From Bacteroidales bacterium (GTDB lineage Bacteria > Bacteroidota > Bacteroidia > Bacteroidales > NBLH01): a DNA stretch of 64,000 nucleotides. Made by a program: the position numbers and the translations under genes. The stretch covers positions 581 through 64,580 of the forward strand of contig JBNKJW010000075.1 in NCBI GenBank assembly GCA_050291445.1, read 5' to 3'. This document shows positions 1 to 64,000 of this stretch, in pieces. A model generated the notes under the pieces. That model had not been told where the DNA came from and ran no database searches. It saw nothing but the letters and a program-made list of their open reading frames with translations. Position 1 is the stretch's first letter. Every line of letters starts with the position of its first letter.

Positions 1-2
1 AG

Positions 3-104
3 GAAGGGTTAAACTTTCTTAAAGAAAAAGGTGTTTTTAAGGAAAAATGCCCTGGTTTTGTGGCTGATTCTGTAGAAATACTCCAAACTGTGCTAGATAA
101 ATAA
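3..104 (+). CDS. 3' end of a gene cut by the window edge; possibly C-GCAxxG-C-C family redox protein
   Basis: Open frame EGLNFLKEKGVFKEKCPGFVADSVEILQTVLDK* ending TAA 102-104; the terminal C-P-x-x-V-x-x-x-V-E-I-L pattern resembles the last Cys region of that family (recall only). Confidence 0.4.
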   Translation, partial: EGLNFLKEKGVFKEKCPGFVADSVEILQTVLDK

Positions 105-245
105 GCCAGACTTAAAAGCAATGGGGGCAAAGGGTAAAGCCAAATAAAAACACAATTTGGCAACAACTTTTTATAATAGCTTGAATAACCTTTAGAAAGT
201 TTGCCAGTTTTTTTTAATTTTGGGAGGAATAAAACCGGTTGCCCA

Positions 246-3200
246 ATGACTTTAAAGTTGTCCAAACTAAAAGTTTCAAAAAAGTATGTACTTTCTTGGG
301 AAAAATCAATAGATTTGATTGCCCAACTGGTTGATTTTCAGTTTGTTTTTGTGGTTCGGAAAGTGGCTGAATCGTGGAAATTAATTGTAGGAAGTAAAGC
401 AGATGATATTGGTCTGGACATTGATCTACTTGAAAAAAAGGCAGATTACTTATTTGAAGATATCAGTAAAAGCAATTCTGATTTATTCGTTTTTGGGCAA
501 GGTGATGATTTTATTCAAAGCCTGAATACTTTTGCCCATTCTGAAATACAAGCTTTTAAGGCAATTTCTCTTTCAACACCAAACAACGGTTTTTTTGGGT
601 ATTTATGTGTAGCTGAAACAAGGAAAGAGCAGTTCTCTGAAATTGCAACCAGTGCGTTAAATGAATTGAAATTAACCATTGAGAAAGATTTACGTTTTTT
701 AAAACAAGAAAAACTTTTAAATGCAGAAATAAATGATCGAAAAGAAATAGAATGCGAGCTAAATGCTGCCAATGAAGAATTAAAAGCAGGACTTGAGCGG
801 AAGCATACCGAAATTGACAAAATTAGCAAGGACTTAAAAGACATTGAAGAGGACTATAAATTAATTGTAGAAAACCAAAATGCCTTAATTGTAAAGTTCG
901 ACAAAGATTTTAAACTCACCTACATTTCACCACAATACGCCAAAGAATTAGGCTCGAATAGTAACGATTTGATAGGAAAATCATTTTTTCCGTTTATTCA
1001 CAAAGATGATATTGAACAGGTGAAAAAATCCCATGAGCACTTAAAAAAGCCACCTTATGAGTGCCAGCACGAAGAGCGCATGAAAACCATTAATGGTTGG
1101 AGGTGGTACTACTGGTCAAATAAGTCAATTGTTAACCACACTGGTGAAATTGAGGGTGTTGTTGCTGTTGGGCGAGATGTTACCCAACGAAAAAAATTTG
1201 AAGCTGAGCTAAAAGAAAGCGAGGAAAGATATGATTTGGCCATGAAAGGCACAAATGATGGTATTTGGGACAAGGATTTAGTGACAGGAGATATCTATTT
1301 CTCAAAAAGGTGGAAAACCATGTTAGGCTACCAGGAACATGAATTGGAAAATAGCTCTGAAACATGGAAAGCGCTGGCCCACCCTGACGATTTCAAAATG
1401 TCCGAAAAAGCTAAAAGAGCATACCTGTTGGGGCAAAAGGCCAAATACGAAGTGGAGGTTAGGCTAAAACATAAAAAAGGGCATTGGGTTAATATTCTTT
1501 CACGTGGTTTTAAAGTAATGAGTGATAATGGCAGAAGGGCCATTAGGTTTGTTGGTACTCATGTTGATATTACCAAGCAAAGAAAAGCTGAAGATGCACT
1601 TAGAAAGAGCGAAGCTGAGTTTAGAAGAATTATTGAGTTAAACTCAATACCAATGGTTGTAACCAACAATAAACAAGATTTTTTAATTGTTAATAAAGCA
1701 TTTACCAAATGCTTTGGCTATACCCTTAAAGATATCCCAACTGGTGAAATTTGGTGGAAAACCGCCTATCCTGATGAAAATTATAGAAAGCAAGTAGAGA
1801 TGGGATGGAACAGGGCAGTTGAAGATGCTGTGAAATATGGTACAGAAATAGAAAAGCAGATTTGGGAACCAACCTGCAAAAATGGTCAAAAAAAGATAGT
1901 AGAGTTCGCTTTTGTATCATTGGGTGAACAAAACATTATTACAATGGTAGATATTACCATGCAAAAACTTACTGAGAATGCCTTGAAAGAAAGCGAACAG
2001 AAAAACAGAGCATTATCCGAAGCTGCTGATGAAGCTTTATTTTTTTCGGATAGGGGTGTTTTTGTTGAGTGTAACAAAGCTGCTTGTGAGCTTCTTGGTT
2101 ATACCTACGAGGAGTTGATTGGTATTAGTGGGATAGAATTAATTGCTGATGAGTATAAAGGGTTTGTACTGCATAAAATGATGATGGGGTTTAATGAGCC
2201 ATACGAAGCGATAGCCAAGAAAAAAGACGGTACAAAATTTTGGGCAGAGTTTAAAGGGAGCCTATACGAATATAAAGGGCAGAAGGTTCGTGTGACAGCA
2301 GTGAGGGATATAAGTGACAGGAAGGTAGCAGAGGAAGCCCTGGTTTTTAGCGAGGAAAAATTTCGAGCAGCGTTTAAAACAAGCCCCGATTCAATTAGTA
2401 TTAATAGGATGAGTGATGGGACGTACGTAGAAATAAATGAAGGTTTTGTGCACTCAACAGGGTTTTCTGAAGAGGAAGTCCTTGGGAAAACGGCTGAGGA
2501 GTTAAATTTTTGGGTCAACCAGAGTGATAAGTTTAAACTGCTTGCCATACTAATGCAAAGTGGGGGTTGTATAAATTTTGCAGCAAAATTCAGAATAAAA
2601 AATGGTAAAATAATCAATGGCTTGTTATCAGCCAGAACAATAATACTAAACAACGAAAAGTACCTTATTTCAATTACAAGGGATATTAGTGATTTAAAAG
2701 AGACGGAACAAGAGCTTATTTCTGCAAAAGAGTTTGCAGAAAGAAAAGAAAAAGAATACCGTTCGTTGTTTAATGAAATGCTAGATGGTTTTGCACTGCA
2801 CGAAGTAATTTACAACGACCTTGATATTCCGGTTGATTATCGTTTTATTGAGTTGAACCCAGCTTATGAAAGAATGACAGGTTTAAAGAAGGAGGATGTT
2901 GTAAATAAAACAATTTTGGAAGTAACACCTGATATTGAAAAGCATTGGATAACAAATTTTGGAAAAGTTGGTAAAACCGGTGAGCCTTATTGGTTTGAAG
3001 ATTATGTGGAAGAACTTGAGCGCTATTATACAGGTATAGCATACAGTCCTCAGCAGAATTACTTTGCAGTTATTTATAGTGATGCGACTGATAAAAGAAA
3101 AGCAGAAGAAATAGTTATTAAAAATGATGAATTTTTAAAGGAACAAAATGAAGAGTATCAGGCTTTAAATGAGCAACTTACGAATCTTAACCTGGAGCTT

Positions 3201-4331
3201 TTGGAAGCCAAACAGAAAGCAGAAGAAAGTGATAATTTAAAAACAGCTTTTCTTGCAAATATGTCCCACGAAATCCGTACACCAATGAATGGGATTATGG
3301 GATTCTCCGGACTCCTTGCCAAAAGCAACCTTACCAACGAAAAAAAGCAAAAATACATTGATATTATTAAGCAAAACAGTCATCAGTTACTTTCTATTAT
3401 AAATGATTTGGTTGATATTTCAAAAATTGAGGCTGGCCAAATTGATATTGAAAGGGATGAGGTACGGTTAGAATCGCTTACAAAAAGCCTTGCTGATTTA
3501 TATTATCAAAAAGCAATTGATAAAAATATTTATTTTGAACTCGATAGTAAAGTATCTGATATACAGATTATTACTGATGAGACAAAACTTCGGCAAATAC
3601 TAATTAATTTATTGGATAACGCTTTTAAATTTACTCATCAGGGAGAAATAAAATTTGGATATGAGATAAAAGATGGATTTATTGAGTTTTTTGTTTCTGA
3701 TACAGGCATTGGAATGGAAAAAGAGGCAATAAGTATCATCTTTGAAAGGTTTAGGCAGGTTGAATTGAGCTCAGCCAGAAAGTACGGCGGCACAGGGTTG
3801 GGTTTGTCGATATCGAAAGCCTTTATTGAAAAAATGGGAGGACAAATCCATGTTAATTCAGAAATCAATAAAGGTTCAAAATTTTATTTTACCATTCCAA
3901 TTAAACTTACCAAAGAAGACGTGGGGCATGTTTCTGATAATCAGGTGGATGAACTTACGTTGGATTGGGGTAATAAAGTAATACTGGTGGCTGAAGACGA
4001 GCTGGTTAACTATCGTTTTTTTGAGGAGGTTTTTGAAGGTACCAGGGTTAATTTAATTTGGGCTGTTAACGGACAAGAAGCTGTTGAGCATTGTATGGTA
4101 AACAAATCTATTGATTTGGTATTAATGGATATTAAAATGCCTGTTTTAAATGGTTACGATGCTACCGAGAAAATAAAAAAAATAAGGCCCGAATTGCCAA
4201 TTATTGCCCAAACGGCTTATGCTCTGATAGGTGATGAGTCAAAAGCAAAAAATGCCGGTTGCGACGATTACATCCATAAACCAATTGATTCTGACGAATT
4301 AATGAAAAAAATAGCCCATTTATTGACATAA
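246..4331 (+). CDS. Multi-PAS hybrid sensor histidine kinase/response regulator
   Basis: About six PAS/PAC repeats (ending GRDVTQRK, GTHVDITKQR, MVDITMQK, VRDISDRK, TRDISDLK, SDATDKRK); H-box FLANMSHEIRTPMNGI; N-box LRQILINLLDNAFKFT; G boxes DTGIGM and GGTGLGLSIS; C-terminal receiver (ILVAEDE, LVLMDIKMP, KP). ATG 246 preferred to TTG 201. Confidence 0.95.
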   Translation: MTLKLSKLKVSKKYVLSWEKSIDLIAQLVDFQFVFVVRKVAESWKLIVGSKADDIGLDIDLLEKKADYLFEDISKSNSDLFVFGQGDDFIQSLNTFAHSEIQAFKAISLSTPNNGFFGYLCVAETRKEQFSEIATSALNELKLTIEKDLRFLKQEKLLNAEINDRKEIECELNAANEELKAGLERKHTEIDKISKDLKDIEEDYKLIVENQNALIVKFDKDFKLTYISPQYAKELGSNSNDLIGKSFFPFIHKDDIEQVKKSHEHLKKPPYECQHEERMKTINGWRWYYWSNKSIVNHTGEIEGVVAVGRDVTQRKKFEAELKESEERYDLAMKGTNDGIWDKDLVTGDIYFSKRWKTMLGYQEHELENSSETWKALAHPDDFKMSEKAKRAYLLGQKAKYEVEVRLKHKKGHWVNILSRGFKVMSDNGRRAIRFVGTHVDITKQRKAEDALRKSEAEFRRIIELNSIPMVVTNNKQDFLIVNKAFTKCFGYTLKDIPTGEIWWKTAYPDENYRKQVEMGWNRAVEDAVKYGTEIEKQIWEPTCKNGQKKIVEFAFVSLGEQNIITMVDITMQKLTENALKESEQKNRALSEAADEALFFSDRGVFVECNKAACELLGYTYEELIGISGIELIADEYKGFVLHKMMMGFNEPYEAIAKKKDGTKFWAEFKGSLYEYKGQKVRVTAVRDISDRKVAEEALVFSEEKFRAAFKTSPDSISINRMSDGTYVEINEGFVHSTGFSEEEVLGKTAEELNFWVNQSDKFKLLAILMQSGGCINFAAKFRIKNGKIINGLLSARTIILNNEKYLISITRDISDLKETEQELISAKEFAERKEKEYRSLFNEMLDGFALHEVIYNDLDIPVDYRFIELNPAYERMTGLKKEDVVNKTILEVTPDIEKHWITNFGKVGKTGEPYWFEDYVEELERYYTGIAYSPQQNYFAVIYSDATDKRKAEEIVIKNDEFLKEQNEEYQALNEQLTNLNLELLEAKQKAEESDNLKTAFLANMSHEIRTPMNGIMGFSGLLAKSNLTNEKKQKYIDIIKQNSHQLLSIINDLVDISKIEAGQIDIERDEVRLESLTKSLADLYYQKAIDKNIYFELDSKVSDIQIITDETKLRQILINLLDNAFKFTHQGEIKFGYEIKDGFIEFFVSDTGIGMEKEAISIIFERFRQVELSSARKYGGTGLGLSISKAFIEKMGGQIHVNSEINKGSKFYFTIPIKLTKEDVGHVSDNQVDELTLDWGNKVILVAEDELVNYRFFEEVFEGTRVNLIWAVNGQEAVEHCMVNKSIDLVLMDIKMPVLNGYDATEKIKKIRPELPIIAQTAYALIGDESKAKNAGCDDYIHKPIDSDELMKKIAHLLT

Positions 4332-4398
4332 CACTTGGTTTTGTCTGTAATTTTAACCTCTGTGTAGTCCTTTCTATAAAAAAACTATTATTAATACA

Positions 4399-5385
4399 AT
4401 GATGAAAAAAATACAAAAAAAAAGGAAAGAGTGGCTACCAACAAGAGTAAGTCTTTCAATACTCTTACTATTTCTCACTTTTTGCCTTACGGGAAGTAGA
4501 CTTTTGGCTCAGGAAGAGATTTTTTTTGTCAATAAACCAAATACAGGCATTAAAAGAATAATTGAGTGTGAAATAGGTGATAAAAATGACACCACACAAG
4601 GTTTTATTTATGATTATGATACCAATGGGCTGCTGGTAAAAGTTACCCAGCCAGAAAGCCATGTTCTTGTTGATTATCAGTATGATACTATAGGGCGTTT
4701 AATTAAAGTTGATGCACTTTATGGTGAGAGTTTTGCAAATGGAACTACAACCTATGATTACTCTGATGGTAATGAAACTGAAACAACTTTGGCAATGGGA
4801 TATTTCACCAAAAAAAGAAAAATATTTAATAAGCAAGGTAATATCAGTAAATTAATAACCTACAATATTGGTGGTGGCATGGGCAATAGCTATTTAAAAG
4901 AAGAGGTTTTTGAATATGATACAAAAGGTTTGCTTAAAAAGAAGCATATAACTATCAAAAGGTATGATTTGAATAAAGAGCCTGGTGAATTTTCCGAAAA
5001 TGAATCAAATGCCCTTGTTGAAGAGTTAGTTAATTCAGAACTTTTAAAAAAGGATAGATTTGTTGAAGTGTATATATACGATACTAAAAAACAGCTTGTA
5101 AAAACGCATTTTAAGGATCTTATTATTGATAAAACTGTTTTTGAGGTTGAATACATCTATAATCAGGCAGGTAAGTTAGCCGAAAAGATTGGAAAATATG
5201 CCAGTAACAATAAAGTTGATTACACAGGAGTTTCCTTTAACCAAAAACATACAATAAATGCTTATGATGAAAATAATGAGCTTAAAACAGTAACTGAAAA
5301 GGATGACTATTACCAACTCATTAAAAACTACAAAGAAGGAAGACTGGTTGCAGCTATTCAGGAAAATAATAAGGGTACCATCTAA
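4399..5385 (+). CDS. Secreted YD-repeat-like protein
   Basis: Signal-like N-terminus, then repeated Y-x-Y-D-x-x-G-x-L motifs (YDYDTNGLL, YQYDTIGRL, FEYDTKGLL, YIYDTKKQL, YIYNQAGKL). No RHS core or toxin tip. Confidence 0.65.
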   Translation: MMKKIQKKRKEWLPTRVSLSILLLFLTFCLTGSRLLAQEEIFFVNKPNTGIKRIIECEIGDKNDTTQGFIYDYDTNGLLVKVTQPESHVLVDYQYDTIGRLIKVDALYGESFANGTTTYDYSDGNETETTLAMGYFTKKRKIFNKQGNISKLITYNIGGGMGNSYLKEEVFEYDTKGLLKKKHITIKRYDLNKEPGEFSENESNALVEELVNSELLKKDRFVEVYIYDTKKQLVKTHFKDLIIDKTVFEVEYIYNQAGKLAEKIGKYASNNKVDYTGVSFNQKHTINAYDENNELKTVTEKDDYYQLIKNYKEGRLVAAIQENNKGTI

Positions 5386-5680
5386 AGACTTTTTTCAAAT
5401 ATCTCTATTACAGCGAACTGAAAAAGTGAAACAAATCCATATCATAGGTAGGGTCCCATTTTTCATGTCAGACCACATGTGGCAATTTCAGCAGTAGCCT
5501 ATGGGATTACTGCAATTACTAACAACGGCCCGATCTTTTCCTGGTTGGGTTTAAAACTACTTCAAGTGTTTTAGATCAGGAAACTATTAAATCATCAAAG
5601 GGCTTTTGAAAGAAGCAAATTGCGATTTGGTTTTGGTAAACGACGTCGCCAGAAGGGTGAATTTTGTTGTTGGCAAACAT

Positions 5681-5733
5681 AATTAGGGCCTGCTGAAAAA
5701 GTCAGAGGTGCATTAGCTACAACTTAGCGAAGC
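5681..5733 (+). repeat. IS-end-like dispersed repeat, copy 1 (copy 2 at 21454-21506)
   Basis: 53 bp, 48/53 identical to 21454-21506 by manual alignment; contains CTGCTGAAAAAGTC. Confidence 0.75.
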
Positions 5734-5857
5734 AGCACATATCTGGTATAATTCCGAATTTCTGTGTTGAATATTTTATGTCGAACTCAGGTTACTAAAT
5801 TAAGTTAAAGTTTGGTTAAGAAATGTTATACTGTTTTTTACAAAATTACTAACTTAG

Positions 5858-5865
5858 TATATTTG
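5858..5865 (+). promoter_or_regulatory. Bacteroidota primary-sigma -7 box (TAnnTTTG)
   Basis: TATATTTG 40 nt upstream of ATG 5906. Confidence 0.6.
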
Positions 5866-5905
5866 CTTTTAAGTTTAACCCTTTATAATTAATACCTTAT
5901 TAGTT

Positions 5906-8329
5906 ATGTTCAACCCTTTTTATCAAAAAAAAATCAATCCATCAATTATTTTTATTGAAAAGCTTAAAATTTACTCCTTAGTTTTGATATTGTTTTGCTT
6001 TCATCAGCTACTTTTAGCTGAAAACAAGCCTTCAAATTTGTTGATTAACGATACTACAAAGCAACAAATAACTATAAAATTGATTGAAACAGCAGGAACG
6101 AACCTTGTTGAATACATTGGATGGAGCAGGGGAGAAGACTTCGACGATGGTAAATTAAAATCTCCGCAATTGTTTAAGAAAGATCCTAATGGCAACTTTT
6201 TTAGGTTAGATAGTTTTGTGGTAAAGAAAAACTCAACCATCAGCAGAATTGATTATCTTGTACTTTTTGATGCTAAAAAGAACTTACTTGGACACATTCC
6301 TTACGAATACTATCCCGAAAAAGAAGCGAATTTTATAAGGCAGGTAATAGTCATTCTTCATAATAGTCAGTTTGATTGCCAGGAGGGCACACAAAAGCAT
6401 TTTCCGTACTCGAAAGAAAGCCCCTATTGGGCGGGACTTTTTGGAGGGAAATGGACGTATTTTAATAAAGGCGAGTACCCAGTAACTATGCTGATTCCTC
6501 CTGATTATTATGACCATGCAAATAATTCAATTGGCAACAAGTTTCCTGAAAAATTAAATAAAAAACCTGTTTTATTTGTTCATGGACTTACTGGTAAGTA
6601 TAATAACTATTCAAAAGCAAAACCTGAGAACAACGAAACTTCTTATTGGTGGATGCAGGTAAAGCATTTTAATAAATCAAAGGTGTATGAAGGGTGGCAG
6701 GTTTATTATCCGTATGATGCAAATATTGATTTTATAGCTCGGTGGTTAAAATTTGATGTAGAACTTCTAAATAAGTTGTACAAAAAAGAAGTTGATATTT
6801 TAACTCACAGTATGGGGGGCCTTGTTGCAATGGAGTTGATTACTTCACCTTATTTTGATGCTAAAAAGAACATCGGGAAGGTATTATTGATTCAACCACC
6901 AATTCATGGTTCTTTAGGAGGCAACAAGCAGTACAGGACTGGTAAAGGGCGTGTTTTTCAGCTATTAGGTTTTGACAGGGAGGCTCCAAGCATACGTGAT
7001 TTATCATTTGGTAGCGATTTTTATTACAACCTGCACAATAGGAAAATACCCAGTCTGGATGATGATAAATTTATTTCGGATGATTACTTTGTGTTAATTG
7101 GAACCACCCAGGAAAGATATAAACTACCCAAACTAGTTCATAACGAAGCCGAAGGTCAATCGGATGGAATAGTTGCCATGAGCAGTGCTTCATTGATGGA
7201 TTATAAAATACGCTATGCACTTATTAATGCCAACCACGATGATGGCAGGGGATGCTGGAGCAAGTTTGATTTTGAACAAGATAATGAGTTTTTAGCTGAT
7301 TTTGCCCAAGCATACTTTAACAAAAATGTGCAAAACTTCGAATATTATCTTGCAAAAAACAGATTAATTGATGGCTATGTGCAGATGAAAACGAATCAGC
7401 TTTACTTAAAGAAAAAACGCGAGGATGTTAATTTAAAGCAAGGGGCATTTACCATTCGAATTAAAAAAAATACAAAGTATGATTGGAAAAAAGAATTAGG
7501 TGAGTGGGATGAGTTAATTGTTTTAAAAAATAAAACAAAAAAAGCACTGCTGCTTAGTCCAAGAATATCATCAGCAAAGGGAAAAGAGAAATTTGCCGAA
7601 GCCAATGGTCTGGAAGATGTTGAAAAACTTTATCCTGAAATAGATGGATATATGAATAGAAACCCTTTTACATCCGAAGATTATCTGACTTATTATTATA
7701 CAAAAAAACCAGCTCAGATAGAACAATGTGTTTCGGATATGGCAGAGGGAACTTACAAGGTTTATTTATATCTACCTGAAAAGAAATTCTCAATTTTTTT
7801 AGGAAGTTTTAAGTTTAATCATATGCAAACGGCTTTGGTTGAGTTTGACATCTCGAAAAAAGATTCACCATTTTTTGAGATGGAAGGCGTAAATACCTTT
7901 ACTAATTACATTCTTGCAGCTAAAGAACGAAAAGATCCATCTTTTAGTCCCGATACAATTGTAACAATTAATGAAGGAACCACCAGGGCAATTTTTCAAG
8001 TAGCTTGTGCTGATGCTTTTAAAAGAAATATAGCAGTTTATATGAATCTGAAAAATCCAAATGGGGTGTTGATTAATTCAAAAATTTCGTCAGTAAAGTG
8101 GAAGCTGGATGAACCTACAGGAACAGCTTATTATATCATTGATAAGCCTACTCCAGGGGGTTGGAAAGTAGCTATCAGAACAGCTAAAAGATCAAGCAAA
8201 AGGATGTATTATATCACCAGGGTATTTCAGGATACCAGGATGAAACGAAACGGGAATAAAAAGGAAGACAATAAAAGCAATAACAAAACTACTAAGGTCA
8301 TGAAATCAATTTTTAGCAATAAAGAGTAG
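5906..8329 (+). CDS. Large, probably exported alpha/beta-hydrolase (lipase/esterase/acyltransferase-like) with extra N- and C-terminal domains
   Basis: Oxyanion motif PVLFVHGL, nucleophile elbow THSMGG, candidate Asp (SDGIV) and His (ANHD); hydrophobic N-terminal segment. Confidence 0.75.
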   Translation: MFNPFYQKKINPSIIFIEKLKIYSLVLILFCFHQLLLAENKPSNLLINDTTKQQITIKLIETAGTNLVEYIGWSRGEDFDDGKLKSPQLFKKDPNGNFFRLDSFVVKKNSTISRIDYLVLFDAKKNLLGHIPYEYYPEKEANFIRQVIVILHNSQFDCQEGTQKHFPYSKESPYWAGLFGGKWTYFNKGEYPVTMLIPPDYYDHANNSIGNKFPEKLNKKPVLFVHGLTGKYNNYSKAKPENNETSYWWMQVKHFNKSKVYEGWQVYYPYDANIDFIARWLKFDVELLNKLYKKEVDILTHSMGGLVAMELITSPYFDAKKNIGKVLLIQPPIHGSLGGNKQYRTGKGRVFQLLGFDREAPSIRDLSFGSDFYYNLHNRKIPSLDDDKFISDDYFVLIGTTQERYKLPKLVHNEAEGQSDGIVAMSSASLMDYKIRYALINANHDDGRGCWSKFDFEQDNEFLADFAQAYFNKNVQNFEYYLAKNRLIDGYVQMKTNQLYLKKKREDVNLKQGAFTIRIKKNTKYDWKKELGEWDELIVLKNKTKKALLLSPRISSAKGKEKFAEANGLEDVEKLYPEIDGYMNRNPFTSEDYLTYYYTKKPAQIEQCVSDMAEGTYKVYLYLPEKKFSIFLGSFKFNHMQTALVEFDISKKDSPFFEMEGVNTFTNYILAAKERKDPSFSPDTIVTINEGTTRAIFQVACADAFKRNIAVYMNLKNPNGVLINSKISSVKWKLDEPTGTAYYIIDKPTPGGWKVAIRTAKRSSKRMYYITRVFQDTRMKRNGNKKEDNKSNNKTTKVMKSIFSNKE

Positions 8330-8337
8330 TTATAATT

Positions 8338-8820
8338 TTAGGCAAGGAGATACTTAATTTCTTTTAAAACATCTTCACCTGAGTGAATTGATGCGCTTGT
8401 GCAACCAATAATGTTACAAATAGCAAGACAGTTTTTAAAGCTGGCTTTTTTATCAAGAAACAGGGCAATAAGCTTTCCTGTTTTGCATGAAGTACAATCA
8501 GCATATATGGGCAGTTCTATATCGCAATGGGGGCAAAAAATACGAACTTTTTCGCCTTTTTTTAGCTGCAATTCAAGGCTAATTCTTTGTTTTTGACCAT
8601 AAATGGGGCTTAATGCTACAAATCCAGCTCTGCCACTAGAATTAATTAATTTGAGAAAAATTCCTGGCAAATTATTAAAATATGCATTAGGGCTTACCAA
8701 ATTATGCCCATTTGGACAAAAGCACTCTTTTACAATAAGAATTTCACTGGTTTCCTGCGTTTTAGTTATCTCTTTTGGTGTTGGAATAATCAACATTCCA
8801 TTTTTGTCAAATCGTTTCAT
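8338..8820 (-). CDS. Hypothetical Cys-rich (putative metal-binding) protein
   Basis: 160 aa ORF with CFCPNGH, CPHC, CTSC and CNIIGC motifs; fills the gap convergent to the hydrolase. Confidence 0.7.
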   Translation of the reverse strand: MKRFDKNGMLIIPTPKEITKTQETSEILIVKECFCPNGHNLVSPNAYFNNLPGIFLKLINSSGRAGFVALSPIYGQKQRISLELQLKKGEKVRIFCPHCDIELPIYADCTSCKTGKLIALFLDKKASFKNCLAICNIIGCTSASIHSGEDVLKEIKYLLA

Positions 8821-9327
8821 GACTTTTCTTTTAATAGCGAACTTTGAGTATACACAGCTTTAGTAATTTACGAAAAAAATGGCTTAAAGTCAAGTTTGTG
8901 CTTCTAAATTTTATCACCACCATTTTTATTGGCTTTCGTATGCATAACCCTATTAACTTTTGTCATAACTTTAGTATAATACCGATTTTACTTTCAAAAT
9001 AGTCCAATTTCGGCAAAGCCTCATTCGACTATTTTCGAGTAGCATCGGCATTTACCATTGCAATTTATATTTTGCTTTTGGACTAAAATATAAATGCAAT
9101 TGGTGTAATTTGTAATTATCGATTAACTATTAATGTTGGTTCAGTACATATTTGTATGAAATTAGCTTTTTGTATTGTATGTTTGATAGTGGTGTATTGG
9201 GATATTGATTTTAACAAAATGCATATGTAAGCTTCAATATTCGAATACACAAATATACCAATGCACAATCAGGAGTTGCCTTCAGACTAACCACATTGAA
9301 TTAACTATCAAAAAAAAGGAGGTTGAT

Positions 9328-9795
9328 ATGCCAATACAAAAATTAAAAGAGTGTTTAGACAAACACGGAATTGAGTACATCTCAATACATCATTCAAAGG
9401 CCTATGCTGCGCAAAAAGTTGCTGCAATTGCTCACATTCCAGGAAAAGAGCTTGCAAAAACAGTAATGATTAAAGTTGATGGGGAAATGTCGATGGCTGT
9501 TTTACCAGCTTCGTACCAAGTAAATTTTGAAGAGTTAAGAGCAAGTATTGGAGCTGAAAAAGTGACACTTGCCAACGAGCTTGAGTTCAAGGATATTTTT
9601 ACTCAGTGTGAGGTTGGTGCAATGCCACCTTTTGGAAATCTTTACGGAATGCAGGTATACGTTGCCAAAAGTCTTGCCGAAGATGAGGAAATTGTTTTTA
9701 ATGCTGGCACACATGCTGAATTAATCAGGCTGGATTACAAAGACTTTGAAAAGCTGGTACATCCAAAAGTGCTGAAGTTTTCGGTATTGGCTTAG
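9328..9795 (+). CDS. YbaK/EbsC/ProX family aminoacyl-tRNA deacylase
   Basis: LAKTVMIK and GAMPPFG motifs, IVFNAGTH; ATG 9328 preceded by AGGAGG (9317-9322). Confidence 0.9.
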   Translation: MPIQKLKECLDKHGIEYISIHHSKAYAAQKVAAIAHIPGKELAKTVMIKVDGEMSMAVLPASYQVNFEELRASIGAEKVTLANELEFKDIFTQCEVGAMPPFGNLYGMQVYVAKSLAEDEEIVFNAGTHAELIRLDYKDFEKLVHPKVLKFSVLA

Positions 9796-9852
9796 GATCT
9801 GATTAGACATTAGTCATTTGTCCTAATGTGACCGGTGACTAATGAACAACAC

Positions 9853-10374
9853 CTATTTCTTTTTAAAATAAATAAGCAGGTTTTCATAGTCAATTACTGC
9901 TTTCCTGTTTTCTAAAATGTCGGAGCCTAAAATCCCGTCTAGCTGAAGCATTCCCATTTGTTGGAAAGAATAGTTAATATGATTGAGGTTAACCAATGAT
10001 ATTCTCACATTTCTTAATTTCAATTCACCAAGCTCCATGATATTATCATAAGAAATCTGCATTTTTAGTTGCGAACCACCAGCAGTTTTGGCTATTTTTT
10101 GTGTGTTTTGGGTTATTAACCTGAACTTTTTTTTATGCCTTCGGTCAATAATGGTTGAACTGGAACCAGTATCTAAAATAAAACGCCCCATAACATTATT
10201 TACTTTGGTAACAACACTTAAATGACCACTTTTTAGTTGTTGCATTGGTATTTTTACATAAGTGTTCTGTTTAGTTAAAAAGGTATTAAGAGAAGTTGCG
10301 CTTTCTATTGAGTCTTTGTTTTCAGATGTGCAACTGAATAAAAGAAAAAAAACTATCAGGTATACAAATTTCAT
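9853..10374 (-). CDS. Retropepsin-like (clan AA) aspartyl protease, lipoprotein
   Basis: FILDTGSS catalytic motif, GILGSDIL C-terminal motif, lipobox LLFSC. Confidence 0.85.
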   Translation of the reverse strand: MKFVYLIVFFLLFSCTSENKDSIESATSLNTFLTKQNTYVKIPMQQLKSGHLSVVTKVNNVMGRFILDTGSSSTIIDRRHKKKFRLITQNTQKIAKTAGGSQLKMQISYDNIMELGELKLRNVRISLVNLNHINYSFQQMGMLQLDGILGSDILENRKAVIDYENLLIYFKKK

Positions 10375-10526
10375 GTTTAAAGTTCCAATTTTTTGCTAAG
10401 ATAATGATTGCTTCGTGATTAATTAACAGTTTCTTGCTATCTTTAGTGGGATACAATAAAATAGTATGCAAATATTCGCACCATTTTAATATTTGTTATG
10501 AAATTCTGTGTGATATTAAAAAAGTA

Positions 10527-10654
10527 TTTATACCCAACCACTGTTAGTAATTGGTCTGCTTCACAAGCTTGCAAACTAAAACTGCCAGTCGATCGGCATA
10601 TACAAAGTCTTTTTAAAATTTCAATTTACAATATTTTAAACAGGCTTAGTATAA
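10527..10654 (+). repeat. Palindromic MITE/REP-like dispersed element, copy 1 (copy 2 at 44253-44365)
   Basis: 10557-10607 matches 44282-44332 at 50/51 bp; both copies also end in AAACAGRCTTAGTATAAA. Confidence 0.8.
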
Positions 10655-10662
10655 ATAAACAC

Positions 10663-13023
10663 ATGAAGAAAATAATAATTTTTCTGAGTTTATTATTTTT
10701 CTGTAATTGGCTTACGGCTCAAAAAAACTACACCCAAACTGTCAGGGGAACTGTGATTGACGCCACTTCAAAAAGCCCAATTCCTGGAGCAAATATTGTG
10801 GTTTTAAATACGCATCCTTTAATTGGAGCAGTATCGGAAAATGATGGAGAATTTAAATTAAATAATGTTCCGGTTGGGAAACATGATGTTAGTGTGGGCT
10901 TTATAGGATACAAACCTGTGCATTTAAGGAATTTAATGGTAAAATCAGGTAAGGAATTAATACTTAACATAGAGCTGGAAGAACAAGTGATTACTACCGA
11001 TGAAGTGGTGGTGAAAGCTTATGGGCGAAAAGACAGGGCGCTTAATGAAATGGCTAACATTAGTGCCCGATCATTTACCGTAGAAGAAACCGAAAGGTAT
11101 GCCGGAACCTGGCTTGACCCAGCCCGTATGGCTGCTAATTATGCCGGGGTAATGGCAGTGGGGGATCAACGAAATGATATCATTATCCGCGGAAATTCAC
11201 CCTTGGGTTTGCTATGGCAGCTGGAAGATATCAATATTCCAAACCCCAACCACTTTGGAACACTTGGAACCACCGGTGGCCCTATTAGTATCTTGAATAA
11301 CAATCTGTTAGATAACTCCGATTTTTTCACCAGTGCCTTTCCTGCAGAATATGGTAATGCTATTTCGGGCGTTTTTGATTTAAAAATGCGAAATGGCAAC
11401 AACCAAAAAAGGGAATATGTTGCACAAGTGGGGATGAATGGCTTTGAACTGGGCGCAGAAGGTCCTTTTTCAAAGCGTTCAAAGGCTTCATATCTATTAA
11501 ATTACCGCTATTCAACGCTCGCTATTTTTGATGCATTGGGGATGAATTTTGGTGTTTCTGGGGTCCCTCAATACCAGGATGTTTCATTTAAAGTAAATGT
11601 GCCGGGCACTAAACTAGGACGGTTTTCACTGTTTGGAGTAGGTGGGACCAGTTACATTGAGATTTTAGAGAAAAACAGGAAGGAAAATGACTGGACTTTT
11701 GGGCACGATAAACTTGATTTACGTTTTGGATCGGATATGGGCGTGCTTGGGCTATCGCATTTGTGGTTTTTTAACAAAAACACCCGAATAAAAACTACTG
11801 TTGCTGCTTCGTTTACCGGATCTACGGCAAAGGCCGATTCGGTATACAATAATTTACCTTCTTTAAATTATTATGGCGATGAATCATCAGAAACAAAATA
11901 CTCATTGTCGACAAAGTTTACACAGAAAATTAATGCAAAAACAAATTTCAACCTTGGTTTTTTGGCAGATTTGTATCAAATATCTTACAAAGACAGTGGG
12001 TTGATGGATGACTATAGCTACCGAAAGCTGACTGAAACCAATAACGAAAATATGTACCTTTTGCAAGGTTTTGCCCAGTTTCAGCATAAATTTACTAATC
12101 GGTTTGTTTTTTATGGAGGGATTCATTATCAGTACTTTACACTGAATAGAAGTCAGGTGATAGAGCCCCGGGCAAGTTTAAGGTGGGAAGCTACAGAGCA
12201 ACATGCTTTTAGTATTGGATATGGTCTGCATAGCCAATTGCAGCCCCGGCTGTTTTATTTTTTGCAGACTTTGATGCCCGATAGTACCTATAAACGAACA
12301 AATTACCAGCTTGATTTTTCAAAAAGCAACCAGTTTGTAATGGCTTATGATTATTTAATAAATAAAAACCTTCGCCTAAAAATTGAAGCCTATTACCAGC
12401 ATTTGTACAACATACCTGTTGAAGAAAACAGTTCGTATTACTCGATTGTAAATTATGGCAATGAGTTTTATTCGCCACGAAAAGACAGCCTGGTTAATAC
12501 CGGACTAGCTAAAAACTATGGACTGGAGCTGACATTTGAAAAATTTTTAAGCAGTAACTACTACTTTCTACTCACCGCTTCGGTTTTTCAGTCGAAATAC
12601 TTTGGGAGTGATGCTATTGAACGCAACACAATTTACAACAGTAATTACGTGGTAAATTTTTTAAGTGGTTATACCTTTGATATTGGTAAATACAATTCAC
12701 TTTCACTTGATTTTAAAGTAGTAACTGCCGGAGGGAAACATTACATTCCGGTTGACCTGGAGCAATCGAGGCAAATTGGGGCCGAAATTCTTGATTATTC
12801 AAAAGCTTATGAGCCAAATTACCCAAACTATTTTAGGTTGGATGGGAGGATTTCCTTTAAGCTAAACCACAAAAAGTTTAATACAGAGCTGGCTTTTGAT
12901 GTGCAAAACCTAACCAAGCAGCAGAATGTTTTGCTACAGAGTTATGATAAAGAAAGTGGAAACATTCGTTACGACTATCAATTGGGGCTGTTTTATGTAT
13001 TTTTGATGAGGTTTCAGTTTTAG
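10663..13023 (+). CDS. TonB-dependent receptor with N-terminal carboxypeptidase-regulatory-like domain
   Basis: Signal peptide MKKIIIFLSLLFFCNWLTAQ; QTVRGTVID..PIPGANI; plug motif NDIIIRGNSP..EDINIPNPNHF; C-terminal F. ATG 10663 preferred to ORF-track start 10498. Confidence 0.92.
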   Translation: MKKIIIFLSLLFFCNWLTAQKNYTQTVRGTVIDATSKSPIPGANIVVLNTHPLIGAVSENDGEFKLNNVPVGKHDVSVGFIGYKPVHLRNLMVKSGKELILNIELEEQVITTDEVVVKAYGRKDRALNEMANISARSFTVEETERYAGTWLDPARMAANYAGVMAVGDQRNDIIIRGNSPLGLLWQLEDINIPNPNHFGTLGTTGGPISILNNNLLDNSDFFTSAFPAEYGNAISGVFDLKMRNGNNQKREYVAQVGMNGFELGAEGPFSKRSKASYLLNYRYSTLAIFDALGMNFGVSGVPQYQDVSFKVNVPGTKLGRFSLFGVGGTSYIEILEKNRKENDWTFGHDKLDLRFGSDMGVLGLSHLWFFNKNTRIKTTVAASFTGSTAKADSVYNNLPSLNYYGDESSETKYSLSTKFTQKINAKTNFNLGFLADLYQISYKDSGLMDDYSYRKLTETNNENMYLLQGFAQFQHKFTNRFVFYGGIHYQYFTLNRSQVIEPRASLRWEATEQHAFSIGYGLHSQLQPRLFYFLQTLMPDSTYKRTNYQLDFSKSNQFVMAYDYLINKNLRLKIEAYYQHLYNIPVEENSSYYSIVNYGNEFYSPRKDSLVNTGLAKNYGLELTFEKFLSSNYYFLLTASVFQSKYFGSDAIERNTIYNSNYVVNFLSGYTFDIGKYNSLSLDFKVVTAGGKHYIPVDLEQSRQIGAEILDYSKAYEPNYPNYFRLDGRISFKLNHKKFNTELAFDVQNLTKQQNVLLQSYDKESGNIRYDYQLGLFYVFLMRFQF

Positions 13024-13063
13024 TAATGCTTTGATTTACATGTTGTTGAGCGACACTAAAAAG

Positions 13064-13093
13064 ACCTCATGTTGTACGGAAACAACATGAGGT
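13064..13093. terminator. Hairpin, likely bidirectional terminator
   Basis: ACCTCATGTTG-N8-CAACATGAGGT, perfect 11-bp stem between convergent genes, A-run on the left and T-rich on the right. Confidence 0.75.
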
Positions 13094-13113
13094 GGTTTTG
13101 AAATACGCCCCTT

Positions 13114-13983
13114 TTATTCGGTTGTTCCAGCCGTTTCTTCAGTTATTGCTGTTAATACAGCGTCCTGACTTGTCGTATTTCCTGCAACTATTTGAACTTC
13201 ATCAACAGTAGCAGTTTCGTAATTTTCTTTAGTAAATTCTACACCATAAGTACCTGCTTCAATGCCTAAAATGGCATAGCCACCAGTTTCATCAGTAAAC
13301 GATGTAGTGTAAACTGTGTCAGCTGCAATTATTGCAACCTCTACGCCTTCTAACCCCATTTCTTCTTCATCGGTAACAACACCCATTAAGGTACCGGCAG
13401 TTGTATTATTTGTAGCTTTTATTACAGGTTTAAAATGAAAACCTTTAATACCTGCTGGTGTGTTAGGATTCCCTTGAACAACAAATGATTTACTAACATC
13501 AAAATCAAGCAATAAATCTGCTGACAATCCACCTGAGACTTCAATTGCAGGGTCAATAAAAACTTTTATACCTGTTTGACTTCCACTTGGAATTTTAAGA
13601 TCAAACTCTTGTCCATCTTTTAATTTAATACTGGCTTCTGCAACATAAAGTCTGATTAAATTATAAGAACCAGCTTCAACTACTGAATCTACTAGGTTTT
13701 CAGTAACACCATTGGTAAGATCCAATAAATTAAATGACATTTCTTCTTCGCTCAATACAATAAACGGATTGCCATCTTCTTCGCCCTCGTTTGCTTTACG
13801 AACTTCAATTTTATTTATAGTTACGTTAGCCTCTTCAATTAAATTTGTTGGAAAAGGGGCATCAGTTAATTGAATTGTTAACTTTCCAGAAGTTGAGGCA
13901 TTATCACTTTTTTCGCAAGCTGAAAAGATACTAGTGAGCATTAATGCTGCTATAATAAGCCCTATAAAATTCGTTTTCTTCAT
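13114..13983 (-). CDS. DUF4382-domain lipoprotein with C-terminal carboxypeptidase-regulatory-like domain
   Basis: Lipobox IFSAC; GKLTIQLTDAP, FNLLDLTNG, LLLDFDVSKS, FKPVIKA; C-terminal GGYAILGIEAGTY. Confidence 0.85.
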   Translation of the reverse strand: MKKTNFIGLIIAALMLTSIFSACEKSDNASTSGKLTIQLTDAPFPTNLIEEANVTINKIEVRKANEGEEDGNPFIVLSEEEMSFNLLDLTNGVTENLVDSVVEAGSYNLIRLYVAEASIKLKDGQEFDLKIPSGSQTGIKVFIDPAIEVSGGLSADLLLDFDVSKSFVVQGNPNTPAGIKGFHFKPVIKATNNTTAGTLMGVVTDEEEMGLEGVEVAIIAADTVYTTSFTDETGGYAILGIEAGTYGVEFTKENYETATVDEVQIVAGNTTSQDAVLTAITEETAGTTE

Positions 13984-14028
13984 ACTAATAAATTTAAAAT
14001 TTGTTTTTAACTATTGTATTTGCTTTTA

Positions 14029-15090
14029 TTAATTTAATGTTTTAAGAATAAACATACTTACATATCCACCAGAGGCACTTTCGGCCTCCATTTCAATGAG
14101 TATTGGACTGGTATTGGTAATTACCCAACTTTTGTTTAACCAGCTTATAGGAATTTCATCGCTATTAAATTCTATTTTTAATGTTTTAATGTTTTGATTA
14201 GAAACTAACTCCCATGATCCATTATAAGTTTTTGTATCAGTATTTACCTGAATTCTGTTGTTTTTTTTAAAACCCAGAATGTAAGAAGAGAATAGATTTG
14301 ATTGGTTGACCGTGTCTGTAAATAAAAAGATTTTCCATTTTTTGTGTGTAATTAATTCATCGTAAGGATAATCTTCATCACTAAAAACAATATCATCTTT
14401 TTCATTAAATTCAATATTTGCGCTCTGGCTAATTACATCTTCAAGCTCACTATTATTGTTAATAGTTGTGGTACTTTCATCTGAACTTTCAACTAAAATT
14501 GGGTACTGCATTTCAACAATCATATTATTCATCTTACTAAATACATTATATAGTTCTTTATCATCATTAATATCAACTAAATCATATTTTTGATATTCTG
14601 TATTGTAAAGCGCCATTTTTAAAGGGTAGATAAAATCAATGTTTTCAATATCATCATCCTCAATAGTGGCGTTATACTGGTTTTGAATTTTGAGTAACTC
14701 TCCTTTATTTGATAATGTAGTTTCTGAATAATCACTAAAGGCAATTGTAACTGGAAAAATGATGGTAAACTCATTTCGCTGTTCAAAGTATTCCAGTTTT
14801 AAATTTTGAACATCGTCAAATGAGCTGATTCCAATAACTTCATTTTTTATTCTAACAGAGTAAGGAAATTTAATGCTAATCTCATTACATCCGTCAAGTA
14901 TATTATCGAACGAACCATCTTTAAGGGCAATTTTTACCAATAAATCCGTAATTGGGTCGTCGGGTGAAATTGTTACATCAGTATCTTGTTCACTGATTGT
15001 ATCATATTCTTTCTGACATCCACCAATAAGTATAATACCTATCAGTGCAATAAAAAACGGTTTTGTTTTTAAAAGTTTTTGTACAATCAT
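14029..15090 (-). CDS. Hypothetical lipoprotein associated with the ECF/FecR/TBDR module
   Basis: Lipobox LIGGC; DGSFDNILDG and repeated FP(Y/V/L) acidic segments; divergent from the ECF sigma. Confidence 0.75.
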   Translation of the reverse strand: MIVQKLLKTKPFFIALIGIILIGGCQKEYDTISEQDTDVTISPDDPITDLLVKIALKDGSFDNILDGCNEISIKFPYSVRIKNEVIGISSFDDVQNLKLEYFEQRNEFTIIFPVTIAFSDYSETTLSNKGELLKIQNQYNATIEDDDIENIDFIYPLKMALYNTEYQKYDLVDINDDKELYNVFSKMNNMIVEMQYPILVESSDESTTTINNNSELEDVISQSANIEFNEKDDIVFSDEDYPYDELITHKKWKIFLFTDTVNQSNLFSSYILGFKKNNRIQVNTDTKTYNGSWELVSNQNIKTLKIEFNSDEIPISWLNKSWVITNTSPILIEMEAESASGGYVSMFILKTLN

Positions 15091-15120
15091 ATTTTTGAAA
15101 GTTTTAACTTCCGGTAATTA

Positions 15121-15147
15121 AACAGATGGATTTTAAAATCTCCTACC
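15121..15147 (-). promoter_or_regulatory. Predicted ECF-sigma promoter GGTAGGA-N13-ATCTGTT for the lipoprotein operon
   Basis: Reverse complement reads GGTAGGA gattttaaaatcc ATCTGTT; same boxes and spacing as 15746-15772. Confidence 0.7.
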
Positions 15148-15213
15148 GGATATTGTGATTTTTTTTATAATCTTGTAGCTAAAAGCGAAGTCTGTTTTTG
15201 TAATTGTTTGATA

Positions 15214-15735
15214 ATGAGCTTTAAAATTAAAAATACTACCTGTAAAGAAACGGTCTTTAATGAATTATTTAAGTCTTATTCAAAAGATTTATTTAACTTT
15301 TTATATTACAAGTATGGTGAAAATAATAACCCACAAGACATTGTGCAAATAGCATTTGAAAAACTCTGGATAAATTGTAAAGATGTTTCGCCCGAAAAAG
15401 CAAAGTCATTTTTGTTCACGGTGGCAAATAACGAAATGCTTAACTCTTTATCACGAAAAAAGACGGTACTAAATTATAGTTTGCAAAAGCCTAAAGAATA
15501 TACAGCTGAAACCCCTGAGTTCTTATTGGAAGAAAAGGAATATCATGATCAGCTGCAAAAAGCAATCGAAGAATTATCTGAAGATCAAAGAGTAACATTC
15601 CTTTTGAATCGTGTGGAAGGAAAAAAACATCAGGAAATTGCTGATATGCTGGGTATTTCAAGAAAGGCAGTAGAAAAACGCATTTATAAAGCATTGAGTA
15701 TTTTAAGACAAAAAGTTGGGATAAATAAGATTTAA
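15214..15735 (+). CDS. ECF-type RNA polymerase sigma-70 factor
   Basis: Region 2 DIVQIAFEKLW and KSFLFTVANN; region 4 FLLNRVEGKKHQEIADMLGISRKAVEKRI. Confidence 0.93.
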   Translation: MSFKIKNTTCKETVFNELFKSYSKDLFNFLYYKYGENNNPQDIVQIAFEKLWINCKDVSPEKAKSFLFTVANNEMLNSLSRKKTVLNYSLQKPKEYTAETPEFLLEEKEYHDQLQKAIEELSEDQRVTFLLNRVEGKKHQEIADMLGISRKAVEKRIYKALSILRQKVGINKI

Positions 15736-15745
15736 AGAAAGCACT

Positions 15746-15772
15746 GGTAGGAAATTAGTGTTTTTATCTGTT
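15746..15772 (+). promoter_or_regulatory. Predicted ECF-sigma promoter GGTAGGA-N13-ATCTGTT for fecR-TBDR
   Basis: GGTAGGA aattagtgttttt ATCTGTT, 20 nt upstream of ATG 15793. Confidence 0.7.
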
Positions 15773-15792
15773 ATATATTTGGAGTTGGAAAA

Positions 15793-16704
15793 ATGACTAA
15801 CGAAGATAAAATAAAAAAATGGCTAGCGGGCGAACTTTCAGATGCTGAGAAAAAGGAGTTTGAAAGCACTGAGGAGTTTACCGAAATAGACAAACTGACA
15901 AAGGCTTTAAGCAAATTTAAAGCTCCTGAGTACGATATTGATAGTGAATTTCAAAAACTTTCAAAAACTGTTATTCATAATAAAAAATCAAGGTATTTTA
16001 TAAAAAAAATCAGTCCTGTTGTTAAGATTGCCGCCATTTTTATCATTACTTTAACCATTGGCTACTTTTCTTATACCTACCTTAGTTCCAACAATCAGGA
16101 ATGGATTGCTGAGCAAACAAATTTGTATTTACCAGATTCGTCTTTCGTTTCATTAAATAAAGATTCAAAAGTGAGGTTTTCGGGCAAAAAGTGGGAGAAA
16201 GAACGTAATGTTGAGTTAAAAGGCGAAGCCTTCTTTAATGTAAAGAAAGGTGCAAAATTTAGTGTAGTAACTCAGCAAGGAGAAGTAAGCGTTTTGGGTA
16301 CTGAGTTTAGTGTTAAGGATTGGGATAATTATTATGAAGTTACCTGTTACAGCGGTCTTGTTAAAGTGGCTACTGCATTAAATACTGTTCGTTTAAAACC
16401 CAATACTTCTTTTAGGATTATTAATGAGAAAGATGAAACCTATACAGTTCCCGCTAAATCACAACCAGACTGGTTAAATGGTGAAAGTAGTTTTAAAAGC
16501 GTTCCTTTTAGCCTGGTGATTGATGAATTGGAAAGACAATACAAAGTTTCTGTAGAAACTGTAAATATTGACACCCATCAACTATTTACTGGTAGTTTTT
16601 CAAACAAAAATCTTGAAATTGCTTTAAAAGCTATTACAATTCCTGTAAATTCACGCTACAAGATTAATGGCAATCAAATTGTGATATCTTTTGAAGGTAA
16701 TTAG
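15793..16704 (+). CDS. FecR-family anti-sigma factor
   Basis: One TM segment, then LPDSSFVSLN, RNVELKGEAFFNV, VSVLGTEFSV, VIDELERQY; directly downstream of the ECF sigma. Confidence 0.92.
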   Translation: MTNEDKIKKWLAGELSDAEKKEFESTEEFTEIDKLTKALSKFKAPEYDIDSEFQKLSKTVIHNKKSRYFIKKISPVVKIAAIFIITLTIGYFSYTYLSSNNQEWIAEQTNLYLPDSSFVSLNKDSKVRFSGKKWEKERNVELKGEAFFNVKKGAKFSVVTQQGEVSVLGTEFSVKDWDNYYEVTCYSGLVKVATALNTVRLKPNTSFRIINEKDETYTVPAKSQPDWLNGESSFKSVPFSLVIDELERQYKVSVETVNIDTHQLFTGSFSNKNLEIALKAITIPVNSRYKINGNQIVISFEGN

Positions 16705-19231
16705 CGTTTTATTTTTTTCAGTATTTCTTCTTTCTATCAGTAGTTTTAGGTCTTTGGCTCAAAATGCAGAGGCTCAACCGCTTGATAGTGTGTTGCTTTT
16801 GCTCGAAAAGCAATACGATATTGTGTTTACCTATGCTGATGAAAACATAAAGGATATTTTTGTTATCCTTCCAAACAAAAACTTACCGCTTGATAAATGT
16901 TTGTTAAATCTTGAAAAACAAACCAAACTTGGTTTTAAAAAATTGAATTCCCGCTATGTTGCTATTCAAAACTATGTTATTGTAAGAGGTGTTGTACTCA
17001 ATAAATCGGACAAAAAACCCATTGAAGAAGTTTTTATCTATTCGGGAAACAACTATGCAGTAAGCGATAGTAATGGAATGTTTTCGCTAAAGCTAATACC
17101 TAAGGAAGATTCGGTATTTACGGTAAGGCATACTGCTTACAAACAAGTTGAACGAAAACTCATTAACAGCAATAAAGACACCTTTATTATTGAACTGGTT
17201 CCTAAGATAAAGGTTATTGGAGAAGTTGCTGTGCCTTATTTAGTGGAGGGCATTGGCAAACTACCCGATGGCTCTATTGAATTTAATGTAAGTGATGTGG
17301 AAGTGCTCCCGGGCTTGTCGGAACCGGATGTTTTGCACACCATACAAGTTTTACCAGGTATACAAAGTATCAACGAGACTGTTTCGGACATTAATACCAG
17401 GGGCGGAACCAATGATCAAACATTAGTATTGTGGGATGATGTAAAAATGTACCAAACGGGTCACTTTTTTGGGTTAATATCTGCATTTAATTCGCATTTA
17501 ATCAACAAAGTCTGTATTGTGAAAAATGGCACAAGTGCAGCTTATGACGAAGGCGTTTCGGGTATGATTGATATGCAGATGCAGGAATCCCTGGTTGCAA
17601 AACCAGAAGCCAGCATTGGGTTAAATATGCTTAGCACAGATGCAATAATAAAAACACCTTTATCGAAGAAACTTTCATTAATTGCAGGAGCCAGGCACTC
17701 CATAAATGAATTGGTAGCAACCCCAACTTATGAAAAATACTACGAAAGAGCGTTTAAGCATACCTTGCTTACGCAAAATCAAACAACTATTGATACAGTG
17801 GTTAGTCAATACCATAAATTTTCGTTTTATGATTTGACGGGTAAACTTTTATACGATATTTCGGAAAATAACAAATTAAGCCTTAGCCTGCTTAAAATAT
17901 ACAACAATATTGAATCAGGAGAAACAGCCATCATCCTTGATACTTTGTATGACAAAAAAAGTAAACTGAATCAATCCAGTTTATTAGCAAATTTTAGTTT
18001 TGCCCACAACTGGTCAGAAAACCAAACATTACAATTTTCTGCATTTGTTTCAAAATATCGGCTAAAAGGGCTCAATAGTTCGGAATTTGATAACCTAAAT
18101 CATCAACAAATAAACGAAGTGCTTGATTGGGGGCTAAAATTAAATTCTAAAATTGAGCTAACACCCAAAATTATATTTTCCAATGGATATGAGTTTAAAG
18201 AAACAGGGATTCGTAATGGCGACAATATTCAGCAACCGAGTTACAACAGGGATACGAAGGAGGTACTACGAATTCACTCTATTTACTCTGAGGCTGAATT
18301 AAGAGGATTGTTAAAAAAACTTTATTTGCGTGCTGGCCTGCGTGCCGATTATTTTGCAAAATTCAGCGAAATTTCACTTCAGCCACGATTGGCGCTAAAT
18401 TATGTACTAAACAAGTATTTTTCGTTGGAGCTACAAGCCGAAAAGAAAAGTCAGCACACTACTCAGTTAGTTGATTATCAAACGGATTTTTTGGGCATTG
18501 AAAAACGTAGATGGACATTAGCAAATAATGACCGTGTACCTTTGCTTAAAAGCCGGCAATTTTCATTGGGTGTTCAATATGGCCGTAAAGAGTTTCTTGT
18601 TTTACTTGGTGGATATGTTAAGCGGATAACAGGAATAATTTCGCCCAGTCAGGGTTTTCAAAATCAGTTTCAGTATGTTTATGCAATTGGTGAGTACAGT
18701 GCAAGGGGGATTGAGTTATTGGTAAATAACAAGTTTAACAGTTTAAATACCTGGATGAATTATACGCTTGCCAAAAACGATTACTACTTTCATGATCTTA
18801 CACCATCAATCTTTCCAAACAATTTGGATATCAGGCATGCATTAACCCTGGGTGGAAGTTATTCGTTTAATAGCTTTGTTTTTTCGTGTGGGGTAAGTTA
18901 TAAAACAGGAAAACCTTATACCAGACCTTCTGAAAATAGTTTAACTGGGCAAAATGAAATAATGTATCAAACGCCTAACAGTTCCAGGCTAAAAGATTAC
19001 ATCAGGGTAGATTTATCTGCCAAATACAATTTTTCAACTAAAAAAGTAAATGGCGAATTTGGTTTTTCAATATGGAACCTGTTTAATCGTGAGAATGACA
19101 TTAATATTTACCACCAACTTTCTGAAAATAAGCAGATTGAACAAATTGCCCAACATGCCCTTGGTTTTACACCTAATTTGAATTTGAGGTTGAGTTTAAA
19201 CCCATCTTCCGCTAAGCGGCTCCTGAAATAA
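16691..19231 (+). CDS. TonB-dependent receptor (signalling type)
   Basis: N-terminal STN-like segment, carboxypeptidase-like domain, plug motif LPGLSEPDVLHTIQVLPGI..INTRGGTNDQ; overlaps the fecR stop. Confidence 0.9.
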   Translation: MKVISVLFFSVFLLSISSFRSLAQNAEAQPLDSVLLLLEKQYDIVFTYADENIKDIFVILPNKNLPLDKCLLNLEKQTKLGFKKLNSRYVAIQNYVIVRGVVLNKSDKKPIEEVFIYSGNNYAVSDSNGMFSLKLIPKEDSVFTVRHTAYKQVERKLINSNKDTFIIELVPKIKVIGEVAVPYLVEGIGKLPDGSIEFNVSDVEVLPGLSEPDVLHTIQVLPGIQSINETVSDINTRGGTNDQTLVLWDDVKMYQTGHFFGLISAFNSHLINKVCIVKNGTSAAYDEGVSGMIDMQMQESLVAKPEASIGLNMLSTDAIIKTPLSKKLSLIAGARHSINELVATPTYEKYYERAFKHTLLTQNQTTIDTVVSQYHKFSFYDLTGKLLYDISENNKLSLSLLKIYNNIESGETAIILDTLYDKKSKLNQSSLLANFSFAHNWSENQTLQFSAFVSKYRLKGLNSSEFDNLNHQQINEVLDWGLKLNSKIELTPKIIFSNGYEFKETGIRNGDNIQQPSYNRDTKEVLRIHSIYSEAELRGLLKKLYLRAGLRADYFAKFSEISLQPRLALNYVLNKYFSLELQAEKKSQHTTQLVDYQTDFLGIEKRRWTLANNDRVPLLKSRQFSLGVQYGRKEFLVLLGGYVKRITGIISPSQGFQNQFQYVYAIGEYSARGIELLVNNKFNSLNTWMNYTLAKNDYYFHDLTPSIFPNNLDIRHALTLGGSYSFNSFVFSCGVSYKTGKPYTRPSENSLTGQNEIMYQTPNSSRLKDYIRVDLSAKYNFSTKKVNGEFGFSIWNLFNRENDINIYHQLSENKQIEQIAQHALGFTPNLNLRLSLNPSSAKRLLK

Positions 19232-19284
19232 TTGTTAAGCCCAACTTATCAATGTCGTTTAGTTAAGGTTGTACAGTAGCAGAA

Positions 19285-19377
19285 CGTCATTGCGAACATA
19301 AGTGAAGCAACTCCGAAGGACTCAGCGTAGCTAATCTTTTTAAAGGGATTACTTCGTCGTTCCTCCTCGTAATGACG
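19285..19377. repeat. REP-like palindromic element (GTCATTGCGA...TCGYAATGAC type)
   Basis: CGTCATTGCGA at 19285 and TCGTAATGACG at 19367 form terminal arms, with inner GAAGCAA/TTACTTC arms; related sequence inside uvrA at 29808-29894. Confidence 0.75.
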
Positions 19378-19684
19378 AATCAATTTGTTAACTAAACCAC
19401 ATTACACAACTTTTACTACAGAAGTTTTGATAATGGCAAACTGTTGCATTTATTTAAGGCAATGGATTGCAAAGGTTTGTATGCGATTTTGTGACCCAAT
19501 TCTGCTTAAGTTGGCTGGTTTTCATTCAATACAAGTTTTGAATTGCTCTTTTGTTTCACTGCACTAATAGATAATACCAATGACAGGCTTATCATGAAAA
19601 TTAGGTGATGAATTTAAAAGTGGCTGTAAATCAATACAATAATTCATTCAATTTAGTTTAATTTCGCAATTCCACTAAGCCTTT

Positions 19685-20599
19685 CTAATTTCTTCGTTGT
19701 AATTCACTATTATAATTAACGCCTAGTGTGGTCTGGTTCTCTTTTACCCAGTCAGTTAATTTTATTTTGCCAGTTGGTGCAGTTTTTACGTACAAAAGAT
19801 TGTCCATTAACCCTTTAATTTCAGCTCTCGTTATGGTAACATCCTTTTTAAGGAAGCTAATTAGCCTTCCGGCCAGGTAACCAATGTAAGGTGGTGCATT
19901 AAATACTTTCTTTTTTATTTTCAGGGTGCTCATAATGCTCTTTACCAGCTCTTTATAGCTAAATGTTTCTGGTCCAATGGCATTAATAATAGCATTTTCG
20001 GTTTTACTAATTTCGTTAATTATGATGTTTGCAAAATCATCAACATGAATGGGTTGAAGTTTATAATCCCCTTTTCCAAATACGCCAAATACTGGCAGGT
20101 GACGTGCCATCCAAGCAATGTTATTGATGAGGATATCCTGCTTACCAAATAATACAGCAGGACGAATGATAGAATAATTAACACCCAAATTCTGCAGGTA
20201 GTTTTCTAAAATACCTTTGCCTTTAAAATATTCCAAATCTGATTCAATCGAAGGATTAGTTATACTGACGTGGATAATGCGCTGAATTCCGGCATTTTTG
20301 GCACAATCAAATAAGACTTTTGTATTATCTACAGCGCTTTTATGATTAAACTTTTTATGATTAAATCGTACCCAATAGGTATTTATCAAAACATCATATC
20401 CTGTTAAAGATGCTGTTAATCTCTTAGAGTCATTAAAACTTAATGGTGCGACTTCTATTTTATTTCCAAAAGGGTTTGGTTTATTGGTTGAATTGGTTAG
20501 TGTTTTTACATGGTAACCAGCTGATAATAAGTTGGCTGTGATAGTTTTTCCGGAATATCCAAATGCTCCGGTAACTACAATTTTCTTTTTTGTTTTCAT
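19685..20599 (-). CDS. NAD-dependent epimerase/dehydratase-family (extended SDR, NDUFA9-like) protein
   Basis: VVTGAFGYSG Rossmann motif; IIHVSI, YFKGK, IIRPAVLFG, QPIHVDD. Confidence 0.88.
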   Translation of the reverse strand: MKTKKKIVVTGAFGYSGKTITANLLSAGYHVKTLTNSTNKPNPFGNKIEVAPLSFNDSKRLTASLTGYDVLINTYWVRFNHKKFNHKSAVDNTKVLFDCAKNAGIQRIIHVSITNPSIESDLEYFKGKGILENYLQNLGVNYSIIRPAVLFGKQDILINNIAWMARHLPVFGVFGKGDYKLQPIHVDDFANIIINEISKTENAIINAIGPETFSYKELVKSIMSTLKIKKKVFNAPPYIGYLAGRLISFLKKDVTITRAEIKGLMDNLLYVKTAPTGKIKLTDWVKENQTTLGVNYNSELQRRN

Positions 20600-20614
20600 A
20601 TTATTGAATATTTA

Positions 20615-20640
20615 AAAGTTTCAGAAAAAAATGAAACTTT
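20615..20640. promoter_or_regulatory. Candidate operator TTTCA-N8-TGAAA upstream of the SDR gene
   Basis: AAAGTTTCA-N8-TGAAACTTT, perfect 9-bp arms, 15 nt upstream of the start codon. Confidence 0.65.
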
Positions 20641-20652
20641 AAATTAAAAAAA

Positions 20653-21159
20653 TTATTTCATTAATTTTGCAAATGGACCCCAAAACCAATGCTCATCAGC
20701 TTTTAACAACTTGTCTAATGTTTTGTCGGCCTGTTTTGCAAATTTTTCTATTGCATTTAATCTATCTGTAAACTCTTTAGTATCAGTTTCATGTTCTGTT
20801 TCAGCTGCTTGTTTTATCTCACTTAATAGGTGTAGCATCGGATCCAGTTCTTTTTCTTTTCTTACTTTCATAATACGTTTTAAAATCAGCCACATGTCTT
20901 TTTCTCCAATAAAAAACTCTTTTCTCTCACCCAGTACATGTTCTTTGTACAGCATTCCCCAATCAATCAGCGTGCGTACGTTCATGTTTACATTGCCTCT
21001 TGATATTTGCAATGCATCCATGATGTCTTCGGTACAAAGAGCTTTGTTGGTAATTAAAAACAATCCATGAATTTGGGCCAGGGTTTTATTCATTCCCCAT
21101 TGCGAGCCCAGACTCCCCCATGACATGATAAATTTTTGCTGACTTTGTGATAGTTTCAT
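20653..21159 (-). CDS. GbsR/MarR-family transcriptional regulator
   Basis: QKFIMSWGSLGSQWGMNKTLAQIHGLFL, EDIMDALQISRGNVNMNVRTLIDWG, GERKEFF. Start ATG 21159, with TACATTTG box at 21164-21171 on the minus strand. Confidence 0.9.
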   Translation of the reverse strand: MKLSQSQQKFIMSWGSLGSQWGMNKTLAQIHGLFLITNKALCTEDIMDALQISRGNVNMNVRTLIDWGMLYKEHVLGERKEFFIGEKDMWLILKRIMKVRKEKELDPMLHLLSEIKQAAETEHETDTKEFTDRLNAIEKFAKQADKTLDKLLKADEHWFWGPFAKLMK

Positions 21160-21185
21160 AATACAAATGTATAAATATATTTCTG

Positions 21186-21209
21186 AACTTTCAATAAATA
21201 TTGAAAGTT
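21186..21209. promoter_or_regulatory. Candidate autoregulatory operator of the GbsR-family gene
   Basis: AACTTTCAATA-aa-TATTGAAAGTT, perfect 11-bp inverted repeat with core TTTCA-N8-TGAAA. Confidence 0.7.
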
Positions 21210-21453
21210 TAACTTTTGTTAAGGAAATGATTCTGAAATTAAAGAAGTAAATTAGCTCCTTTAGGTTCTGTAATTCTTTTTGCATGCCCTTTTTATTTAA
21301 GATAGTTAATGCGCTGATTGACTTTTTCTTATGTGAAAACCTGGTTGAAACTTGAATTAAGTTTCTGGTTTAATCAATAGCAAATTTCAGGTAATATTTC
21401 CGAACCGAGAAGAAATACACATTAATGTTGTTATTTTGGCATAGCTATAACTA

Positions 21454-21620
21454 AATTAGGTTCTGCTGAAAAAGTCAGAAGTACATTAGATACAACTTAG
21501 CGAAGCGATATCTTCGACAAAAGGGAGAAAAATTAGCAAAGCGAAGTCGTATATTAATACTTCGAGCTGAAGCTAATGAAGTAGATGATGTGCTTCTGGC
21601 TAGTCAAAGTTTCTGACGAG
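21454..21620 (+). mobile_element. Non-autonomous IS-end/MITE-like remnant
   Basis: First 53 bp shared with 5681-5733; AGTCAGAAGTACAT is matched by imperfect complement ATGTGCTTCTGGCT near 21588-21601; no transposase ORF. Confidence 0.5.
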
Positions 21621-21661
21621 ATTTTATTAGGCCATAAAATGTAAGTGCAAAGAAAAATAAG

Positions 21662-21952
21662 ATGTTTTACCAAAAACCTTGCACTTTAAATTCTAAAAAA
21701 TCATGTAAGGCACTAGATATTAAAAGTATAAGCGTTTTTCAGCAAACCCTAATTATTCCAGATCCGTGCTACTACCACAAACACGAAACAACCAAAATCT
21801 TTGATTTGTTTTATGAACTAACCACTGCCGAAGGATATCATCCAAGTCCAACAAAATTAAACTTCATAATTACCATAGTTATTGGCATGCTTTTAGGATT
21901 GATTATTGGAAAAATATTTACACAAAAGCCTCAAAAAAAACAGCATCATTGA
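21662..21952 (+). CDS. Hypothetical small membrane protein (start uncertain)
   Basis: 96 aa ORF with a C-terminal TM segment (FIITIVIGMLLGLIIG) followed by basic residues. Confidence 0.4.
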   Translation: MFYQKPCTLNSKKSCKALDIKSISVFQQTLIIPDPCYYHKHETTKIFDLFYELTTAEGYHPSPTKLNFIITIVIGMLLGLIIGKIFTQKPQKKQHH

Positions 21953-21999
21953 ACTGAATATTAAACAATTGCGCAAACCATCGCATGTCTCTCTTCAAC

Positions 22000-22470
22000 C
22001 TACAAATACCTAAAATCCTTAAACATAGCGGCCTGCCCTATCCTGGTGTTTTCTTCGTCAAGAACGTTCCATAACAACACATCCTTAATTTCAAACCTTT
22101 TCCCTGATTTTGAAATTCTTATTCCTGAATAATTATTGGCGTAGCCATTTTTTCTTACCTCATAGAGAAATTTCTCCCTTTGCTCTCGCTCATCTTGTTC
22201 GGCAGAGTATTTTGAAGGCAGGCTGGTGAATTCGTCCCAGTTCATTTCAAAAAGTTGAAGCGCCGCTCTATTGCCATAAATAAATACAGGATCGTCACTT
22301 GCATTGTGCGAAAGCAATACGTAATCAGCGTTAAAAGCCTCTACAGACTGATTTTCAACACTATCTGAAAAATCTACAATTTCAATTCCTGCAAGTTTTT
22401 TTAAACTGATTGTTACCCGATAAACATATTCTTTTAAATAATCATTCGCTGAACAAGTGTACTTTTCCAT
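22000..22470 (-). CDS. Stand-alone MEKHLA (PAS-like) domain protein
   Basis: VLLSH..DPVFIYGNRAALQLFEMNWDEFTSLPSKYSAE..REKFLYEVRKNGY..YSGIRISKSGKRFEI..WN..GQAAMF. Confidence 0.88.
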   Translation of the reverse strand: MEKYTCSANDYLKEYVYRVTISLKKLAGIEIVDFSDSVENQSVEAFNADYVLLSHNASDDPVFIYGNRAALQLFEMNWDEFTSLPSKYSAEQDEREQREKFLYEVRKNGYANNYSGIRISKSGKRFEIKDVLLWNVLDEENTRIGQAAMFKDFRYL

Positions 22471-22666
22471 AAAACGCTAAGGTTGCTTAACTATATAATT
22501 TCCAACGAAAATAGTATATTTGCTAAAATCAAACGGAAAAAATTAACACAAAAAACCAAACACTAAATAATTTTCCTCCAATGAAACCCTCGTGGAGAGA
22601 TCTAATATTTAAAGTTAGCTCCTCCATAGAAGTTCATAGTTAATTATCAAACGCATAACTATAATA

Positions 22667-23743
22667 ATGAAATCAAATCTACTTATACTTTTTACTGTTT
22701 GCATAATCCTGTCTTGCTCAAACGATACATCGGAACAAACCACTAATTTAAAAAAAACACCAAAAGAGATCGCATCATTAATAACAGATGAGCTTTTGTC
22801 AAGGCAGGAATTTATGCTTTACAATACTCCTGATGTAAAAGCGTTGCACTATGCTGAAATTTGCACAGCCTACGGAGCCCTTAAACTTGCCGGCAAATTT
22901 AATGACCAGCAAACCATGGAAAAGCTCATTGTTCGTTATGACAGTGCAACACCAAAATACATTACAAACACCGAAAACCATGTAGATGCCAATGTTCATG
23001 GTATACTTTCACTTGAAATATACCTTCAAACCAAAAAGCCAGAATATTTAGAGCTGGGAATAGCTTTTGCCGATGGACAATGGAAGGACACGCTTCCTGA
23101 TGGCCTTACCTCGCAAACCAGGTACTGGATAGATGATATCTATATGATTGGCTGTCTTCAGATACAAGCTTTTAGAGCGACCAATGATACAATCTACCTT
23201 GATAGGGCAACAAAAGAAATTGATTCGTACACTAAAAAACTACAACAACCAAATGGTTTATTCTTCCATGGAGCTGATGCCCCATTTTTCTGGGGAAGAG
23301 GTAATGGCTGGGTTGCTGCTGGTTTTGCTGAATTAATTGCAGTTCTGCCAGAAAGCAACCAATATTACCCTTCTATCTTAAATGCTTACAAAAAAATGAT
23401 GAAAACCCTGCTAGAAAATCAGGATCAGGATGGAATGTGGCACCAGGTAATTGATAAACCAGAATCGTTTAAAGAAACCTCATCAACAGCCATGTTTGGT
23501 TTTGCAATGACAGTGGGAGTTAAAAAAGGCATCCTGCCCAAAAAACCATATACAACAGCCTACACAAAAGCCTGGAATGCACTTACAAGCTACTTAAATG
23601 AAGATGGAAAAATAAGGGAAGTCTGTGTTGGAACCGGACAAAGTAAAGACATTAACTATTATTTTGACCGCCCCAGAACAGTAGGTGATTTTCATGGCCA
23701 AGCCCCAATGTTATGGTTTGCAGATGCGTTGTTGATGGAATAG
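22667..23743 (+). CDS. GH105/GH88-type unsaturated glycuronyl hydrolase, lipoprotein
   Basis: Lipobox IILSC; YWIDDIYM, GLFFHG, FWGRGNGW, QDQDGMWHQV, ETSSTAMF; TATATTTG box at 22515-22522. Confidence 0.88.
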   Translation: MKSNLLILFTVCIILSCSNDTSEQTTNLKKTPKEIASLITDELLSRQEFMLYNTPDVKALHYAEICTAYGALKLAGKFNDQQTMEKLIVRYDSATPKYITNTENHVDANVHGILSLEIYLQTKKPEYLELGIAFADGQWKDTLPDGLTSQTRYWIDDIYMIGCLQIQAFRATNDTIYLDRATKEIDSYTKKLQQPNGLFFHGADAPFFWGRGNGWVAAGFAELIAVLPESNQYYPSILNAYKKMMKTLLENQDQDGMWHQVIDKPESFKETSSTAMFGFAMTVGVKKGILPKKPYTTAYTKAWNALTSYLNEDGKIREVCVGTGQSKDINYYFDRPRTVGDFHGQAPMLWFADALLME

Positions 23744-23910
23744 TCCCAACTCATTAAAGACGTATACATATAAATATCAAGCATTTAGCAAAACACAGAT
23801 TGTATACTAAAGCTTTAATAATAAAGGCGCTGGTTTAGGATTGCGTTGCAAAATTGAATAAAAAAATATGATAATAGAATGTTAGTATAGGTTTAATGCA
23901 AAGCGACCGG

Positions 23911-24036
23911 CCTCATAAAAAATTGCTTACAGCTTGCAATCAAACCTTAGCAAGACCGGGAAGCTTCGAACTTGTTTCGAAGATCACCTGGCCGCCCTTA
24001 GGTTTGATAAAAGATGGGAGCAATTTTTTAGGGAGC
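23911..24036. repeat. Nested palindromic intergenic element
   Basis: Three nested arm pairs: TAAAAAATTGCT / AGCAATTTTTTA, TCAAACCT / AGGTTTGA, CTTCGAA / TTCGAAG. Confidence 0.65.
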
Positions 24037-24108
24037 CTTGATTAATTGCTCTTGGTTTGCCATTTATTCTATTCACCTTTGTTTTACCAAAATTATAAAT
24101 AAAATTGA

Positions 24109-25071
24109 ATGGAAAAATTTGTAGACTTAATTTTTGCCAGGGATATTGAAAAAATTGAAAAACTGGTTAAAGAGGGAACATTAGATGTAAATGAATATGT
24201 CAGTCTCAATAGAAGCGCATTATCACTGGCAGCAGCATGTGGCTTTACAGATGTAATGGAGTGCCTTATAAACCTGGGTGCCGATATCAATCTGAATGAC
24301 GAAGGTAATTTAGGTTACACCCCCATTGAGCACGCAGCCCGCGAAAACAAAATTGAAGCCCTTAAATTGTTAATTGAAAAAGGCGTAGAAATTGACAAAG
24401 GAAACACAATTGATTCAAATGCATTGATTGGCGCCTGCATTGCTGCAAATAATGAGGTACTTGAAACTTTAGTAAAAAACGGGGCTAATATTAACCATGT
24501 TGATAATATCGGACAATCGGCCTTGCACTATATTTGTCTATATGCCAAACAATGGGGCAGCGGAACCATTACCCAAACCATTAATGGAGTTACTACTGAG
24601 CTCGAAAATCCAAGGTTTAAAGAACATACCAAAATATTTAACACTTTATTAGAAAATGGTGCGGATGTTAACCTGTTAGCAAATTATGGTTACGTTCCAC
24701 TTCACTTAGCTGCCGAAACTGATACACCAAGTTTTATTGAACCATTGATAAAAAAAGGAGCCAATGTCAACTTTAAAAACTCAAAAGGATTTTCGCCACT
24801 TCATGCAGCATGCGACAGGGGATATATTGAACCTGCCAGCCTGTTAATTGACCATGGAGCTGATATAAATATAGTTGACAATGAGGGCTTTACACCAATT
24901 CTTGGTGCCACGCTTTCGCAAAACGTTGATTTGGTAAAATTGCTACTTGAAAAAGGTGCCCCAAAAGATATAAAAGCTAAAATAAATTACGAACAGGTAG
25001 CTGAAGGAGACGATGCACTAGCCCTGGCAAAAAAGTTGAATAATGAGCAGCTAATTGAGCTTTTAAAATAG
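24109..25071 (+). CDS. Ankyrin-repeat protein
   Basis: Repeated G-x-T/S-P/A-L-H-x-A and LL..GA.VN motifs (GYTPIEHAA, GQSALHY, GYVPLHLAA, GFSPLHAA, GFTPILGA). Confidence 0.93.
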   Translation: MEKFVDLIFARDIEKIEKLVKEGTLDVNEYVSLNRSALSLAAACGFTDVMECLINLGADINLNDEGNLGYTPIEHAARENKIEALKLLIEKGVEIDKGNTIDSNALIGACIAANNEVLETLVKNGANINHVDNIGQSALHYICLYAKQWGSGTITQTINGVTTELENPRFKEHTKIFNTLLENGADVNLLANYGYVPLHLAAETDTPSFIEPLIKKGANVNFKNSKGFSPLHAACDRGYIEPASLLIDHGADINIVDNEGFTPILGATLSQNVDLVKLLLEKGAPKDIKAKINYEQVAEGDDALALAKKLNNEQLIELLK

Positions 25072-25149
25072 GCTTTTTAACAAATAAACTTTTTTTAGAG
25101 TATATTCGAAGAACCTTTTTAATTCAAACCTTCTTCAAATAGAAATAAG

Positions 25150-25860
25150 ATGATAAATAAAAGCATTGCACTGACCATAGCTATACTATTTAACAGTTTT
25201 ATTTACGGACAAAGAATTGGATTTGATATTATTGATGATTCAAAAGTTTCTTTGTGGATGCCAACTACTGAAACAGAATACCAGCATGCTTATTCCTTTG
25301 GTGCTTCGGAAATGGAGTCGACGCTAATAATCCTATTTTCAGAAGGTAGATATTATGCCCAGATTCGAAAATACAAAATGGATAAAAGTACAAACTGGGA
25401 GTGGGCTCCCTATTTTGTAAATCTAAAAAATGTAAGTATTCAAGGAAATAGGTTCTATTCAGATAAAACCAATGGCGAATTTGTAATATATCAACCTAAA
25501 AAACAAGAAGTTAAAGGATTAAAAGTATTCAAATCGTGGAGTGGCTGGGAAGAAGGAATTTATGAAATTGGAGTGGTAAATGATTCTCCGGTATCAGCCT
25601 ATTTTGACGGTAAATTTACTCAGGCATCTTTAAGAAAATTACAACCTGAAGAATTAAAAGGAATGTCGAAATTTGATTTAAAAGTGATGAGAAATGAAAT
25701 TTTTGCCCGCTACAGTTACAAATTTAAGCCTGGCGGCAAAATGGATAGCTATTTTAAGGAATATAACTGGTATTCAGGCTGGTACAATAATGTGGATGAG
25801 TTTTTAACCAGTCTGGAAATTGAAAATATTAAGCTGATAAAACAGTTTGAGAAAAAGTAA
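25150..25860 (+). CDS. Secreted YARHG-domain protein
   Basis: Signal peptide; C-terminal LKVMRNEIFARYSYKFK..MDSYFKEYNWY..LTSLEIENIKLIKQFE. Confidence 0.82.
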   Translation: MINKSIALTIAILFNSFIYGQRIGFDIIDDSKVSLWMPTTETEYQHAYSFGASEMESTLIILFSEGRYYAQIRKYKMDKSTNWEWAPYFVNLKNVSIQGNRFYSDKTNGEFVIYQPKKQEVKGLKVFKSWSGWEEGIYEIGVVNDSPVSAYFDGKFTQASLRKLQPEELKGMSKFDLKVMRNEIFARYSYKFKPGGKMDSYFKEYNWYSGWYNNVDEFLTSLEIENIKLIKQFEKK

Positions 25861-25906
25861 AAGTTGAACACAAAATTAAAAACCGGATAAACAAAATTTA
25901 ATATCT

Positions 25907-26265
25907 ATGATTGGAGTAACAGCATTCTTTCTATTTTTTATAGCACTAGTGTTAAGTCAAATTTGATATTTCTGGTAATTAGGGGCTGTATCAATAGCTT
26001 CGCATTCATCTAATATGATGATTTATCAAATCTGGGACCGATTAACGGGCCAGAAGAAGAGCGCATATTTCTTGATAGCAATGAGGAAGCAAGTGTGCAA
26101 CTAATGACTGATGCAGGCGAACAGGAATGGCTCTATTACATGGGCGGATTTCGGCCCAATAACAACTGGGGATCTGTAGGCGGGCTTTTTATATTGAACG
26201 TAGATGAAGAAATTATCAAAGAAGCTATCCTGCAAATCATAGAACGTTATTCTAAAAAAGATTAA
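25907..26265 (+). pseudogene. Probable degraded membrane-anchored ORF (not in the ORF track)
   Basis: ATG 25907 gives a hydrophobic peptide stopping at TGA 25964; a shifted frame has TAA 26011, then 83 open codons (YDDLSNLGPINGPEEE...IIERYSKKD*) to 26265. Confidence 0.5.
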
Positions 26266-26276
26266 AAAAAGCTTCT

Positions 26277-26864
26277 ATGAAAGGATCTAATTCAATAGGA
26301 TTACTGTTTTTAATAGGGCTTTTTTGTGGCTGTTCTCATTACATTACCAACACTGCTGGATACATCCGACCACCACAAAACTATAAGTTTAGCTACGCCA
26401 AAAAGGCAAAAAAATTAACAACCAGTACAATCATTGATACAACAGCAATCTATTATCTTTACAATAGCAACTTTTACCGAAATTCCAATAAGTACAAAAA
26501 CACCAATAACTACATTAGATTTTACGCTACTGGCCAATTTAAACTTCAGGGAGTAAAAATTCACCCAAAACTTGAAGATATTAATAATACGAATGTAGGT
26601 TTAATTGGTTATTACAAGCTAAAAGGAAATGTTATAAAAATGCAAATTTATTCGGATATTGATGGTGGTTCAATACAGCTTAAATTTGGCCTTATCGAAG
26701 AAAACGGCAACCTGGTTATTTTAAACGAAAATCCAAAAACTTATTTTCAAATAGGATATTCAGAGAAAGGGATTAAAAGAAAGATTAAAAATTCGTATTT
26801 TAACCCCAAATATTATCAGAAAATTTACTTTGAAAATATGACTTATGATAAGCCAGATTGGTGA
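26277..26864 (+). CDS. Hypothetical lipoprotein
   Basis: 195 aa, lipobox-like LFCGC, Tyr/Asn-rich; no family recognised. Confidence 0.7.
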   Translation: MKGSNSIGLLFLIGLFCGCSHYITNTAGYIRPPQNYKFSYAKKAKKLTTSTIIDTTAIYYLYNSNFYRNSNKYKNTNNYIRFYATGQFKLQGVKIHPKLEDINNTNVGLIGYYKLKGNVIKMQIYSDIDGGSIQLKFGLIEENGNLVILNENPKTYFQIGYSEKGIKRKIKNSYFNPKYYQKIYFENMTYDKPDW

Positions 26865-26884
26865 TAAAAACTAAAAATAATAAA

Positions 26885-27241
26885 ATGAAAATAATTTTTA
26901 TAACTATTTCAATACTAGCAAGTTTCATGGAGTGCAATTCAAAAAATGACCAACAACAAAACAACTGTTTTTCGGAAGAAAATTTTCAAAAAGTTTATGA
27001 ATATATTAATGAACAGATTAACAAAGCTGAAACTGAATTTATATCCTTTAGTGGATATGATATTTACTTAGATTTTGAAAAGACCAGGATTTTAGTAAAA
27101 GAAAAAGACAAAAATTACACATTATCAATAATTGAAAAGACTGATATTTATTCCCTCAACAAGAGTGCAAAGGGAAACGAAAGAATGGTAAAAACAGCCC
27201 ACAAGTTGTTTTGTGAACTACTGGCTAATGCACTAAAATAA
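26885..27241 (+). CDS. Hypothetical exported protein/lipoprotein
   Basis: MKIIFITISILASFMEC signal-like start; ATG 26885 preferred to GTG 26858. Confidence 0.6.
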   Translation: MKIIFITISILASFMECNSKNDQQQNNCFSEENFQKVYEYINEQINKAETEFISFSGYDIYLDFEKTRILVKEKDKNYTLSIIEKTDIYSLNKSAKGNERMVKTAHKLFCELLANALK

Positions 27242-27363
27242 AAAAGCCATTAGACATTAGTGTCACTTGGCTAATTTAGCAGAAATATCAAATTTGACTT
27301 AAAACTAGTCATTTCTATAATCCAACTAATGACCAATTACCCAACGACCAATATCTAAGTGAG

Positions 27364-30300
27364 ATGGAAAAAATCATACTAAAAGGCATCACCCACCACA
27401 ACCTGAAAAATATTGATGTAGAAATCCCGCATGATCAATTTACCGTTATTTCAGGGGTTTCCGGTTCAGGCAAATCCACTTTGGCCGAAGATGTAATTTA
27501 TAAAGATGCCGAACGACGATACCTTGAAACTTATTCGATACATGCACGACAATTATTAAACAAACTCAGGAGACCTGAAGCTGAACACATTAGCGGTCTG
27601 AGGCCAGCTATTCTGCTGCAACAAAAAAACTATGTCAACTCGCCCCGTTCAACAGTTGGAACGCTTACCGAAATCCATGATTTATTACGTTTATTTTTTG
27701 CCAGACTGGGTCAATCAACTAATAATCAACTCAATATAAAAAGAAGCTTGTTTTCTTTCAATACTCCTGAAGGGGCATGCCCAAACTGCAAGGGGCTTGG
27801 CTTAAGCGATAAAATCGACCCGGATTTATTGATTTCAGACCCGGAAAAATCGTTACGCGAAGGTGTTTTAGTCATTACTACTCCTACAGGTTACATTATT
27901 TATTCGCAAGTAACAATGGATGTAATGGCACAGGTTTGTGAATCGGAAGGATTCTCAGCGGACACCGCCTGGAAGGATTTAACTGAATATCAGAAGAATG
28001 TGGTATGGTATGGCAGCCAGAAAATAAAAATTCCCTTTGGGAAACACACCCTTGAATCTCGCATGAAATGGAAAGGCATAACTGCCAAACCGCGCGAAGA
28101 GGGCTACTACAAAGGCATCATCCCTGTAATGGAGGAAATCCTGAAACGAGACAGAAATCCGAACATCCTCCGTTTTGTAAAAACGGTGAAATGTGAAGCA
28201 TGTAGTGGGACTCGTTTTAATGAAAATGCTTTGAGTGTTAAGCACAACGGAAAAAACATTGCTGATTTACTTTCCCAAAGCATCAAGGAACTAAAAAGCT
28301 ATTTTCAAAACCTTAAATTCAGTCAGAAAGAAAAGGAAACAGGTGAGCAAATCAGAAAAGAATTAATAAAAAAAGCTGAAGTACTTGAAGAACTGGGTGT
28401 TGGTTATTTAACCCTAGACAGAAGCGCTGACACACTCTCGGGTGGCGAAGCTGCACGAATTCGACTGAGTGGTCAAATCAATTCAAAACTCAGAGGCGTG
28501 TTGTATGTTTTTGATGAACCAGCTGCCGGACTGCACGCAGCAGACATGGAAAAGCTGATGAATAAAATCACAGGATTATGCGAGTTAGGAAATACGGTTA
28601 TAGCCGTTGATCACAATGAACAAATTATTCGAAAAGCTGACTACATTGTTGAATTAGGCCCTGCCGCAGGGGTAAATGGTGGAGAGCTGATTTACCAGGG
28701 AATTCAACCAAATTGGAACGATTTAGCACAAAAGAGCAAAGAATCCAAAACTGTCACCTATTTATCTGGACAACAACAACTTGAAATAGTCAAGCACCAA
28801 GGTTGTAGGGAAAATATTAATATTTTTGGGGCAAAATCAAGAAACCTTAAAAACCTGAATATTTCATTCCCATTAAATCAATTGGTTGTTGTAACAGGCG
28901 TTTCAGGAGCAGGAAAATCAAGTTTATTAAAATATACCTTAGCAAATTACCTTCGAAAAAAGCTGAATGGGATCAATATCGAACATGGAAAATTTGAAAA
29001 AATTGAAGGAATTGAAAACATTGATAAAATCATTGAGGTAGATCAAGCTCCCATTGGAAAAACGCCCCGAAGCAATCCAGCCACCTACACCAAATTATTC
29101 GATCTTATTCGCGATTTTTATGCAAAACTGGATGAAGCAAAAAAAACTGGCCTGACAAAATCAAACTTTTCCTTCAATACCAAAGGAGGAAGGTGCGAGA
29201 ATTGCCAGGGAGCTGGCTATTTACAGACTGGCATGCACTTTTTAGGCAATGTGGATATTGTTTGCCCTGAATGCAATGGGAAACGATTTCAGGGAAAAGT
29301 GCTAAAAGTTAAATACAAAGAAAAAAATGTATTTGACATACTGGAATTATCTATTAATCAAGCACATGAATTCTTTATTGATAGCCCAAAAATTGAAAAA
29401 CCACTGAAAGTATTGGTCGATTTGGGTTTAGGCTATTTGAAACTTGGCCAGCGCTCAAGTACTTTATCAGGTGGCGAGGCCCAGCGGGTGAAACTGGCCG
29501 CTGAATTAAGCAAAACTTCTACTGGTAAAACTTTGTATATTTTAGATGAGCCTTCACGTGGTTTGCACTTGCATGATATCAATGTTCTACTGAAATCTTT
29601 CTACAAATTGCTGGATAATGGTAATTCGGTGATGCTAATTGAACACAACCTGAGATTGGTCCAGGCAGCTGATTATGTTATCGATTTAGGGCCGGAAAGT
29701 GGTGAAGAAGGCGGAGAAATTGTATTTGAAGGGAAGCCGAAGGAATTGATAGAGTGTAAAGAGTCGAGAACCGGGCAGGCATTAAAAAAGCTTCTTGGTT
29801 CACAAAAGGATTCCTTCGTCCTTTGCCCTATGAATGACGAAAAGGAAGAAGCGAATAACAACGTCATTGCGAGGAGCTACAACGAAACAATTTCTAACAT
29901 AACAATGAAAGGCGTTTCCAGCAATAACCTCAAAAACATTAATCTTGAACTACCTGTAAATCAACTAATTGTCTTCACCGGAGTTTCTGGAAGCGGAAAA
30001 TCTTCACTCCTGTTCGACACCCTTTATGCCGAAGGGCAAAAACGTTTTAACGAAAACTTTTCGCCTTATATCCGAACCATGCTAGGGCAGCAGAAAAAGG
30101 CTGATTTTGAACAGATTTCTGGCCTAAGCCCGGTGATAGCCATTAAACAAAAGCGATTAAAGCCCAATGCCCGCTCTACAGTAGGCACCTTAACCGAAAT
30201 TTATGATTATTACCGACTTTTGTATTCCCGAATTGGTCAGTTAAGGTACCCCCAAATGGCTGATTCTTTAACTGCATCTCATTTTTCCTTTAACCAAAGC

Positions 30301-32310
30301 CAGGGGTTCTGCAAGCATTGCGAAGGTTTGGGTTTTCAATACATTCCTGATGCAGAAAAAGTGGTTACTGATGTTAAAAAATCACTGATTGATGGCGCAC
30401 TTAATGGAACAAAAACAGGGAAGTTTTATGGTGATTTAAATGGTCAGTATGTAGCTGCTTTACAAACAGTTGGCAAAGCAAAAGGCATTGATTTTTCAGT
30501 TGCGTGGAAAGAATTGAGCGAAAAAGCAAAAAAAATCGCTTTTGAAGGTTGTGGAGAGGAGCTTTTTGATGTAAAATGGTACTACAAACGAAAAAACAGG
30601 GAAGGCATCCACGAATTTCAAAGCAAATGGCCAGGGTTCTCAGGTCATATTTTAGAAGAATACCAGCGAAAACAAGCGGACAAAAGAGGTGAAGAATTAT
30701 TGCCTTTAATGAAAAAACAAGCATGCACTCATTGCAAAGGTAAAAGGCTGAATGACAAATCATTATCAATAGAAATTTCGACTAAAAATATCAGTGAACT
30801 TACTGCTTTAACCATCGATGAAAGCATCCTGTTTTTTAAACAAAATGGAAATGCCTTAAACCAGGCTGAAAAAACCATATTTGAACCCATTGCAATAGAA
30901 GTAATTCGTCGGCTGGAACTAATTCACCGGAATGGCCTCTCCTACCTTAGTCTCGACCGGCTTACCGGAACACTTTCAGGAGGCGAAGCACAACGATTGC
31001 GTTTAGCAGGTATGTTAGGTTCCGAGTTGAGTGGAATAACCTATATTCTTGATGAGCCAACAGCCGGTCTCCACCCTTCAGACACCAAGGGATTGATTGA
31101 GATTTTAAAACAAATCAGAAATTTAGGAAATACGGTTATCATTGCCGAACATGATGAAGAAATTATTAGGGCAGCTGATTATTTGGTGGATTTGGGGCCT
31201 GGAGCTGGTGAAAATGGAGGGGAAATTGTTGCAAAAGGAAATTACGCGCAATTACTTCAATCAATAGACTCACTAACAGCTAGTTATCTAAGCAAAAAAG
31301 AAGCTCAGGTTTACAGAAAACAAAAAGAGTTTAATAACAAAGCCTTTGAAATTAAGAGAGCTTCCGCTAACAACCTGAAAAATATAGATGCTGATTTTTA
31401 CGCTTCCTGCATCAATGTTATAACAGGTGTTTCAGGGAGTGGTAAATCAAGTTTACTTTTTGATGTGGTGCAGCAATCGCTAAAACAAAACAAGCCCATG
31501 AATTGCTCATCTTTCAATGTCTTGGAACAATTTGAAAACATTGTATTTGTTGATCAGGAAGAAGCAAGCACCTCAAGTCTTTCAAGTATTGCCACATTCA
31601 CAGGTATTTTTGATTACATCAGAGACGAATTTGCCAAAGAAGCGAAAAAAACAAACGCTAAAATCAACAAAAACTACTTTTCATACAACACCAAAGGCGG
31701 GCGCTGCGAAATCTGTAAAGGGCAAGGTTTTACCAAAACAGCCCTCGACTTTTTACCGGATGTATTTTCAGTTTGCACAGACTGCAATGGAAAAAGATAC
31801 ACAAGCGAAGCTTTAAAATACACCTTAAACGGAAAATCCATTGCTGATGTGCTGGAATTATCCGTTCAGGAAGCAGCAGACTTTTTCACCCACTATCCTA
31901 AAATAAAAAACAGACTAGAAGTACTGATAAAAACAAATTTGCCCTACCTGAAAATTAGTCAGCGACTGAATACTTTGTCGGGAGGTGAGTTACAGCGTTT
32001 AAAACTGGCTGTAGAGTTTATGAAGCCCTCAAAAGGCAAAAGCTTGTACCTGTTGGATGAACCTACCACCGGACTGCATTTTGAAGACATTAAACAGTTG
32101 ATTCTGTTGTTTGACAAACTCACACAAAGTGGTCATACACTGGTAATTACAGAGCACAATCCAACCTTAATTTCAAATGCTGATTACATTGTTGATTTAG
32201 GAGTTGGTGGTGGAGATAAAGGTGGGGAAATTGTTGTATCTGGGAATGTTAAGGCAATTAAGGAAAACAATATTTCTAAAACTGGCAGGTATTTGAAATT
32301 GGTGTTTTAG
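27364..32310 (+). CDS. uvrA: Double-length UvrA-family ABC ATPase (excinuclease ABC subunit A-like)
   Basis: Four Walker A motifs (GVSGSGKS x3, GVSGAGKS), four LSGGE signatures, four DEP Walker B motifs and eight CxxC pairs: two tandem UvrA-like modules. Confidence 0.92.
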   Translation: MEKIILKGITHHNLKNIDVEIPHDQFTVISGVSGSGKSTLAEDVIYKDAERRYLETYSIHARQLLNKLRRPEAEHISGLRPAILLQQKNYVNSPRSTVGTLTEIHDLLRLFFARLGQSTNNQLNIKRSLFSFNTPEGACPNCKGLGLSDKIDPDLLISDPEKSLREGVLVITTPTGYIIYSQVTMDVMAQVCESEGFSADTAWKDLTEYQKNVVWYGSQKIKIPFGKHTLESRMKWKGITAKPREEGYYKGIIPVMEEILKRDRNPNILRFVKTVKCEACSGTRFNENALSVKHNGKNIADLLSQSIKELKSYFQNLKFSQKEKETGEQIRKELIKKAEVLEELGVGYLTLDRSADTLSGGEAARIRLSGQINSKLRGVLYVFDEPAAGLHAADMEKLMNKITGLCELGNTVIAVDHNEQIIRKADYIVELGPAAGVNGGELIYQGIQPNWNDLAQKSKESKTVTYLSGQQQLEIVKHQGCRENINIFGAKSRNLKNLNISFPLNQLVVVTGVSGAGKSSLLKYTLANYLRKKLNGINIEHGKFEKIEGIENIDKIIEVDQAPIGKTPRSNPATYTKLFDLIRDFYAKLDEAKKTGLTKSNFSFNTKGGRCENCQGAGYLQTGMHFLGNVDIVCPECNGKRFQGKVLKVKYKEKNVFDILELSINQAHEFFIDSPKIEKPLKVLVDLGLGYLKLGQRSSTLSGGEAQRVKLAAELSKTSTGKTLYILDEPSRGLHLHDINVLLKSFYKLLDNGNSVMLIEHNLRLVQAADYVIDLGPESGEEGGEIVFEGKPKELIECKESRTGQALKKLLGSQKDSFVLCPMNDEKEEANNNVIARSYNETISNITMKGVSSNNLKNINLELPVNQLIVFTGVSGSGKSSLLFDTLYAEGQKRFNENFSPYIRTMLGQQKKADFEQISGLSPVIAIKQKRLKPNARSTVGTLTEIYDYYRLLYSRIGQLRYPQMADSLTASHFSFNQSQGFCKHCEGLGFQYIPDAEKVVTDVKKSLIDGALNGTKTGKFYGDLNGQYVAALQTVGKAKGIDFSVAWKELSEKAKKIAFEGCGEELFDVKWYYKRKNREGIHEFQSKWPGFSGHILEEYQRKQADKRGEELLPLMKKQACTHCKGKRLNDKSLSIEISTKNISELTALTIDESILFFKQNGNALNQAEKTIFEPIAIEVIRRLELIHRNGLSYLSLDRLTGTLSGGEAQRLRLAGMLGSELSGITYILDEPTAGLHPSDTKGLIEILKQIRNLGNTVIIAEHDEEIIRAADYLVDLGPGAGENGGEIVAKGNYAQLLQSIDSLTASYLSKKEAQVYRKQKEFNNKAFEIKRASANNLKNIDADFYASCINVITGVSGSGKSSLLFDVVQQSLKQNKPMNCSSFNVLEQFENIVFVDQEEASTSSLSSIATFTGIFDYIRDEFAKEAKKTNAKINKNYFSYNTKGGRCEICKGQGFTKTALDFLPDVFSVCTDCNGKRYTSEALKYTLNGKSIADVLELSVQEAADFFTHYPKIKNRLEVLIKTNLPYLKISQRLNTLSGGELQRLKLAVEFMKPSKGKSLYLLDEPTTGLHFEDIKQLILLFDKLTQSGHTLVITEHNPTLISNADYIVDLGVGGGDKGGEIVVSGNVKAIKENNISKTGRYLKLVF
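29808..29894. repeat. REP-like sequence embedded in frame in the uvrA inter-module linker
   Basis: AACGTCATTGCGA at 29860-29872 is identical to 19283-19295; GATTCCTTCGTC...AATGACGAA (33 nt from 29809) aligns without gaps to the 33 nt from 19347. Confidence 0.7.
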
Positions 32311-32333
32311 AAATTAGAACTTTGAGAAACCCA

Positions 32334-32519
32334 AGGTGTAATTTCTCCAACTGCAGCTATGGCATCAAAGGATTGAATCATGCCCACCGTCCGACCCAGA
32401 TACGCCCAGGCAATGGTAAACCAGGCTATCGATACCATAAGGAAAATCAGTTTTTTGTTTTCGTTTCTTTTATTCAGCGCCATAAAAAATAGTACAATAA
32501 TAAGTATCAACAAAAAAGT
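32334..32519 (-). pseudogene. Internal fragment of a small MotA/TolQ/ExbB-like membrane protein
   Basis: TFLLILIIVLFFMAL..AWFTIAWAYLGRTVGMIQSFDAIAAVGEITP; native start and the expected xxAGGLK continuation are missing. Confidence 0.6.
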
Positions 32520-32727
32520 AGTTACACGAGAAACCATATCAAACATTGAAGCAAAGCTTCCGCAAAACGAATTTATTCGCACCCATCGTTCCTACATTGT
32601 TTCAATCGATAAAATAGCCTCTTTCACCAACGAAACCATTGAAATGGAAAACAAAAAAGAAATACCCATCAGCCGAAGTTATAAAGACGAAGTGTTACAA
32701 AAATTAGAAAACAAAAACTCTTTTTAA
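32512..32727 (+). pseudogene. 3' fragment of a LytTR DNA-binding domain (response regulator remnant)
   Basis: KKVVTRETISNIEAKLPQNEFIRTHRSYIVSIDKI..EIPISRSYKDEV; no receiver domain or plausible start upstream. Confidence 0.8.
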
Positions 32728-32847
32728 AAATAGGATTATAGCTTTTTCTTTGTGATCTTTAGGGACTCAGTGATTTCGTGACCCTTTTTTCTTGCCACTA
32801 AGACAGCAAAGCAGAAAGAGATGCTAAAAAATGTAAAAACAAATATA

Positions 32848-33390
32848 ATGAGAGCAATAATTACTTTTTTCTTTATTCTAACATACTTTTCAAATGCTTT
32901 TAGCCAGGATGAATTTCCCGAATCATGGTTAGGAACTTACCGGGGAAACATGCACATTTTAAGGGCAAACTCAGACAAAACGGATACCGTTGATGTAACT
33001 TTTGAGTTTTTAGCGACCAAACACCCTCTAAAATGGACCTACAGAATGACCTACAAAAGCCCAAAGTATGGAGATATGGTAAAAGATTATGAACTGATAA
33101 AACCCGATAGCCTGGCAAAAGATAGCTATTTACTTGATGAAAAAGACGGTATTTTCATTGAAGTGGTAGTAATGGGCAATACCCTCTACAGCGCTTTTTC
33201 AGTTGCAGAAAGCCGACTGGTGAGCATTTTACGAAAAGAAGGCAACGAACTTTTTATGGAAATTTTCACCAGCAAAGACAAAAACCCACTAATTTCAAAA
33301 AACAAAGCAGAAAACCCCGACGAAGTATTTGAAGTAAAAAGTTTTGCGCCTTTTACAACGCAGTTTGTGAAGTTTAGAAAGGTGAAATAG
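32848..33390 (+). CDS. Hypothetical secreted protein
   Basis: Signal peptide MRAIITFFFILTYFSNAFSQ; FPESWLGTYRG, YLLDEKDGI. Confidence 0.75.
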   Translation: MRAIITFFFILTYFSNAFSQDEFPESWLGTYRGNMHILRANSDKTDTVDVTFEFLATKHPLKWTYRMTYKSPKYGDMVKDYELIKPDSLAKDSYLLDEKDGIFIEVVVMGNTLYSAFSVAESRLVSILRKEGNELFMEIFTSKDKNPLISKNKAENPDEVFEVKSFAPFTTQFVKFRKVK

Positions 33391-33458
33391 GTATTCAAGT
33401 GAAGTTCTTTTTATACATTTGTTATGCCTTATAAAAAAGCACTTTGTAAAATTAACTA

Positions 33459-33971
33459 ATGACGAATATTTTTTATATACTTTTTATTGGATCTTTCTTA
33501 ATTGTAATATTAAAGGCCCTTAAAGTTATTAAATCGCAGTTGTTTTATATTGTTCCTAGTTTATTTATGATTTTGTTAATTTATACAATTTCTTCAACTG
33601 AAAGTGAGAAGAACAGTAAGCGTAACGAAATAAGTACCTTTATTGAAAAGAATGGAAACAACTTAAAATTGAAATTAAATGGCGTTGATATTGAAGATCC
33701 AACAAAATTCATTTTAGGCATTAAATCAATTTTTAACATGGGAAAACATCATTCTCATATGATAAATGAGATTGAGACAATTATAGGAACAACTACTGAC
33801 AGTTTGAAAATTACTTTTTATATAGGACAAGATTCATACAATAAAGAGGAATTTTGGGTCAAGCTCGAGAAAAATGATTTTAGAACAATTGGCGGATTTA
33901 AGTCAGTCGAATTATCAAAGTATTTAAACAAAAATGAGGAAATATTTCAAGAAAGTCGAACTTCAAACTAA
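33459..33971 (+). CDS. Hypothetical membrane protein
   Basis: 170 aa, two N-terminal hydrophobic segments; no family recognised. Confidence 0.6.
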   Translation: MTNIFYILFIGSFLIVILKALKVIKSQLFYIVPSLFMILLIYTISSTESEKNSKRNEISTFIEKNGNNLKLKLNGVDIEDPTKFILGIKSIFNMGKHHSHMINEIETIIGTTTDSLKITFYIGQDSYNKEEFWVKLEKNDFRTIGGFKSVELSKYLNKNEEIFQESRTSN

Positions 33972-34246
33972 TTTTCAACTTTATGATTTTTGTAGAAAAA
34001 AATTGGTTGACTTAATAATTGTATTCATATAATGATTTGAAAAATAATTGCTTAAAGCCGTGATTTGAAAAATAAAAGGTATAACACATAGCTATATGTT
34101 TTCAAAATATTAGTTATATAATTTCATGTTTTAAAAGACAAAAATAATTAACATAGCAATAAATAAATTAATAAAATAAAACATTTTATTTTTTAATCAC
34201 CCCTTGCTCTAATATCATAAATTTAGAGCTTTAATAAACTAAATAG

Positions 34247-34687
34247 ATGAAATACATCCCTTCCAACGAATTAGTCAACATTCTTTTAATAAATGGGTTT
34301 ATAGAAACTTCATATAAAATATATCCTGAAAGGTGGGAATTCACTAAAAACAAAAAGAAATATGACGTTGATTATATGAAACGTTCATTAAAAAAAAGGA
34401 ATATTGTTATAAAGCTTATTCAAAGAGAAATTTATATTTTCTATAATGGAAGTCAAATCGATTGTATAAATGAACTTTCAGAAAAACAAATGGAATCGAT
34501 AATCTATTTTTCAAATTTACAAACAAAAGAAAGATTGTATTTTAACAAAAGAAAAATTAAACCTCAAAATATTTATCAATTTTTAATTAGCGAAAAAAAT
34601 GCTTTTAAGTTTTTAAATAAAAGACAAGGAGAAAAAATAGACCAACTCTTGACTAGTTTCAATAAATCAGAATACAAGATTGAATAA
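34247..34687 (+). CDS. Hypothetical protein in a very AT-rich segment
   Basis: 146 aa open frame rich in K/N/I; no motif. Confidence 0.45.
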   Translation: MKYIPSNELVNILLINGFIETSYKIYPERWEFTKNKKKYDVDYMKRSLKKRNIVIKLIQREIYIFYNGSQIDCINELSEKQMESIIYFSNLQTKERLYFNKRKIKPQNIYQFLISEKNAFKFLNKRQGEKIDQLLTSFNKSEYKIE

Positions 34688-34832
34688 ATTATTATATGCA
34701 ATACCACCTATATTGCATTAGAAATCAACGATATTGAAAATATCAACACTTTTCAAAAGACCAATAACTTCTAGTACTAAAAAATAACATAATTTGTTTC
34801 ATCTGCTCAATTCGCGGACAAACTACTAAACA

Positions 34833-35456
34833 ATGGAAAAAGAAAACTACTCCTCAAAACTATTCGATAATGCAGTTAATGAATTTGCAAAGCTCCCTGG
34901 CATTGGCAAGCACACAGCTACACGCCTGGTGCTTCATTTGCTAAAACTAGAACAGGAAAACCTGGAGTTTTTTGGCGAAACCATCATCAAACTGGCCAAA
35001 GAAATAAAGCACTGCAATAGTTGCCACAATATATCCGATACCGAAACCTGCTCTATTTGTGCCGATAAATCGCGCGATAATTCAACCATTTGTGTGGTAG
35101 AAAACATAAAAGACGTAATTGCCATTGAAAACACCCAGCAATTCAGGGGCAAGTACCATGTTTTAGGCGGCATTTTATCGCCTATGGATGGCATTGGTCC
35201 TGCCGATTTAAACATTCAAAGCCTTGAACTAAGAATAAAAAATGAAGGCACCCAAGAACTTATCCTGGCCCTTAGCCCAACCATGGAAGGCGATACCACC
35301 AACTTTTATTTATTCAAAAAATTCAGCCAGTTAGGAGTAAAATTAACCACACTTGCTCGCGGAGTTTCTTTTGGCGATGAGCTGGAATATGCCGATGAAA
35401 TTACCCTTGGCCGATCAATTATTAACAGGCAGCCGTTTGATGGGGGGACGATTTAG
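34833..35456 (+). CDS. recR: Recombination mediator RecR
   Basis: [12 protein letters not shown] HhH, C4 zinc finger CNSC..CSIC, Toprim [27 protein letters not shown]. Confidence 0.97.
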
Positions 35457-35525
35457 TCATTGAGTCATTAGAAATTGGTCATTAGTTGCTTCACCAATGA
35501 CTTAATGACCAATGTCAAATGATCA
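35455..35525. repeat. GTCATTA/TAATGAC short-repeat hairpin after recR
   Basis: Left arm TAGTCATTGAGTCATTAG..TGGTCATTAG; right arm CAATGACTTAATGACCAATG. Confidence 0.65.
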
Positions 35526-35695
35526 GTCACCTTTATATTAAATTCCAAATCCTCTATAAACTAATCAGTTTTAAGAATAGCAATGCGCTATTCACCACAA
35601 AATAAGACCATTTTACCGATTATTACTGAATTTTAGCGAAAATCGATAGCGCTTTTGGTGCTTTTGCATTATCTTTATCATAAAAAAATTTGAAT

Positions 35696-36073
35696 ATGGA
35701 AAAAATAGAAGATTTATTTAAAAAATTTGTTTATACAGGTGTTGGACTAGCTTCAATGGCTGGCGAAAAACTTAAAAAAGCTGTTGACGAACTGATAAAA
35801 GATGAAAAGATCTCGACCAAAGAAGGTGAAAAAATTGTCAAAGACTTTATTAAAAGTACAGAATCGAAATCAAAAGAATGGGAAGATGATTTAAAGAATG
35901 CTGTAAACAAAGTGGTTGACAAATTTAACTTTGCAAAAAAAGAAGACCTGAAAAAAATTGAAAAAAAGATTGCAGATCTTGAAGCAAAAGTAAAAAAAGG
36001 AACTACTAAAACAACAGCAAAACGAACGACAAAAACAACTGCAAAAAAAGGTAAAAAAGACAGCGGTAAGTAA
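35696..36073 (+). CDS. Phasin-family (PHA-granule-associated-like) protein with Lys/Thr-rich tail
   Basis: FKKFVYTGVGLAS..AVDELIKDEKIS..EGEKIV pattern; coiled coil; tail KKGTTKTTAKRTTKTTAKKGKK. Confidence 0.7.
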   Translation: MEKIEDLFKKFVYTGVGLASMAGEKLKKAVDELIKDEKISTKEGEKIVKDFIKSTESKSKEWEDDLKNAVNKVVDKFNFAKKEDLKKIEKKIADLEAKVKKGTTKTTAKRTTKTTAKKGKKDSGK

Positions 36074-36106
36074 AATTTTTCTTTGTTTGCAAAGCCAGGA
36101 TAAACT

Positions 36107-36138
36107 AAAACTGATGGGTTCACTCATCAGTTTTTTTT
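36107..36138 (+). terminator. Rho-independent terminator
   Basis: AAAACTGATG-ggttcact-CATCAGTTTT with a continuing T-run. Confidence 0.8.
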
Positions 36139-36360
36139 GATAAAAAAAACCTCATTACCACACTGACAAATCATCAAAGCGCTGTTTTACAAACAATTAA
36201 CCAACAGTACAAAGTTTCGCCCCATAAATTATCTTTTTTTCTTTATATTTGATATTTAGTTATATAAATAAACCCATCTTTATTTATAAAACTTAGCTTC
36301 AATAACTTTAAACCTGGCCTGTATTTCTATAAAGAGCAGGCAATTAACTACTAAACAATT

Positions 36361-38172
36361 ATGGAAATACGACGAACTTTTGATATTGTGGCACGGATGC
36401 ACGAAAAATTTAATCGTGATGATGCCCTTTTGGTCAAACGAAATGGTAAGTGGGACAAATTCAGTACCAACGAATACAAAGAACATGTTGACAATTTTAG
36501 CTACGGTTTGCTTGAACTTGGCTTTAAAAAAGGCGATAAAATAGCCACTGTGTCGAACAATCGCCCGGAGTGGAACATGGTTGACATGGGCCTTGGCCAG
36601 GTTGGAGGAGTGCATGTGCCAATATACCCCAACATAAGCGACGAGGAATACAAACATATTTTCAGTCACTCAGGGGCTAAATACCTCATTCTGTCGTCAA
36701 AAGAACTTTACGACAAAATACAACCAGTTGCAGCGCAGATTAAAAGCATTGAAAAGATTTACACTTTTGACCAACTTTCAGGAATACCAAACTGGATTGA
36801 AATTGCCAATCTGGGCAAAGAAAATAAAGAAAGGTACATAGAGGAGCTTGAAAAAATTAAAGAGAGCATTGACCCAAATGACTTGTTTTCAATCATCTAT
36901 ACATCAGGTACTACAGGGCTTTCAAAGGGTGTAATGATAAGTCATAATAACTTTATCAGTAACATTATTGCCTCATTGCCTGCCCTGCCGCTTAAATCGA
37001 GCGATAAGGTTTTGAGCTTTTTACCACTTTGCCATGTTTTTGAACGAATGGTAAATTATTTGTTCCAGTACAGTGGGCATCCTATTTATTATGCCGAAAG
37101 CATTGACACCATTGGAGAAAACATCAAAGAAGTTCAGCCACATGGCTTTGCAGCTGTTCCAAGAGTAATTGAAAAGCTTTATGATAAAATTATCATGAAG
37201 GGCAAAGAACTCAAAGGAATAAAACGCAGCCTTTTCTTTTGGGCCGTCAACCTGGGACTTATGTACGAACTAAACAATGCCAATGGATGGTGGTACAACA
37301 AAAAACTAAAACTAGCTAACAAGCTGATTTTCAGCAAATGGAGAGAAGCCCTTGGAGGCAATGTTAAATTAATTGTATCGGGTGGAGCCGCACTTCAACC
37401 ACGTTTAGCAAGAATTTTCTGCGCAGCAAACCTTCCAATTCAGGAAGGATATGGCTTAACAGAAACCTCTCCTGTAATTGCTGTTAATTTGCCTAAATAT
37501 CCCGACATAAAATTTGGAACAGTAGGTCCTGTTTTAAAAAATGTGGAGGTGAAAATTGCCGAAGATGGTGAAATATTAATGAAAGGACCAAGCCTTATGC
37601 TGGGTTATTATAAAGATCCGGAAAAGACAAAGGAAGTCATTGATGAAGAAGGCTGGTTTCATACTGGTGATATTGGTGTTTTGCACGAAAGAAATATCCT
37701 GCAAATTACCGACAGGAAAAAAGAGATGTTTAAGCTTTCAACTGGAAAGTACCTTGCCCCACAAGTGGTTGAAAATAAGTTTAAAGAGTCGCCATTTATT
37801 GAACAAATTATGGTGGTTGGCGAAGGTGAAAAATATGCCGGGGCAATTATTTGTCCTTCGTTTGAATATTTGCACGACTGGTGTTCTATCCATAGTATCA
37901 AATACAGGGACAATAAAGATTTGATACAAATACCACAAGTAGTTGAAAGAATTCAGCGCGAAGTAGATTTATATAATCAACATCTTGGTCGCCACGAACA
38001 ATTAAAAAAATTTGAGCTGACCTGCCAGGAATGGCTTCCTGAAACAGGAGAACTATCCCCTACCCTAAAAGTGAAAAGAAGGTTTTTAAAAAATAAATAC
38101 AAGGTTAAATTAGAAAAATTATACAGAGATACAGAAGATGAAGGCCATGTGGGACAACCTTCAAATGCATAG
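36361..38172 (+). CDS. fadD: Long-chain fatty acid-CoA ligase (AMP-dependent synthetase)
   Basis: IIYTSGTTGLSKG P-loop, LSFLPLCHVFER, EGYGLTETSP, GWFHTGDIG, ITDRKK; TATATTTG box at 36244-36251. Confidence 0.93.
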   Translation: MEIRRTFDIVARMHEKFNRDDALLVKRNGKWDKFSTNEYKEHVDNFSYGLLELGFKKGDKIATVSNNRPEWNMVDMGLGQVGGVHVPIYPNISDEEYKHIFSHSGAKYLILSSKELYDKIQPVAAQIKSIEKIYTFDQLSGIPNWIEIANLGKENKERYIEELEKIKESIDPNDLFSIIYTSGTTGLSKGVMISHNNFISNIIASLPALPLKSSDKVLSFLPLCHVFERMVNYLFQYSGHPIYYAESIDTIGENIKEVQPHGFAAVPRVIEKLYDKIIMKGKELKGIKRSLFFWAVNLGLMYELNNANGWWYNKKLKLANKLIFSKWREALGGNVKLIVSGGAALQPRLARIFCAANLPIQEGYGLTETSPVIAVNLPKYPDIKFGTVGPVLKNVEVKIAEDGEILMKGPSLMLGYYKDPEKTKEVIDEEGWFHTGDIGVLHERNILQITDRKKEMFKLSTGKYLAPQVVENKFKESPFIEQIMVVGEGEKYAGAIICPSFEYLHDWCSIHSIKYRDNKDLIQIPQVVERIQREVDLYNQHLGRHEQLKKFELTCQEWLPETGELSPTLKVKRRFLKNKYKVKLEKLYRDTEDEGHVGQPSNA

Positions 38173-38184
38173 TATATTAATATT

Positions 38185-38215
38185 AACTTACCAGGTTTTA
38201 AAAACCTGGTAAGTT
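38185..38215. repeat. 31-bp REP-like palindrome, copy 1
   Basis: AACTTACCAGGTTTT-A-AAAACCTGGTAAGTT, perfect 15-bp arms; 30/31 identical to 46164-46194. Confidence 0.85.
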
Positions 38216-38434
38216 TAAATTTGTTATGACAAAACAATTTTCTGATAACTTTATCAAATGAAAACGATGTTAAGAAGCATAAGAGCGTTTTAATGATTGC
38301 CAAATTACAGCTAAACCAGCCTTAAAATCCATTCTTTTTTACCAACAACCTACTTTTCTTTATCAACAATAGAAAATACAAGCCGGAATTTTGCTAATTT
38401 TGCAACTTGTTAAGCAATATTTATTTTTTGTACA

Positions 38435-39043
38435 ATGAGTATTACATTATTCATCATAATATTTACAGTTTTAGTTACAATCACTGCCTGGAGAAACCGG
38501 GAGGTTTTTGACAAGCTAAAACTAAATCCATACATGATTATCCACAGGAAGGAATATTTCAGGATAGTTGGTCACGCAGTTTTACATATTGACTGGACTC
38601 ATCTGATATTCAACATGGTAACACTTTACTTTTTTGGAGAATTTGTAGAGCAAGCGATGCAGGTAATTTTTGATTATGGGAAATTATTATTTATTTTAAT
38701 GTATATTTTGGCTGCAATAGTTTCTTCGTTGCCTTCCATTGCAAAACATAAAAACGATCATTGGTACAATTCGGTTGGAGCTTCAGGGGCAGTATCTGCT
38801 ATACTTTTTACAAGCATTTTATTAAACCCACAGAATAAGTTAATCGTATTCCCAATTCCTATTCCACTGCCAGGTTATCTGCTTGGGTTGGGATATTTGG
38901 TTTTTTCTCATTACATGAGTAAAAAAAAATCGGACAACATTAACCATGATGCTCACATAACCGGAGCAATTTTTGGTTTTCTGTTCCCATTGATTTTAAA
39001 GCCACAACTGTTTTACCTTTTCATTAACAATCTAACAGGATAA
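38435..39043 (+). CDS. Rhomboid-family intramembrane serine protease
   Basis: HIDWTHLIFNM, GASG catalytic Ser motif, HDAHITGA catalytic His; TAATTTTG box at 38395-38402. Confidence 0.93.
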   Translation: MSITLFIIIFTVLVTITAWRNREVFDKLKLNPYMIIHRKEYFRIVGHAVLHIDWTHLIFNMVTLYFFGEFVEQAMQVIFDYGKLLFILMYILAAIVSSLPSIAKHKNDHWYNSVGASGAVSAILFTSILLNPQNKLIVFPIPIPLPGYLLGLGYLVFSHYMSKKKSDNINHDAHITGAIFGFLFPLILKPQLFYLFINNLTG

Positions 39044-39049
39044 ATTAAA

Positions 39050-39565
39050 GTGAAGGAAAAAAACAAAACCATATTTCTAGATCGCGACGGGGTTATCAAC
39101 GATAATTCAGTAGCTTATTACGTATATAAACCTAAAGATTTTATCATCAACCCTGGCGTAATTGAAAGCTTAAAACTTTTTCAAAAAAAAGGGTATCAAC
39201 TCATTGTAATAACCAACCAGGGAGGCATTGCAAAAAAACAGTACAAAAACTTGGACATCAACAACTTAAACAAGATTCTTGAATCGAAATTTTCAGAAGA
39301 GGGAATTGAATTAAAGGAAATTTTTTATTGCCCACATCATTCTGATATTTCCAGGTGTTTGTGCCGAAAACCTGGCTCCCTTTTGTTTGAAAAAGCCATT
39401 GCAAAATACAAGGTTGATGTGAATGCATCATTTATGATTGGAGATTCGGAAAGAGATATTGTGGCAGCTGAAAAGGTTGGCGTAAAAGGAATAAAGGTAA
39501 AAGCAAACGGTAATTTGTTTGAATCGATAAAAAACACAGCATATTCGTATTTGCTGGATCAATAA
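39050..39565 (+). CDS. gmhB: HAD-IIIA phosphatase, D,D-heptose 1,7-bisphosphate phosphatase-like
   Basis: FLDRDGVIN, ITNQGGI, CPHH..CLCRKPG zinc motif, MIGDSERD. Confidence 0.88.
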   Translation: MKEKNKTIFLDRDGVINDNSVAYYVYKPKDFIINPGVIESLKLFQKKGYQLIVITNQGGIAKKQYKNLDINNLNKILESKFSEEGIELKEIFYCPHHSDISRCLCRKPGSLLFEKAIAKYKVDVNASFMIGDSERDIVAAEKVGVKGIKVKANGNLFESIKNTAYSYLLDQ

Positions 39566-39577
39566 ATAAAAAGAAAG

Positions 39578-40459
39578 ATGAGTAGTGCAGGATACATTAG
39601 TTACAACGGAAAAATTATACATAAAGATGAACTCAAACTTGGACTAAACAATCGTTCATTTCAATATGGCGATGGCCTGTTTGAAACCATGTATGCCTCA
39701 GGCAATAAAATACAATTCTTTTACGATCACATGGATCGCCTCATCCGAAACATGAAGGTTTTAAAAATGGAAATCCCCGTAAGGTTTTCCATTGATACGA
39801 TGGGGTTGCAAAACGAAATTTCAAAAATACTAAACAAAAACAAGTTGTTTAAAGGTGCAAGGATAAGGATGACTGTTTTCAGAGAAGCCGGAGGCCTTTA
39901 CAGCCCTACCTCAAACGAAGTTGAATACATTATTGAAAGCAGCCCCTTAACTTCAACCATTTATGAATTGAACACAAAAGGACTGCTCATTGACATTTAC
40001 GATGAACAATTAAAGCCTATTAACAACCTTGCTTCTTTAAAACTCACCAGTTCAATATTTTTTGTACTTGCCGGAATTTTCAAAAAAGAGAACAACCTGG
40101 ACGAATGCCTGATAATAAACACCAAGGGCAACATTATAGAAGGAATCAGCTCTAATCTTTTTCTGGTAAAAGAAAACGTAGTCACAACCCCTTCATTACG
40201 AGAAGGTTGCCTACCTGGAATTATGAGACAAAAAGTGATAGAACTGGCCAGAAAACAAGGATTAATAGTGCAGGATGAACAAGTTATAAAGATACAGGAC
40301 ATAATGGCGGCAGATGAAATCTTTTTTACTAATGCAGTGCGAGGTATACAATGGGCTGTTGGTTTCAAACAGCGCAGGTATTATAACAAAGTGGCAAAAA
40401 CTCTTTCGGATGCATTAAATCAACAACAATTTCCTGAAATAGTTGCTAAAAGTGCATGA
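39578..40459 (+). CDS. Class IV aminotransferase (4-amino-4-deoxychorismate lyase/D-amino acid aminotransferase-like)
   Basis: RSFQYGDGLFETM, HMDRL, EGISSNLF, GCLPGIMR, EIFFTNAVRG. Confidence 0.9.
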   Translation: MSSAGYISYNGKIIHKDELKLGLNNRSFQYGDGLFETMYASGNKIQFFYDHMDRLIRNMKVLKMEIPVRFSIDTMGLQNEISKILNKNKLFKGARIRMTVFREAGGLYSPTSNEVEYIIESSPLTSTIYELNTKGLLIDIYDEQLKPINNLASLKLTSSIFFVLAGIFKKENNLDECLIINTKGNIIEGISSNLFLVKENVVTTPSLREGCLPGIMRQKVIELARKQGLIVQDEQVIKIQDIMAADEIFFTNAVRGIQWAVGFKQRRYYNKVAKTLSDALNQQQFPEIVAKSA

Positions 40460-40463
40460 TATG

Positions 40464-40740
40464 GTCAATCTACAATCGTAAATCAATATCATACAAATAG
40501 GTTGGATGAGTGGACGATGGACGATTGAAAAATCTACCATTGAGAGAATGGACACAATCATAAATAACTCAATATTAGACCAATATCATACAAACAGGTT
40601 GGATAATTGACAATTGAAAAATTTACGATCGCGAGAATGGTCAATCGTAAACCACTCAATATTAGACCAATACAATACAAATAGATTTAATGATTGAAAG
40701 TTTAACGATTTGAAAATGAATTTAATAAATACTCACAAAG
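40464..40740. repeat. Upstream tandem array of about 2.5 degenerate ~90-bp hairpin units
   Basis: Anchor CAATA(T/C)(C/A)ATACAAA at 40484, 40581 and 40668 (spacing 97 and 87 bp); units carry GACGATTG-like and CAATCGTAAA-like arms and ACTCAATATTAGAC. Confidence 0.8.
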
Positions 40741-40750
40741 CTAAATTAGT

Positions 40751-41107
40751 ATGACACCAAAAGACATAGAAGAACGATTAATTGACTATTCTGTGCTTAT
40801 CATTGAAATTACAGAATCATTAGTAAAAACTAAAGCAGGAAATTATTATGCAGGTCAGATAATCAGATCTGGTAGCTCTCCAGCTCTGAATTATGGCGAG
40901 GCTCAAGATGCTGAGTCACGCAAAGACTTTATTCACAAAATAAAAATCATGCTTAAGGAATTAAGAGAAACTAATATTGCATTAAAAGTTATTGAAAGAG
41001 CCAATCTTTCTGAAAAACCAGATCTTGCCAGGAAAGTGATAGTTGAAACAAATGAATTAATCTCTATTTTTGTTAAAACTGTCTCAACAGCCAGAAGAAA
41101 CAGTTAA
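40751..41107 (+). CDS. Four-helix-bundle protein (23S rRNA intervening-sequence protein family)
   Basis: QIIRSGSSPALNYGEAQDAESRKDFIHKIKIMLKELRET..ETNELISIF matches the family pattern QxxRSxxSxxxNxxEA...DFxHK..xKExxET. Confidence 0.93.
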   Translation: MTPKDIEERLIDYSVLIIEITESLVKTKAGNYYAGQIIRSGSSPALNYGEAQDAESRKDFIHKIKIMLKELRETNIALKVIERANLSEKPDLARKVIVETNELISIFVKTVSTARRNS

Positions 41108-41124
41108 AGAACGACGATAAAGGG

Positions 41125-41676
41125 ATAGATTGACGATTAGAGAATTGGCAAATCGTAAATCGATAAATCATAAACAACTAAATATCAGCTGCTTAAACCA
41201 AACGCTAAAGGGTTGACGATGGAAATTAGGAGATTGACGATTGCAGGATTGGAAAAGCGTAAATCTGCAATCTTAAATCTGCAATCTTAAATAACTAAAT
41301 ATTAACTATTTAAATCAAAGATTAAAGGATTGATGATTGGAAAGTCGTAAATCTGCAATCGTAAATAACTAAATAACAGCTATTTAAATCAAAAATTAAA
41401 GGATTGACGATTGGAAATTGGGAGATTGACGATTGCAGGATTGGCAAATCGTAAATCTGCAATCGTAAATCAGTAAATCATAAACAGCTAAATATCAACT
41501 ATTTAAATCAACAATTAAAGGATTAACGATTGAAAATTGGGAGATTGACGATTGAAGGATTGGCAAATCGTAAATCTGTAATCGTAAATAACTAAATAAC
41601 AACTATTTAAATCAAATATTAAAGGATTAACGATAGGAAGTTGTGAGATTGACGATTGAGGAATTGAAGGATTGAC
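41125..41676. repeat. Downstream tandem array of about 5.5 degenerate 74-119-bp hairpin units
   Basis: Anchor CTAAATA at 41178, 41295, 41369, 41488 and 41592. Consensus unit: CTAAATA(T/A)CAACTATTTAAATCAAAAATTAAAGGATTGACGATTGGAAATTGGGAGATTGACGATTGCAGGATTGGCAAATCGTAAATCTGCAATCGTAAAT. Confidence 0.92.
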
Positions 41677-41698
41677 ATTTGAAATAAATCACAAAGAC

Positions 41699-42235
41699 AT
41701 GACAATCAAGTATTTACACAAAACAACATTTTTAATTCTGATTTGCATATTATTTTATGGATTAAAACCTTCAAAAGTATTTTCACAAGACAGTGATTTT
41801 AAGCGCAACACTATTTATGCTGGTTTTGCCAATGAAGGAGCCCTTTATTCAATCAATTATGATAGAATCTTTAGCCAAAATAAAAAATTTGCATGGAGCT
41901 ATCGTATAGGATTTTCAATTTTGGAAGAAGCTGTAGTCATGCCAGTTGGCGTTTATTTGCTAACAGGAAAAGGCAACTCACATGCAGAATTTAGTTTTAC
42001 TGTCATCCCCTATATTGATAAATACCAAAGCATGTTTAAAGAGGATGATCTCTCGGATAAATACATCTACCTGGTTCCGGGAGTCGGATACAGGTTTCAA
42101 AAACCAAATGGAGGGCTATTCTTTAAAGTTTTTGGTTCACCAACCGTTTTTTTAGACCCTCCATCAAGTAATTTTTGGAAAATGGATCCGAAATTAAGAT
42201 TTATGGTTGGTGGAGGACTTGGCTTTAGTTTTTGA
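41699..42235 (+). CDS. Hypothetical outer-membrane beta-barrel-like protein
   Basis: Signal peptide; RNTIYAGF, YSINYDRIF, VGYRFQKPNGGLFFK and C-terminal GLGFSF aromatic end. Confidence 0.72.
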   Translation: MTIKYLHKTTFLILICILFYGLKPSKVFSQDSDFKRNTIYAGFANEGALYSINYDRIFSQNKKFAWSYRIGFSILEEAVVMPVGVYLLTGKGNSHAEFSFTVIPYIDKYQSMFKEDDLSDKYIYLVPGVGYRFQKPNGGLFFKVFGSPTVFLDPPSSNFWKMDPKLRFMVGGGLGFSF

Positions 42236-42370
42236 AAGCCACCTATTAGCCAGCAAACAATCCGCAAAATTCTAGGAAAAGCAATAAATATAGTCAGTCA
42301 TTATATTTTAGCTTATAAGGTCATTTTCTTACATTTGTGCCTTTGTTTAATAAATAAAGCCATTCCTATT

Positions 42371-44104
42371 ATGAACATAAGCGAAATTCTTCAGGCAATT
42401 GATAACAGCATTGGTGGTTCATCCTGGTTTGTATACTTACTATTAGGAACAGGTCTTTTTTATACCATCTACCTAAGATTTCCACAAGTAAGGTATTTCA
42501 AACATGCCATTAAAATTGTAAAAGGGAAATTTGACAAAAAAGGGGACAAAGGAGATACCTCTCATTTTCAAGCACTTGCAACTGCCTTATCGGGCACAGT
42601 AGGTACAGGAAATATTGCCGGAGTAGCTTTTGCTATTTATCTGGGAGGGCCTGCCGCCCTATTCTGGATGTTGGTAACAGCTATGCTGGGAATGACTACC
42701 AAATTTGTAGAAGTAACACTTTCGCACAAATACAGAGAAACAGCAGAGGATGGTTCTATTGCCGGAGGCCCTATGTATTACATGAAAAATGCTGATTTTA
42801 GGCTGTTTGGACAAAAACTTAACCTAAAATGGCTTGCGGTTATATTTGCAATTGCCACAGTATTTTCATCATTTGGTACTGGTAACCTTCCACAAATTAA
42901 CAGTATTTCCAATTCAATGGAAGCTACTTTTGGAATTAAAACCTACATCACAGGAGCAGTTTTAGCCATCTTATTAGCCTTTGTTATTATTGGCGGAATT
43001 AAAAGAATAGCCAAAGTAACTGAAAAACTGGTTCCAGGCATGGCCATTTTATATTTTATTGGTGCCCTGGCTGTTATACTTTATAATTATGAAAACATCA
43101 TCCCTTCGTTTATCTCAATTTTTAAGGATGTTTTCACAGGTACCTCAGCTGTTGGGGGTTTCCTGGGGGCAAGTTTTGCCTATGCATTCAATCGGGGAGT
43201 AAACCGAGGACTATTTTCTAATGAGGCAGGACAAGGTTCTGCTCCAATTGCCCACGCCGCAGCCAGAACACAGCAACCAGTTTCCGAAGGAATGGTGGCC
43301 ATTTTAGAGCCTTTTATAGACACTATTATCATTTGTTCATTAACAGGTTTAGTACTTTTATCATCAGGAGTTTGGCACGAAAAGCACGAAAATACCTTCA
43401 AGCATGCAGACATGTTTATTCTGGATAAAAAGCTGTCTGAGAAAAAAGAAAAACACAAAACCGCACTTTTTAATCACATTGCAGGAAAAGATACCATTCC
43501 AATGTTTTCTGGTGAATTAAAAGTAAAAAAAGGGAAAATAAAGAAAAAGGTAACAGTAATTCATGCACGTTCTTTTGCCGAAGATGTGTTGATTTATTAT
43601 AACGATAGCTTGTTTACAGGAAAAATTAATATTAAAGATGGTAAAATTGCCGAAGAACAGCAAAACAACAAAAGTGAAGAACTTTTTGAGTTTACTGGTA
43701 AATCACTGGTGCATAGCGCACCATTAACTGCTATTGCCTTTAAACGGGGCTTTTTTGGCGATTTTGGGCAATACATTGTTTCTATTGGCCTGCTCTTGTT
43801 TGCCTTCTCAACGGCCATTTCATGGTCATATTATGGCGGAAGGGCTATCACCTTTCTGTTTGGCACAAAAGGGGTTATTTATTACCGGATTATTTATGTA
43901 ATAGGTTTCTTTATTGCCTCGTTTGTTGACACAACCATTGTGTGGATAATTTCAGGCATTACCATAGCCTTTATGACCATTCCGAACCTTTTTGGAATTT
44001 TGATGTTACAGAAAGACATGAAAAATACGGTAAAAAAATACTGGGTTGATTTTAGTAAAGAACATCCAGAAGAAAAGATACCTGAAAAAATAACAGAAAA
44101 ATAA
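42371..44104 (+). CDS. Sodium:alanine/glycine symporter (AGCS family) with an inserted soluble loop domain
   Basis: [73 protein letters not shown]; TACATTTG box at 42330-42337. Confidence 0.93.
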
Positions 44105-44252
44105 GAACAGCCTCAACAAGCTGATTATAAGAAAAATACAAATAAAAAGCAGATTATTTTTAAGATAGTCTACTTTGTTCAATTAACAATGGAAGTTTAA
44201 TTCGCAAGCTATTAAAAAACTTAAACATTTCTAAACCCAAACAGGTTTAGCA

Positions 44253-44365
44253 TCTATACCGAACCGCTGGCAGTTTTAGTTTGCTTCACAAGCTTGCAAA
44301 CCAAAACTGCCAGTCGATCGGCATATACAAAGCCATTTTAAAATTTCAAACAGACTTAGTATAAA
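44253..44365. repeat. Palindromic MITE/REP-like dispersed element, copy 2
   Basis: CTGGCAGTTTTAGTTTGC (44267-44284) pairs with GCAAACCAAAACTGCCAG (44296-44313) at 17/18; shares 50/51 bp with 10557-10607. Confidence 0.8.
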
Positions 44366-44397
44366 ATCAAGGTTTTCGAATCTCATATCTAAAAAAA

Positions 44398-45012
44398 ATG
44401 AATATCAAAGAAAAAATAAAAAACTACTTCAATAAAAAGTCAAAATTAGGAATTGCTTCAGATGTTTTTTTTGTTGGGATACTAATCGCTTTTTTAATCC
44501 CACAAAGCAGGCTACAACTAGGCGCATGGGTAAATCAAATAAAAATGGTATTTGTTTCCCCTTCGGTAAACGATACTGAAAACACAACTACGCTTAAAGA
44601 AGGGGATTACGAAATGGTTTTCCAAGACCTGGAAGGAAATAATCTTGAGGTTTCAAGCCTAAAAGGAAAAGTTCTTTTCCTAAACATATGGGCTACCTGG
44701 TGCCCGCCTTGCGTTGCAGAAATGCCAAGTATTCAGAAACTCTATGAAAAGTACAAAAACAATGATGAAATTGCCTTTCTTATTGTTAGTAATGAGAAAT
44801 CAGCACCAGTTGAAAAATTCATGAAAAAGAAAGGGTATACTTTCCCGGCTTATTTAAATAAATTCAGAATGCCCGATGCTTTCGCCACCAATAGCATTCC
44901 TACTACTTTCGTAATTTCAAAAGAAGGAAAAATTGTGGTTAGGGAGGTAGGTGCTTCTGATTGGGCAAGTGAAAGCATGTTTGAAATTATGGACAAATTG
45001 GTAAATGAATAA
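44398..45012 (+). CDS. TlpA/ResA-family thiol:disulfide oxidoreductase
   Basis: GKVLFLNIWATWCPPCVAEMP, SIPTTFVI; N-terminal membrane anchor. Confidence 0.93.
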   Translation: MNIKEKIKNYFNKKSKLGIASDVFFVGILIAFLIPQSRLQLGAWVNQIKMVFVSPSVNDTENTTTLKEGDYEMVFQDLEGNNLEVSSLKGKVLFLNIWATWCPPCVAEMPSIQKLYEKYKNNDEIAFLIVSNEKSAPVEKFMKKKGYTFPAYLNKFRMPDAFATNSIPTTFVISKEGKIVVREVGASDWASESMFEIMDKLVNE

Positions 45013-45015
45013 AAA

Positions 45016-46164
45016 ATGAAACAGGGCAAAGCCAAGGTATATGCTATTTCTTTTGGGCATTTTATCCATGATGTGTATACTGCTTTTTTAGCCCCGGTAC
45101 TACCTATATTAATCGAAAACCTAAAACTCAGTTACTTTCAGGCAGGGCTACTTTCGGTAATTCGCTCACTACCAGCCGCTTTCAATGCGTTTATCGGGCT
45201 TTTAGCAGATAAAAAAGACTTTCGGGTTTTTGTCATTCTTGCCCCCGCAATAAGTGGTATATTAATGAGTTTGATTGGTTTGGCCCCCAATTACATTGTA
45301 TTGGTTTTAATGTTATTTGCTGTAGGTATAAATTCCACACTGTTCCATATTCCAACGCCTGTAATGATCCGCAAAGTTAGCCCGAAAAAACTGGGTTTTG
45401 GAATGAGCATGTACATGTTGGGTGGAGAACTGGCCAGAACAATTGGGCCATTAACCATTTTAGCAGGTGTTTCTTTGTGGGGTTTTGAAGGAACTTACCG
45501 ATTGATACCACTTTCGCTGGCGACATCTTTATTAATGTGGGCACAATTGCGCAAAATAAGGATTCATCGTAAAAAGGAAAGTACAGAAATACCTGTCAGA
45601 ATTAAATTAATACTGCGCAAACATGCCCGCTTATTTATTATGATAACAGGTTTTATGTTGTTTACCTCTTTAATGAAATCAGCGTTATCGGTTTTTTTGC
45701 CTACTTTCAAAAACGAGCAGGGAGCCAGCCTTTGGGCCGGAGGAATAAACCTCGCTATTTACCAATTTGCAGGTGCAATGGGAGCTTTTGGCTCGGGCAC
45801 CTTATCTGATAAATTTGGCAGGCGCAGAATTTTACTAATTGCAGCCATTGCCAACCCATTTCTAATGGCAACATTTGTTTTTTTCCAGGATTCTATGGCG
45901 TCAACAGTTTTATTGATTTTAATTGGGGCCAGTTTGCTATCATACGGCTCGGTTTTACTTGCAATGGTTCAGGAAATAAAAACAGACCGTCCGGCCTTTT
46001 TAAATGGTATCTACATGACTATCAACTTCTTTGTAAGTTCAATAGGTGCCCTATTTATTGGTTGTTTTAGCGATTTATTTGGGATGACAGGCACCTTTTA
46101 TTTAGCTGCTTTTTTAGCCCTTTTGGCAGTGCCATTTATATTTTTCCTGCCTGGAAAAATATAA
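45016..46164 (+). CDS. MFS transporter (Fsr-like)
   Basis: GHFIHDVY..PVLPIL, about 12 hydrophobic segments, GTLSDKFGRR motif A. Confidence 0.88.
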   Translation: MKQGKAKVYAISFGHFIHDVYTAFLAPVLPILIENLKLSYFQAGLLSVIRSLPAAFNAFIGLLADKKDFRVFVILAPAISGILMSLIGLAPNYIVLVLMLFAVGINSTLFHIPTPVMIRKVSPKKLGFGMSMYMLGGELARTIGPLTILAGVSLWGFEGTYRLIPLSLATSLLMWAQLRKIRIHRKKESTEIPVRIKLILRKHARLFIMITGFMLFTSLMKSALSVFLPTFKNEQGASLWAGGINLAIYQFAGAMGAFGSGTLSDKFGRRRILLIAAIANPFLMATFVFFQDSMASTVLLILIGASLLSYGSVLLAMVQEIKTDRPAFLNGIYMTINFFVSSIGALFIGCFSDLFGMTGTFYLAAFLALLAVPFIFFLPGKI

Positions 46165-46194
46165 ACTTACCAGGTTTTAAAAACCTGGCAAGTT
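46164..46194. repeat. 31-bp REP-like palindrome, copy 2 (between convergent MFS and alaS)
   Basis: AACTTACCAGGTTTTAAAAACCTGGCAAGTT; one mismatch versus 38185-38215. Confidence 0.85.
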
Positions 46195-46196
46195 CC

Positions 46197-48815
46197 CTAT
46201 TTTATCAAATCAACCGCCTTATCTATTGCCTGTTGAATACCTTCGGTATTTTTTCCACCTGCAGTTGCATAAAAAGGCTGGCCTCCACCACCACCTTTTA
46301 TGGCTGAAGATATTTCCTTAATAATATTTCCGGCATGCAGGTCTTTTTCTTTCACCAGATTATCGGCAATCATTACGCTAACAATTGCTTTTCCTCCAAT
46401 GGCAGCACCCAAAACCAAAAACAGGTTCTCCACTTCGGATTTTAACTGAAACGATATATCTTTCATGCTTTGTGCAGAATCAACTTCAATTTTTTGAGCA
46501 ATAACATTAATGCCATTAATCTCTTGTTTTTTATCAAGCAGGGCAGACTTTACACCCTGTGCTTTTTCTTTTTGGAATCCTTCAATTTCTTTCTTTAAGG
46601 CAGCATTTTCATCAATAACCTGTTGAACTGCCTTTACAATATCCTTCTGGTTTTTGAAAAGTTCTTTCAGGTTATTTAACGTTTGACGGTCTTTTGTCAC
46701 ATATTCCTCGGCCTTAACAGAAGTAATTGCTTCTATCCTTCGGATACCTGCTGCAGTTGCTGATTCTGATTTTATAATAAAATAACCGATTTCGCCAGTT
46801 GCCCTTACATGCGTTCCTCCGCACAATTCAACCGAATCACCAAATTTAATTACCCGCACTACATCGCCATATTTTTCACCGAATAACGACATAGCACCCA
46901 TTTCCTGGGCCTTTTGCATAGGTATGCTACGTTTCTCGTCAAGAGCTATATTACTTCTAATCAAACTATTAACCAGCAGTTCCACCTCTGCAATTTCTTC
47001 ATCAGTCATTTTTTTAAAGTGGGCAAAATCAAATCGCAAATGGTTCTCATCAACCAATGAACCTTTTTGCTCAACATGCTCACCCAACACTTTTCTTAAT
47101 GCATAATGCAATAAGTGGGTTGCTGAGTGATTGGCCTCTGTCAATTTTCGTTTCTTTAAACTAACATAAGCATTAAAAGATGCCTTTGGTTGCTGAGGTA
47201 GTTTTTTAACAATATGTACAATTTGGTTATGTTCCTTTTGTGTATCAATAATATCAATTCGTTCGTTGTCATTTTCAATGTAGCCTTTATCACCAACCTG
47301 GCCACCACTTTCAGCATAAAAAGGGGTCATGTTAAATACCAATTGATACAACTCCTTACCTTTTGTTGTGACTTTACGATATTTTGTGATTTTCAACTTA
47401 GTCTCAGTATAATCATAACCAATAAACTCATCCACATCATCTTCAAGCAACACCTCCCAATCATCCGTTTCCATGCTGGCAGCATTACGCGAACGACTTT
47501 TCTGGGCTTCCATTTCTTCATCAAACTCCAGCTTACTGACTATTAAACCATGTTCCTTAAGAATAAGTTCTGTTAAATCAAAAGGAAAACCATAGGTATC
47601 ATAAAGCTCAAAGGCATCTTTTCCCTTCACCACTTTATAACCACCTCCATTCATTTTTTCAATAATCTTGTCCAGTAAACGAATACCTGTGTCAAGTGTC
47701 TTTAAAAAGGCATTTTCTTCCTCCTGGATAACTTTTTCAATCAATTCCTTTTGTTTGGGCAATTCAGGATAAGCATTGCCCATTACCTCGATAAGCACAG
47801 CTAACAATTTACACAAAATTGGTTCTTCAAATTTAAGAAAGGTATATGCATATCGCACAGCACGGCGCAAAATACGTCGAATCACATACCCTGCTTTATT
47901 GTTTGAAGGCAGTTGTCCATCTGCAATTGCAAAAGCAATGGTGCGCAAATGATCAGCCATTACTCGCATGGCTATATCCTGCTGTTTATCAACACCATAG
48001 GCAAACCCTGATAAACTGGCAATTTCTTTTATAATAGGTTGAAAGACATCTGTATCGTAATTTGATTTTTTTCCCTGAACCACCATGCAAAGGCGCTCAA
48101 ATCCCATTCCTGTATCAACATGTTTGTGTGGTAAGGATTCTAATTTACCACCTGATTTTCGATTGTATTGAATAAATACAAGGTTCCATATTTCAATTAC
48201 CAATGGATCGTCTTGATTTACTAATTCACGGCCAGGCACCTTTTTTCGTTCATCATCATCACGCAAATCAACATGCAACTCAGAACAAGGTCCACAAGGC
48301 CCTGTCTCACCCATCTCCCAAAAATTATCTTTTTTGTTACCATACAAAACCTGCTCTGCACTCAAATGCTTTAACCATAATGATTTTGCTTCATCATCCG
48401 GATCGGTACCATCTTCTTTATCGCCTTCAAAAACGGTGGCATACAATCTGTCTTTACTAATTTTTAGCACTCCGGTTAAATACTCCCAGGCCCAATCAAT
48501 AGCCTCTTTTTTAAAATAATCACCAAAAGACCAGTTACCCAGCATTTCAAACATGGTATGGTGATAGGTATCATGCCCAACCTCTTCCAAATCATTATGT
48601 TTACCAGAAACCCTAAGGCATTTTTGTGAGTCGGCCACCCTTGTATCCTTTATTTGCGATATCCCCAGAAAAATATCTTTAAACTGGTTCATTCCGGCGT
48701 TGGTAAACATCAGCGTAGGGTCATTTTTTATTACCATTGGTGCCGATGGAACTATTGTATGCTGCTTTTCTTTAAAAAACTGTAAAAAGGATTGTCTTAA
48801 CTCGTTCGATGTCAT
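46197..48815 (-). CDS. alaS: Alanine--tRNA ligase
   Basis: [53 protein letters not shown], editing NHSATHL and ELCGGTH, GGGGG DHHA1. ATG 48815; TATATTTG box at 48892-48899 on the minus strand. Confidence 0.98.
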
Positions 48816-49387
48816 AATCTTGAAATTAGTATATTGGTATATTGGCAATTAGTATATTGGCATTCTGAAATTACGAAAGAATACACCAATCCAAATATAC
48901 TTTTTTAAAAAAGGATTCAAAATTATCGAAATTAAAGCAAAAGAGTTGCCTATTTTTAAACTTTTTTACTTAAGTTTGAAAAATATTCCCTGCACCGCAT
49001 TTTTAGAAGTTAATGTGTACCCACTTTCAAACAAAATTTCATTTTGATTAAAAATATTTTTTAAGCCATTCGTCAAAAAACAACCTTTTTATACAATTTT
49101 TGGTCTAATAGTTGCGTTTAGGGTTTTAACACTTGTTGATAAAAAGTTAATATTCTTTAAATGATTCTAACTTTTGACCAAAAACCAATCATAAACTATT
49201 GAATTTTCGACAATTAAAATTTAACAGTTTTTAACAAACAGACCCTAACCAGAAGTTTGATATTGACAAAAAGTACAGTTTTATTGTCAAAAAAATCAAA
49301 AAACACTTGCATAATTAATTATATTTGTTACATTTGCTGTAAAATTATTGGGAACTTCATTTGAAAGCCCAATGCAACCTGAATAAG

Positions 49388-50368
49388 ATGACGAAATACA
49401 AGTTTCATTTTGATCCTGAAACTCTGAGCTACAAGAAGGTTAAGGTGAGTTTTAAAGAACAGATTTACAAAAGCTTACCAAAATTTGCCTCTGCTACAAT
49501 ACTTGGAGTATTATTTTTTATTGCACTATCATTTGTTATAAAATCACCTGTTGAAAAACAGGAAGAAGAAAAACAACAAGGCATTTTACTTAGTTTAGAA
49601 TACCTTAACAGAAAAATGGTTGATGCTGAAAATACTTTAAGTGAGGTTCAAAAGCGAGACGACGAAATTTATCGTAAAATTTTCCAGGCCAACCCAATTC
49701 CTGAATCAGTTCGTAAAGCAGGTTTTGGTGGTGTTGACAGATACAAAAAATACAGTGGCTCCTCCTTCAGCGATGGAATTATTAAAGCTGCAAAAAAATT
49801 AGACATCCTTTCAAAACAAATGGTGGTTCAGTCAAAATCTTTTGATGAAGTAATTGAACTGGTCAAGAACAAAGAAAAAATGATGGCTTGCATCCCTGCC
49901 ATTCAACCAATAGCAATTAAAGATTTAACCCGTTTTGGTTCTGCCTACGGATACAGAATGCATCCAATACTTGGTTATGTAAGAAAACACAATGGTGTTG
50001 ATTTAACCGCACCACGAGGAACAAAAATATACGCCTCTGGCGATGGAGTTGTAACAAGAGCTGATCATGCAGGAGGATACGGTAACTGTGTAAGAATAAA
50101 TCATGGATTTGGTTATCAAACCAGATATGCCCATATGAACGAAATGTTTGTTCGCGCAGGGCAAAAAGTTAAAAGAGGTGATATTATTGGCACAGTAGGA
50201 AGTACTGGTTTATCAACAAGCCCTCATTTACATTACGAAGTTTTAATCAATGGTAAATATACCAACCCTGTTAATTTCTATTACAATGATTTAACTGAGG
50301 AAGAATATGAAATGATGATTGAGATGTCGGCAACTGCAGATACTCACGAATTTGAAATAGACGAATAA
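49388..50368 (+). CDS. M23-family metallopeptidase
   Basis: TM/coiled-coil N-terminus; HNGVD (HxxxD), YAHM, PHLHYEV; TACATTTG box at 49329-49336. Confidence 0.95.
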   Translation: MTKYKFHFDPETLSYKKVKVSFKEQIYKSLPKFASATILGVLFFIALSFVIKSPVEKQEEEKQQGILLSLEYLNRKMVDAENTLSEVQKRDDEIYRKIFQANPIPESVRKAGFGGVDRYKKYSGSSFSDGIIKAAKKLDILSKQMVVQSKSFDEVIELVKNKEKMMACIPAIQPIAIKDLTRFGSAYGYRMHPILGYVRKHNGVDLTAPRGTKIYASGDGVVTRADHAGGYGNCVRINHGFGYQTRYAHMNEMFVRAGQKVKRGDIIGTVGSTGLSTSPHLHYEVLINGKYTNPVNFYYNDLTEEEYEMMIEMSATADTHEFEIDE

Positions 50369-50393
50369 GCTTTAACACTTAAGATAATTTTAG

Positions 50394-50429
50394 AAATGGT
50401 TAAATTATTAATAATTTAACCATTTTTTT
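50394..50429 (+). terminator. Rho-independent terminator after the M23 gene
   Basis: AAATGGTTAAATTAT-ta-ATAATTTAACCATTT, perfect 15-bp stem plus T-run. Confidence 0.7.
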
Positions 50430-50458
50430 GTGCTAAATTTAATACCCAGCTTAAAATA

Positions 50459-51313
50459 ATGCAGAAAATATTTTTACTTCTAACAGCATTGCTTTTTATA
50501 GTTGCATGTGGTGCTTCATCAGACTATGACAATAAAAACAGTGGTTTAAATAATGACTCGTCAGAACTAAAACCTCAAAAGGATACCATAATTACTTTGC
50601 GAAAAGATACTGTAAAACCGGATTCGGCATTTAAAAAACTGCAACTGAAAAACAAAAACCCTCAAATAGCTTATAAAGAAAAAGAACAAATTGTAAAAAA
50701 ATTAATACAAGATAAAGGAATAGATTATGCTTCGATGGAAGTGTTTTTTAGAACGATTAAAGAGGAGCAAATTTTAGAAGTTTGGGCCAAAGACAGGGTG
50801 AAAACTGACAAGTTTAAATTAATTAAAACATATAAACTTTGCGTTGACACCAACCCGGATACACTTAGAGGGACTGATTTGCTGGTACCTGAAAGTTTTT
50901 ATTACATTAAGTATTTTCACCCGGCCAATCCTTATTTTGTGCGCATGGAAATCAACTTTCCTAATGAATCTGACAGAAAAAGAGGTCGTTCTGGTAGCGA
51001 TATTGCCATTCACGGAGGTTGTTATTCAACATACTGCTCCCCTTTTACCGATGATGATATTAAAGAAATTTATATTTTCGCAGTCGAAGCAAAATCGAAA
51101 GGCCAAAAAGAAGTTCCTGTCCATAATTTCCCGTTTAGAATGACAGATGAAAAAACTGAGAAATACAAAAAAGATCCGAGGTATAAAAACGACAAGAAAA
51201 AACTGTTTAACCGTGATAACATGAAATTTGGCTACCAATATTTCGAAAAGCACAAACAATTATTTGATTTTACAGTTGACAAAGAAGGAAAATACATTTA
51301 TGAAAACAACTAA
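50459..51313 (+). CDS. YkuD-superfamily (YafK/DpaA-like) L,D-transpeptidase-family lipoprotein
   Basis: Lipobox IVAC; FFRTIKEEQILEVW, VPESFYYI..FHPANPYFVRMEINFPN..D, GSDIAIHGGCYSTYC. Confidence 0.8.
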   Translation: MQKIFLLLTALLFIVACGASSDYDNKNSGLNNDSSELKPQKDTIITLRKDTVKPDSAFKKLQLKNKNPQIAYKEKEQIVKKLIQDKGIDYASMEVFFRTIKEEQILEVWAKDRVKTDKFKLIKTYKLCVDTNPDTLRGTDLLVPESFYYIKYFHPANPYFVRMEINFPNESDRKRGRSGSDIAIHGGCYSTYCSPFTDDDIKEIYIFAVEAKSKGQKEVPVHNFPFRMTDEKTEKYKKDPRYKNDKKKLFNRDNMKFGYQYFEKHKQLFDFTVDKEGKYIYENN

Positions 51314-53003
51314 GCACACTAGTTCGATAAAAATCATACTTTTTTCGATATTCTCAGCATTCATTTTATTTAGTTTTAATTCGTGTGAATCTAGCGCATC
51401 AGCTAAAGAATTTGAAAAAATTAAAAATTCAACTTCTGTAGAAGCTTTTTGCCAATTCATAAATCAATACCCTGATACTGACCAGACAGCAGAGGCCCTA
51501 AAAATAAGGAACCAACTGGTTTTTGATAGTATTTTGCAGATAAACACAGTAAAAAAATACGAAGAATTCATTGAGCAATATCCTGATGCTGAGCAAATTG
51601 CAACTGCAAAGCAAAAAATTGAAGAATTAAAAGGATTAAGGGCCGTAGTTAGTACTTTCAGGGGCAACAGCCAGCGAAATTATTATGGCAACAAGTGCCC
51701 ATCAAGGCTAGATGAGATATGGACAGTTAATATGGGTGCAGGAAAGAGTTTTGCATACGGTAAAATGTATGTTTGGACAGGCGCCGGCTGGACAGGTCAG
51801 CCATTAGTTGTAACAGAGGATACCAATACCTACATTATTCAGGGCTGTTTTGATTATAATTTAAAGAAAATTGATGCCAGCAATGGCAAATTGATTTGGA
51901 AATACCGATTTGATGATATCATCAAAGGAACAGGGACTATCTACATTAACAAAAAAGCAAAAAACAAAGACGAGCAGGTGCTTATTATGCAGGGAAGCCG
52001 AAGAGGTGAAGGTGTAAGCAGTACGGCAGGTGTTGCGCCAAGTTTTAGGGCTGTTTCGTACTATTCCGGTAAAGAACTATGGCGAATGAACAGTAAAAAA
52101 ACACCTTGTTATAGCCGGGATGTAGACGCTTCGGCAGTCATTTTGGGCGATACCGCCTACATTGGTTTAGAAAATGGCATTTTTACAGTTTTTGATCCCA
52201 ATCCGGCTAATGCTGAACAAAGAAACAGTATTCTGCAACCAAAGATATACCAGGAAACCAATTTATGGAATGACGCTGATATTAAAGCGCATGGTGGCAA
52301 CCTGGTGGCAGAGTCTTCCCCAACTATTTTTAATGGCAGAGTTTATATTGTTTCGGGCTCGGGACATGTTTATGGCTACAACCTAAAAACAAAAAAAATT
52401 GACTGGGACTTTTATATTGGATGTGATATGGATGGCTCTGCACCGGTTACCAATGACAGTTGCCTAATGGTTTCGGTTGAAAAAGAATACATTAAAGGAC
52501 ATGGAGGAGTATTTAAACTAGACCCTTCGAAACCAGAAAAAGAGGCTGCTGAGTGGTATTTTCCCGTTGGAACTAAAAAGTTTGCTTTTTGGGATGGTGG
52601 TATCATTGGCTCTGTGGCTATCAACGATCAATACATTGAAGAAACTGACACCCATCTTGCTGCATTTTTGGCAATTGATGGTTATTTATATGTAGTTGAT
52701 CATAAAAACATTACCGACGAAAAAGTACCAGGGCCTGATGGTGTTACAAAATATCCAAAACCAAAACTATTATTCAAAAAATATGTGGGCGGGGCAATAT
52801 CCTCACCAATTATTGTAGGCAACAAAATAGTGGCCTGCACTTACGAAGGAATTTACCTGTTTGAATACGATAAAGACATGAATTTCAAACTATTAGACCA
52901 GAAAAAAGGCATTTCGTTTGAGGCTTCGCCCATTTGCTGGGACAACCGAATTTATGTGGTTTCTAATACAACGGGATTGATGTATTGTTTTGGGGAAAAG
53001 TAG
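51300..53003 (+). CDS. PQQ-type beta-propeller lipoprotein (paralog A) with N-terminal helical repeats
   Basis: Lipobox FNSC; two FI..YP....A.A repeats; TFRGN, WTGAGWTGQP and blade motifs D..NGK.IW / SGKELW; ATG 51300 overlaps the upstream stop. Confidence 0.82.
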   Translation: MKTTKHTSSIKIILFSIFSAFILFSFNSCESSASAKEFEKIKNSTSVEAFCQFINQYPDTDQTAEALKIRNQLVFDSILQINTVKKYEEFIEQYPDAEQIATAKQKIEELKGLRAVVSTFRGNSQRNYYGNKCPSRLDEIWTVNMGAGKSFAYGKMYVWTGAGWTGQPLVVTEDTNTYIIQGCFDYNLKKIDASNGKLIWKYRFDDIIKGTGTIYINKKAKNKDEQVLIMQGSRRGEGVSSTAGVAPSFRAVSYYSGKELWRMNSKKTPCYSRDVDASAVILGDTAYIGLENGIFTVFDPNPANAEQRNSILQPKIYQETNLWNDADIKAHGGNLVAESSPTIFNGRVYIVSGSGHVYGYNLKTKKIDWDFYIGCDMDGSAPVTNDSCLMVSVEKEYIKGHGGVFKLDPSKPEKEAAEWYFPVGTKKFAFWDGGIIGSVAINDQYIEETDTHLAAFLAIDGYLYVVDHKNITDEKVPGPDGVTKYPKPKLLFKKYVGGAISSPIIVGNKIVACTYEGIYLFEYDKDMNFKLLDQKKGISFEASPICWDNRIYVVSNTTGLMYCFGEK

Positions 53004-53154
53004 AACCTGGAACTTAGAAATTGGTGTATTAAAACTTAGAAATTGGTGTATTAGAACTTGGTATATTGAATTGAAATTGTTAACAAAACCATAAAACATG
53101 ATCTTAATTAGTGCCAATTAGTGAAATTAGTGGCAAACAAGTAAAAGAAAAAAT

Positions 53155-54363
53155 ATGAAAAAATTAAACCTTTTAGTAATTCTAAGCCTCATCCTTTCTT
53201 TATCATGGATGGCTTGTAATTCAGACTCGGATGAGAACAATTCAGAAGAAACTACTGAAATTGATTCTTTAAAGCAAGATAGTATTAACAAAGCCAACTT
53301 TATGGCGCAATACAACCGATATTACAATGATGTTGCCCGTTTTATAGCAGGTTTGCCTCAAACCGAAGGAAGCAGCCTGGCAAAATTTGACACACTGCCT
53401 GAAACCATTGAATATCAAAAATCAAATAAAAAGTTTTTTGCCAACCTGAATGAAATTCTATTGGATAAAATGGAAGTTTTCTCTGATTCGGAGCTAAAAG
53501 ACATCCGTAAAGAAGGAATGACTATATTTTATCCTTTTAGCGGCCCTGATTTTATTAACGTAGATCCATTTTTTCCTGAAGCAACAACTACAGTAATGTT
53601 TGGTTTAGAGCCAGTTGGGTATATTCCACACCTATCGGAAGATATTACCAATGAAGAGCTCCATAAAATTTATAAAACATTTAGAAGATCGATTGACTCG
53701 ATTGCCTATTTGAACTATTTTATGACCTTTGAGATGAACAGGGATTTGCGAACAGTGGCGCAACTAGACGGTAATTTATCGATTATATCGCTTTTTATGG
53801 CGCAAAGAGGGTACCATATTTTAAATGTAAAAAAAGTAACCATCGACGCAACAGGAGCTATTGTTGATTCAATTCCTGGGTTGGTTGACAATGATGATCC
53901 AACTGACACATACGTTTCTGGTGGCCTTATCGAATACATGAAACCAGACGAGTACAAAGTCAGGAAGTTGTACTACTTTTCACACGATGTAAGTGATGAA
54001 AAAATTGCCCAGACACCTGAGATGTTGAAATTCTTTAAATCATTGAATATTGATGTGGCTTTGTTTAAAGCAGCATCCTACTTGTGTTCATGGCTGCACA
54101 CCATCAGGGAATTTACTTTAGAAAATGCAAAAAGTGTAGTTCAGGATGATTCAGGTATCTACCTAAAATATTTTACAGATGATAAATGGGACAAAAAGTT
54201 TTATGGAAAATACCAGAGAACACGAAAAGTTTTTAAATCCAACTTTCAACCAGATTTAAAGGCAATATATGATAAAGATACGACCATAAAGCCATTGGAC
54301 TTTAAATTTGGGTATGGTTCCATGATTAATCAGGATAACATTATGGTGGCAAAGAAAAAATAA
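53155..54363 (+). CDS. Uncharacterised 'YPFSGPDF' lipoprotein (paralog 1)
   Basis: Lipobox WMAC; FYPFSGPDF, GLEPVG, KLYYFSHD, KAASYL, QDDSGI, FKFGY; clearly homologous to 57540-58697. Confidence 0.8.
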   Translation: MKKLNLLVILSLILSLSWMACNSDSDENNSEETTEIDSLKQDSINKANFMAQYNRYYNDVARFIAGLPQTEGSSLAKFDTLPETIEYQKSNKKFFANLNEILLDKMEVFSDSELKDIRKEGMTIFYPFSGPDFINVDPFFPEATTTVMFGLEPVGYIPHLSEDITNEELHKIYKTFRRSIDSIAYLNYFMTFEMNRDLRTVAQLDGNLSIISLFMAQRGYHILNVKKVTIDATGAIVDSIPGLVDNDDPTDTYVSGGLIEYMKPDEYKVRKLYYFSHDVSDEKIAQTPEMLKFFKSLNIDVALFKAASYLCSWLHTIREFTLENAKSVVQDDSGIYLKYFTDDKWDKKFYGKYQRTRKVFKSNFQPDLKAIYDKDTTIKPLDFKFGYGSMINQDNIMVAKKK

Positions 54364-54367
54364 CTCT

Positions 54368-54510
54368 TGGTCATTAGTCATTACGGAGAGACCTTTTAGT
54401 AATCTTGAGAACTGAAAGTATTTGGATTTGAAACTGGTGTATTGGTTATTGGAGAGGGGTCTCTAATAACTTTTTACACTGAGCTTGTCGAAGTGAATGA
54501 CTAATGACCA
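54368..54510. repeat. 143-bp element bounded by perfect 15-bp inverted repeats
   Basis: TGGTCATTAGTCATT (54368-54382) and AATGACTAATGACCA (54496-54510); contains CACTGAGCTTGTCGAAGTG at 54477-54495. Confidence 0.8.
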
Positions 54511-54576
54511 TCAACAAATTTTAATATTACACCCCTCCCAATAATACAAAGTATTACAGTTTATAAAAAGAAAAAC

Positions 54577-55917
54577 ATGTCCACAGCAACACAAAGCAAA
54601 AGAAAAATAGGTATTTATACAGCAACAGCTATTGTTGCAGCCAATATGATTGGGACAGGGGTTTTTACGAGTTTAGGGTTCCAGGTTTTTGATATTCAAA
54701 CCGGTTTTTCAATTGTTGCTTTGTGGTTGATAGGTGGACTGGCAGCACTTTCAGGAGCTCTGTCTTACGGAGAATTAAGTGCAGCTATGCCCCGATCTGG
54801 TGGTGAATACCATTTGCTTTCTAAAATTTATCATCCTTCAGTTGGTTTTCTTTCTGGCTGGATTTCGGTAGCGGTTGGCTTTTCAGCACCTATTGCAGCA
54901 GCCTCAATGGCTATGGGTAAATACCTTTCGCAGGTGCTAATTGACACCCAGGTGGTTTCAATGGACCACTTGTTTTTTACAAAGATTTTAACCGCAATTA
55001 TTGGGGTAACTTTTGTATCAATAGTCCACTTTTTTAATGTAAAATTTGTAAGCAAGTTTCAACTTTTTTTTACCGCTCTAAAAATTACTTTAATTGTATT
55101 GCTAATTCTTTTCGGTTTCACTCTGGCAAGTGGTCAGGATGTATCTTTTTTGCCAGCTGCTGGCGATTTTAAAACCATATTTAGTGCCCCGTTTGCCATT
55201 TCACTTATTTTTGTAATGTACTCGTACTCAGGGTGGAATGCAGCGATATATATTGCCAGCGATATTAAAAAACCAGGGAAATATTTACCATTATCATTAA
55301 TTTTAGGAACGCTGATAGTTGTGGCACTCTACGTTCCTATCAATGCAGCTTTTATGTACTCTGCCCCAATTTCTGAAATGATGGGACAAGAGGATGTAGG
55401 CTACATTGCTGCCAACCACATTTTTGGTGAAACCGGCGGGATAATTATGGGAGTGTTGATTTCAATTGGACTAATTTCAGCCATTAGCTCCATGATTTGG
55501 GCTGGGCCTAGAGTTACCCAGGTAATGGGAGAAGATGTTAAAATCCTTCGATTTCTTTCGGTAAAAAATAAAAACGAGGTACCTTACATTTCTTTGATTT
55601 TACAATATGTTGTGGTTGTTGCCTTAATTCTAACCTCATCATTTGATGCAATTATTAAATACATTGGCTTTTTGCTGTCACTTTCATCGTTTTTAACAGT
55701 GTTGGGAGTATTTATTTTACGTTTTACAAAGCCAGAAATGGAACGCCCTTACAAAACCTGGGGATATCCGTTTACCCCACTTGTATTTCTTGCAGTAACC
55801 GGTTGGATGATGTTTTACGTAGTAAAAGAAGAACCCACTATTACGCTTGTAGGACTGGCAACAATCGGAGCAGGTTTGGCGCTGTATTTTATTAATAAGC
55901 TTGTGGAAAAAAAATAG
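54577..55917 (+). CDS. APC-superfamily amino acid permease
   Basis: IVAANMIGTGVF, YGELSAAMPRSGGEY, YSYSGWNAA, GPRVTQVMGED, RPYKTWGYP; about 12 TM segments. Confidence 0.93.
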   Translation: MSTATQSKRKIGIYTATAIVAANMIGTGVFTSLGFQVFDIQTGFSIVALWLIGGLAALSGALSYGELSAAMPRSGGEYHLLSKIYHPSVGFLSGWISVAVGFSAPIAAASMAMGKYLSQVLIDTQVVSMDHLFFTKILTAIIGVTFVSIVHFFNVKFVSKFQLFFTALKITLIVLLILFGFTLASGQDVSFLPAAGDFKTIFSAPFAISLIFVMYSYSGWNAAIYIASDIKKPGKYLPLSLILGTLIVVALYVPINAAFMYSAPISEMMGQEDVGYIAANHIFGETGGIIMGVLISIGLISAISSMIWAGPRVTQVMGEDVKILRFLSVKNKNEVPYISLILQYVVVVALILTSSFDAIIKYIGFLLSLSSFLTVLGVFILRFTKPEMERPYKTWGYPFTPLVFLAVTGWMMFYVVKEEPTITLVGLATIGAGLALYFINKLVEKK

Positions 55918-55963
55918 TCATTTATCACTGGTCATTCCATTCGCTTGAAAGCAAATGACCAAA

Positions 55964-57415
55964 TTAATCCCCAAAACAATACAAATACCCATTTCTTGAA
56001 GCAACATACACTTTTTTGTTCCACACAATGGGCGAAGCTTCAAATGGAATTCCTGTTTTTTTGGCTAATAAAGTGGCCTTAAACTTACCATTCACCCAAG
56101 TGTATTTAAACAAATAAATACCCACTGCAGTACAGGCTATTATTTTATCATCCACTATAATTGGTGAAGAAATTCCCGGGCCAACATAGTATTTAAACAA
56201 TTGCTTAGGTACAGGATATGGCTTTTTTGAATAGGGTGCTTTGGCAGTTTTTCCTGAATCCAGTTCATTATTGTCAATCACATACAAGTAACCATCAATG
56301 GCACTAAAAGCTGAAATACTGGGTAAAGAGTCATTTTTGTTGTAATAATCGTTTACTGCGAGGGTACCAATGATGCCTCCCTCCCACTCAGCATACTTTT
56401 TATTTCCTGTTGGGAAAAACCATTCAACAGATTCCTCTTCAGGTTTTGAAGGATTCAATTTTAGCACCCCTGCCCTACCCTCAATATACTGACGCTCAAG
56501 GGTTACAAGTATTTCATCATCTTTTGTGGCAACGGTAGAACCATCAATATCAGTTGCAATGTAAAAATTCCAGTCCGCTTTTTTTGTGTCTAAGTTGTAA
56601 GCAATAATTCTCGAACAAGCACCTATTACCACTTTATTTTTTACCAGCGTGGGAGATGCTTCGGTTACAAAATTCACTCCGTGCAAAAGCACATCACTAT
56701 CATTATACAACTTAAATTCTTTGTAAATTTTTGGTTGAATAATTCCATCTTTTAAACCAGCATGGGCACTATCGGGATTAAAAATAGTAAAAATGCCATT
56801 TTCCAGGCCAATGTATGCTGTATCATTAATCACCAATGGCGATCCATCTACATCCCGACTGTAACTATAGGTTTTCCTTACGTTCATCCGCCACAATTCT
56901 TTACCAGTAAGGTAAGATATTGCCCTAAAACTTGGAATAACCTTTTGGTCCCAATCATTTTTTGCACCATAACGGCTCCCTTGCATAATTACAAACCGAT
57001 TTTCAGGCTTGTTGGCGTTGGGATTTTCCCAAATAGTTCCTGTACCTTTTAAAATATCATCAAATTTATATTTCCAGACAACTTTTCCTGTATTAGCATC
57101 AAATTTCCGTAAATAATAATCATAAGCTCCCTGAATTAAATAAGGTTTGCCTTTTTCCATCACTAAAAGTGGTTGACCTGTCCAACCTGCACCTGTCCAA
57201 ACTCTGGGGATGTCTTTAACAACACTCCTGCCACTGCCTAAATTAAATTTCCATTTTAGGTTTAGCCGTTTTGGCGCATCAAGGCCGTAAAAATTGCGTT
57301 TTTCATTGCCCCGGAAGGTTTTTACTATTACCTGGATGCTATCCTCCTGACCAAAAGAGGAAATACTGACAAAAATTAGAAGAAAAAATACTAAAAAGAT
57401 ATTTGATTTGATCAT
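55964..57415 (-). CDS. PQQ-type beta-propeller secreted protein (paralog B)
   Basis: SPI signal (..SSFGQ); TFRGN, WTGAGWTGQP, KFDDILKGTGT, YSRDVDGSP, YIGLENG, FEASP shared with paralog A. Confidence 0.82.
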   Translation of the reverse strand: MIKSNIFLVFFLLIFVSISSFGQEDSIQVIVKTFRGNEKRNFYGLDAPKRLNLKWKFNLGSGRSVVKDIPRVWTGAGWTGQPLLVMEKGKPYLIQGAYDYYLRKFDANTGKVVWKYKFDDILKGTGTIWENPNANKPENRFVIMQGSRYGAKNDWDQKVIPSFRAISYLTGKELWRMNVRKTYSYSRDVDGSPLVINDTAYIGLENGIFTIFNPDSAHAGLKDGIIQPKIYKEFKLYNDSDVLLHGVNFVTEASPTLVKNKVVIGACSRIIAYNLDTKKADWNFYIATDIDGSTVATKDDEILVTLERQYIEGRAGVLKLNPSKPEEESVEWFFPTGNKKYAEWEGGIIGTLAVNDYYNKNDSLPSISAFSAIDGYLYVIDNNELDSGKTAKAPYSKKPYPVPKQLFKYYVGPGISSPIIVDDKIIACTAVGIYLFKYTWVNGKFKATLLAKKTGIPFEASPIVWNKKVYVASRNGYLYCFGD

Positions 57416-57539
57416 ATTATTTTTTTTAGGTACACGGATTACCTACTGTAATACATTGATTAAGCTAATTTTCACTGATCTTGAGACCTTCGGTCTCTTT
57501 TTAAACTCGTCATATCCGTCAAATCCGTGTTCTGTTTCT

Positions 57540-58697
57540 TTATCTCTTCTTTGTAAACAACATCAGGTTACTCTTCCCACCCTTAATCCTTGAACTGTAA
57601 CCTATTTTAAACGGAATTTCCTGTATGGTGGTATCAGACGCATAGACTGCTTTCAGGTCTTTTTGCACGGCCCATCTAAAAGAGTTTTGTGGCCTTGTGA
57701 AGCCTCCCCAGAGTTTTTGTTCCCAGTCTTTTTTATCAAAATAGCGGTAATATATCCCCGAAACATCCTGAAAAACATATTTGGATTTTAGTGCCTGTTT
57801 TCTAATGGTTGCAAAAGAGTTGCAAAGGTATGAAGCTGCCTTTAAGTAAGTTGCATCAAACTTTTGGGCAGCTAAAAATTTTGTAAAGCCCGGACTCACG
57901 TTCATACTTTTGTCTGAAGCATCATGCGAAAAATAATACAATTTTCTTATTGTGGTATCGTTTGGCTTGTTATAAGAAATCTCAACGCCGGAAATAAAGG
58001 TATCCCATGGACTGTCGTTATCTTTTCTGCCTTTTAATGAACTCACCACTTTGCCTTGCGAATTTAAGGTAATCCTTTTCACAGTATCAATTTCAAAACC
58101 TGATTTGGCCATTGTCAACATAACTACGGGTGTTAGTCCCCTTAATTCAAGACTGCGTGCAAAATCCTTGCGCATATCGTTGGTCATAAAATATCCCCAG
58201 ATAAAAATACTATCCAATGATTGACGAACTGCTTTTAAAAATGTATTTAGTTTTTTATCATCTAAATCGTGCACCTCCGGAACCTTTCCTACACGCTCCA
58301 AACCAAGCATAACAATTTTCTCTGCATTTGGGAAAAATATGTTTGCATGGATAAAATCCGGGCCACTAAAGGGGTAAAATAGTGATTTTACGCTATCAGC
58401 CAACACTTTCACCTCTTGTTTTGCCCATTTTGAGATAGGTTGAATGCGGGCTGCATCTGCACTGTCCCAAAATTTTGTAAACGATTTTTTATGTTGCAAC
58501 CAAACTTTATTGGTATCTGCATATTTAATGCTACTGTTCTCTTCCTGATCCATACAGGCATAAAAACGAGCAATTTCGTTGTGTTTTTTACTTATTTTGG
58601 GTGCTTTTACCTCTTCTTCTGATTCTTTTTCAGGATTTTGGGCACAAGATGATAGTGCCAGCAATACAAATAGGATTAAAAATAAAATGTTCTTCAT
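57540..58697 (-). CDS. Uncharacterised 'YPFSGPDF' lipoprotein (paralog 2)
   Basis: Lipobox LSSC; FYPFSGPDF, GLERVG, KLYYFSHD, KAASYLC, QDVSGIY, PFKIGY; TACTTTTG box at 58725-58732 on the minus strand. Confidence 0.8.
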   Translation of the reverse strand: MKNILFLILFVLLALSSCAQNPEKESEEEVKAPKISKKHNEIARFYACMDQEENSSIKYADTNKVWLQHKKSFTKFWDSADAARIQPISKWAKQEVKVLADSVKSLFYPFSGPDFIHANIFFPNAEKIVMLGLERVGKVPEVHDLDDKKLNTFLKAVRQSLDSIFIWGYFMTNDMRKDFARSLELRGLTPVVMLTMAKSGFEIDTVKRITLNSQGKVVSSLKGRKDNDSPWDTFISGVEISYNKPNDTTIRKLYYFSHDASDKSMNVSPGFTKFLAAQKFDATYLKAASYLCNSFATIRKQALKSKYVFQDVSGIYYRYFDKKDWEQKLWGGFTRPQNSFRWAVQKDLKAVYASDTTIQEIPFKIGYSSRIKGGKSNLMLFTKKR

Positions 58698-58818
58698 TTA
58701 AAGGTATTTTTGATTTACTAGGGCCAAAAGTAGGAATATTTATTTTAATGGTACACTGATGAAACTGATTATTATGATTTAAACTGATCAGTCAACAACT
58801 TCTCTTCATAAAGCAAAA

Positions 58819-58841
58819 GCCCTGGCAAAATCTGCCAGGGC
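58819..58841 (-). terminator. Rho-independent terminator of the fumarase gene
   Basis: GCCCTGGCA-aaatc-TGCCAGGGC; the minus strand continues TTTTGCTTT. Confidence 0.75.
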
Positions 58842-58934
58842 ATGTGTCAAAAACTTAAGAAATAACAACCTGTTACCAGTAACAAGGCTTTGACAAGCTC
58901 AGCCACTGACAACAAGAAGCCGTATCAAATTTAT

Positions 58935-60542
58935 CTATTTGTTATATTCTAAGAAAAAATCGTTGCCTTTATCATCGCAAATAATGAAAGCAGGAAAGTC
59001 TTTCACTGTTATCTTGCGCACAGCCTCCATTCCAAGCTCTTCAAAATCAACAACTTCAACCGATTTAATACTGTTTTTTGCTAAAATTGCAGCCGGTCCA
59101 CCAATTGACCCCAAATAAAATCCACCATTAGCAGCGCACGCCTCACGAACCTGAGCTGAGCGGTTTCCTTTGGCCAACATTACCATTGAACCACCTGCTT
59201 TTTGAAACAAATCAACGTAGGAGTCCATTCTACCAGCAGTAGTTGGCCCAAACGAACCTGAAGCCATTCCTTCTGGTGTTTTAGCCGGTCCTGCATAATA
59301 AACAGGGTGATTTTTAAAATACTCGGGCATTGGTTTGCCTTCGTCCAACAATTTTTTGATTCTGGCATGGGCAATATCCCTGGCTACGATAAGTGTTCCA
59401 CTTAAATTTAAACGCGTTTTTACAGGATATTTTGTCAATTCTTTTAAAATATCTTCCATTGGTTGATCCAGATTGATATCTACCGCAGGAGCCATCTCCA
59501 ACTCAGCCTCGGGCAAGTATTTCGAAGGATTTTTCTCTAATTGCTCCAGGAAAATACCTTCTTCAGTAATTTTTGCTTTGATATTTCTGTCGGCGCTACA
59601 ACTTACGCCAAAGCCTACCGCACAAGATGCTGCATGACGAGGCAAGCGAATCACGCGAATATCATGGGCAAAGGCTTTTCCTCCAAATTGTGCACCTACA
59701 CCGTATTCTTCAGTGATTTTTTTAATCCTTGCCTCCCATTCCAAATCGCGAAAAGCAACACCACCTTCGTTACCCTGGGTTGGAAGATTATCTAAATACT
59801 TAGCCGAAGCCAGTTTTACGGTCTTCATATTTGTATCCACCTGTCCACCAACGACTATTGCAATGTGGTAAGGAGGACATGCCGAAGTACCAAAATCCTT
59901 AATTTTTGCTTTAATAAACTGCTCAAACTTTTCTTCGTTTAGCAAGGATTTTGTTTCCTGGTAAAGAAATGTTTTGTTGGCAGAACCTCCTCCTTTAGTG
60001 ATGAAAAGCAATTCGTATTCGTTTCCTTTATCAGCCATAATATCAATTTGGGCTGGAAGATTATTGGCCGAATTTTTTTCTTCGAACATGCTGGTAGGAA
60101 CTACTTGCGAATATCGAAGGTTTTTGTCCTGGTAAGTTTGCCAAATACCTTTTGAAAGGGCTTCAGCATCATCGGCATTGGTCCAAACGCCTTCACCCTT
60201 TTTAGCAATAACTATGGCAGTACCTGTATCCTGACAGGTTGGTAATTCGCCCTCAGCAGCAACAACCTGGTTTCTCAGCATGGTATCAGCCACAAAGCGG
60301 TCATTGTCAGACGATTCAGCGCTTTTCACAATATCTGAAAGGCTTTGCAAGTGGTCTGGTCGCAAGAAGAAAGATACATCGGCAATAGCTTCTTTAGCAA
60401 GTAATTCCAGACCTTTAGGATCAACCTTTAGGATTTTTCTGCCTTCTACCTCAATAGTGGAGACATAATCTTTTGTTAAAAGGCGATATTGGGTATTATC
60501 CTCACCTTTTGGAAACATTTTTTGGTACTTAAATTCTGACAT
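58935..60542 (-). CDS. Class I (Fe-S) fumarate hydratase
   Basis: [68 protein letters not shown]. Confidence 0.96.
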
Positions 60543-61130
60543 TTTTATAGGATTTAAAATATGTATTTCTTTTTTCTGAATATACCATTGATCTAGACTA
60601 CAATCAAAAATGTGACTTCGACAGGCTCAAACACCAAATATAATGCTAAGGCATAAGTCAATTCTGTGCCTGTCTGAAATTGTCAAGCAAAATTAATCAA
60701 TCCTGTGGCATTTGGAAATAAATAAACTGGAAAAGATACACTGATTTAACCGATAATTAAGTTTTATTAAGATCTTAATCTATCATAATGAATCTGTGTA
60801 CGATAAACAGATTTAGTAATCTTTTAAGGATTATCTTACTAAAATGGCAAGGCTCTACCTTCATAATTGAGCCTTCGTCCTTTTTCTATTGTATTGCTGG
60901 CAATTTGTTTCGTGATACCATTTTCTTTCGAATTCAGACTTCCTTCGGTCGCCATAGGCTTGCCGAAGGCGATGCTAGCTTTTAGCCCTGCCCTTTCGCC
61001 AATTTTAAAATCTACTGGTATACGAACGACGAATCAATACTATTTTTAATAATAAATCAGATTATTTTTTCAAGAATATATAGAAGACTAGAATATCACA
61101 ATCATGCTAATAGAAATCAAAAAATATATT

Positions 61131-61138
61131 TATATTTG
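61131..61138 (+). promoter_or_regulatory. Bacteroidota -7 box for the ammonia-lyase operon
   Basis: TATATTTG 47 nt upstream of GTG 61186. Confidence 0.65.
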
Positions 61139-61185
61139 CAGCCTCTACAAGTATTAGGTAACCCTTTAAAATCAGATATCTGCGC

Positions 61186-62736
61186 GTGATAAGATTAAAT
61201 CAAACGGAAGATTTAAGCATTGAAAATGTAAGACAAGTTGTACTTGAAAACAAGCGTATTGAAATAGACAGGAAAACTTATGATCATTTAGAAAAAAGTT
61301 TAGCGTTTCTTCTGAAATTTTCTAAGGACAAAGTCATTTACGGAATCAATACTGGTTTAGGCCCAATGGCACAGTACAAAATTGATGATGACAAATTGCA
61401 CGATCTACAATACAATCTTATTAGAAGTCATGCAGCAGGAGCTGGTGAAAAATTACCAGATGAATATGTTAAAGTAGCCATGCTTGTTAGATTAAGGGCA
61501 ATCATTCAAGGTTTTTCCGGAATTGATCCTTCATGTATTACTTTGTTACAAGAATTAATAAATAATAATGTATTCCCATTTATCCCTGAGCATGGTGGGG
61601 TTGGCGCAAGTGGCGATCTTGTCCAGCTATCGCATTTAGCTTTGGTTCTTATTGGTGAAGGTAAAGTAAGCTATAAAGGCAAATTAACGGAAACGTCGAA
61701 AGTATTTAATGAACTTAACTTAAAACCAATTTCGATTAAGCTAAGAGAAGGATTATCATTAATCAATGGTACATCTGTTATGACAGGAATTGGGGTTTTA
61801 AATGTAATTAAATCGCGTCAATTATTTAATTGGACCTTATTAGCATCTGCATTACTCAACGAAATTGTAGAGTCTTTTGATGATCATTTTTCAATTGAAC
61901 TAAATAAAGTTAAAAAGCACCAAGGCCAGGATTATGTTGCCAGCTTATTACGCAGTATTTTAGCAGACAGCAAAATGATTAGCAGAAGAGAAGAGCATTT
62001 CTTTCATAATCAAGAAAACCAGAGAATTTTTAAGCGAAAAGTTCAGGAGTATTATTCAATTAGATGCCTTCCACAAATCCTTGGGCCGGTTATCGACACT
62101 ATTGAACAAACAGCAACAGTAATTGAAAATGAGATGAATTCGGTGAGCGACAATCCGATTGTCGATTTAGATGCCAAAAGCATCTTTCATGGTGGAAACT
62201 TTCATGGTGATTATGTTTCACTTGAAATGGATAAACTTAAGCTTGCTGTTATCAGAATGTCGATGCTATCTGAAAGACAATCGGCTTTTATTTTCAATAA
62301 CAAAGTAAATGAAATTTTGCCTCACTTTGTTAATCTGGGTACTTTAGGTTTAAATTTAGGAATGCAGGGAGTGCAATTTACAGCTACATCTACTACCGCT
62401 GAAAATCAGGCACTTTCAACATCACTGTACGTTCATAGTATCACAACAAATAATGACAACCAGGATATTGTAAGTATGGGAACAAATGCTGCTTTGCTTA
62501 CAAAAAAAGTAATTGAAAACAGCTATCAGGTACTTTCAATTGAACTAATGGCCTTATTGCAAGCAGTTGATTATTTAAAAATACAAAATAAACTATCATC
62601 ATATACTGCAAAATTATATCATGATTTAAGAGAATTGGTGCCAGTATTTGTAGAAGACACACCAAAGTATGAAGAAATTGAAGCAATAAAAAAGTTTATT
62701 TTTAACAAGAATCCATTATTACCAGGTAAAAAATGA
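61186..62736 (+). CDS. Aromatic amino acid ammonia-lyase (HAL/PAL/TAL family), probably tyrosine ammonia-lyase
   Basis: MIO motif GVGASGDL, IYGINTGLGPMAQY, LQYNLIRSH, QEYYSIRCLPQ, NQDIVSMG; from recall, closely resembles Flavobacterium johnsoniae TAL; coupled to fabG. Confidence 0.88.
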   Translation: MIRLNQTEDLSIENVRQVVLENKRIEIDRKTYDHLEKSLAFLLKFSKDKVIYGINTGLGPMAQYKIDDDKLHDLQYNLIRSHAAGAGEKLPDEYVKVAMLVRLRAIIQGFSGIDPSCITLLQELINNNVFPFIPEHGGVGASGDLVQLSHLALVLIGEGKVSYKGKLTETSKVFNELNLKPISIKLREGLSLINGTSVMTGIGVLNVIKSRQLFNWTLLASALLNEIVESFDDHFSIELNKVKKHQGQDYVASLLRSILADSKMISRREEHFFHNQENQRIFKRKVQEYYSIRCLPQILGPVIDTIEQTATVIENEMNSVSDNPIVDLDAKSIFHGGNFHGDYVSLEMDKLKLAVIRMSMLSERQSAFIFNNKVNEILPHFVNLGTLGLNLGMQGVQFTATSTTAENQALSTSLYVHSITTNNDNQDIVSMGTNAALLTKKVIENSYQVLSIELMALLQAVDYLKIQNKLSSYTAKLYHDLRELVPVFVEDTPKYEEIEAIKKFIFNKNPLLPGKK

Positions 62737-63461
62737 AATACGCTCTAGTAACAGGTGGTGCAAGGGGAATAGGAAAAGCAATTTCACTAAAATTAGCACA
62801 AAATGGATATTATATTTTGATAAATTTTCGTTCCAATGTTAATGAAGCCAATGCTACCCTTAACGAAATTAAAGAAAATGGAGGGAATGCAGAATTGCTT
62901 CAATTTGATGTTTCAAATCCAGGGCAAATTGAATCTGTTCTGGGGGGGTGGTTAGAAAATAATCAAGATAAAAATATTGAAGTATTGGTTAATAATGCAG
63001 GAATTACAAAAGATAACCTAATGGTTTTTATGACGGATGAGGAATGGAAAAGTGTCATATCAACTAACCAGGATAGTTTCTTTTATGTAACACGGCAACT
63101 TTTAAAAAGTATGATCGTAAACAAGTATGGGCGAATAATCAATGTTGTTTCATTATCAGGGTTAAAAGGCCATCCTGGGCAGGTAAACTATTCAGCAGCT
63201 AAAGCTGCTGTAATTGCTGCTACAAAATCACTGGCCATGGAAGTTGGCAAGAAAAAAATTACAGTAAATGCTGTAGCACCAGGTTTTATAAAAACTGATA
63301 TGACAGAAAAGCTAAATGAAAAGGAGCTAAAAAAAATGATACCCCTAAACAGGTTTGGAACTGCTGATGAAGTTGCTGAAGTAGTATGTTTTCTTGCGTC
63401 AGCAGGAGCCTCATATATAACGGGGGAAACAATTTCGGTAAATGGAGGAATATATAGTTAA
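62733..63461 (+). CDS. fabG: 3-oxoacyl-ACP reductase
   Basis: VTGGARGIG, LVNNAGI, YSAAK catalytic motif, VNAVAPGFI, NGG; ATGA overlap with the lyase stop. Confidence 0.93.
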   Translation: MKYALVTGGARGIGKAISLKLAQNGYYILINFRSNVNEANATLNEIKENGGNAELLQFDVSNPGQIESVLGGWLENNQDKNIEVLVNNAGITKDNLMVFMTDEEWKSVISTNQDSFFYVTRQLLKSMIVNKYGRIINVVSLSGLKGHPGQVNYSAAKAAVIAATKSLAMEVGKKKITVNAVAPGFIKTDMTEKLNEKELKKMIPLNRFGTADEVAEVVCFLASAGASYITGETISVNGGIYS

Positions 63462-63488
63462 ACCAATTTGTGAGTTAAAATAGAGGTA

Positions 63489-64000
63489 ATGAATAGAGTT
63501 GTAATTTCAGGAATGGGGATTTACTCAACTATTGGTAAAAATATTGAGGAGGTTAAAAATTCTTTATATATAGGTAAATCAGGTATTGGGTGTGACCCAT
63601 TAAGAAAAGAGCTTGGTTTTAGGTCTATGCTCACCGGAATAATTGAAAAACCCAATTTAAAAGGATTATTGCCTCGTAGAATGAGAGTTTCGCTACCAGA
63701 ACAAGCAGAATATTCCTATCTGGCCACAGTTGAAGCCTTTGAAAAAGCAAAAATTGATGCTGATTTTCTTGCCAAGAATGAAGTAGGAATTTTATATGGA
63801 AATGATAGTTCATCAACCCCAGTAATGGAGTCAATTGACATAGTAAGAGAAAAAAAAGACACCACCTTAATTGGTTCCGGGTCCATTTTTAAATCGATGA
63901 ATTCAACAATCACCATGAACCTTTCAGTTATTTTTAAACTCAGAGGTATTAACTTTACTATAAGTGGGGCTTGTGCTAGTAGTTCACATGCCATTGGAAT
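63489..64000 (+). CDS. Beta-ketoacyl-ACP synthase (FabB/FabF-type), 5' part, truncated by the window edge (not in the ORF track)
   Basis: Manual translation MNRVVISGMGIYSTIG...GKSGI...NFTISGACASSSHAIG, including the catalytic Cys motif; no stop before 64000. Confidence 0.93.
   Translation, partial: MNRVVISGMGIYSTIGKNIEEVKNSLYIGKSGIGCDPLRKELGFRSMLTGIIEKPNLKGLLPRRMRVSLPEQAEYSYLATVEAFEKAKIDADFLAKNEVGILYGNDSSSTPVMESIDIVREKKDTTLIGSGSIFKSMNSTITMNLSVIFKLRGINFTISGACASSSHAIG

Follow-up and report, generated by a model that had tools for sequence, protein, structure and literature searches.

A palindromic repeat fragment probably fixed in frame in the linker of an already fused, double-length UvrA of a Bacteroidales bacterium

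The double-length uvrA-like gene (27364..32310, + strand; 1648 aa by ORF and translation) in the 64,000-nt stretch of Bacteroidales contig JBNKJW010000075.1 analysed here, which we call the window, raises the question of how DNA resembling an intergenic palindrome came to be translated at the junction of two UvrA modules. A first-pass annotation of the window had noticed the resemblance and offered two origins: the repeat had entered a tolerant linker, or two adjacent uvrA-like genes had been fused by read-through across a REP-containing spacer, which would explain the double length. All its statements about the sequence hold, with coordinates 1-2 nt off. The 13/13 identity refers to AACGTCATTGCGA, for which the window has two exact occurrences and no more (19283-19295 and 29860-29872). 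The ungapped 33-nt stretch GATT.CTTCGTC...AATGACGAA agrees at 25 of 33 positions between 19347-19379 and 29809-29841, and the tail-to-head order of the two halves means that their CGTC-tagged ends face each other. As for the origins, entry into a tolerant linker is sustained by the comparisons reported below, and read-through fusion is not.

The protein consists of two complete UvrA units in tandem, because four stretches matched the NCBIfam UvrA equivalog models (NF001503, TIGR00630) and each half taken alone matched solved UvrA chains. When aligned with class I UvrA structures, both modules matched in two separate segments, with chain residues ~120-280, which form the UvrB-binding domain, left unmatched between them; alignment of either module with D. 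radiodurans UvrA2 (2vf7) was unbroken. The double UvrA therefore joins two modules that both lack a UvrB-binding domain. As in class II-type UvrAs, neither module has this ~150-aa domain after its first Walker A region and ahead of the insertion domain, and PF17760 does not appear in the precomputed Pfam list of a conspecific protein that is 98% identical (P0002). In its two units and short variable linker the architecture resembles other tandem UvrAs, such as those of the NCBIfam model NF001885 (1809 positions, 'excinuclease ABC subunit A') and the long UvrAs of Planctomycetota and Poribacteria. The score against NF001885 was 1114 bits, under its 3054-bit cut-off. In contrast to the 2300-aa Planctomycetota proteins, which carry PF17760, both modules here lack the UvrB-binding domain. 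A literature search for a classification of UvrAs that includes tandem fusions yielded nothing usable.

Orthologue alignment, linker lengths and predicted confidence (pLDDT) delimit an inter-module linker of 38 aa (residues 808-845; 29785..29898, + strand), bounded by the invariant residues L807 and I846. Within it the insert peptide KDSFVLCPMNDEKEEANNNVIARSYNETIS occupies residues 815-844 of the 1648-aa ORF, with codons at 29806-29895. The first repeat arm (29807..29840, - strand; translated DSFVLCPMNDE) matched an nhmmer arm model with 13.3 bits, contains the 25/33 match to 19347-19379 and is homologous to the arm GATGACTTCGTCGTATCTCCTTGTCATGACG of a sister species (P0003, see below). It is followed by a 20-nt spacer (29841..29860, + strand), recognised by aligning the two species. 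The motif GACGAAAAGGAA, which straddles the boundary between the first arm and this spacer, is common to both species and not part of the family consensus. The second arm, CGTCATTGCGAGGAGCTACAACGAAACAAT (29861..29895, + strand; translated NVIARSYNETIS), matched the arm model with 21.6 bits and, besides the 13-nt identity with 19283-19295, shares a 16-nt exact match with a repeat copy on contig C126. The second arm starts CGTCATTGCGA, and the first finishes AATGACG on the + strand; the arms are inverted, 20 nt apart, with their CGTC-tagged ends pointing inward. The repeat-derived stretch amounts to 87 nt, translated as about 29 extra linker residues. Relative to the closest empty orthologue (G008), the net gain in length is only 42 nt; set against the 87 nt, this means that either host linker was replaced or deletions occurred later.

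The intact family member in the window is a ~160-nt MITE with terminal inverted repeats (19248..19410, + strand), which is present as full copies on at least seven contigs (E 1e-34 to 1e-50). It comprises an arm, CGTCATTGCGA...GAAGCAAC (19283-19313), the 34-nt module B, GAAGCAACTCCGAAGGACTCAGCGTAGCTAATC (19304-19336), a short loop and an inverted second arm, GATTACTTCGTCGTTCCTCCTCGTAATGACG (19344-19378). The paired arms form one long hairpin (z=-2.4). The flanking ORFs are convergent (16691-19231, + strand; 19685-20599, - strand), and the element begins 17 nt past the stop of the former; intergenic family members typically lie just after stop codons. Full-length intergenic members are dispersed, non-coding elements of about 120-160 nt with terminal inverted repeats. 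Merging the matches of two profile models gave about 61 repeat loci in the 6.9-Mb genome. The arms follow the pattern CGTCATT[GAC]CGA...GAAG[CGT]AAT, and about 55 of them start with CGTCATT or TGTCATT. Their 3' ends read ...GCAA(T/C) followed by CT, CC or TC, with no clear CCA tail. Single arms contain at most 4-5 bp (ATTGC/GCAAT) plus 2 bp, with -1 to -3 kcal/mol and z-scores of -1.2 to +0.6; alone they fold no better than shuffled sequence, and pairing occurs only with a partner arm.

Arms and module B are combined differently elsewhere in the genome, including in a second composite MITE with abutting CGTC ends (AATGACGTCATT). The tags lie outside in the 160-nt MITE, and inside in uvrA and in composite elements on contigs C35, C42, C126 and others. 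Because such tags-inside (TT) pairs are also found in the second composite element, the uvrA order is a normal, if less common, arrangement of the family and does not by itself indicate two truncated neighbouring elements. The terminal inverted repeats of the intergenic copies (CAATGTCGTTTAGTTAAGG / TTGTTAACTAAAC.ACATTG) are missing from the uvrA copy, which holds internal modules only and does not represent a complete MITE insertion. No other single unit in the genome has the module order arm-spacer-arm-B. The repeat is not a described RNA family, since no Rfam match was found in window positions 19000-30200 at E<=1; a literature search with the arm sequence returned unrelated primers only. 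A RAYT-type Y1 transposase adjoining the family was considered and rejected: the genome has ten Y1_Tnp matches, and none of the nine checked was flanked by family arms, some being flanked by other hairpins.

The resemblance withstands comparison with a genome-wide repeat model. When the whole genome was searched by nhmmer with a profile of 55 repeat arms from which the uvrA locus had been left out, the second uvrA arm was recovered at E=0.0012, ranking 34 among about 80 family matches, and the first at E=0.54. From the latter E-value, the chance of an equally good match within 100 nt of a given site can be estimated at roughly 1e-5. When a 33-mer of the intergenic arm was compared with both strands of the 64-kb window, just two places reached 22/33 or better, at 29809 (+, 25/33) and 29860 (-, 24/33), both in the uvrA linker. 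Two inverted matches 20 nt apart are far beyond chance.

We then compared the locus with its relatives. Seven other species genomes in the genus encode double-UvrA orthologues with 62-83% identity, three of which are truncated at contig ends; a search of 19 other families of the order revealed none. A protein homology search added three further relatives (P0002, P0003 and P0005); when contig collections were scanned with the junction peptide, generic UvrA patterns dominated the matches and the proteins obtained were all distant. Between L807 and I846 nothing is conserved among the orthologues. Compared with the 38 aa of the protein studied here (genome G000), eight orthologues have repeat-free linkers of 20-24 aa (G008, P0005, G005, G006, G010, G003, G004 and G001). 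P0005 is a relative of G008, and the linkers of the two have no similarity to the element (p=0.37-0.95). A shared PKD tripeptide hinted that these linkers could be a decayed remnant; this idea was dropped, as the alignment scores were no better than those of shuffled sequences.

Two of the relatives carry the insert. P0002 (L014) derives from an independent metagenome assembly of the same species and has the insert with three substitutions, so the insert is not an assembly artefact. P0003 belongs to another species (JGI metagenome contig, L013) and has a 51-aa linker, DDFVVSPCHDE-KETTSRC-VIAKTMNEDEATPKDSAELI. In the DNA encoding it, an arm, a 20-nt spacer, an arm and module B follow one another, and both the codon position and the frame agree with those in G000. 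Compared by BLAST with the repeats of the G000 genome, its module B is 97% identical over 36 nt (E=5e-11), its long arm 94% over 35 nt (E=5e-8) and its first arm 86%. The P0003 insert is much better preserved than that of G000, and contributes 36 repeat-derived residues compared with 29. The two inserts are collinear and identical at 48 of 67 positions (p<0.0005 versus shuffles); together with the common motif GACGAAAAGGAA, this shows that they descend from one event.

The ages of the fusion and of the repeat could be separated. BLAST matches to the family numbered 27 in G000, 17 in G008 and 5 in G005, and 0-2 weak matches were obtained in each of 28 other genomes; the family is restricted to the subclade containing these three. 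Poribacteria, Planctomycetota and Chlamydiota also have UvrA-UvrA fusions with this junction, and linker length and sequence are unconserved even across phyla. Since the fusion is found genus-wide and in other phyla and the repeat in one subclade, the fusion predates the repeat family, and read-through of a REP-containing spacer did not create the double gene. For annotation, this means that the double-length UvrA is an old fusion of modules without UvrB-binding domains and not a product of the repeat.

These data bear on two alternative accounts of the linker. That an A-rich linker came to resemble a short repeat by chance has, in our estimate, next to no probability. Each arm is short on its own, BLAST with the G000 linker gives only 14-23-nt matches to repeat copies and the weaker arm alone has E=0.54, but two inverted matches lie adjacent, one of them with genome-wide E=0.0012, and the sister-species copy, which is homologous to the G000 insert, gives a family match with E=5e-11. 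Only slightly less improbable is the second origin put forward at first pass, in which the linker is the old intergenic spacer between two adjacent uvrA genes. The exact placement of the insert at the module junction would fit it, as would the habit of intergenic family members of following stop codons, exemplified by the copy 17 nt after ORF 16691-19231. However, the fused gene has a short repeat-free linker in the seven other species of the genus (allowing for the three cut by contig ends) and in one further metagenome species, most of these genomes lack any family copy, other phyla have fusions with this junction too, and among 30 relatives none with two separate adjacent uvrA genes was seen. 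Entry of the repeat into a tolerant linker agrees with the absence of the insert from the eight orthologues with unrelated 20-24-aa linkers, its better-preserved presence in a sister species, the variability of the linker across phyla and the low pLDDT described next.

The state of the insert points to a tolerated sequence. The uvrA insert is the only one of the 61 loci in a long open frame, and a peptide-motif scan of all ORFs of at least 150 aa revealed no other in-frame copies, which the first-pass annotation had proposed to look for. In 14 of 28 genomic copies module B has a TAG in the uvrA frame; at this position the P0003 genic copy reads GAG, and in G000 the segment is deleted in frame. 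Only an open-frame version could persist in uvrA. The hairpin potential of the two genic copies is no better than that of shuffled sequence (z=-1.3 and -0.07). Between G000 and P0002 the insert differs at 3 of 90 nt, compared with 2.67% at third codon positions gene-wide. An AlphaFold2 run on residues 600-1039, based on a shallow alignment of 18 rows, gave pLDDT values below 50 at residues 815-817 and 819-842, while averages over 10-residue blocks were 73-89 in the module-1 domain preceding the linker and recovered to 67-87 in the first module-2 blocks after it. Taken together, its uniqueness, the open-frame filter, the lost hairpin, the rate between strains and the low pLDDT suggest that the insert is a passenger in a disordered tether; its near-neutral drift seems likely, judging from three substitutions and the structure prediction.

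The insert has been retained in species whose protein sequences differ by about 20%, which could also reflect a benefit of the longer linker. Under exaptation, the ~29 residues would tune the reach of the tether in a single-chain UvrA pseudo-dimer, or the palindrome would act in cis as a translational pause, an RNase site or an internal terminator. We regard such exaptation as improbable. The frame has stayed open in two species through several in-frame indels, and the insert has been kept in a family that otherwise stays out of genes; however, an open frame is needed anyway for the downstream module and so is no sign of insert function. Moreover, the peptide is poorly conserved between the two species and differs in length (29 versus 36 residues), it is missing from eight orthologues, folding of the genic copies does not exceed that of shuffled sequence and strains differ at about the rate of third codon positions.

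We therefore favour a tolerated, decaying passenger: very probably, a repeat fragment was fixed in frame in the linker of an already fused UvrA. According to this model, a fragment of the dispersed palindromic repeat, originally two inverted CGTC-tagged arms followed by module B, would have been fixed in the unstructured linker of the pre-existing double UvrA in an ancestor common to G000 and at least one sister species. It would have survived because its reading frame was open and the linker tolerated extra residues. In G000 it would later have decayed as near-neutral sequence, losing module B and 6 nt of an arm by in-frame deletions, while the arms drifted to 72-83% identity with good copies and the hairpin potential disappeared. 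In this account the neutrality, the route of entry and the history of the insert-free relatives, which either lost the fragment or never had it, are inferences. A UvrA tree built with the linker removed gave the topology (G005,(P0003,(G000,(G008,P0005)))) with support of 91/93 at the critical node. Taken at face value, this topology would imply a gain followed by loss or replacement in G008 and P0005; a clade of G000 and P0003, corresponding to a single gain, was not rejected (AU p=0.135). The uvrA arms are also surrounded by two 7-nt direct repeats, AAAAGGA at 29804 and 29840 and ATAACAA at 29855 and 29899, which are only marginally unusual (P=0.04). A simple model of two insertions with target duplication was discarded, as the empty site rebuilt from these repeats is out of frame.

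In-frame REP and RPE insertions, including some in uvrA, have been published before, and the present case is one more instance in a new lineage. The precedent of Rickettsia palindromic elements invoked at first pass is apt (RPE; Ogata et al. 2000, 2002, summarised in PMC10969869), but a closer one is provided by intragenic REPs in uvrA itself: GTAG- and CGTC-tagged REPs have been described in repair genes (Di Nocera, De Gregorio & Rocco 2013, BMC Genomics 14:522; PMC3733652). CGTC REPs are short palindromic units with a terminal CGTC (or TGTC, CCTC) tag, usually arranged as inverted pairs with spacers of 1-100 bp. They are mostly intergenic, located after genes, with occasional in-frame copies that are often dimers of 20-30 residues, and Bacteroidetes are among the phyla that carry them (PMC3733652). 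No dedicated transposase has been reported for them (PMC3733652). The family described here is alike in its CGTC tag, inverted dimers, mainly intergenic sites and lack of an associated transposase. The CGTC-1 to -4 unit has an 8-9-bp stem that opens with two A-T pairs, a 4-5-nt loop and a 3' tail with the consensus CCA (PMC3733652). In contrast, single arms here are not self-contained 8-9-bp stem-loops, though the A-T start is present, and we therefore did not file the family in CGTC-1 to -4. The arms further differ in belonging to larger, composite MITEs, which have terminal inverted repeats and contain a 34-nt module in addition. In the published terminology dimers with tags outside are HH and those with tags inside TT, the latter being rare for CGTC repeats (PMC3733652). 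The genic dimer here is TT, and its site, a tandem UvrA junction, is unrecorded in that study.

RPE-4 and RPE-6 are equal to CGTC-4 and CGTC-1 (PMC3733652). The uvrA insert is like RPEs, by description only, in that a dispersed palindrome is read in frame at a tolerant place of an intact conserved protein. RPEs, however, occupy dozens of genes per genome (PMC10969869), many of them unrelated, compared with 1 genic locus in 61 here. In-frame fusions of MITEs are also known, namely intragenic ERIC, QMITE1 of Coxiella and MITEb/e of Anabaena (reviewed in PMC10969869). The intergenic full-length members of our family resemble such bacterial MITEs in their terminal inverted repeats, length of ~120-160 nt and non-coding nature, whereas the uvrA copy is made up solely of internal modules and lacks terminal inverted repeats. 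The locus provides a clean example, dated by comparison, of selfish palindromic DNA absorbed into a protein as a linker. It shows the site in three stages, namely empty, with a well-preserved insert (P0003) and with a decayed one (G000), in addition to the open-frame filter represented by the TAG-to-GAG change.

REP-tagged genes recur across genomes (uvrA, uvrB, uvrC, polA, recBCD and dnaE2) and are often the sole tagged gene of their genome (PMC3733652); in Opitutus terrae a 1995-aa UvrA carries two REP inserts (PMC3733652 supplement). In the unrelated, Bacteroidota-type genome studied here the sole genic copy among 61 loci again lies in a UvrA paralogue, as in the pattern of Di Nocera et al. 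2013, and adds one more independent data point to the unexplained recurrence of such inserts in uvrA. This raises the possibility, which we consider rather unlikely, that REP-like palindromes have a mechanism-based bias for uvrA and excision-repair genes beyond mere tolerance. If so, hairpin DNA might be captured during repair-associated synthesis at these loci, or altered repair proteins might be selected for. Besides the double-length gene, the genome contains ordinary uvrA genes of ~970 aa on contigs C28 and C230, and the three UvrA-like genes together make up about 0.15% of the genome.

Both halves of the double UvrA (window 27364-32310) lack the UvrB-binding domain, and the protein therefore resembles a single-chain pseudo-dimer built of UvrA2-type units. 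Canonical UvrAB repair is probably not its role; two canonical uvrA genes (~970 aa) are found on other contigs of the same genome, at C28:~11525-14308 and C230:~6384-8039. Among proteins P0006-P0121, UvrA-like proteins of ~2300 aa are frequent, in Planctomycetota (Gemmataceae, Fimbriiglobus) as well as in other groups; they possess the UvrB-binding domain (PF17760), and their alignment spans the same module junction as the double UvrA. A 122-aa ORF antisense within the gene (window 30401-30769, minus strand) is presumably spurious.

Each of the two inverted repeat arms inserted in frame in uvrA is bracketed by a 7-nt direct repeat: AAAAGGA around the first (window 29804-29810 and 29840-29846) and ATAACAA around the second (29855-29861 and 29899-29905). 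These pairs, with a P of about 0.04, may be insertion scars or else a product of A-rich composition. We also compared module B, a 34-nt unit of the same repeat family, as translated in the sister species encoding P0003 (L013:12527-12559) with the 28 copies in the window's genome. Read in the uvrA frame, half of the latter (14/28) contain a TAG, at a codon that is GAG in the translated copy.

The genome also harbours a second composite MITE of ~230 nt with ends GGTTATTTACACC and GGTGTAAACTAC, in which module B, inverted, is joined by a headless arm, by a GC-rich hairpin (CCCCGAGCATCGGGG) and by a long arm, and the CGTC ends abut (AATGACGTCATT). Copies lie at C35:~1010-1260, C42:~53040-53290, C126:~41970-42220 and C183:~12900-13150, with further copies on contigs C158, C121 and C186. 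IS200/RAYT-like Y1 transposase genes at C227:29754-30095 and C34:15160-15504 are flanked on both sides by hairpins other than those of the uvrA-insert family (CCGTCTGCTTTAGCTGACGG and arrays of GGGGCGTTAGCCCC); these loci resemble REPtron-type units belonging to another family of repeats.

Follow-up and report, generated by a model that had tools for sequence, protein, structure and literature searches.

A four-helix-bundle gene between phased heptad arms, very likely inserted as an intervening-sequence-type cassette between two protein-coding genes of a Bacteroidales bacterium

A 118-aa four-helix-bundle protein gene in a Bacteroidales genome lies between two protein-coding genes and is flanked by about eight hairpin (foldback) units built from GATTNNN and NNNAATC heptads. 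We are confident that gene and arrays together form an intervening-sequence-type cassette that was inserted at this site, outside rRNA. Specifically, a PF05635 gene is found here between mutually reverse-complementary arrays of phased 7-nt units that use lineage-specific words. “Heptad-armed four-helix-bundle cassette” is our working class name for this arrangement and not a published family; our literature search found no description of such a cassette. All coordinates (Table 1) refer to the window, that is, the whole 64,000-nucleotide stretch of DNA that was analysed. A preliminary description of this DNA had read the ~1.2 kb between the aminotransferase stop (40459) and the next gene (41699) as almost entirely one 118-aa open reading frame (ORF) plus repeat arrays, a reading that the sequence bears out.

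Table 1. Features of the cassette and its flanking genes, in window coordinates
Feature	Coordinates	Strand	Remarks
Class IV aminotransferase / aminodeoxychorismate-lyase-like gene, 293 aa	39578..40459	+	PF01063, 168 bits
Inserted block, ~1.22 kb	40462..41682		Boundaries +/- few bases; not present in relatives
Upstream array, ~3 degenerate units of ~87 nt	40464..40717	+	C-arm, G-arm, small hairpin CCATTgagagAATGG
Left terminal C-type arm, GTCAATC TACAATC GTAAATC	40464..40484	+	NNNAATC heptads
Gene-proximal G-type arm G3, AGATTTAATGATTGAAAGTTTAACGATTTGAAAAT	40683..40717	+	
Four-helix-bundle protein gene, 118 aa	40751..41107	+	TIGR02436 / PF05635
Downstream array, 5 tandem cargo-free foldback units	41110..41676	+	
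First downstream foldback	41113..41175	+	G4 41113-41147, then C4 41148-41175; C4 is the partner of G3
Right terminal G-type arm, GATTGAC GATTGAG GAATTGAAG GATTGAC	41640..41676	+	Outer partner of 40464-40484
Exported protein gene, 178 aa	41699..42235	+	Right flanking gene

The preliminary description had proposed looking for an empty site in related genomes, and two were found. In the closest relative (G008; aminotransferase 85% identical), the junction reads TAA-TAAATAAGCTAAAA-ATG, with no more than 14 nt separating the aminotransferase stop from the ATG that follows. In a second relative (G005), it holds ~58 nt, with neither a four-helix-bundle gene nor repeats. An orthologue of the 178-aa protein gene directly follows the aminotransferase gene on its 3' side in both genomes, and the synteny of relatives places a HAD hydrolase gene upstream of the aminotransferase gene. 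The 178-aa protein has no Pfam or NCBIfam match and is found by tblastn at 66% identity in L016 and L017; its gene has an ATG at 41699, and the ORF listing puts a TTG start at 41672. The outer arms of the arrays fall within a few bases of the insertion boundaries set by the relatives’ empty site. The ~1.22-kb block is very likely an insertion into an operon-like gene pair. A target-site duplication is not clearly definable at the block ends, since even the closest empty site comes from a sequence with 85% relatedness, and no insertion mechanism or catalytic motif was identified at the locus. One contig of run X3 joins 40461 directly to 41803; its attribution to a G008-like organism was ruled out, since nothing from X3 aligns on the G008 locus.

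The two arrays differ in regularity. Tandem Repeats Finder reports the upstream one (repeat family D3/D4) with a period of 87, 2.1 copies, and a 78-82% match, and the downstream one with a period of 119 and a 90% match; the upstream array is weakly similar, in direct orientation, to a downstream unit (69% over 100 nt, E = 0.037). In each downstream unit, ~6 heptads make up the G-arm and ~5 the C-arm, and the unit also has a linker of ~35-40 nt (AACTAAATAACAGCTATTTAAATCAAAAATTAAAG). Copies of the downstream family, D1, begin at 41165, 41283, 41357, 41476, and 41580, the units are spaced 118, 74, 119, and 104 nt apart with neighbours up to 90% identical, and the array holds 22 GATT and 22 AATC words. 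On either side of the gene, G3 forms an inverted repeat (I1) with 41144-41174 (31 nt, 74% complementary), giving the order G3, gene, C4, which is the canonical G-arm/gene/C-arm order of the subfamily described below. Small minus-strand ORFs in the arrays (40-48 aa) were set aside as genes; they are translations of the repeats. The complementarity that had been pointed out between the outer ends is present in the sequence: GTCAATC (40464-40470) pairs with GATTGAC (41670-41676), and between CAATCGTAAATC (40473-40484) and GATTGACGATTG (41647-41658) 11 of the 12 positions are complementary. That some left word is complementary to some right word is expected, because both arrays share two word types; what is non-trivial is the polarity of the outer ends, leftmost C-type and rightmost G-type, together with their position.

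The exact number of downstream units is uncertain because short-read (Logan) contigs of source-like runs break within 41364-41590, where word depth is inflated. These breaks could also be taken to mean that the arrays were mis-assembled from short repeats in a metagenome-assembled genome, the source samples being from salt marsh or wetland. However, a single 12.7-kb contig from run X2 spans 39900-41364 with zero differences, a contig from run X1 spans 41587-42400, and run X4, from another study, covers the left junction at 95-99% identity. Equivalent arrays also occur in independent genomes, which leaves only the unit count in doubt and makes an assembly artefact exceedingly improbable. Run X3 carries a copy-number variant of the downstream array that skips from 41292 to 41357. 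We think it likely that the amplification of the arms happened in situ.

The assignment of the gene to the family of intervening-sequence proteins and the accessory protein Avd, first proposed from the sequence, was upheld by profile, structure, and model comparisons. The protein scores 66 bits against TIGR02436 (cut-off 24) and 38.3 bits against PF05635 (cut-off 33.8), and it matches BT_0352 (PDB 2RLD, five chains) with E = 6e-16. Its AlphaFold2 monomer model (pLDDT 92) has helices at 3-22, 28-52, 57-83, and 90-116, and Foldseek aligns this model to 2RLD with a TM of 0.79-0.83 and to Xcc0516 (2GSC) with a TM of ~0.8. The similarity to Avd amounts to a TM of 0.72 (4DWL) and 0.73 (8UB7_E) at 12-14% sequence identity. 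We know of no described nucleic-acid context or ligand for BT_0352 and Xcc0516.

The fold similarity to Avd raises the alternative of an orphan Avd whose reverse transcriptase is encoded elsewhere, with the repeats being template-like or variable-repeat-like. The genome has 11 RVT_1 matches, and PF05635 is the commonest family beside the reverse transcriptases of these diversity-generating retroelements (PMC10053308). Yet all 11 are on contigs that carry no four-helix-bundle gene, and none is on the locus contig C75; an Avd role in a diversity-generating retroelement was rejected on this ground. The orphan-Avd reading is further opposed by the lack of a template/variable repeat pair with adenine-specific differences, the repeats being heptad foldbacks and not coding, and by the best structural and sequence matches, which are BT_0352 and Xcc0516 and not Avd; we regard it as very improbable. 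The preliminary description was also right that neither a reverse transcriptase nor a transposase is nearby: there is no reverse transcriptase on the contig and no transposase among the ORFs neighbouring the cassette. Neither rRNA nor any other Rfam family matches within 40300-41800, apart from a lone miRNA-like match by chance.

The association of heptad arrays with four-helix-bundle genes extends through the genome and the family. Most of the 10 other TIGR02436 loci with flanking sequence have, by eye, an upstream heptad array that is the reverse complement of the downstream one; a broken four-helix-bundle copy (C39:32470) has no heptad arrays. For 4 of 12 loci, no more than one of 3000 random controls reached the score of the locus under a strict alignment scheme; a local alignment allowing G-U pairs had been dropped in favour of this scheme as too permissive (control mean 43). 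In addition, 3 of the 18 strict heptad-period segments in 6.9 Mb abut four-helix-bundle genes, against 0.04 expected. The preliminary description had suggested searching the genome for cognate GACGATTG/CAATCGT arrays beside each such gene. Heptad arrays do accompany these genes, but the exact words are private to the cassette locus, and GACGATTG/CAATCGT was rejected as a mark of all four-helix-bundle genes, since the others use other heptad words; TCAGTNN words, for example, flank four of them. GATTGACGATTG occurs seven times in the genome, five times in the cassette locus and twice in a duplicated ABC-ATPase coding piece on contig C113, and blastn with each of the two arrays finds no further copies in this genome.

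Relatives of the protein at 56-68% identity form a subfamily that spans Bacteroidota, Ignavibacteriota, Calditrichota, Cloacimonadota, KSB1, Armatimonadota, Verrucomicrobiota, and Planctomycetota. Its commonest layout is G-arm, gene, C-arm, with canonical arms of 30-45 nt, a consensus of five to six phased heptads, and the design GATTnnn-GAACAAG-GATTAAC-GATTTnn-GATTTnn upstream and its reverse complement downstream. A flank complementarity score of at least 30 is reached by 69% of 78 subfamily loci and by 0 of 66 displaced controls. The word GATTAACGA stands upstream in 34 of 80 loci, with its reverse complement downstream in 33 of 80, compared with 2 occurrences in controls. Arm words track protein identity (shared 6-mer fraction rising from 0.02 to 0.27; rho 0.41, reached by 0 of 500 permutations), although such co-variation would also be expected from co-inheritance of one unit and is no proof of binding. 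Foldbacks are tandemly amplified in about seven of ~87 subfamily loci (L041, L114, L119, L084, L092, L098, and L082); the array of L041 has a 94-nt unit in 3.5 + 2.0 copies at a 95-97% match. A fixed ~120-nt unit in relatives was rejected, as Tandem Repeats Finder gives 94, 103, 119, 78/205, and 66-80 nt. By comparison, the locus described here is an unusually expanded member of the subfamily, in which a cargo-free foldback has been tandemly amplified on both sides of the gene.

These comparisons bear on two further alternatives. According to the first, the gene is a resident host gene, the arrays grew by slippage in an AT-rich spacer, and the relatives deleted the block. Local slippage would fit the near-confinement of the exact repeat words to this locus within the genome, the identity of neighbouring units, and the copy-number variant. 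However, the two nearest relatives have tight, repeat-free junctions, and proteins of ~60% identity carry the same arm words at unrelated sites in many phyla. Moreover, a sister cassette of the same genus splits a pair of permease genes that adjoin each other in the present genome. Altogether, we judge a resident gene to be improbable. The second alternative is a REP/BIME-like host element that stabilises mRNA, insulates, or binds nucleoid proteins, with the four-helix-bundle gene there by accident. The hairpins alternating with conserved linkers do resemble E. coli mosaics, and cargo-free heptad foldbacks lie in other spacers of this genome, for example between a hisH-like and a hisA-like gene (C299:9844). 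The cassette also shares with REP/REPIN-RAYT and BIME systems the placement of a single gene between inverted copies of a lineage-specific hairpin repeat, and the hairpin/linker arrays. Unlike in those systems, the dialect of the cassette is not dispersed in the genome, the words are specific to each four-helix-bundle lineage and travel with the gene across phyla, and there is no Y1-transposase-type partner, the protein being a small helical bundle with no HUH/Y1 domain. We regard a host element with an accidental gene as unlikely.

The preliminary description had further suggested that a read-through transcript could fold with the ORF in the loop of a long stem. In the minimum-free-energy fold, the arm at 40464-40484 pairs with 41669-41676 in an 8-bp helix with an ensemble probability of ~0.74. 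The second proposed outer helix, that of the 11/12 match, reaches only ~0.15 and the gene-proximal G3/C4 pairing ~0.02, and the predicted fold beyond the outer helix consists of local hairpins. A long ORF-enclosing stem is predicted to be marginal here. Single foldbacks have predicted energies of -7 to -20 kcal/mol (z-scores -0.7 to -3.0) and stems of at most 15 bp, the best downstream hairpin pairing 41424-41438 with 41457-41471 (14/15 bp); these predicted stems are shorter than those of typical RNase III substrates. The block shows no intrinsic terminator, and promoter and terminator scans did not exceed shuffles. Neither gene is preceded by a Bacteroidota-type TAnnTTTG box; the sole such box on the + strand of the block is inside the gene, at 41065. 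Given the former 14-nt junction and no detected terminator or promoter box, the downstream gene would therefore be reached by transcription through the cassette. RNA runs searched with the gene alone and with a 10-kb stretch gave no match to the organism.

We propose the following account. A core consisting of a G-type arm, the PF05635 gene, and a C-type arm would have entered the junction between the aminotransferase gene and its neighbour after the split from the closest sequenced relative. A cargo-free foldback (G-arm, C-arm, and linker) would then have been amplified in tandem, with slippage or unequal recombination between arms as the probable route, to give the present ~3 units upstream and 5 downstream. 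In the transcript, the arms would fold into hairpins, mostly local, plus a weak outer helix, and these hairpins may be substrates of RNase III-type double-strand RNases. Cleavage would free the cassette RNA from the host messages and, as we propose, would therefore make the insertion tolerable, much like the excision of intervening sequences from rRNA. No factor other than the protein, whose solved relatives are pentamers, co-varies with the arm words; the protein would most likely bind the heptad arms of its own cassette, in RNA or DNA form, and such binding would support maintenance, spread, or amplification of the cassette. We lean towards this account as a whole, in which a heptad-armed cassette was inserted, its arms amplified, and its RNA processed or bound. 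The combination of RNA processing with protein-arm binding is put forward tentatively.

The cassette is a variant of intervening-sequence-type elements, sited outside rRNA. With the ORF-bearing 23S rRNA intervening sequences (Coxiella burnetii helix 45; Leptospira, Brucella, and Xanthomonas), it shares the PF05635/S23p family, an ORF between terminal inverted repeats (imperfect ones here), and the character of a selfish insertion lacking a transposase. It differs from them in lying between two protein-coding genes and not in rRNA (helix 25 or 45), and in that its arms are whole heptad arrays with ~8 tandem foldbacks. In Coxiella, the intervening sequence has a 28-bp terminal stem that is cut by RNase III, compared with 8 bp predicted here, and its S23p ORF is preceded by GACAGAT heptamers whose copy number varies, which gives direct repeats of 7 nt next to the ORF as in the cassette; according to the same paper, the Coxiella homologue is probably not produced in vivo and Xcc0516 forms a homopentamer (PMC4990558). 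With respect to transposons and miniature inverted-repeat elements, imperfect terminal inverted repeats and empty sites are seen at the locus. Avd is a pentamer that binds nucleic acid and reverse transcriptase, and it may serve as a precedent, by analogy, for nucleic-acid binding by this fold; unlike Avd, the cassette has no adjacent reverse transcriptase or template/variable repeats.

Tandem 7-mers such as TAACTGA have been described from cyanobacteria, Beggiatoaceae, and Bacteroidetes, where they are scattered patchily over phyla and no mechanism is known for them (PMC4679880). Like the cassette arrays, these are intergenic, and words related to them (TCAGTNN) flank four-helix-bundle genes in the present genome; unlike the cassette arrays, they were not tied there to PF05635 genes or to an inverted-arm architecture. 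A more far-reaching reading, which we consider speculative and rather doubtful, is that PF05635 proteins may be sequence-specific readers of phased heptads, in which each subunit of a pentamer would contact one 7-nt unit of an arm of about five, in hairpin RNA or DNA. Each lineage would use its own dialect, here GATTAAC/GATTGAC, and the arrays would be platforms loaded at multiple sites that drive amplification, excision/insertion, or RNA processing.

To our knowledge, neither a function nor an origin has been established for rRNA intervening sequences and S23p proteins since about 1990, nor has an explanation been given for the tandem heptanucleotide repeats of bacterial genomes. The present locus offers an insertion that can be dated by the empty site of a close relative, and evidence for in situ amplification of cargo-free arms. 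Across phyla, the subfamily keeps its arm sequence although its proteins have diverged so far that neutral DNA should have been randomised. The question of what intervening-sequence proteins do thus becomes concrete, as one of binding, processing, and mobility, and the subfamily has cultured carriers in Flavobacterium (F. tyrosinilyticum KCTC 42726), Algoriphagus (A. locisalis DSM 23445), and Litoribacter (L. ruber KCTC 22899). If true, the reading of heptads by these proteins would add a new type to the modular forms of nucleic-acid recognition. It would also bring bacterial heptanucleotide repeats together with intervening-sequence proteins and with Avd-like bundles found outside retroelements, in a single protein-repeat system able to spread across phyla with no transposase.

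G008, the closest relative examined (aminotransferase 85% identical), has the HAD hydrolase, aminotransferase and exported-protein genes in the same order, and the gap between the last two genes is only 14 nt (TAA-TAAATAAGCTAAAA-ATG); in a second related genome, G005 (72% identical), the same gap is about 58 nt. Neither junction contains the four-helix-bundle gene or heptads. Both relatives thus carry the empty site expected of the cassette proposed in the preliminary description, which, as far as sequence comparison goes, shows the cassette to be an insertion. Junction alignment places it at about 40462-41682, a few bases from the 40464-41676 first proposed, and no target duplication is callable at the divergence of these junctions from the window. 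For the downstream gene, an ORF lister picks a TTG at 41672, within the right terminal arm; comparison with G008 and G005 favours the ATG listed below as the likelier start.

Features of the window locus (window positions) and of related loci on other contigs (C-numbers) of the same genome
Feature	Position	Description
Class IV aminotransferase-like gene	stop at 40459	left flank of 40460-41698
G3, gene-proximal G-type arm	40683-40717	74% complementary to C4 over 31 nt
Four-helix-bundle ORF	40751-41107	118 aa; single ORF of interval 40460-41698
C4, C-type partner of G3	41148-41175	
178-aa exported protein gene	ATG 41699 (likelier start)	right flank of 40460-41698
CAGTNNN / NNNACTG words	C261, C172, C70, C224	
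Other heptad words	C160, C212, C267, C284, C39	
C267 spacer 1	13205-13525	four-helix-bundle pseudogene, 2 stops
C267 spacer 2	14622-15047	intact 141-aa four-helix-bundle copy
C267 spacer 3	15948-16001	cargo-free heptad array

An independent 12.7-kb metagenome contig covers 39900-41364 with zero differences, and the left junction is also represented, at 95-99% identity, in a metagenome run of another study. In a further metagenome run (X3), the cassette is present together with a 243-nt contig that joins 40461 to 41803; the two parts that align make up about 116 of the 243 nt, and roughly 127 unlike letters would remain between them. This contig would be consistent with a relative that has no cassette and whose next gene has diverged at its 5' end; a G008-like organism as its source is ruled out.

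Besides the ORF, the interval consists of repeats composed of 7-nt words, either G-type (GATTNNN) or the complementary C-type (NNNAATC). The upstream array has about 3 units (87 nt), and the downstream array has 5, at spacings of 118, 74, 119, and 104 nt, with neighbours at most 90% identical. Each downstream unit runs from a G-arm of about 6 heptads (e.g., GATTGAC GATTGGA AATTGGGA GATTGAC GATTGCAG GATTGGC) into a directly adjoining C-arm of about 5 (e.g., AAATCGT AAATCTG CAATCGT AAATCAGT AAATCAT), followed by a linker (about 35-40 nt) that is not palindromic. Therefore, each unit is a foldback without cargo, the best of which pairs at 14/15 positions (41424-41438 with 41457-41471). In direct orientation, the upstream units resemble a more degenerate form of the downstream unit, but only weakly (69% over 100 nt, E = 0.037). 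Arms G3 and C4 enclose the gene itself, and an additional G-arm comes after its stop codon. The block ends in a C-type arm on the left and a G-type arm on the right, and the outer-end complementarities reported earlier (GTCAATC with GATTGAC, and an 11/12 pairing) hold exactly as they were given. The sequence GGATTAACGA occurs at 41520 and 41624, with GATTGAC variants elsewhere in the window.

Run X3 also contains a unit-deletion variant of the array without 64 nt (41292 to 41357), with CTACA in their place, and short-read contigs of two other runs (X1 and X2) collapse within 41364-41590, where word depth is 5- to 12-fold. Because contigs break inside this stretch, the unit number as assembled is uncertain; it is polymorphic or under-assembled.

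When the whole read-through transcript is folded, pairing is mostly local. Of the envisaged long stem that would loop out the ORF, the outer 8-bp helix (40464-40471 with 41669-41676) appears in the minimum-free-energy structure, with an ensemble probability of about 0.74, but the second helix reaches only about 0.15 and G3/C4 pairing about 0.02, so that the idea is realised only weakly at this locus. Single foldbacks as RNA are modest (-7 to -20 kcal/mol, z-scores -0.7 to -3.0). A scan of the cassette block found no intrinsic terminator, and no TAnnTTTG box was found on the + strand upstream of either the four-helix-bundle gene or the downstream gene. Since the ancestral junction is so short, the downstream gene would most simply be expressed by transcription through the cassette.

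TIGR02436 has 14 matches in this 6.9-Mb genome, which fall at 12 separate loci; stop codons interrupt 3 of them. Inspected by eye, the 10 other loci with flanks mostly have an upstream heptad array that is the reverse complement of the downstream one, each in words of its own; no arms are evident at the broken copy C39:32470, and the C152 locus runs past its contig end. For 4/12 loci, the score in a strict alignment test was reached by no more than one of 3000 random controls. The four CAGT-locus proteins are 50-74% identical to one another, and the window protein is 11-31% identical to the genome's others. The check first suggested, for cognate GACGATTG arrays beside every such gene, fails if taken literally and succeeds in its general form; the exact word GATTGACGATTG is almost confined to the window locus.

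A strict lag-7 scan returned 18 heptad segments genome-wide, 3 of which adjoin TIGR02436 genes (0.04 expected), and most of the remainder are cargo-free foldbacks in intergenic spacers. Such foldbacks lie at C82:20456, C96:60519, C64:14995, C181:46703/57720/68001, C299:9844, C161:31092, and C205:18004; their words are diverse (CTGGTTG, AGTCATT, GGAACTT, ACCAGTA, and others), and the C299 element occupies a gap of about 75 nt between hisH-like and hisA-like genes. At C267:13184-16001, heptad elements occupy three successive intergenic spacers of one ABC-transporter operon. Elsewhere (C113:40860-42760), some 140 nt of an ABC-type ATPase coding sequence, including GATTGACGATTGTTGGTTGACGATTG, are duplicated either side of an insert of about 1.6 kb that seems to carry a gene on the opposite strand; an insertion appears to have split a gene here and to have introduced either a duplicated target or a partial copy of the gene.

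When about 186,000 species genomes were searched by pattern, 543 relatives emerged, the best 80 of which (56-68% identity) come from Bacteroidota, Ignavibacteriota, Calditrichota, Cloacimonadota, KSB1, Armatimonadota, Verrucomicrobiota, Planctomycetota, and other groups. Their commonest layout is G-arm, gene, C-arm. Upstream/downstream complementarity scores at least 30 at 69% of 78 loci, versus 0/66 controls displaced outward by another 450 nt. Upstream, within 250 nt, the 9-mer GATTAACGA is present at 34/80 loci, and its reverse complement is present downstream at 33/80; downstream in direct orientation it occurs at 8, and in controls at 2. Anchored on this 9-mer, the arm consensus on both sides is GATTnnn GAACAAG GATTAAC GATTTnn GATTTnn GAAGT, that is, five to six phased heptads. 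Across 30 diverse loci, arm-word sharing climbs with protein identity, from a 6-mer fraction of 0.02 (<25% identity) to 0.27 (>60%; Spearman rho 0.41, reached by 0/500 permutations). The repeat association is shown to be family-wide. Conservation of arm sequence at about 40% protein divergence argues for selection on the arms; it fits protein recognition or co-inheritance alike and by itself does not discriminate.

One Bacteroidia member (L140) has an exceptionally long inverted repeat round its gene (1251-1406 / 1870-2025, about 155 nt per arm, score 198), with two heptad arms within each arm. Many close homologues of the window gene, such as those at L043, L064, L044, L046, and G006:C757 (genomes G006, G026, and G020), are no more than a few hundred bases from a contig end, which suggests that flanking arrays routinely break short-read assemblies and that cassettes are therefore under-counted in metagenome-assembled genomes.

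Most subfamily members have a single arm per side. Tandem foldback arrays on both sides occur at the window locus and at L041, a sister cassette of the same genus (protein 65% identical; 94-nt units, 3.5 plus 2.0 copies, 95-97% match), which sits between two permease genes that adjoin in the window's genome. Similar arrays at L114, L119, L084, L092, L098, and L082 have units of 66-119 nt and unrelated linkers; amplification of cargo-free foldbacks thus seems to be recurrent, recent, and independent in each host.

The 118-aa ORF scores 66 bits against TIGR02436, "four helix bundle protein" (cut-off 24), and 38.3 bits against PF05635 (cut-off 33.8), and a profile of the protein with six close relatives matched PDB 2RLD (BT_0352) at E = 6e-16. 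Its AlphaFold2 model (pLDDT 92) has four helices and superposes on 2RLD and 2GSC at TM of about 0.8. PF05635 is related to Avd (PMC10053308), a diversity-generating-retroelement protein, and the structural kinship put forward earlier is borne out by a TM of 0.72 to 4DWL. Membership of a retroelement was rejected: as the preliminary description had it, no reverse transcriptase is nearby, 0/11 matches in the genome sharing a contig with a four-helix-bundle gene.

The closest described objects are ORF-bearing 23S rRNA intervening sequences. In that of Coxiella, RNase III cuts the 28-bp terminal stem, and the S23p ORF is immediately preceded by GACAGAT heptamer repeats whose number varies (two or three; PMC4990558), whereas the window cassette lies outside rRNA and so lacks the defining location. 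The observation behind the IVS-like cassette first proposed is confirmed, and its interpretation is supported in part: insertion and repeat association stand, from the empty sites and the subfamily loci. A full-text literature search found no paper that connects inverted heptad arrays with PF05635 genes in general, and according to a paper on TAACTGA heptamer repeats no mechanism is evident (PMC4679880). RNA processing of the cassette and protein-repeat binding would both be candidate functions. The heptad-armed cassette appears so far undescribed and is best classed as a variant type of intervening sequence, of which the window locus is a hyper-amplified example.
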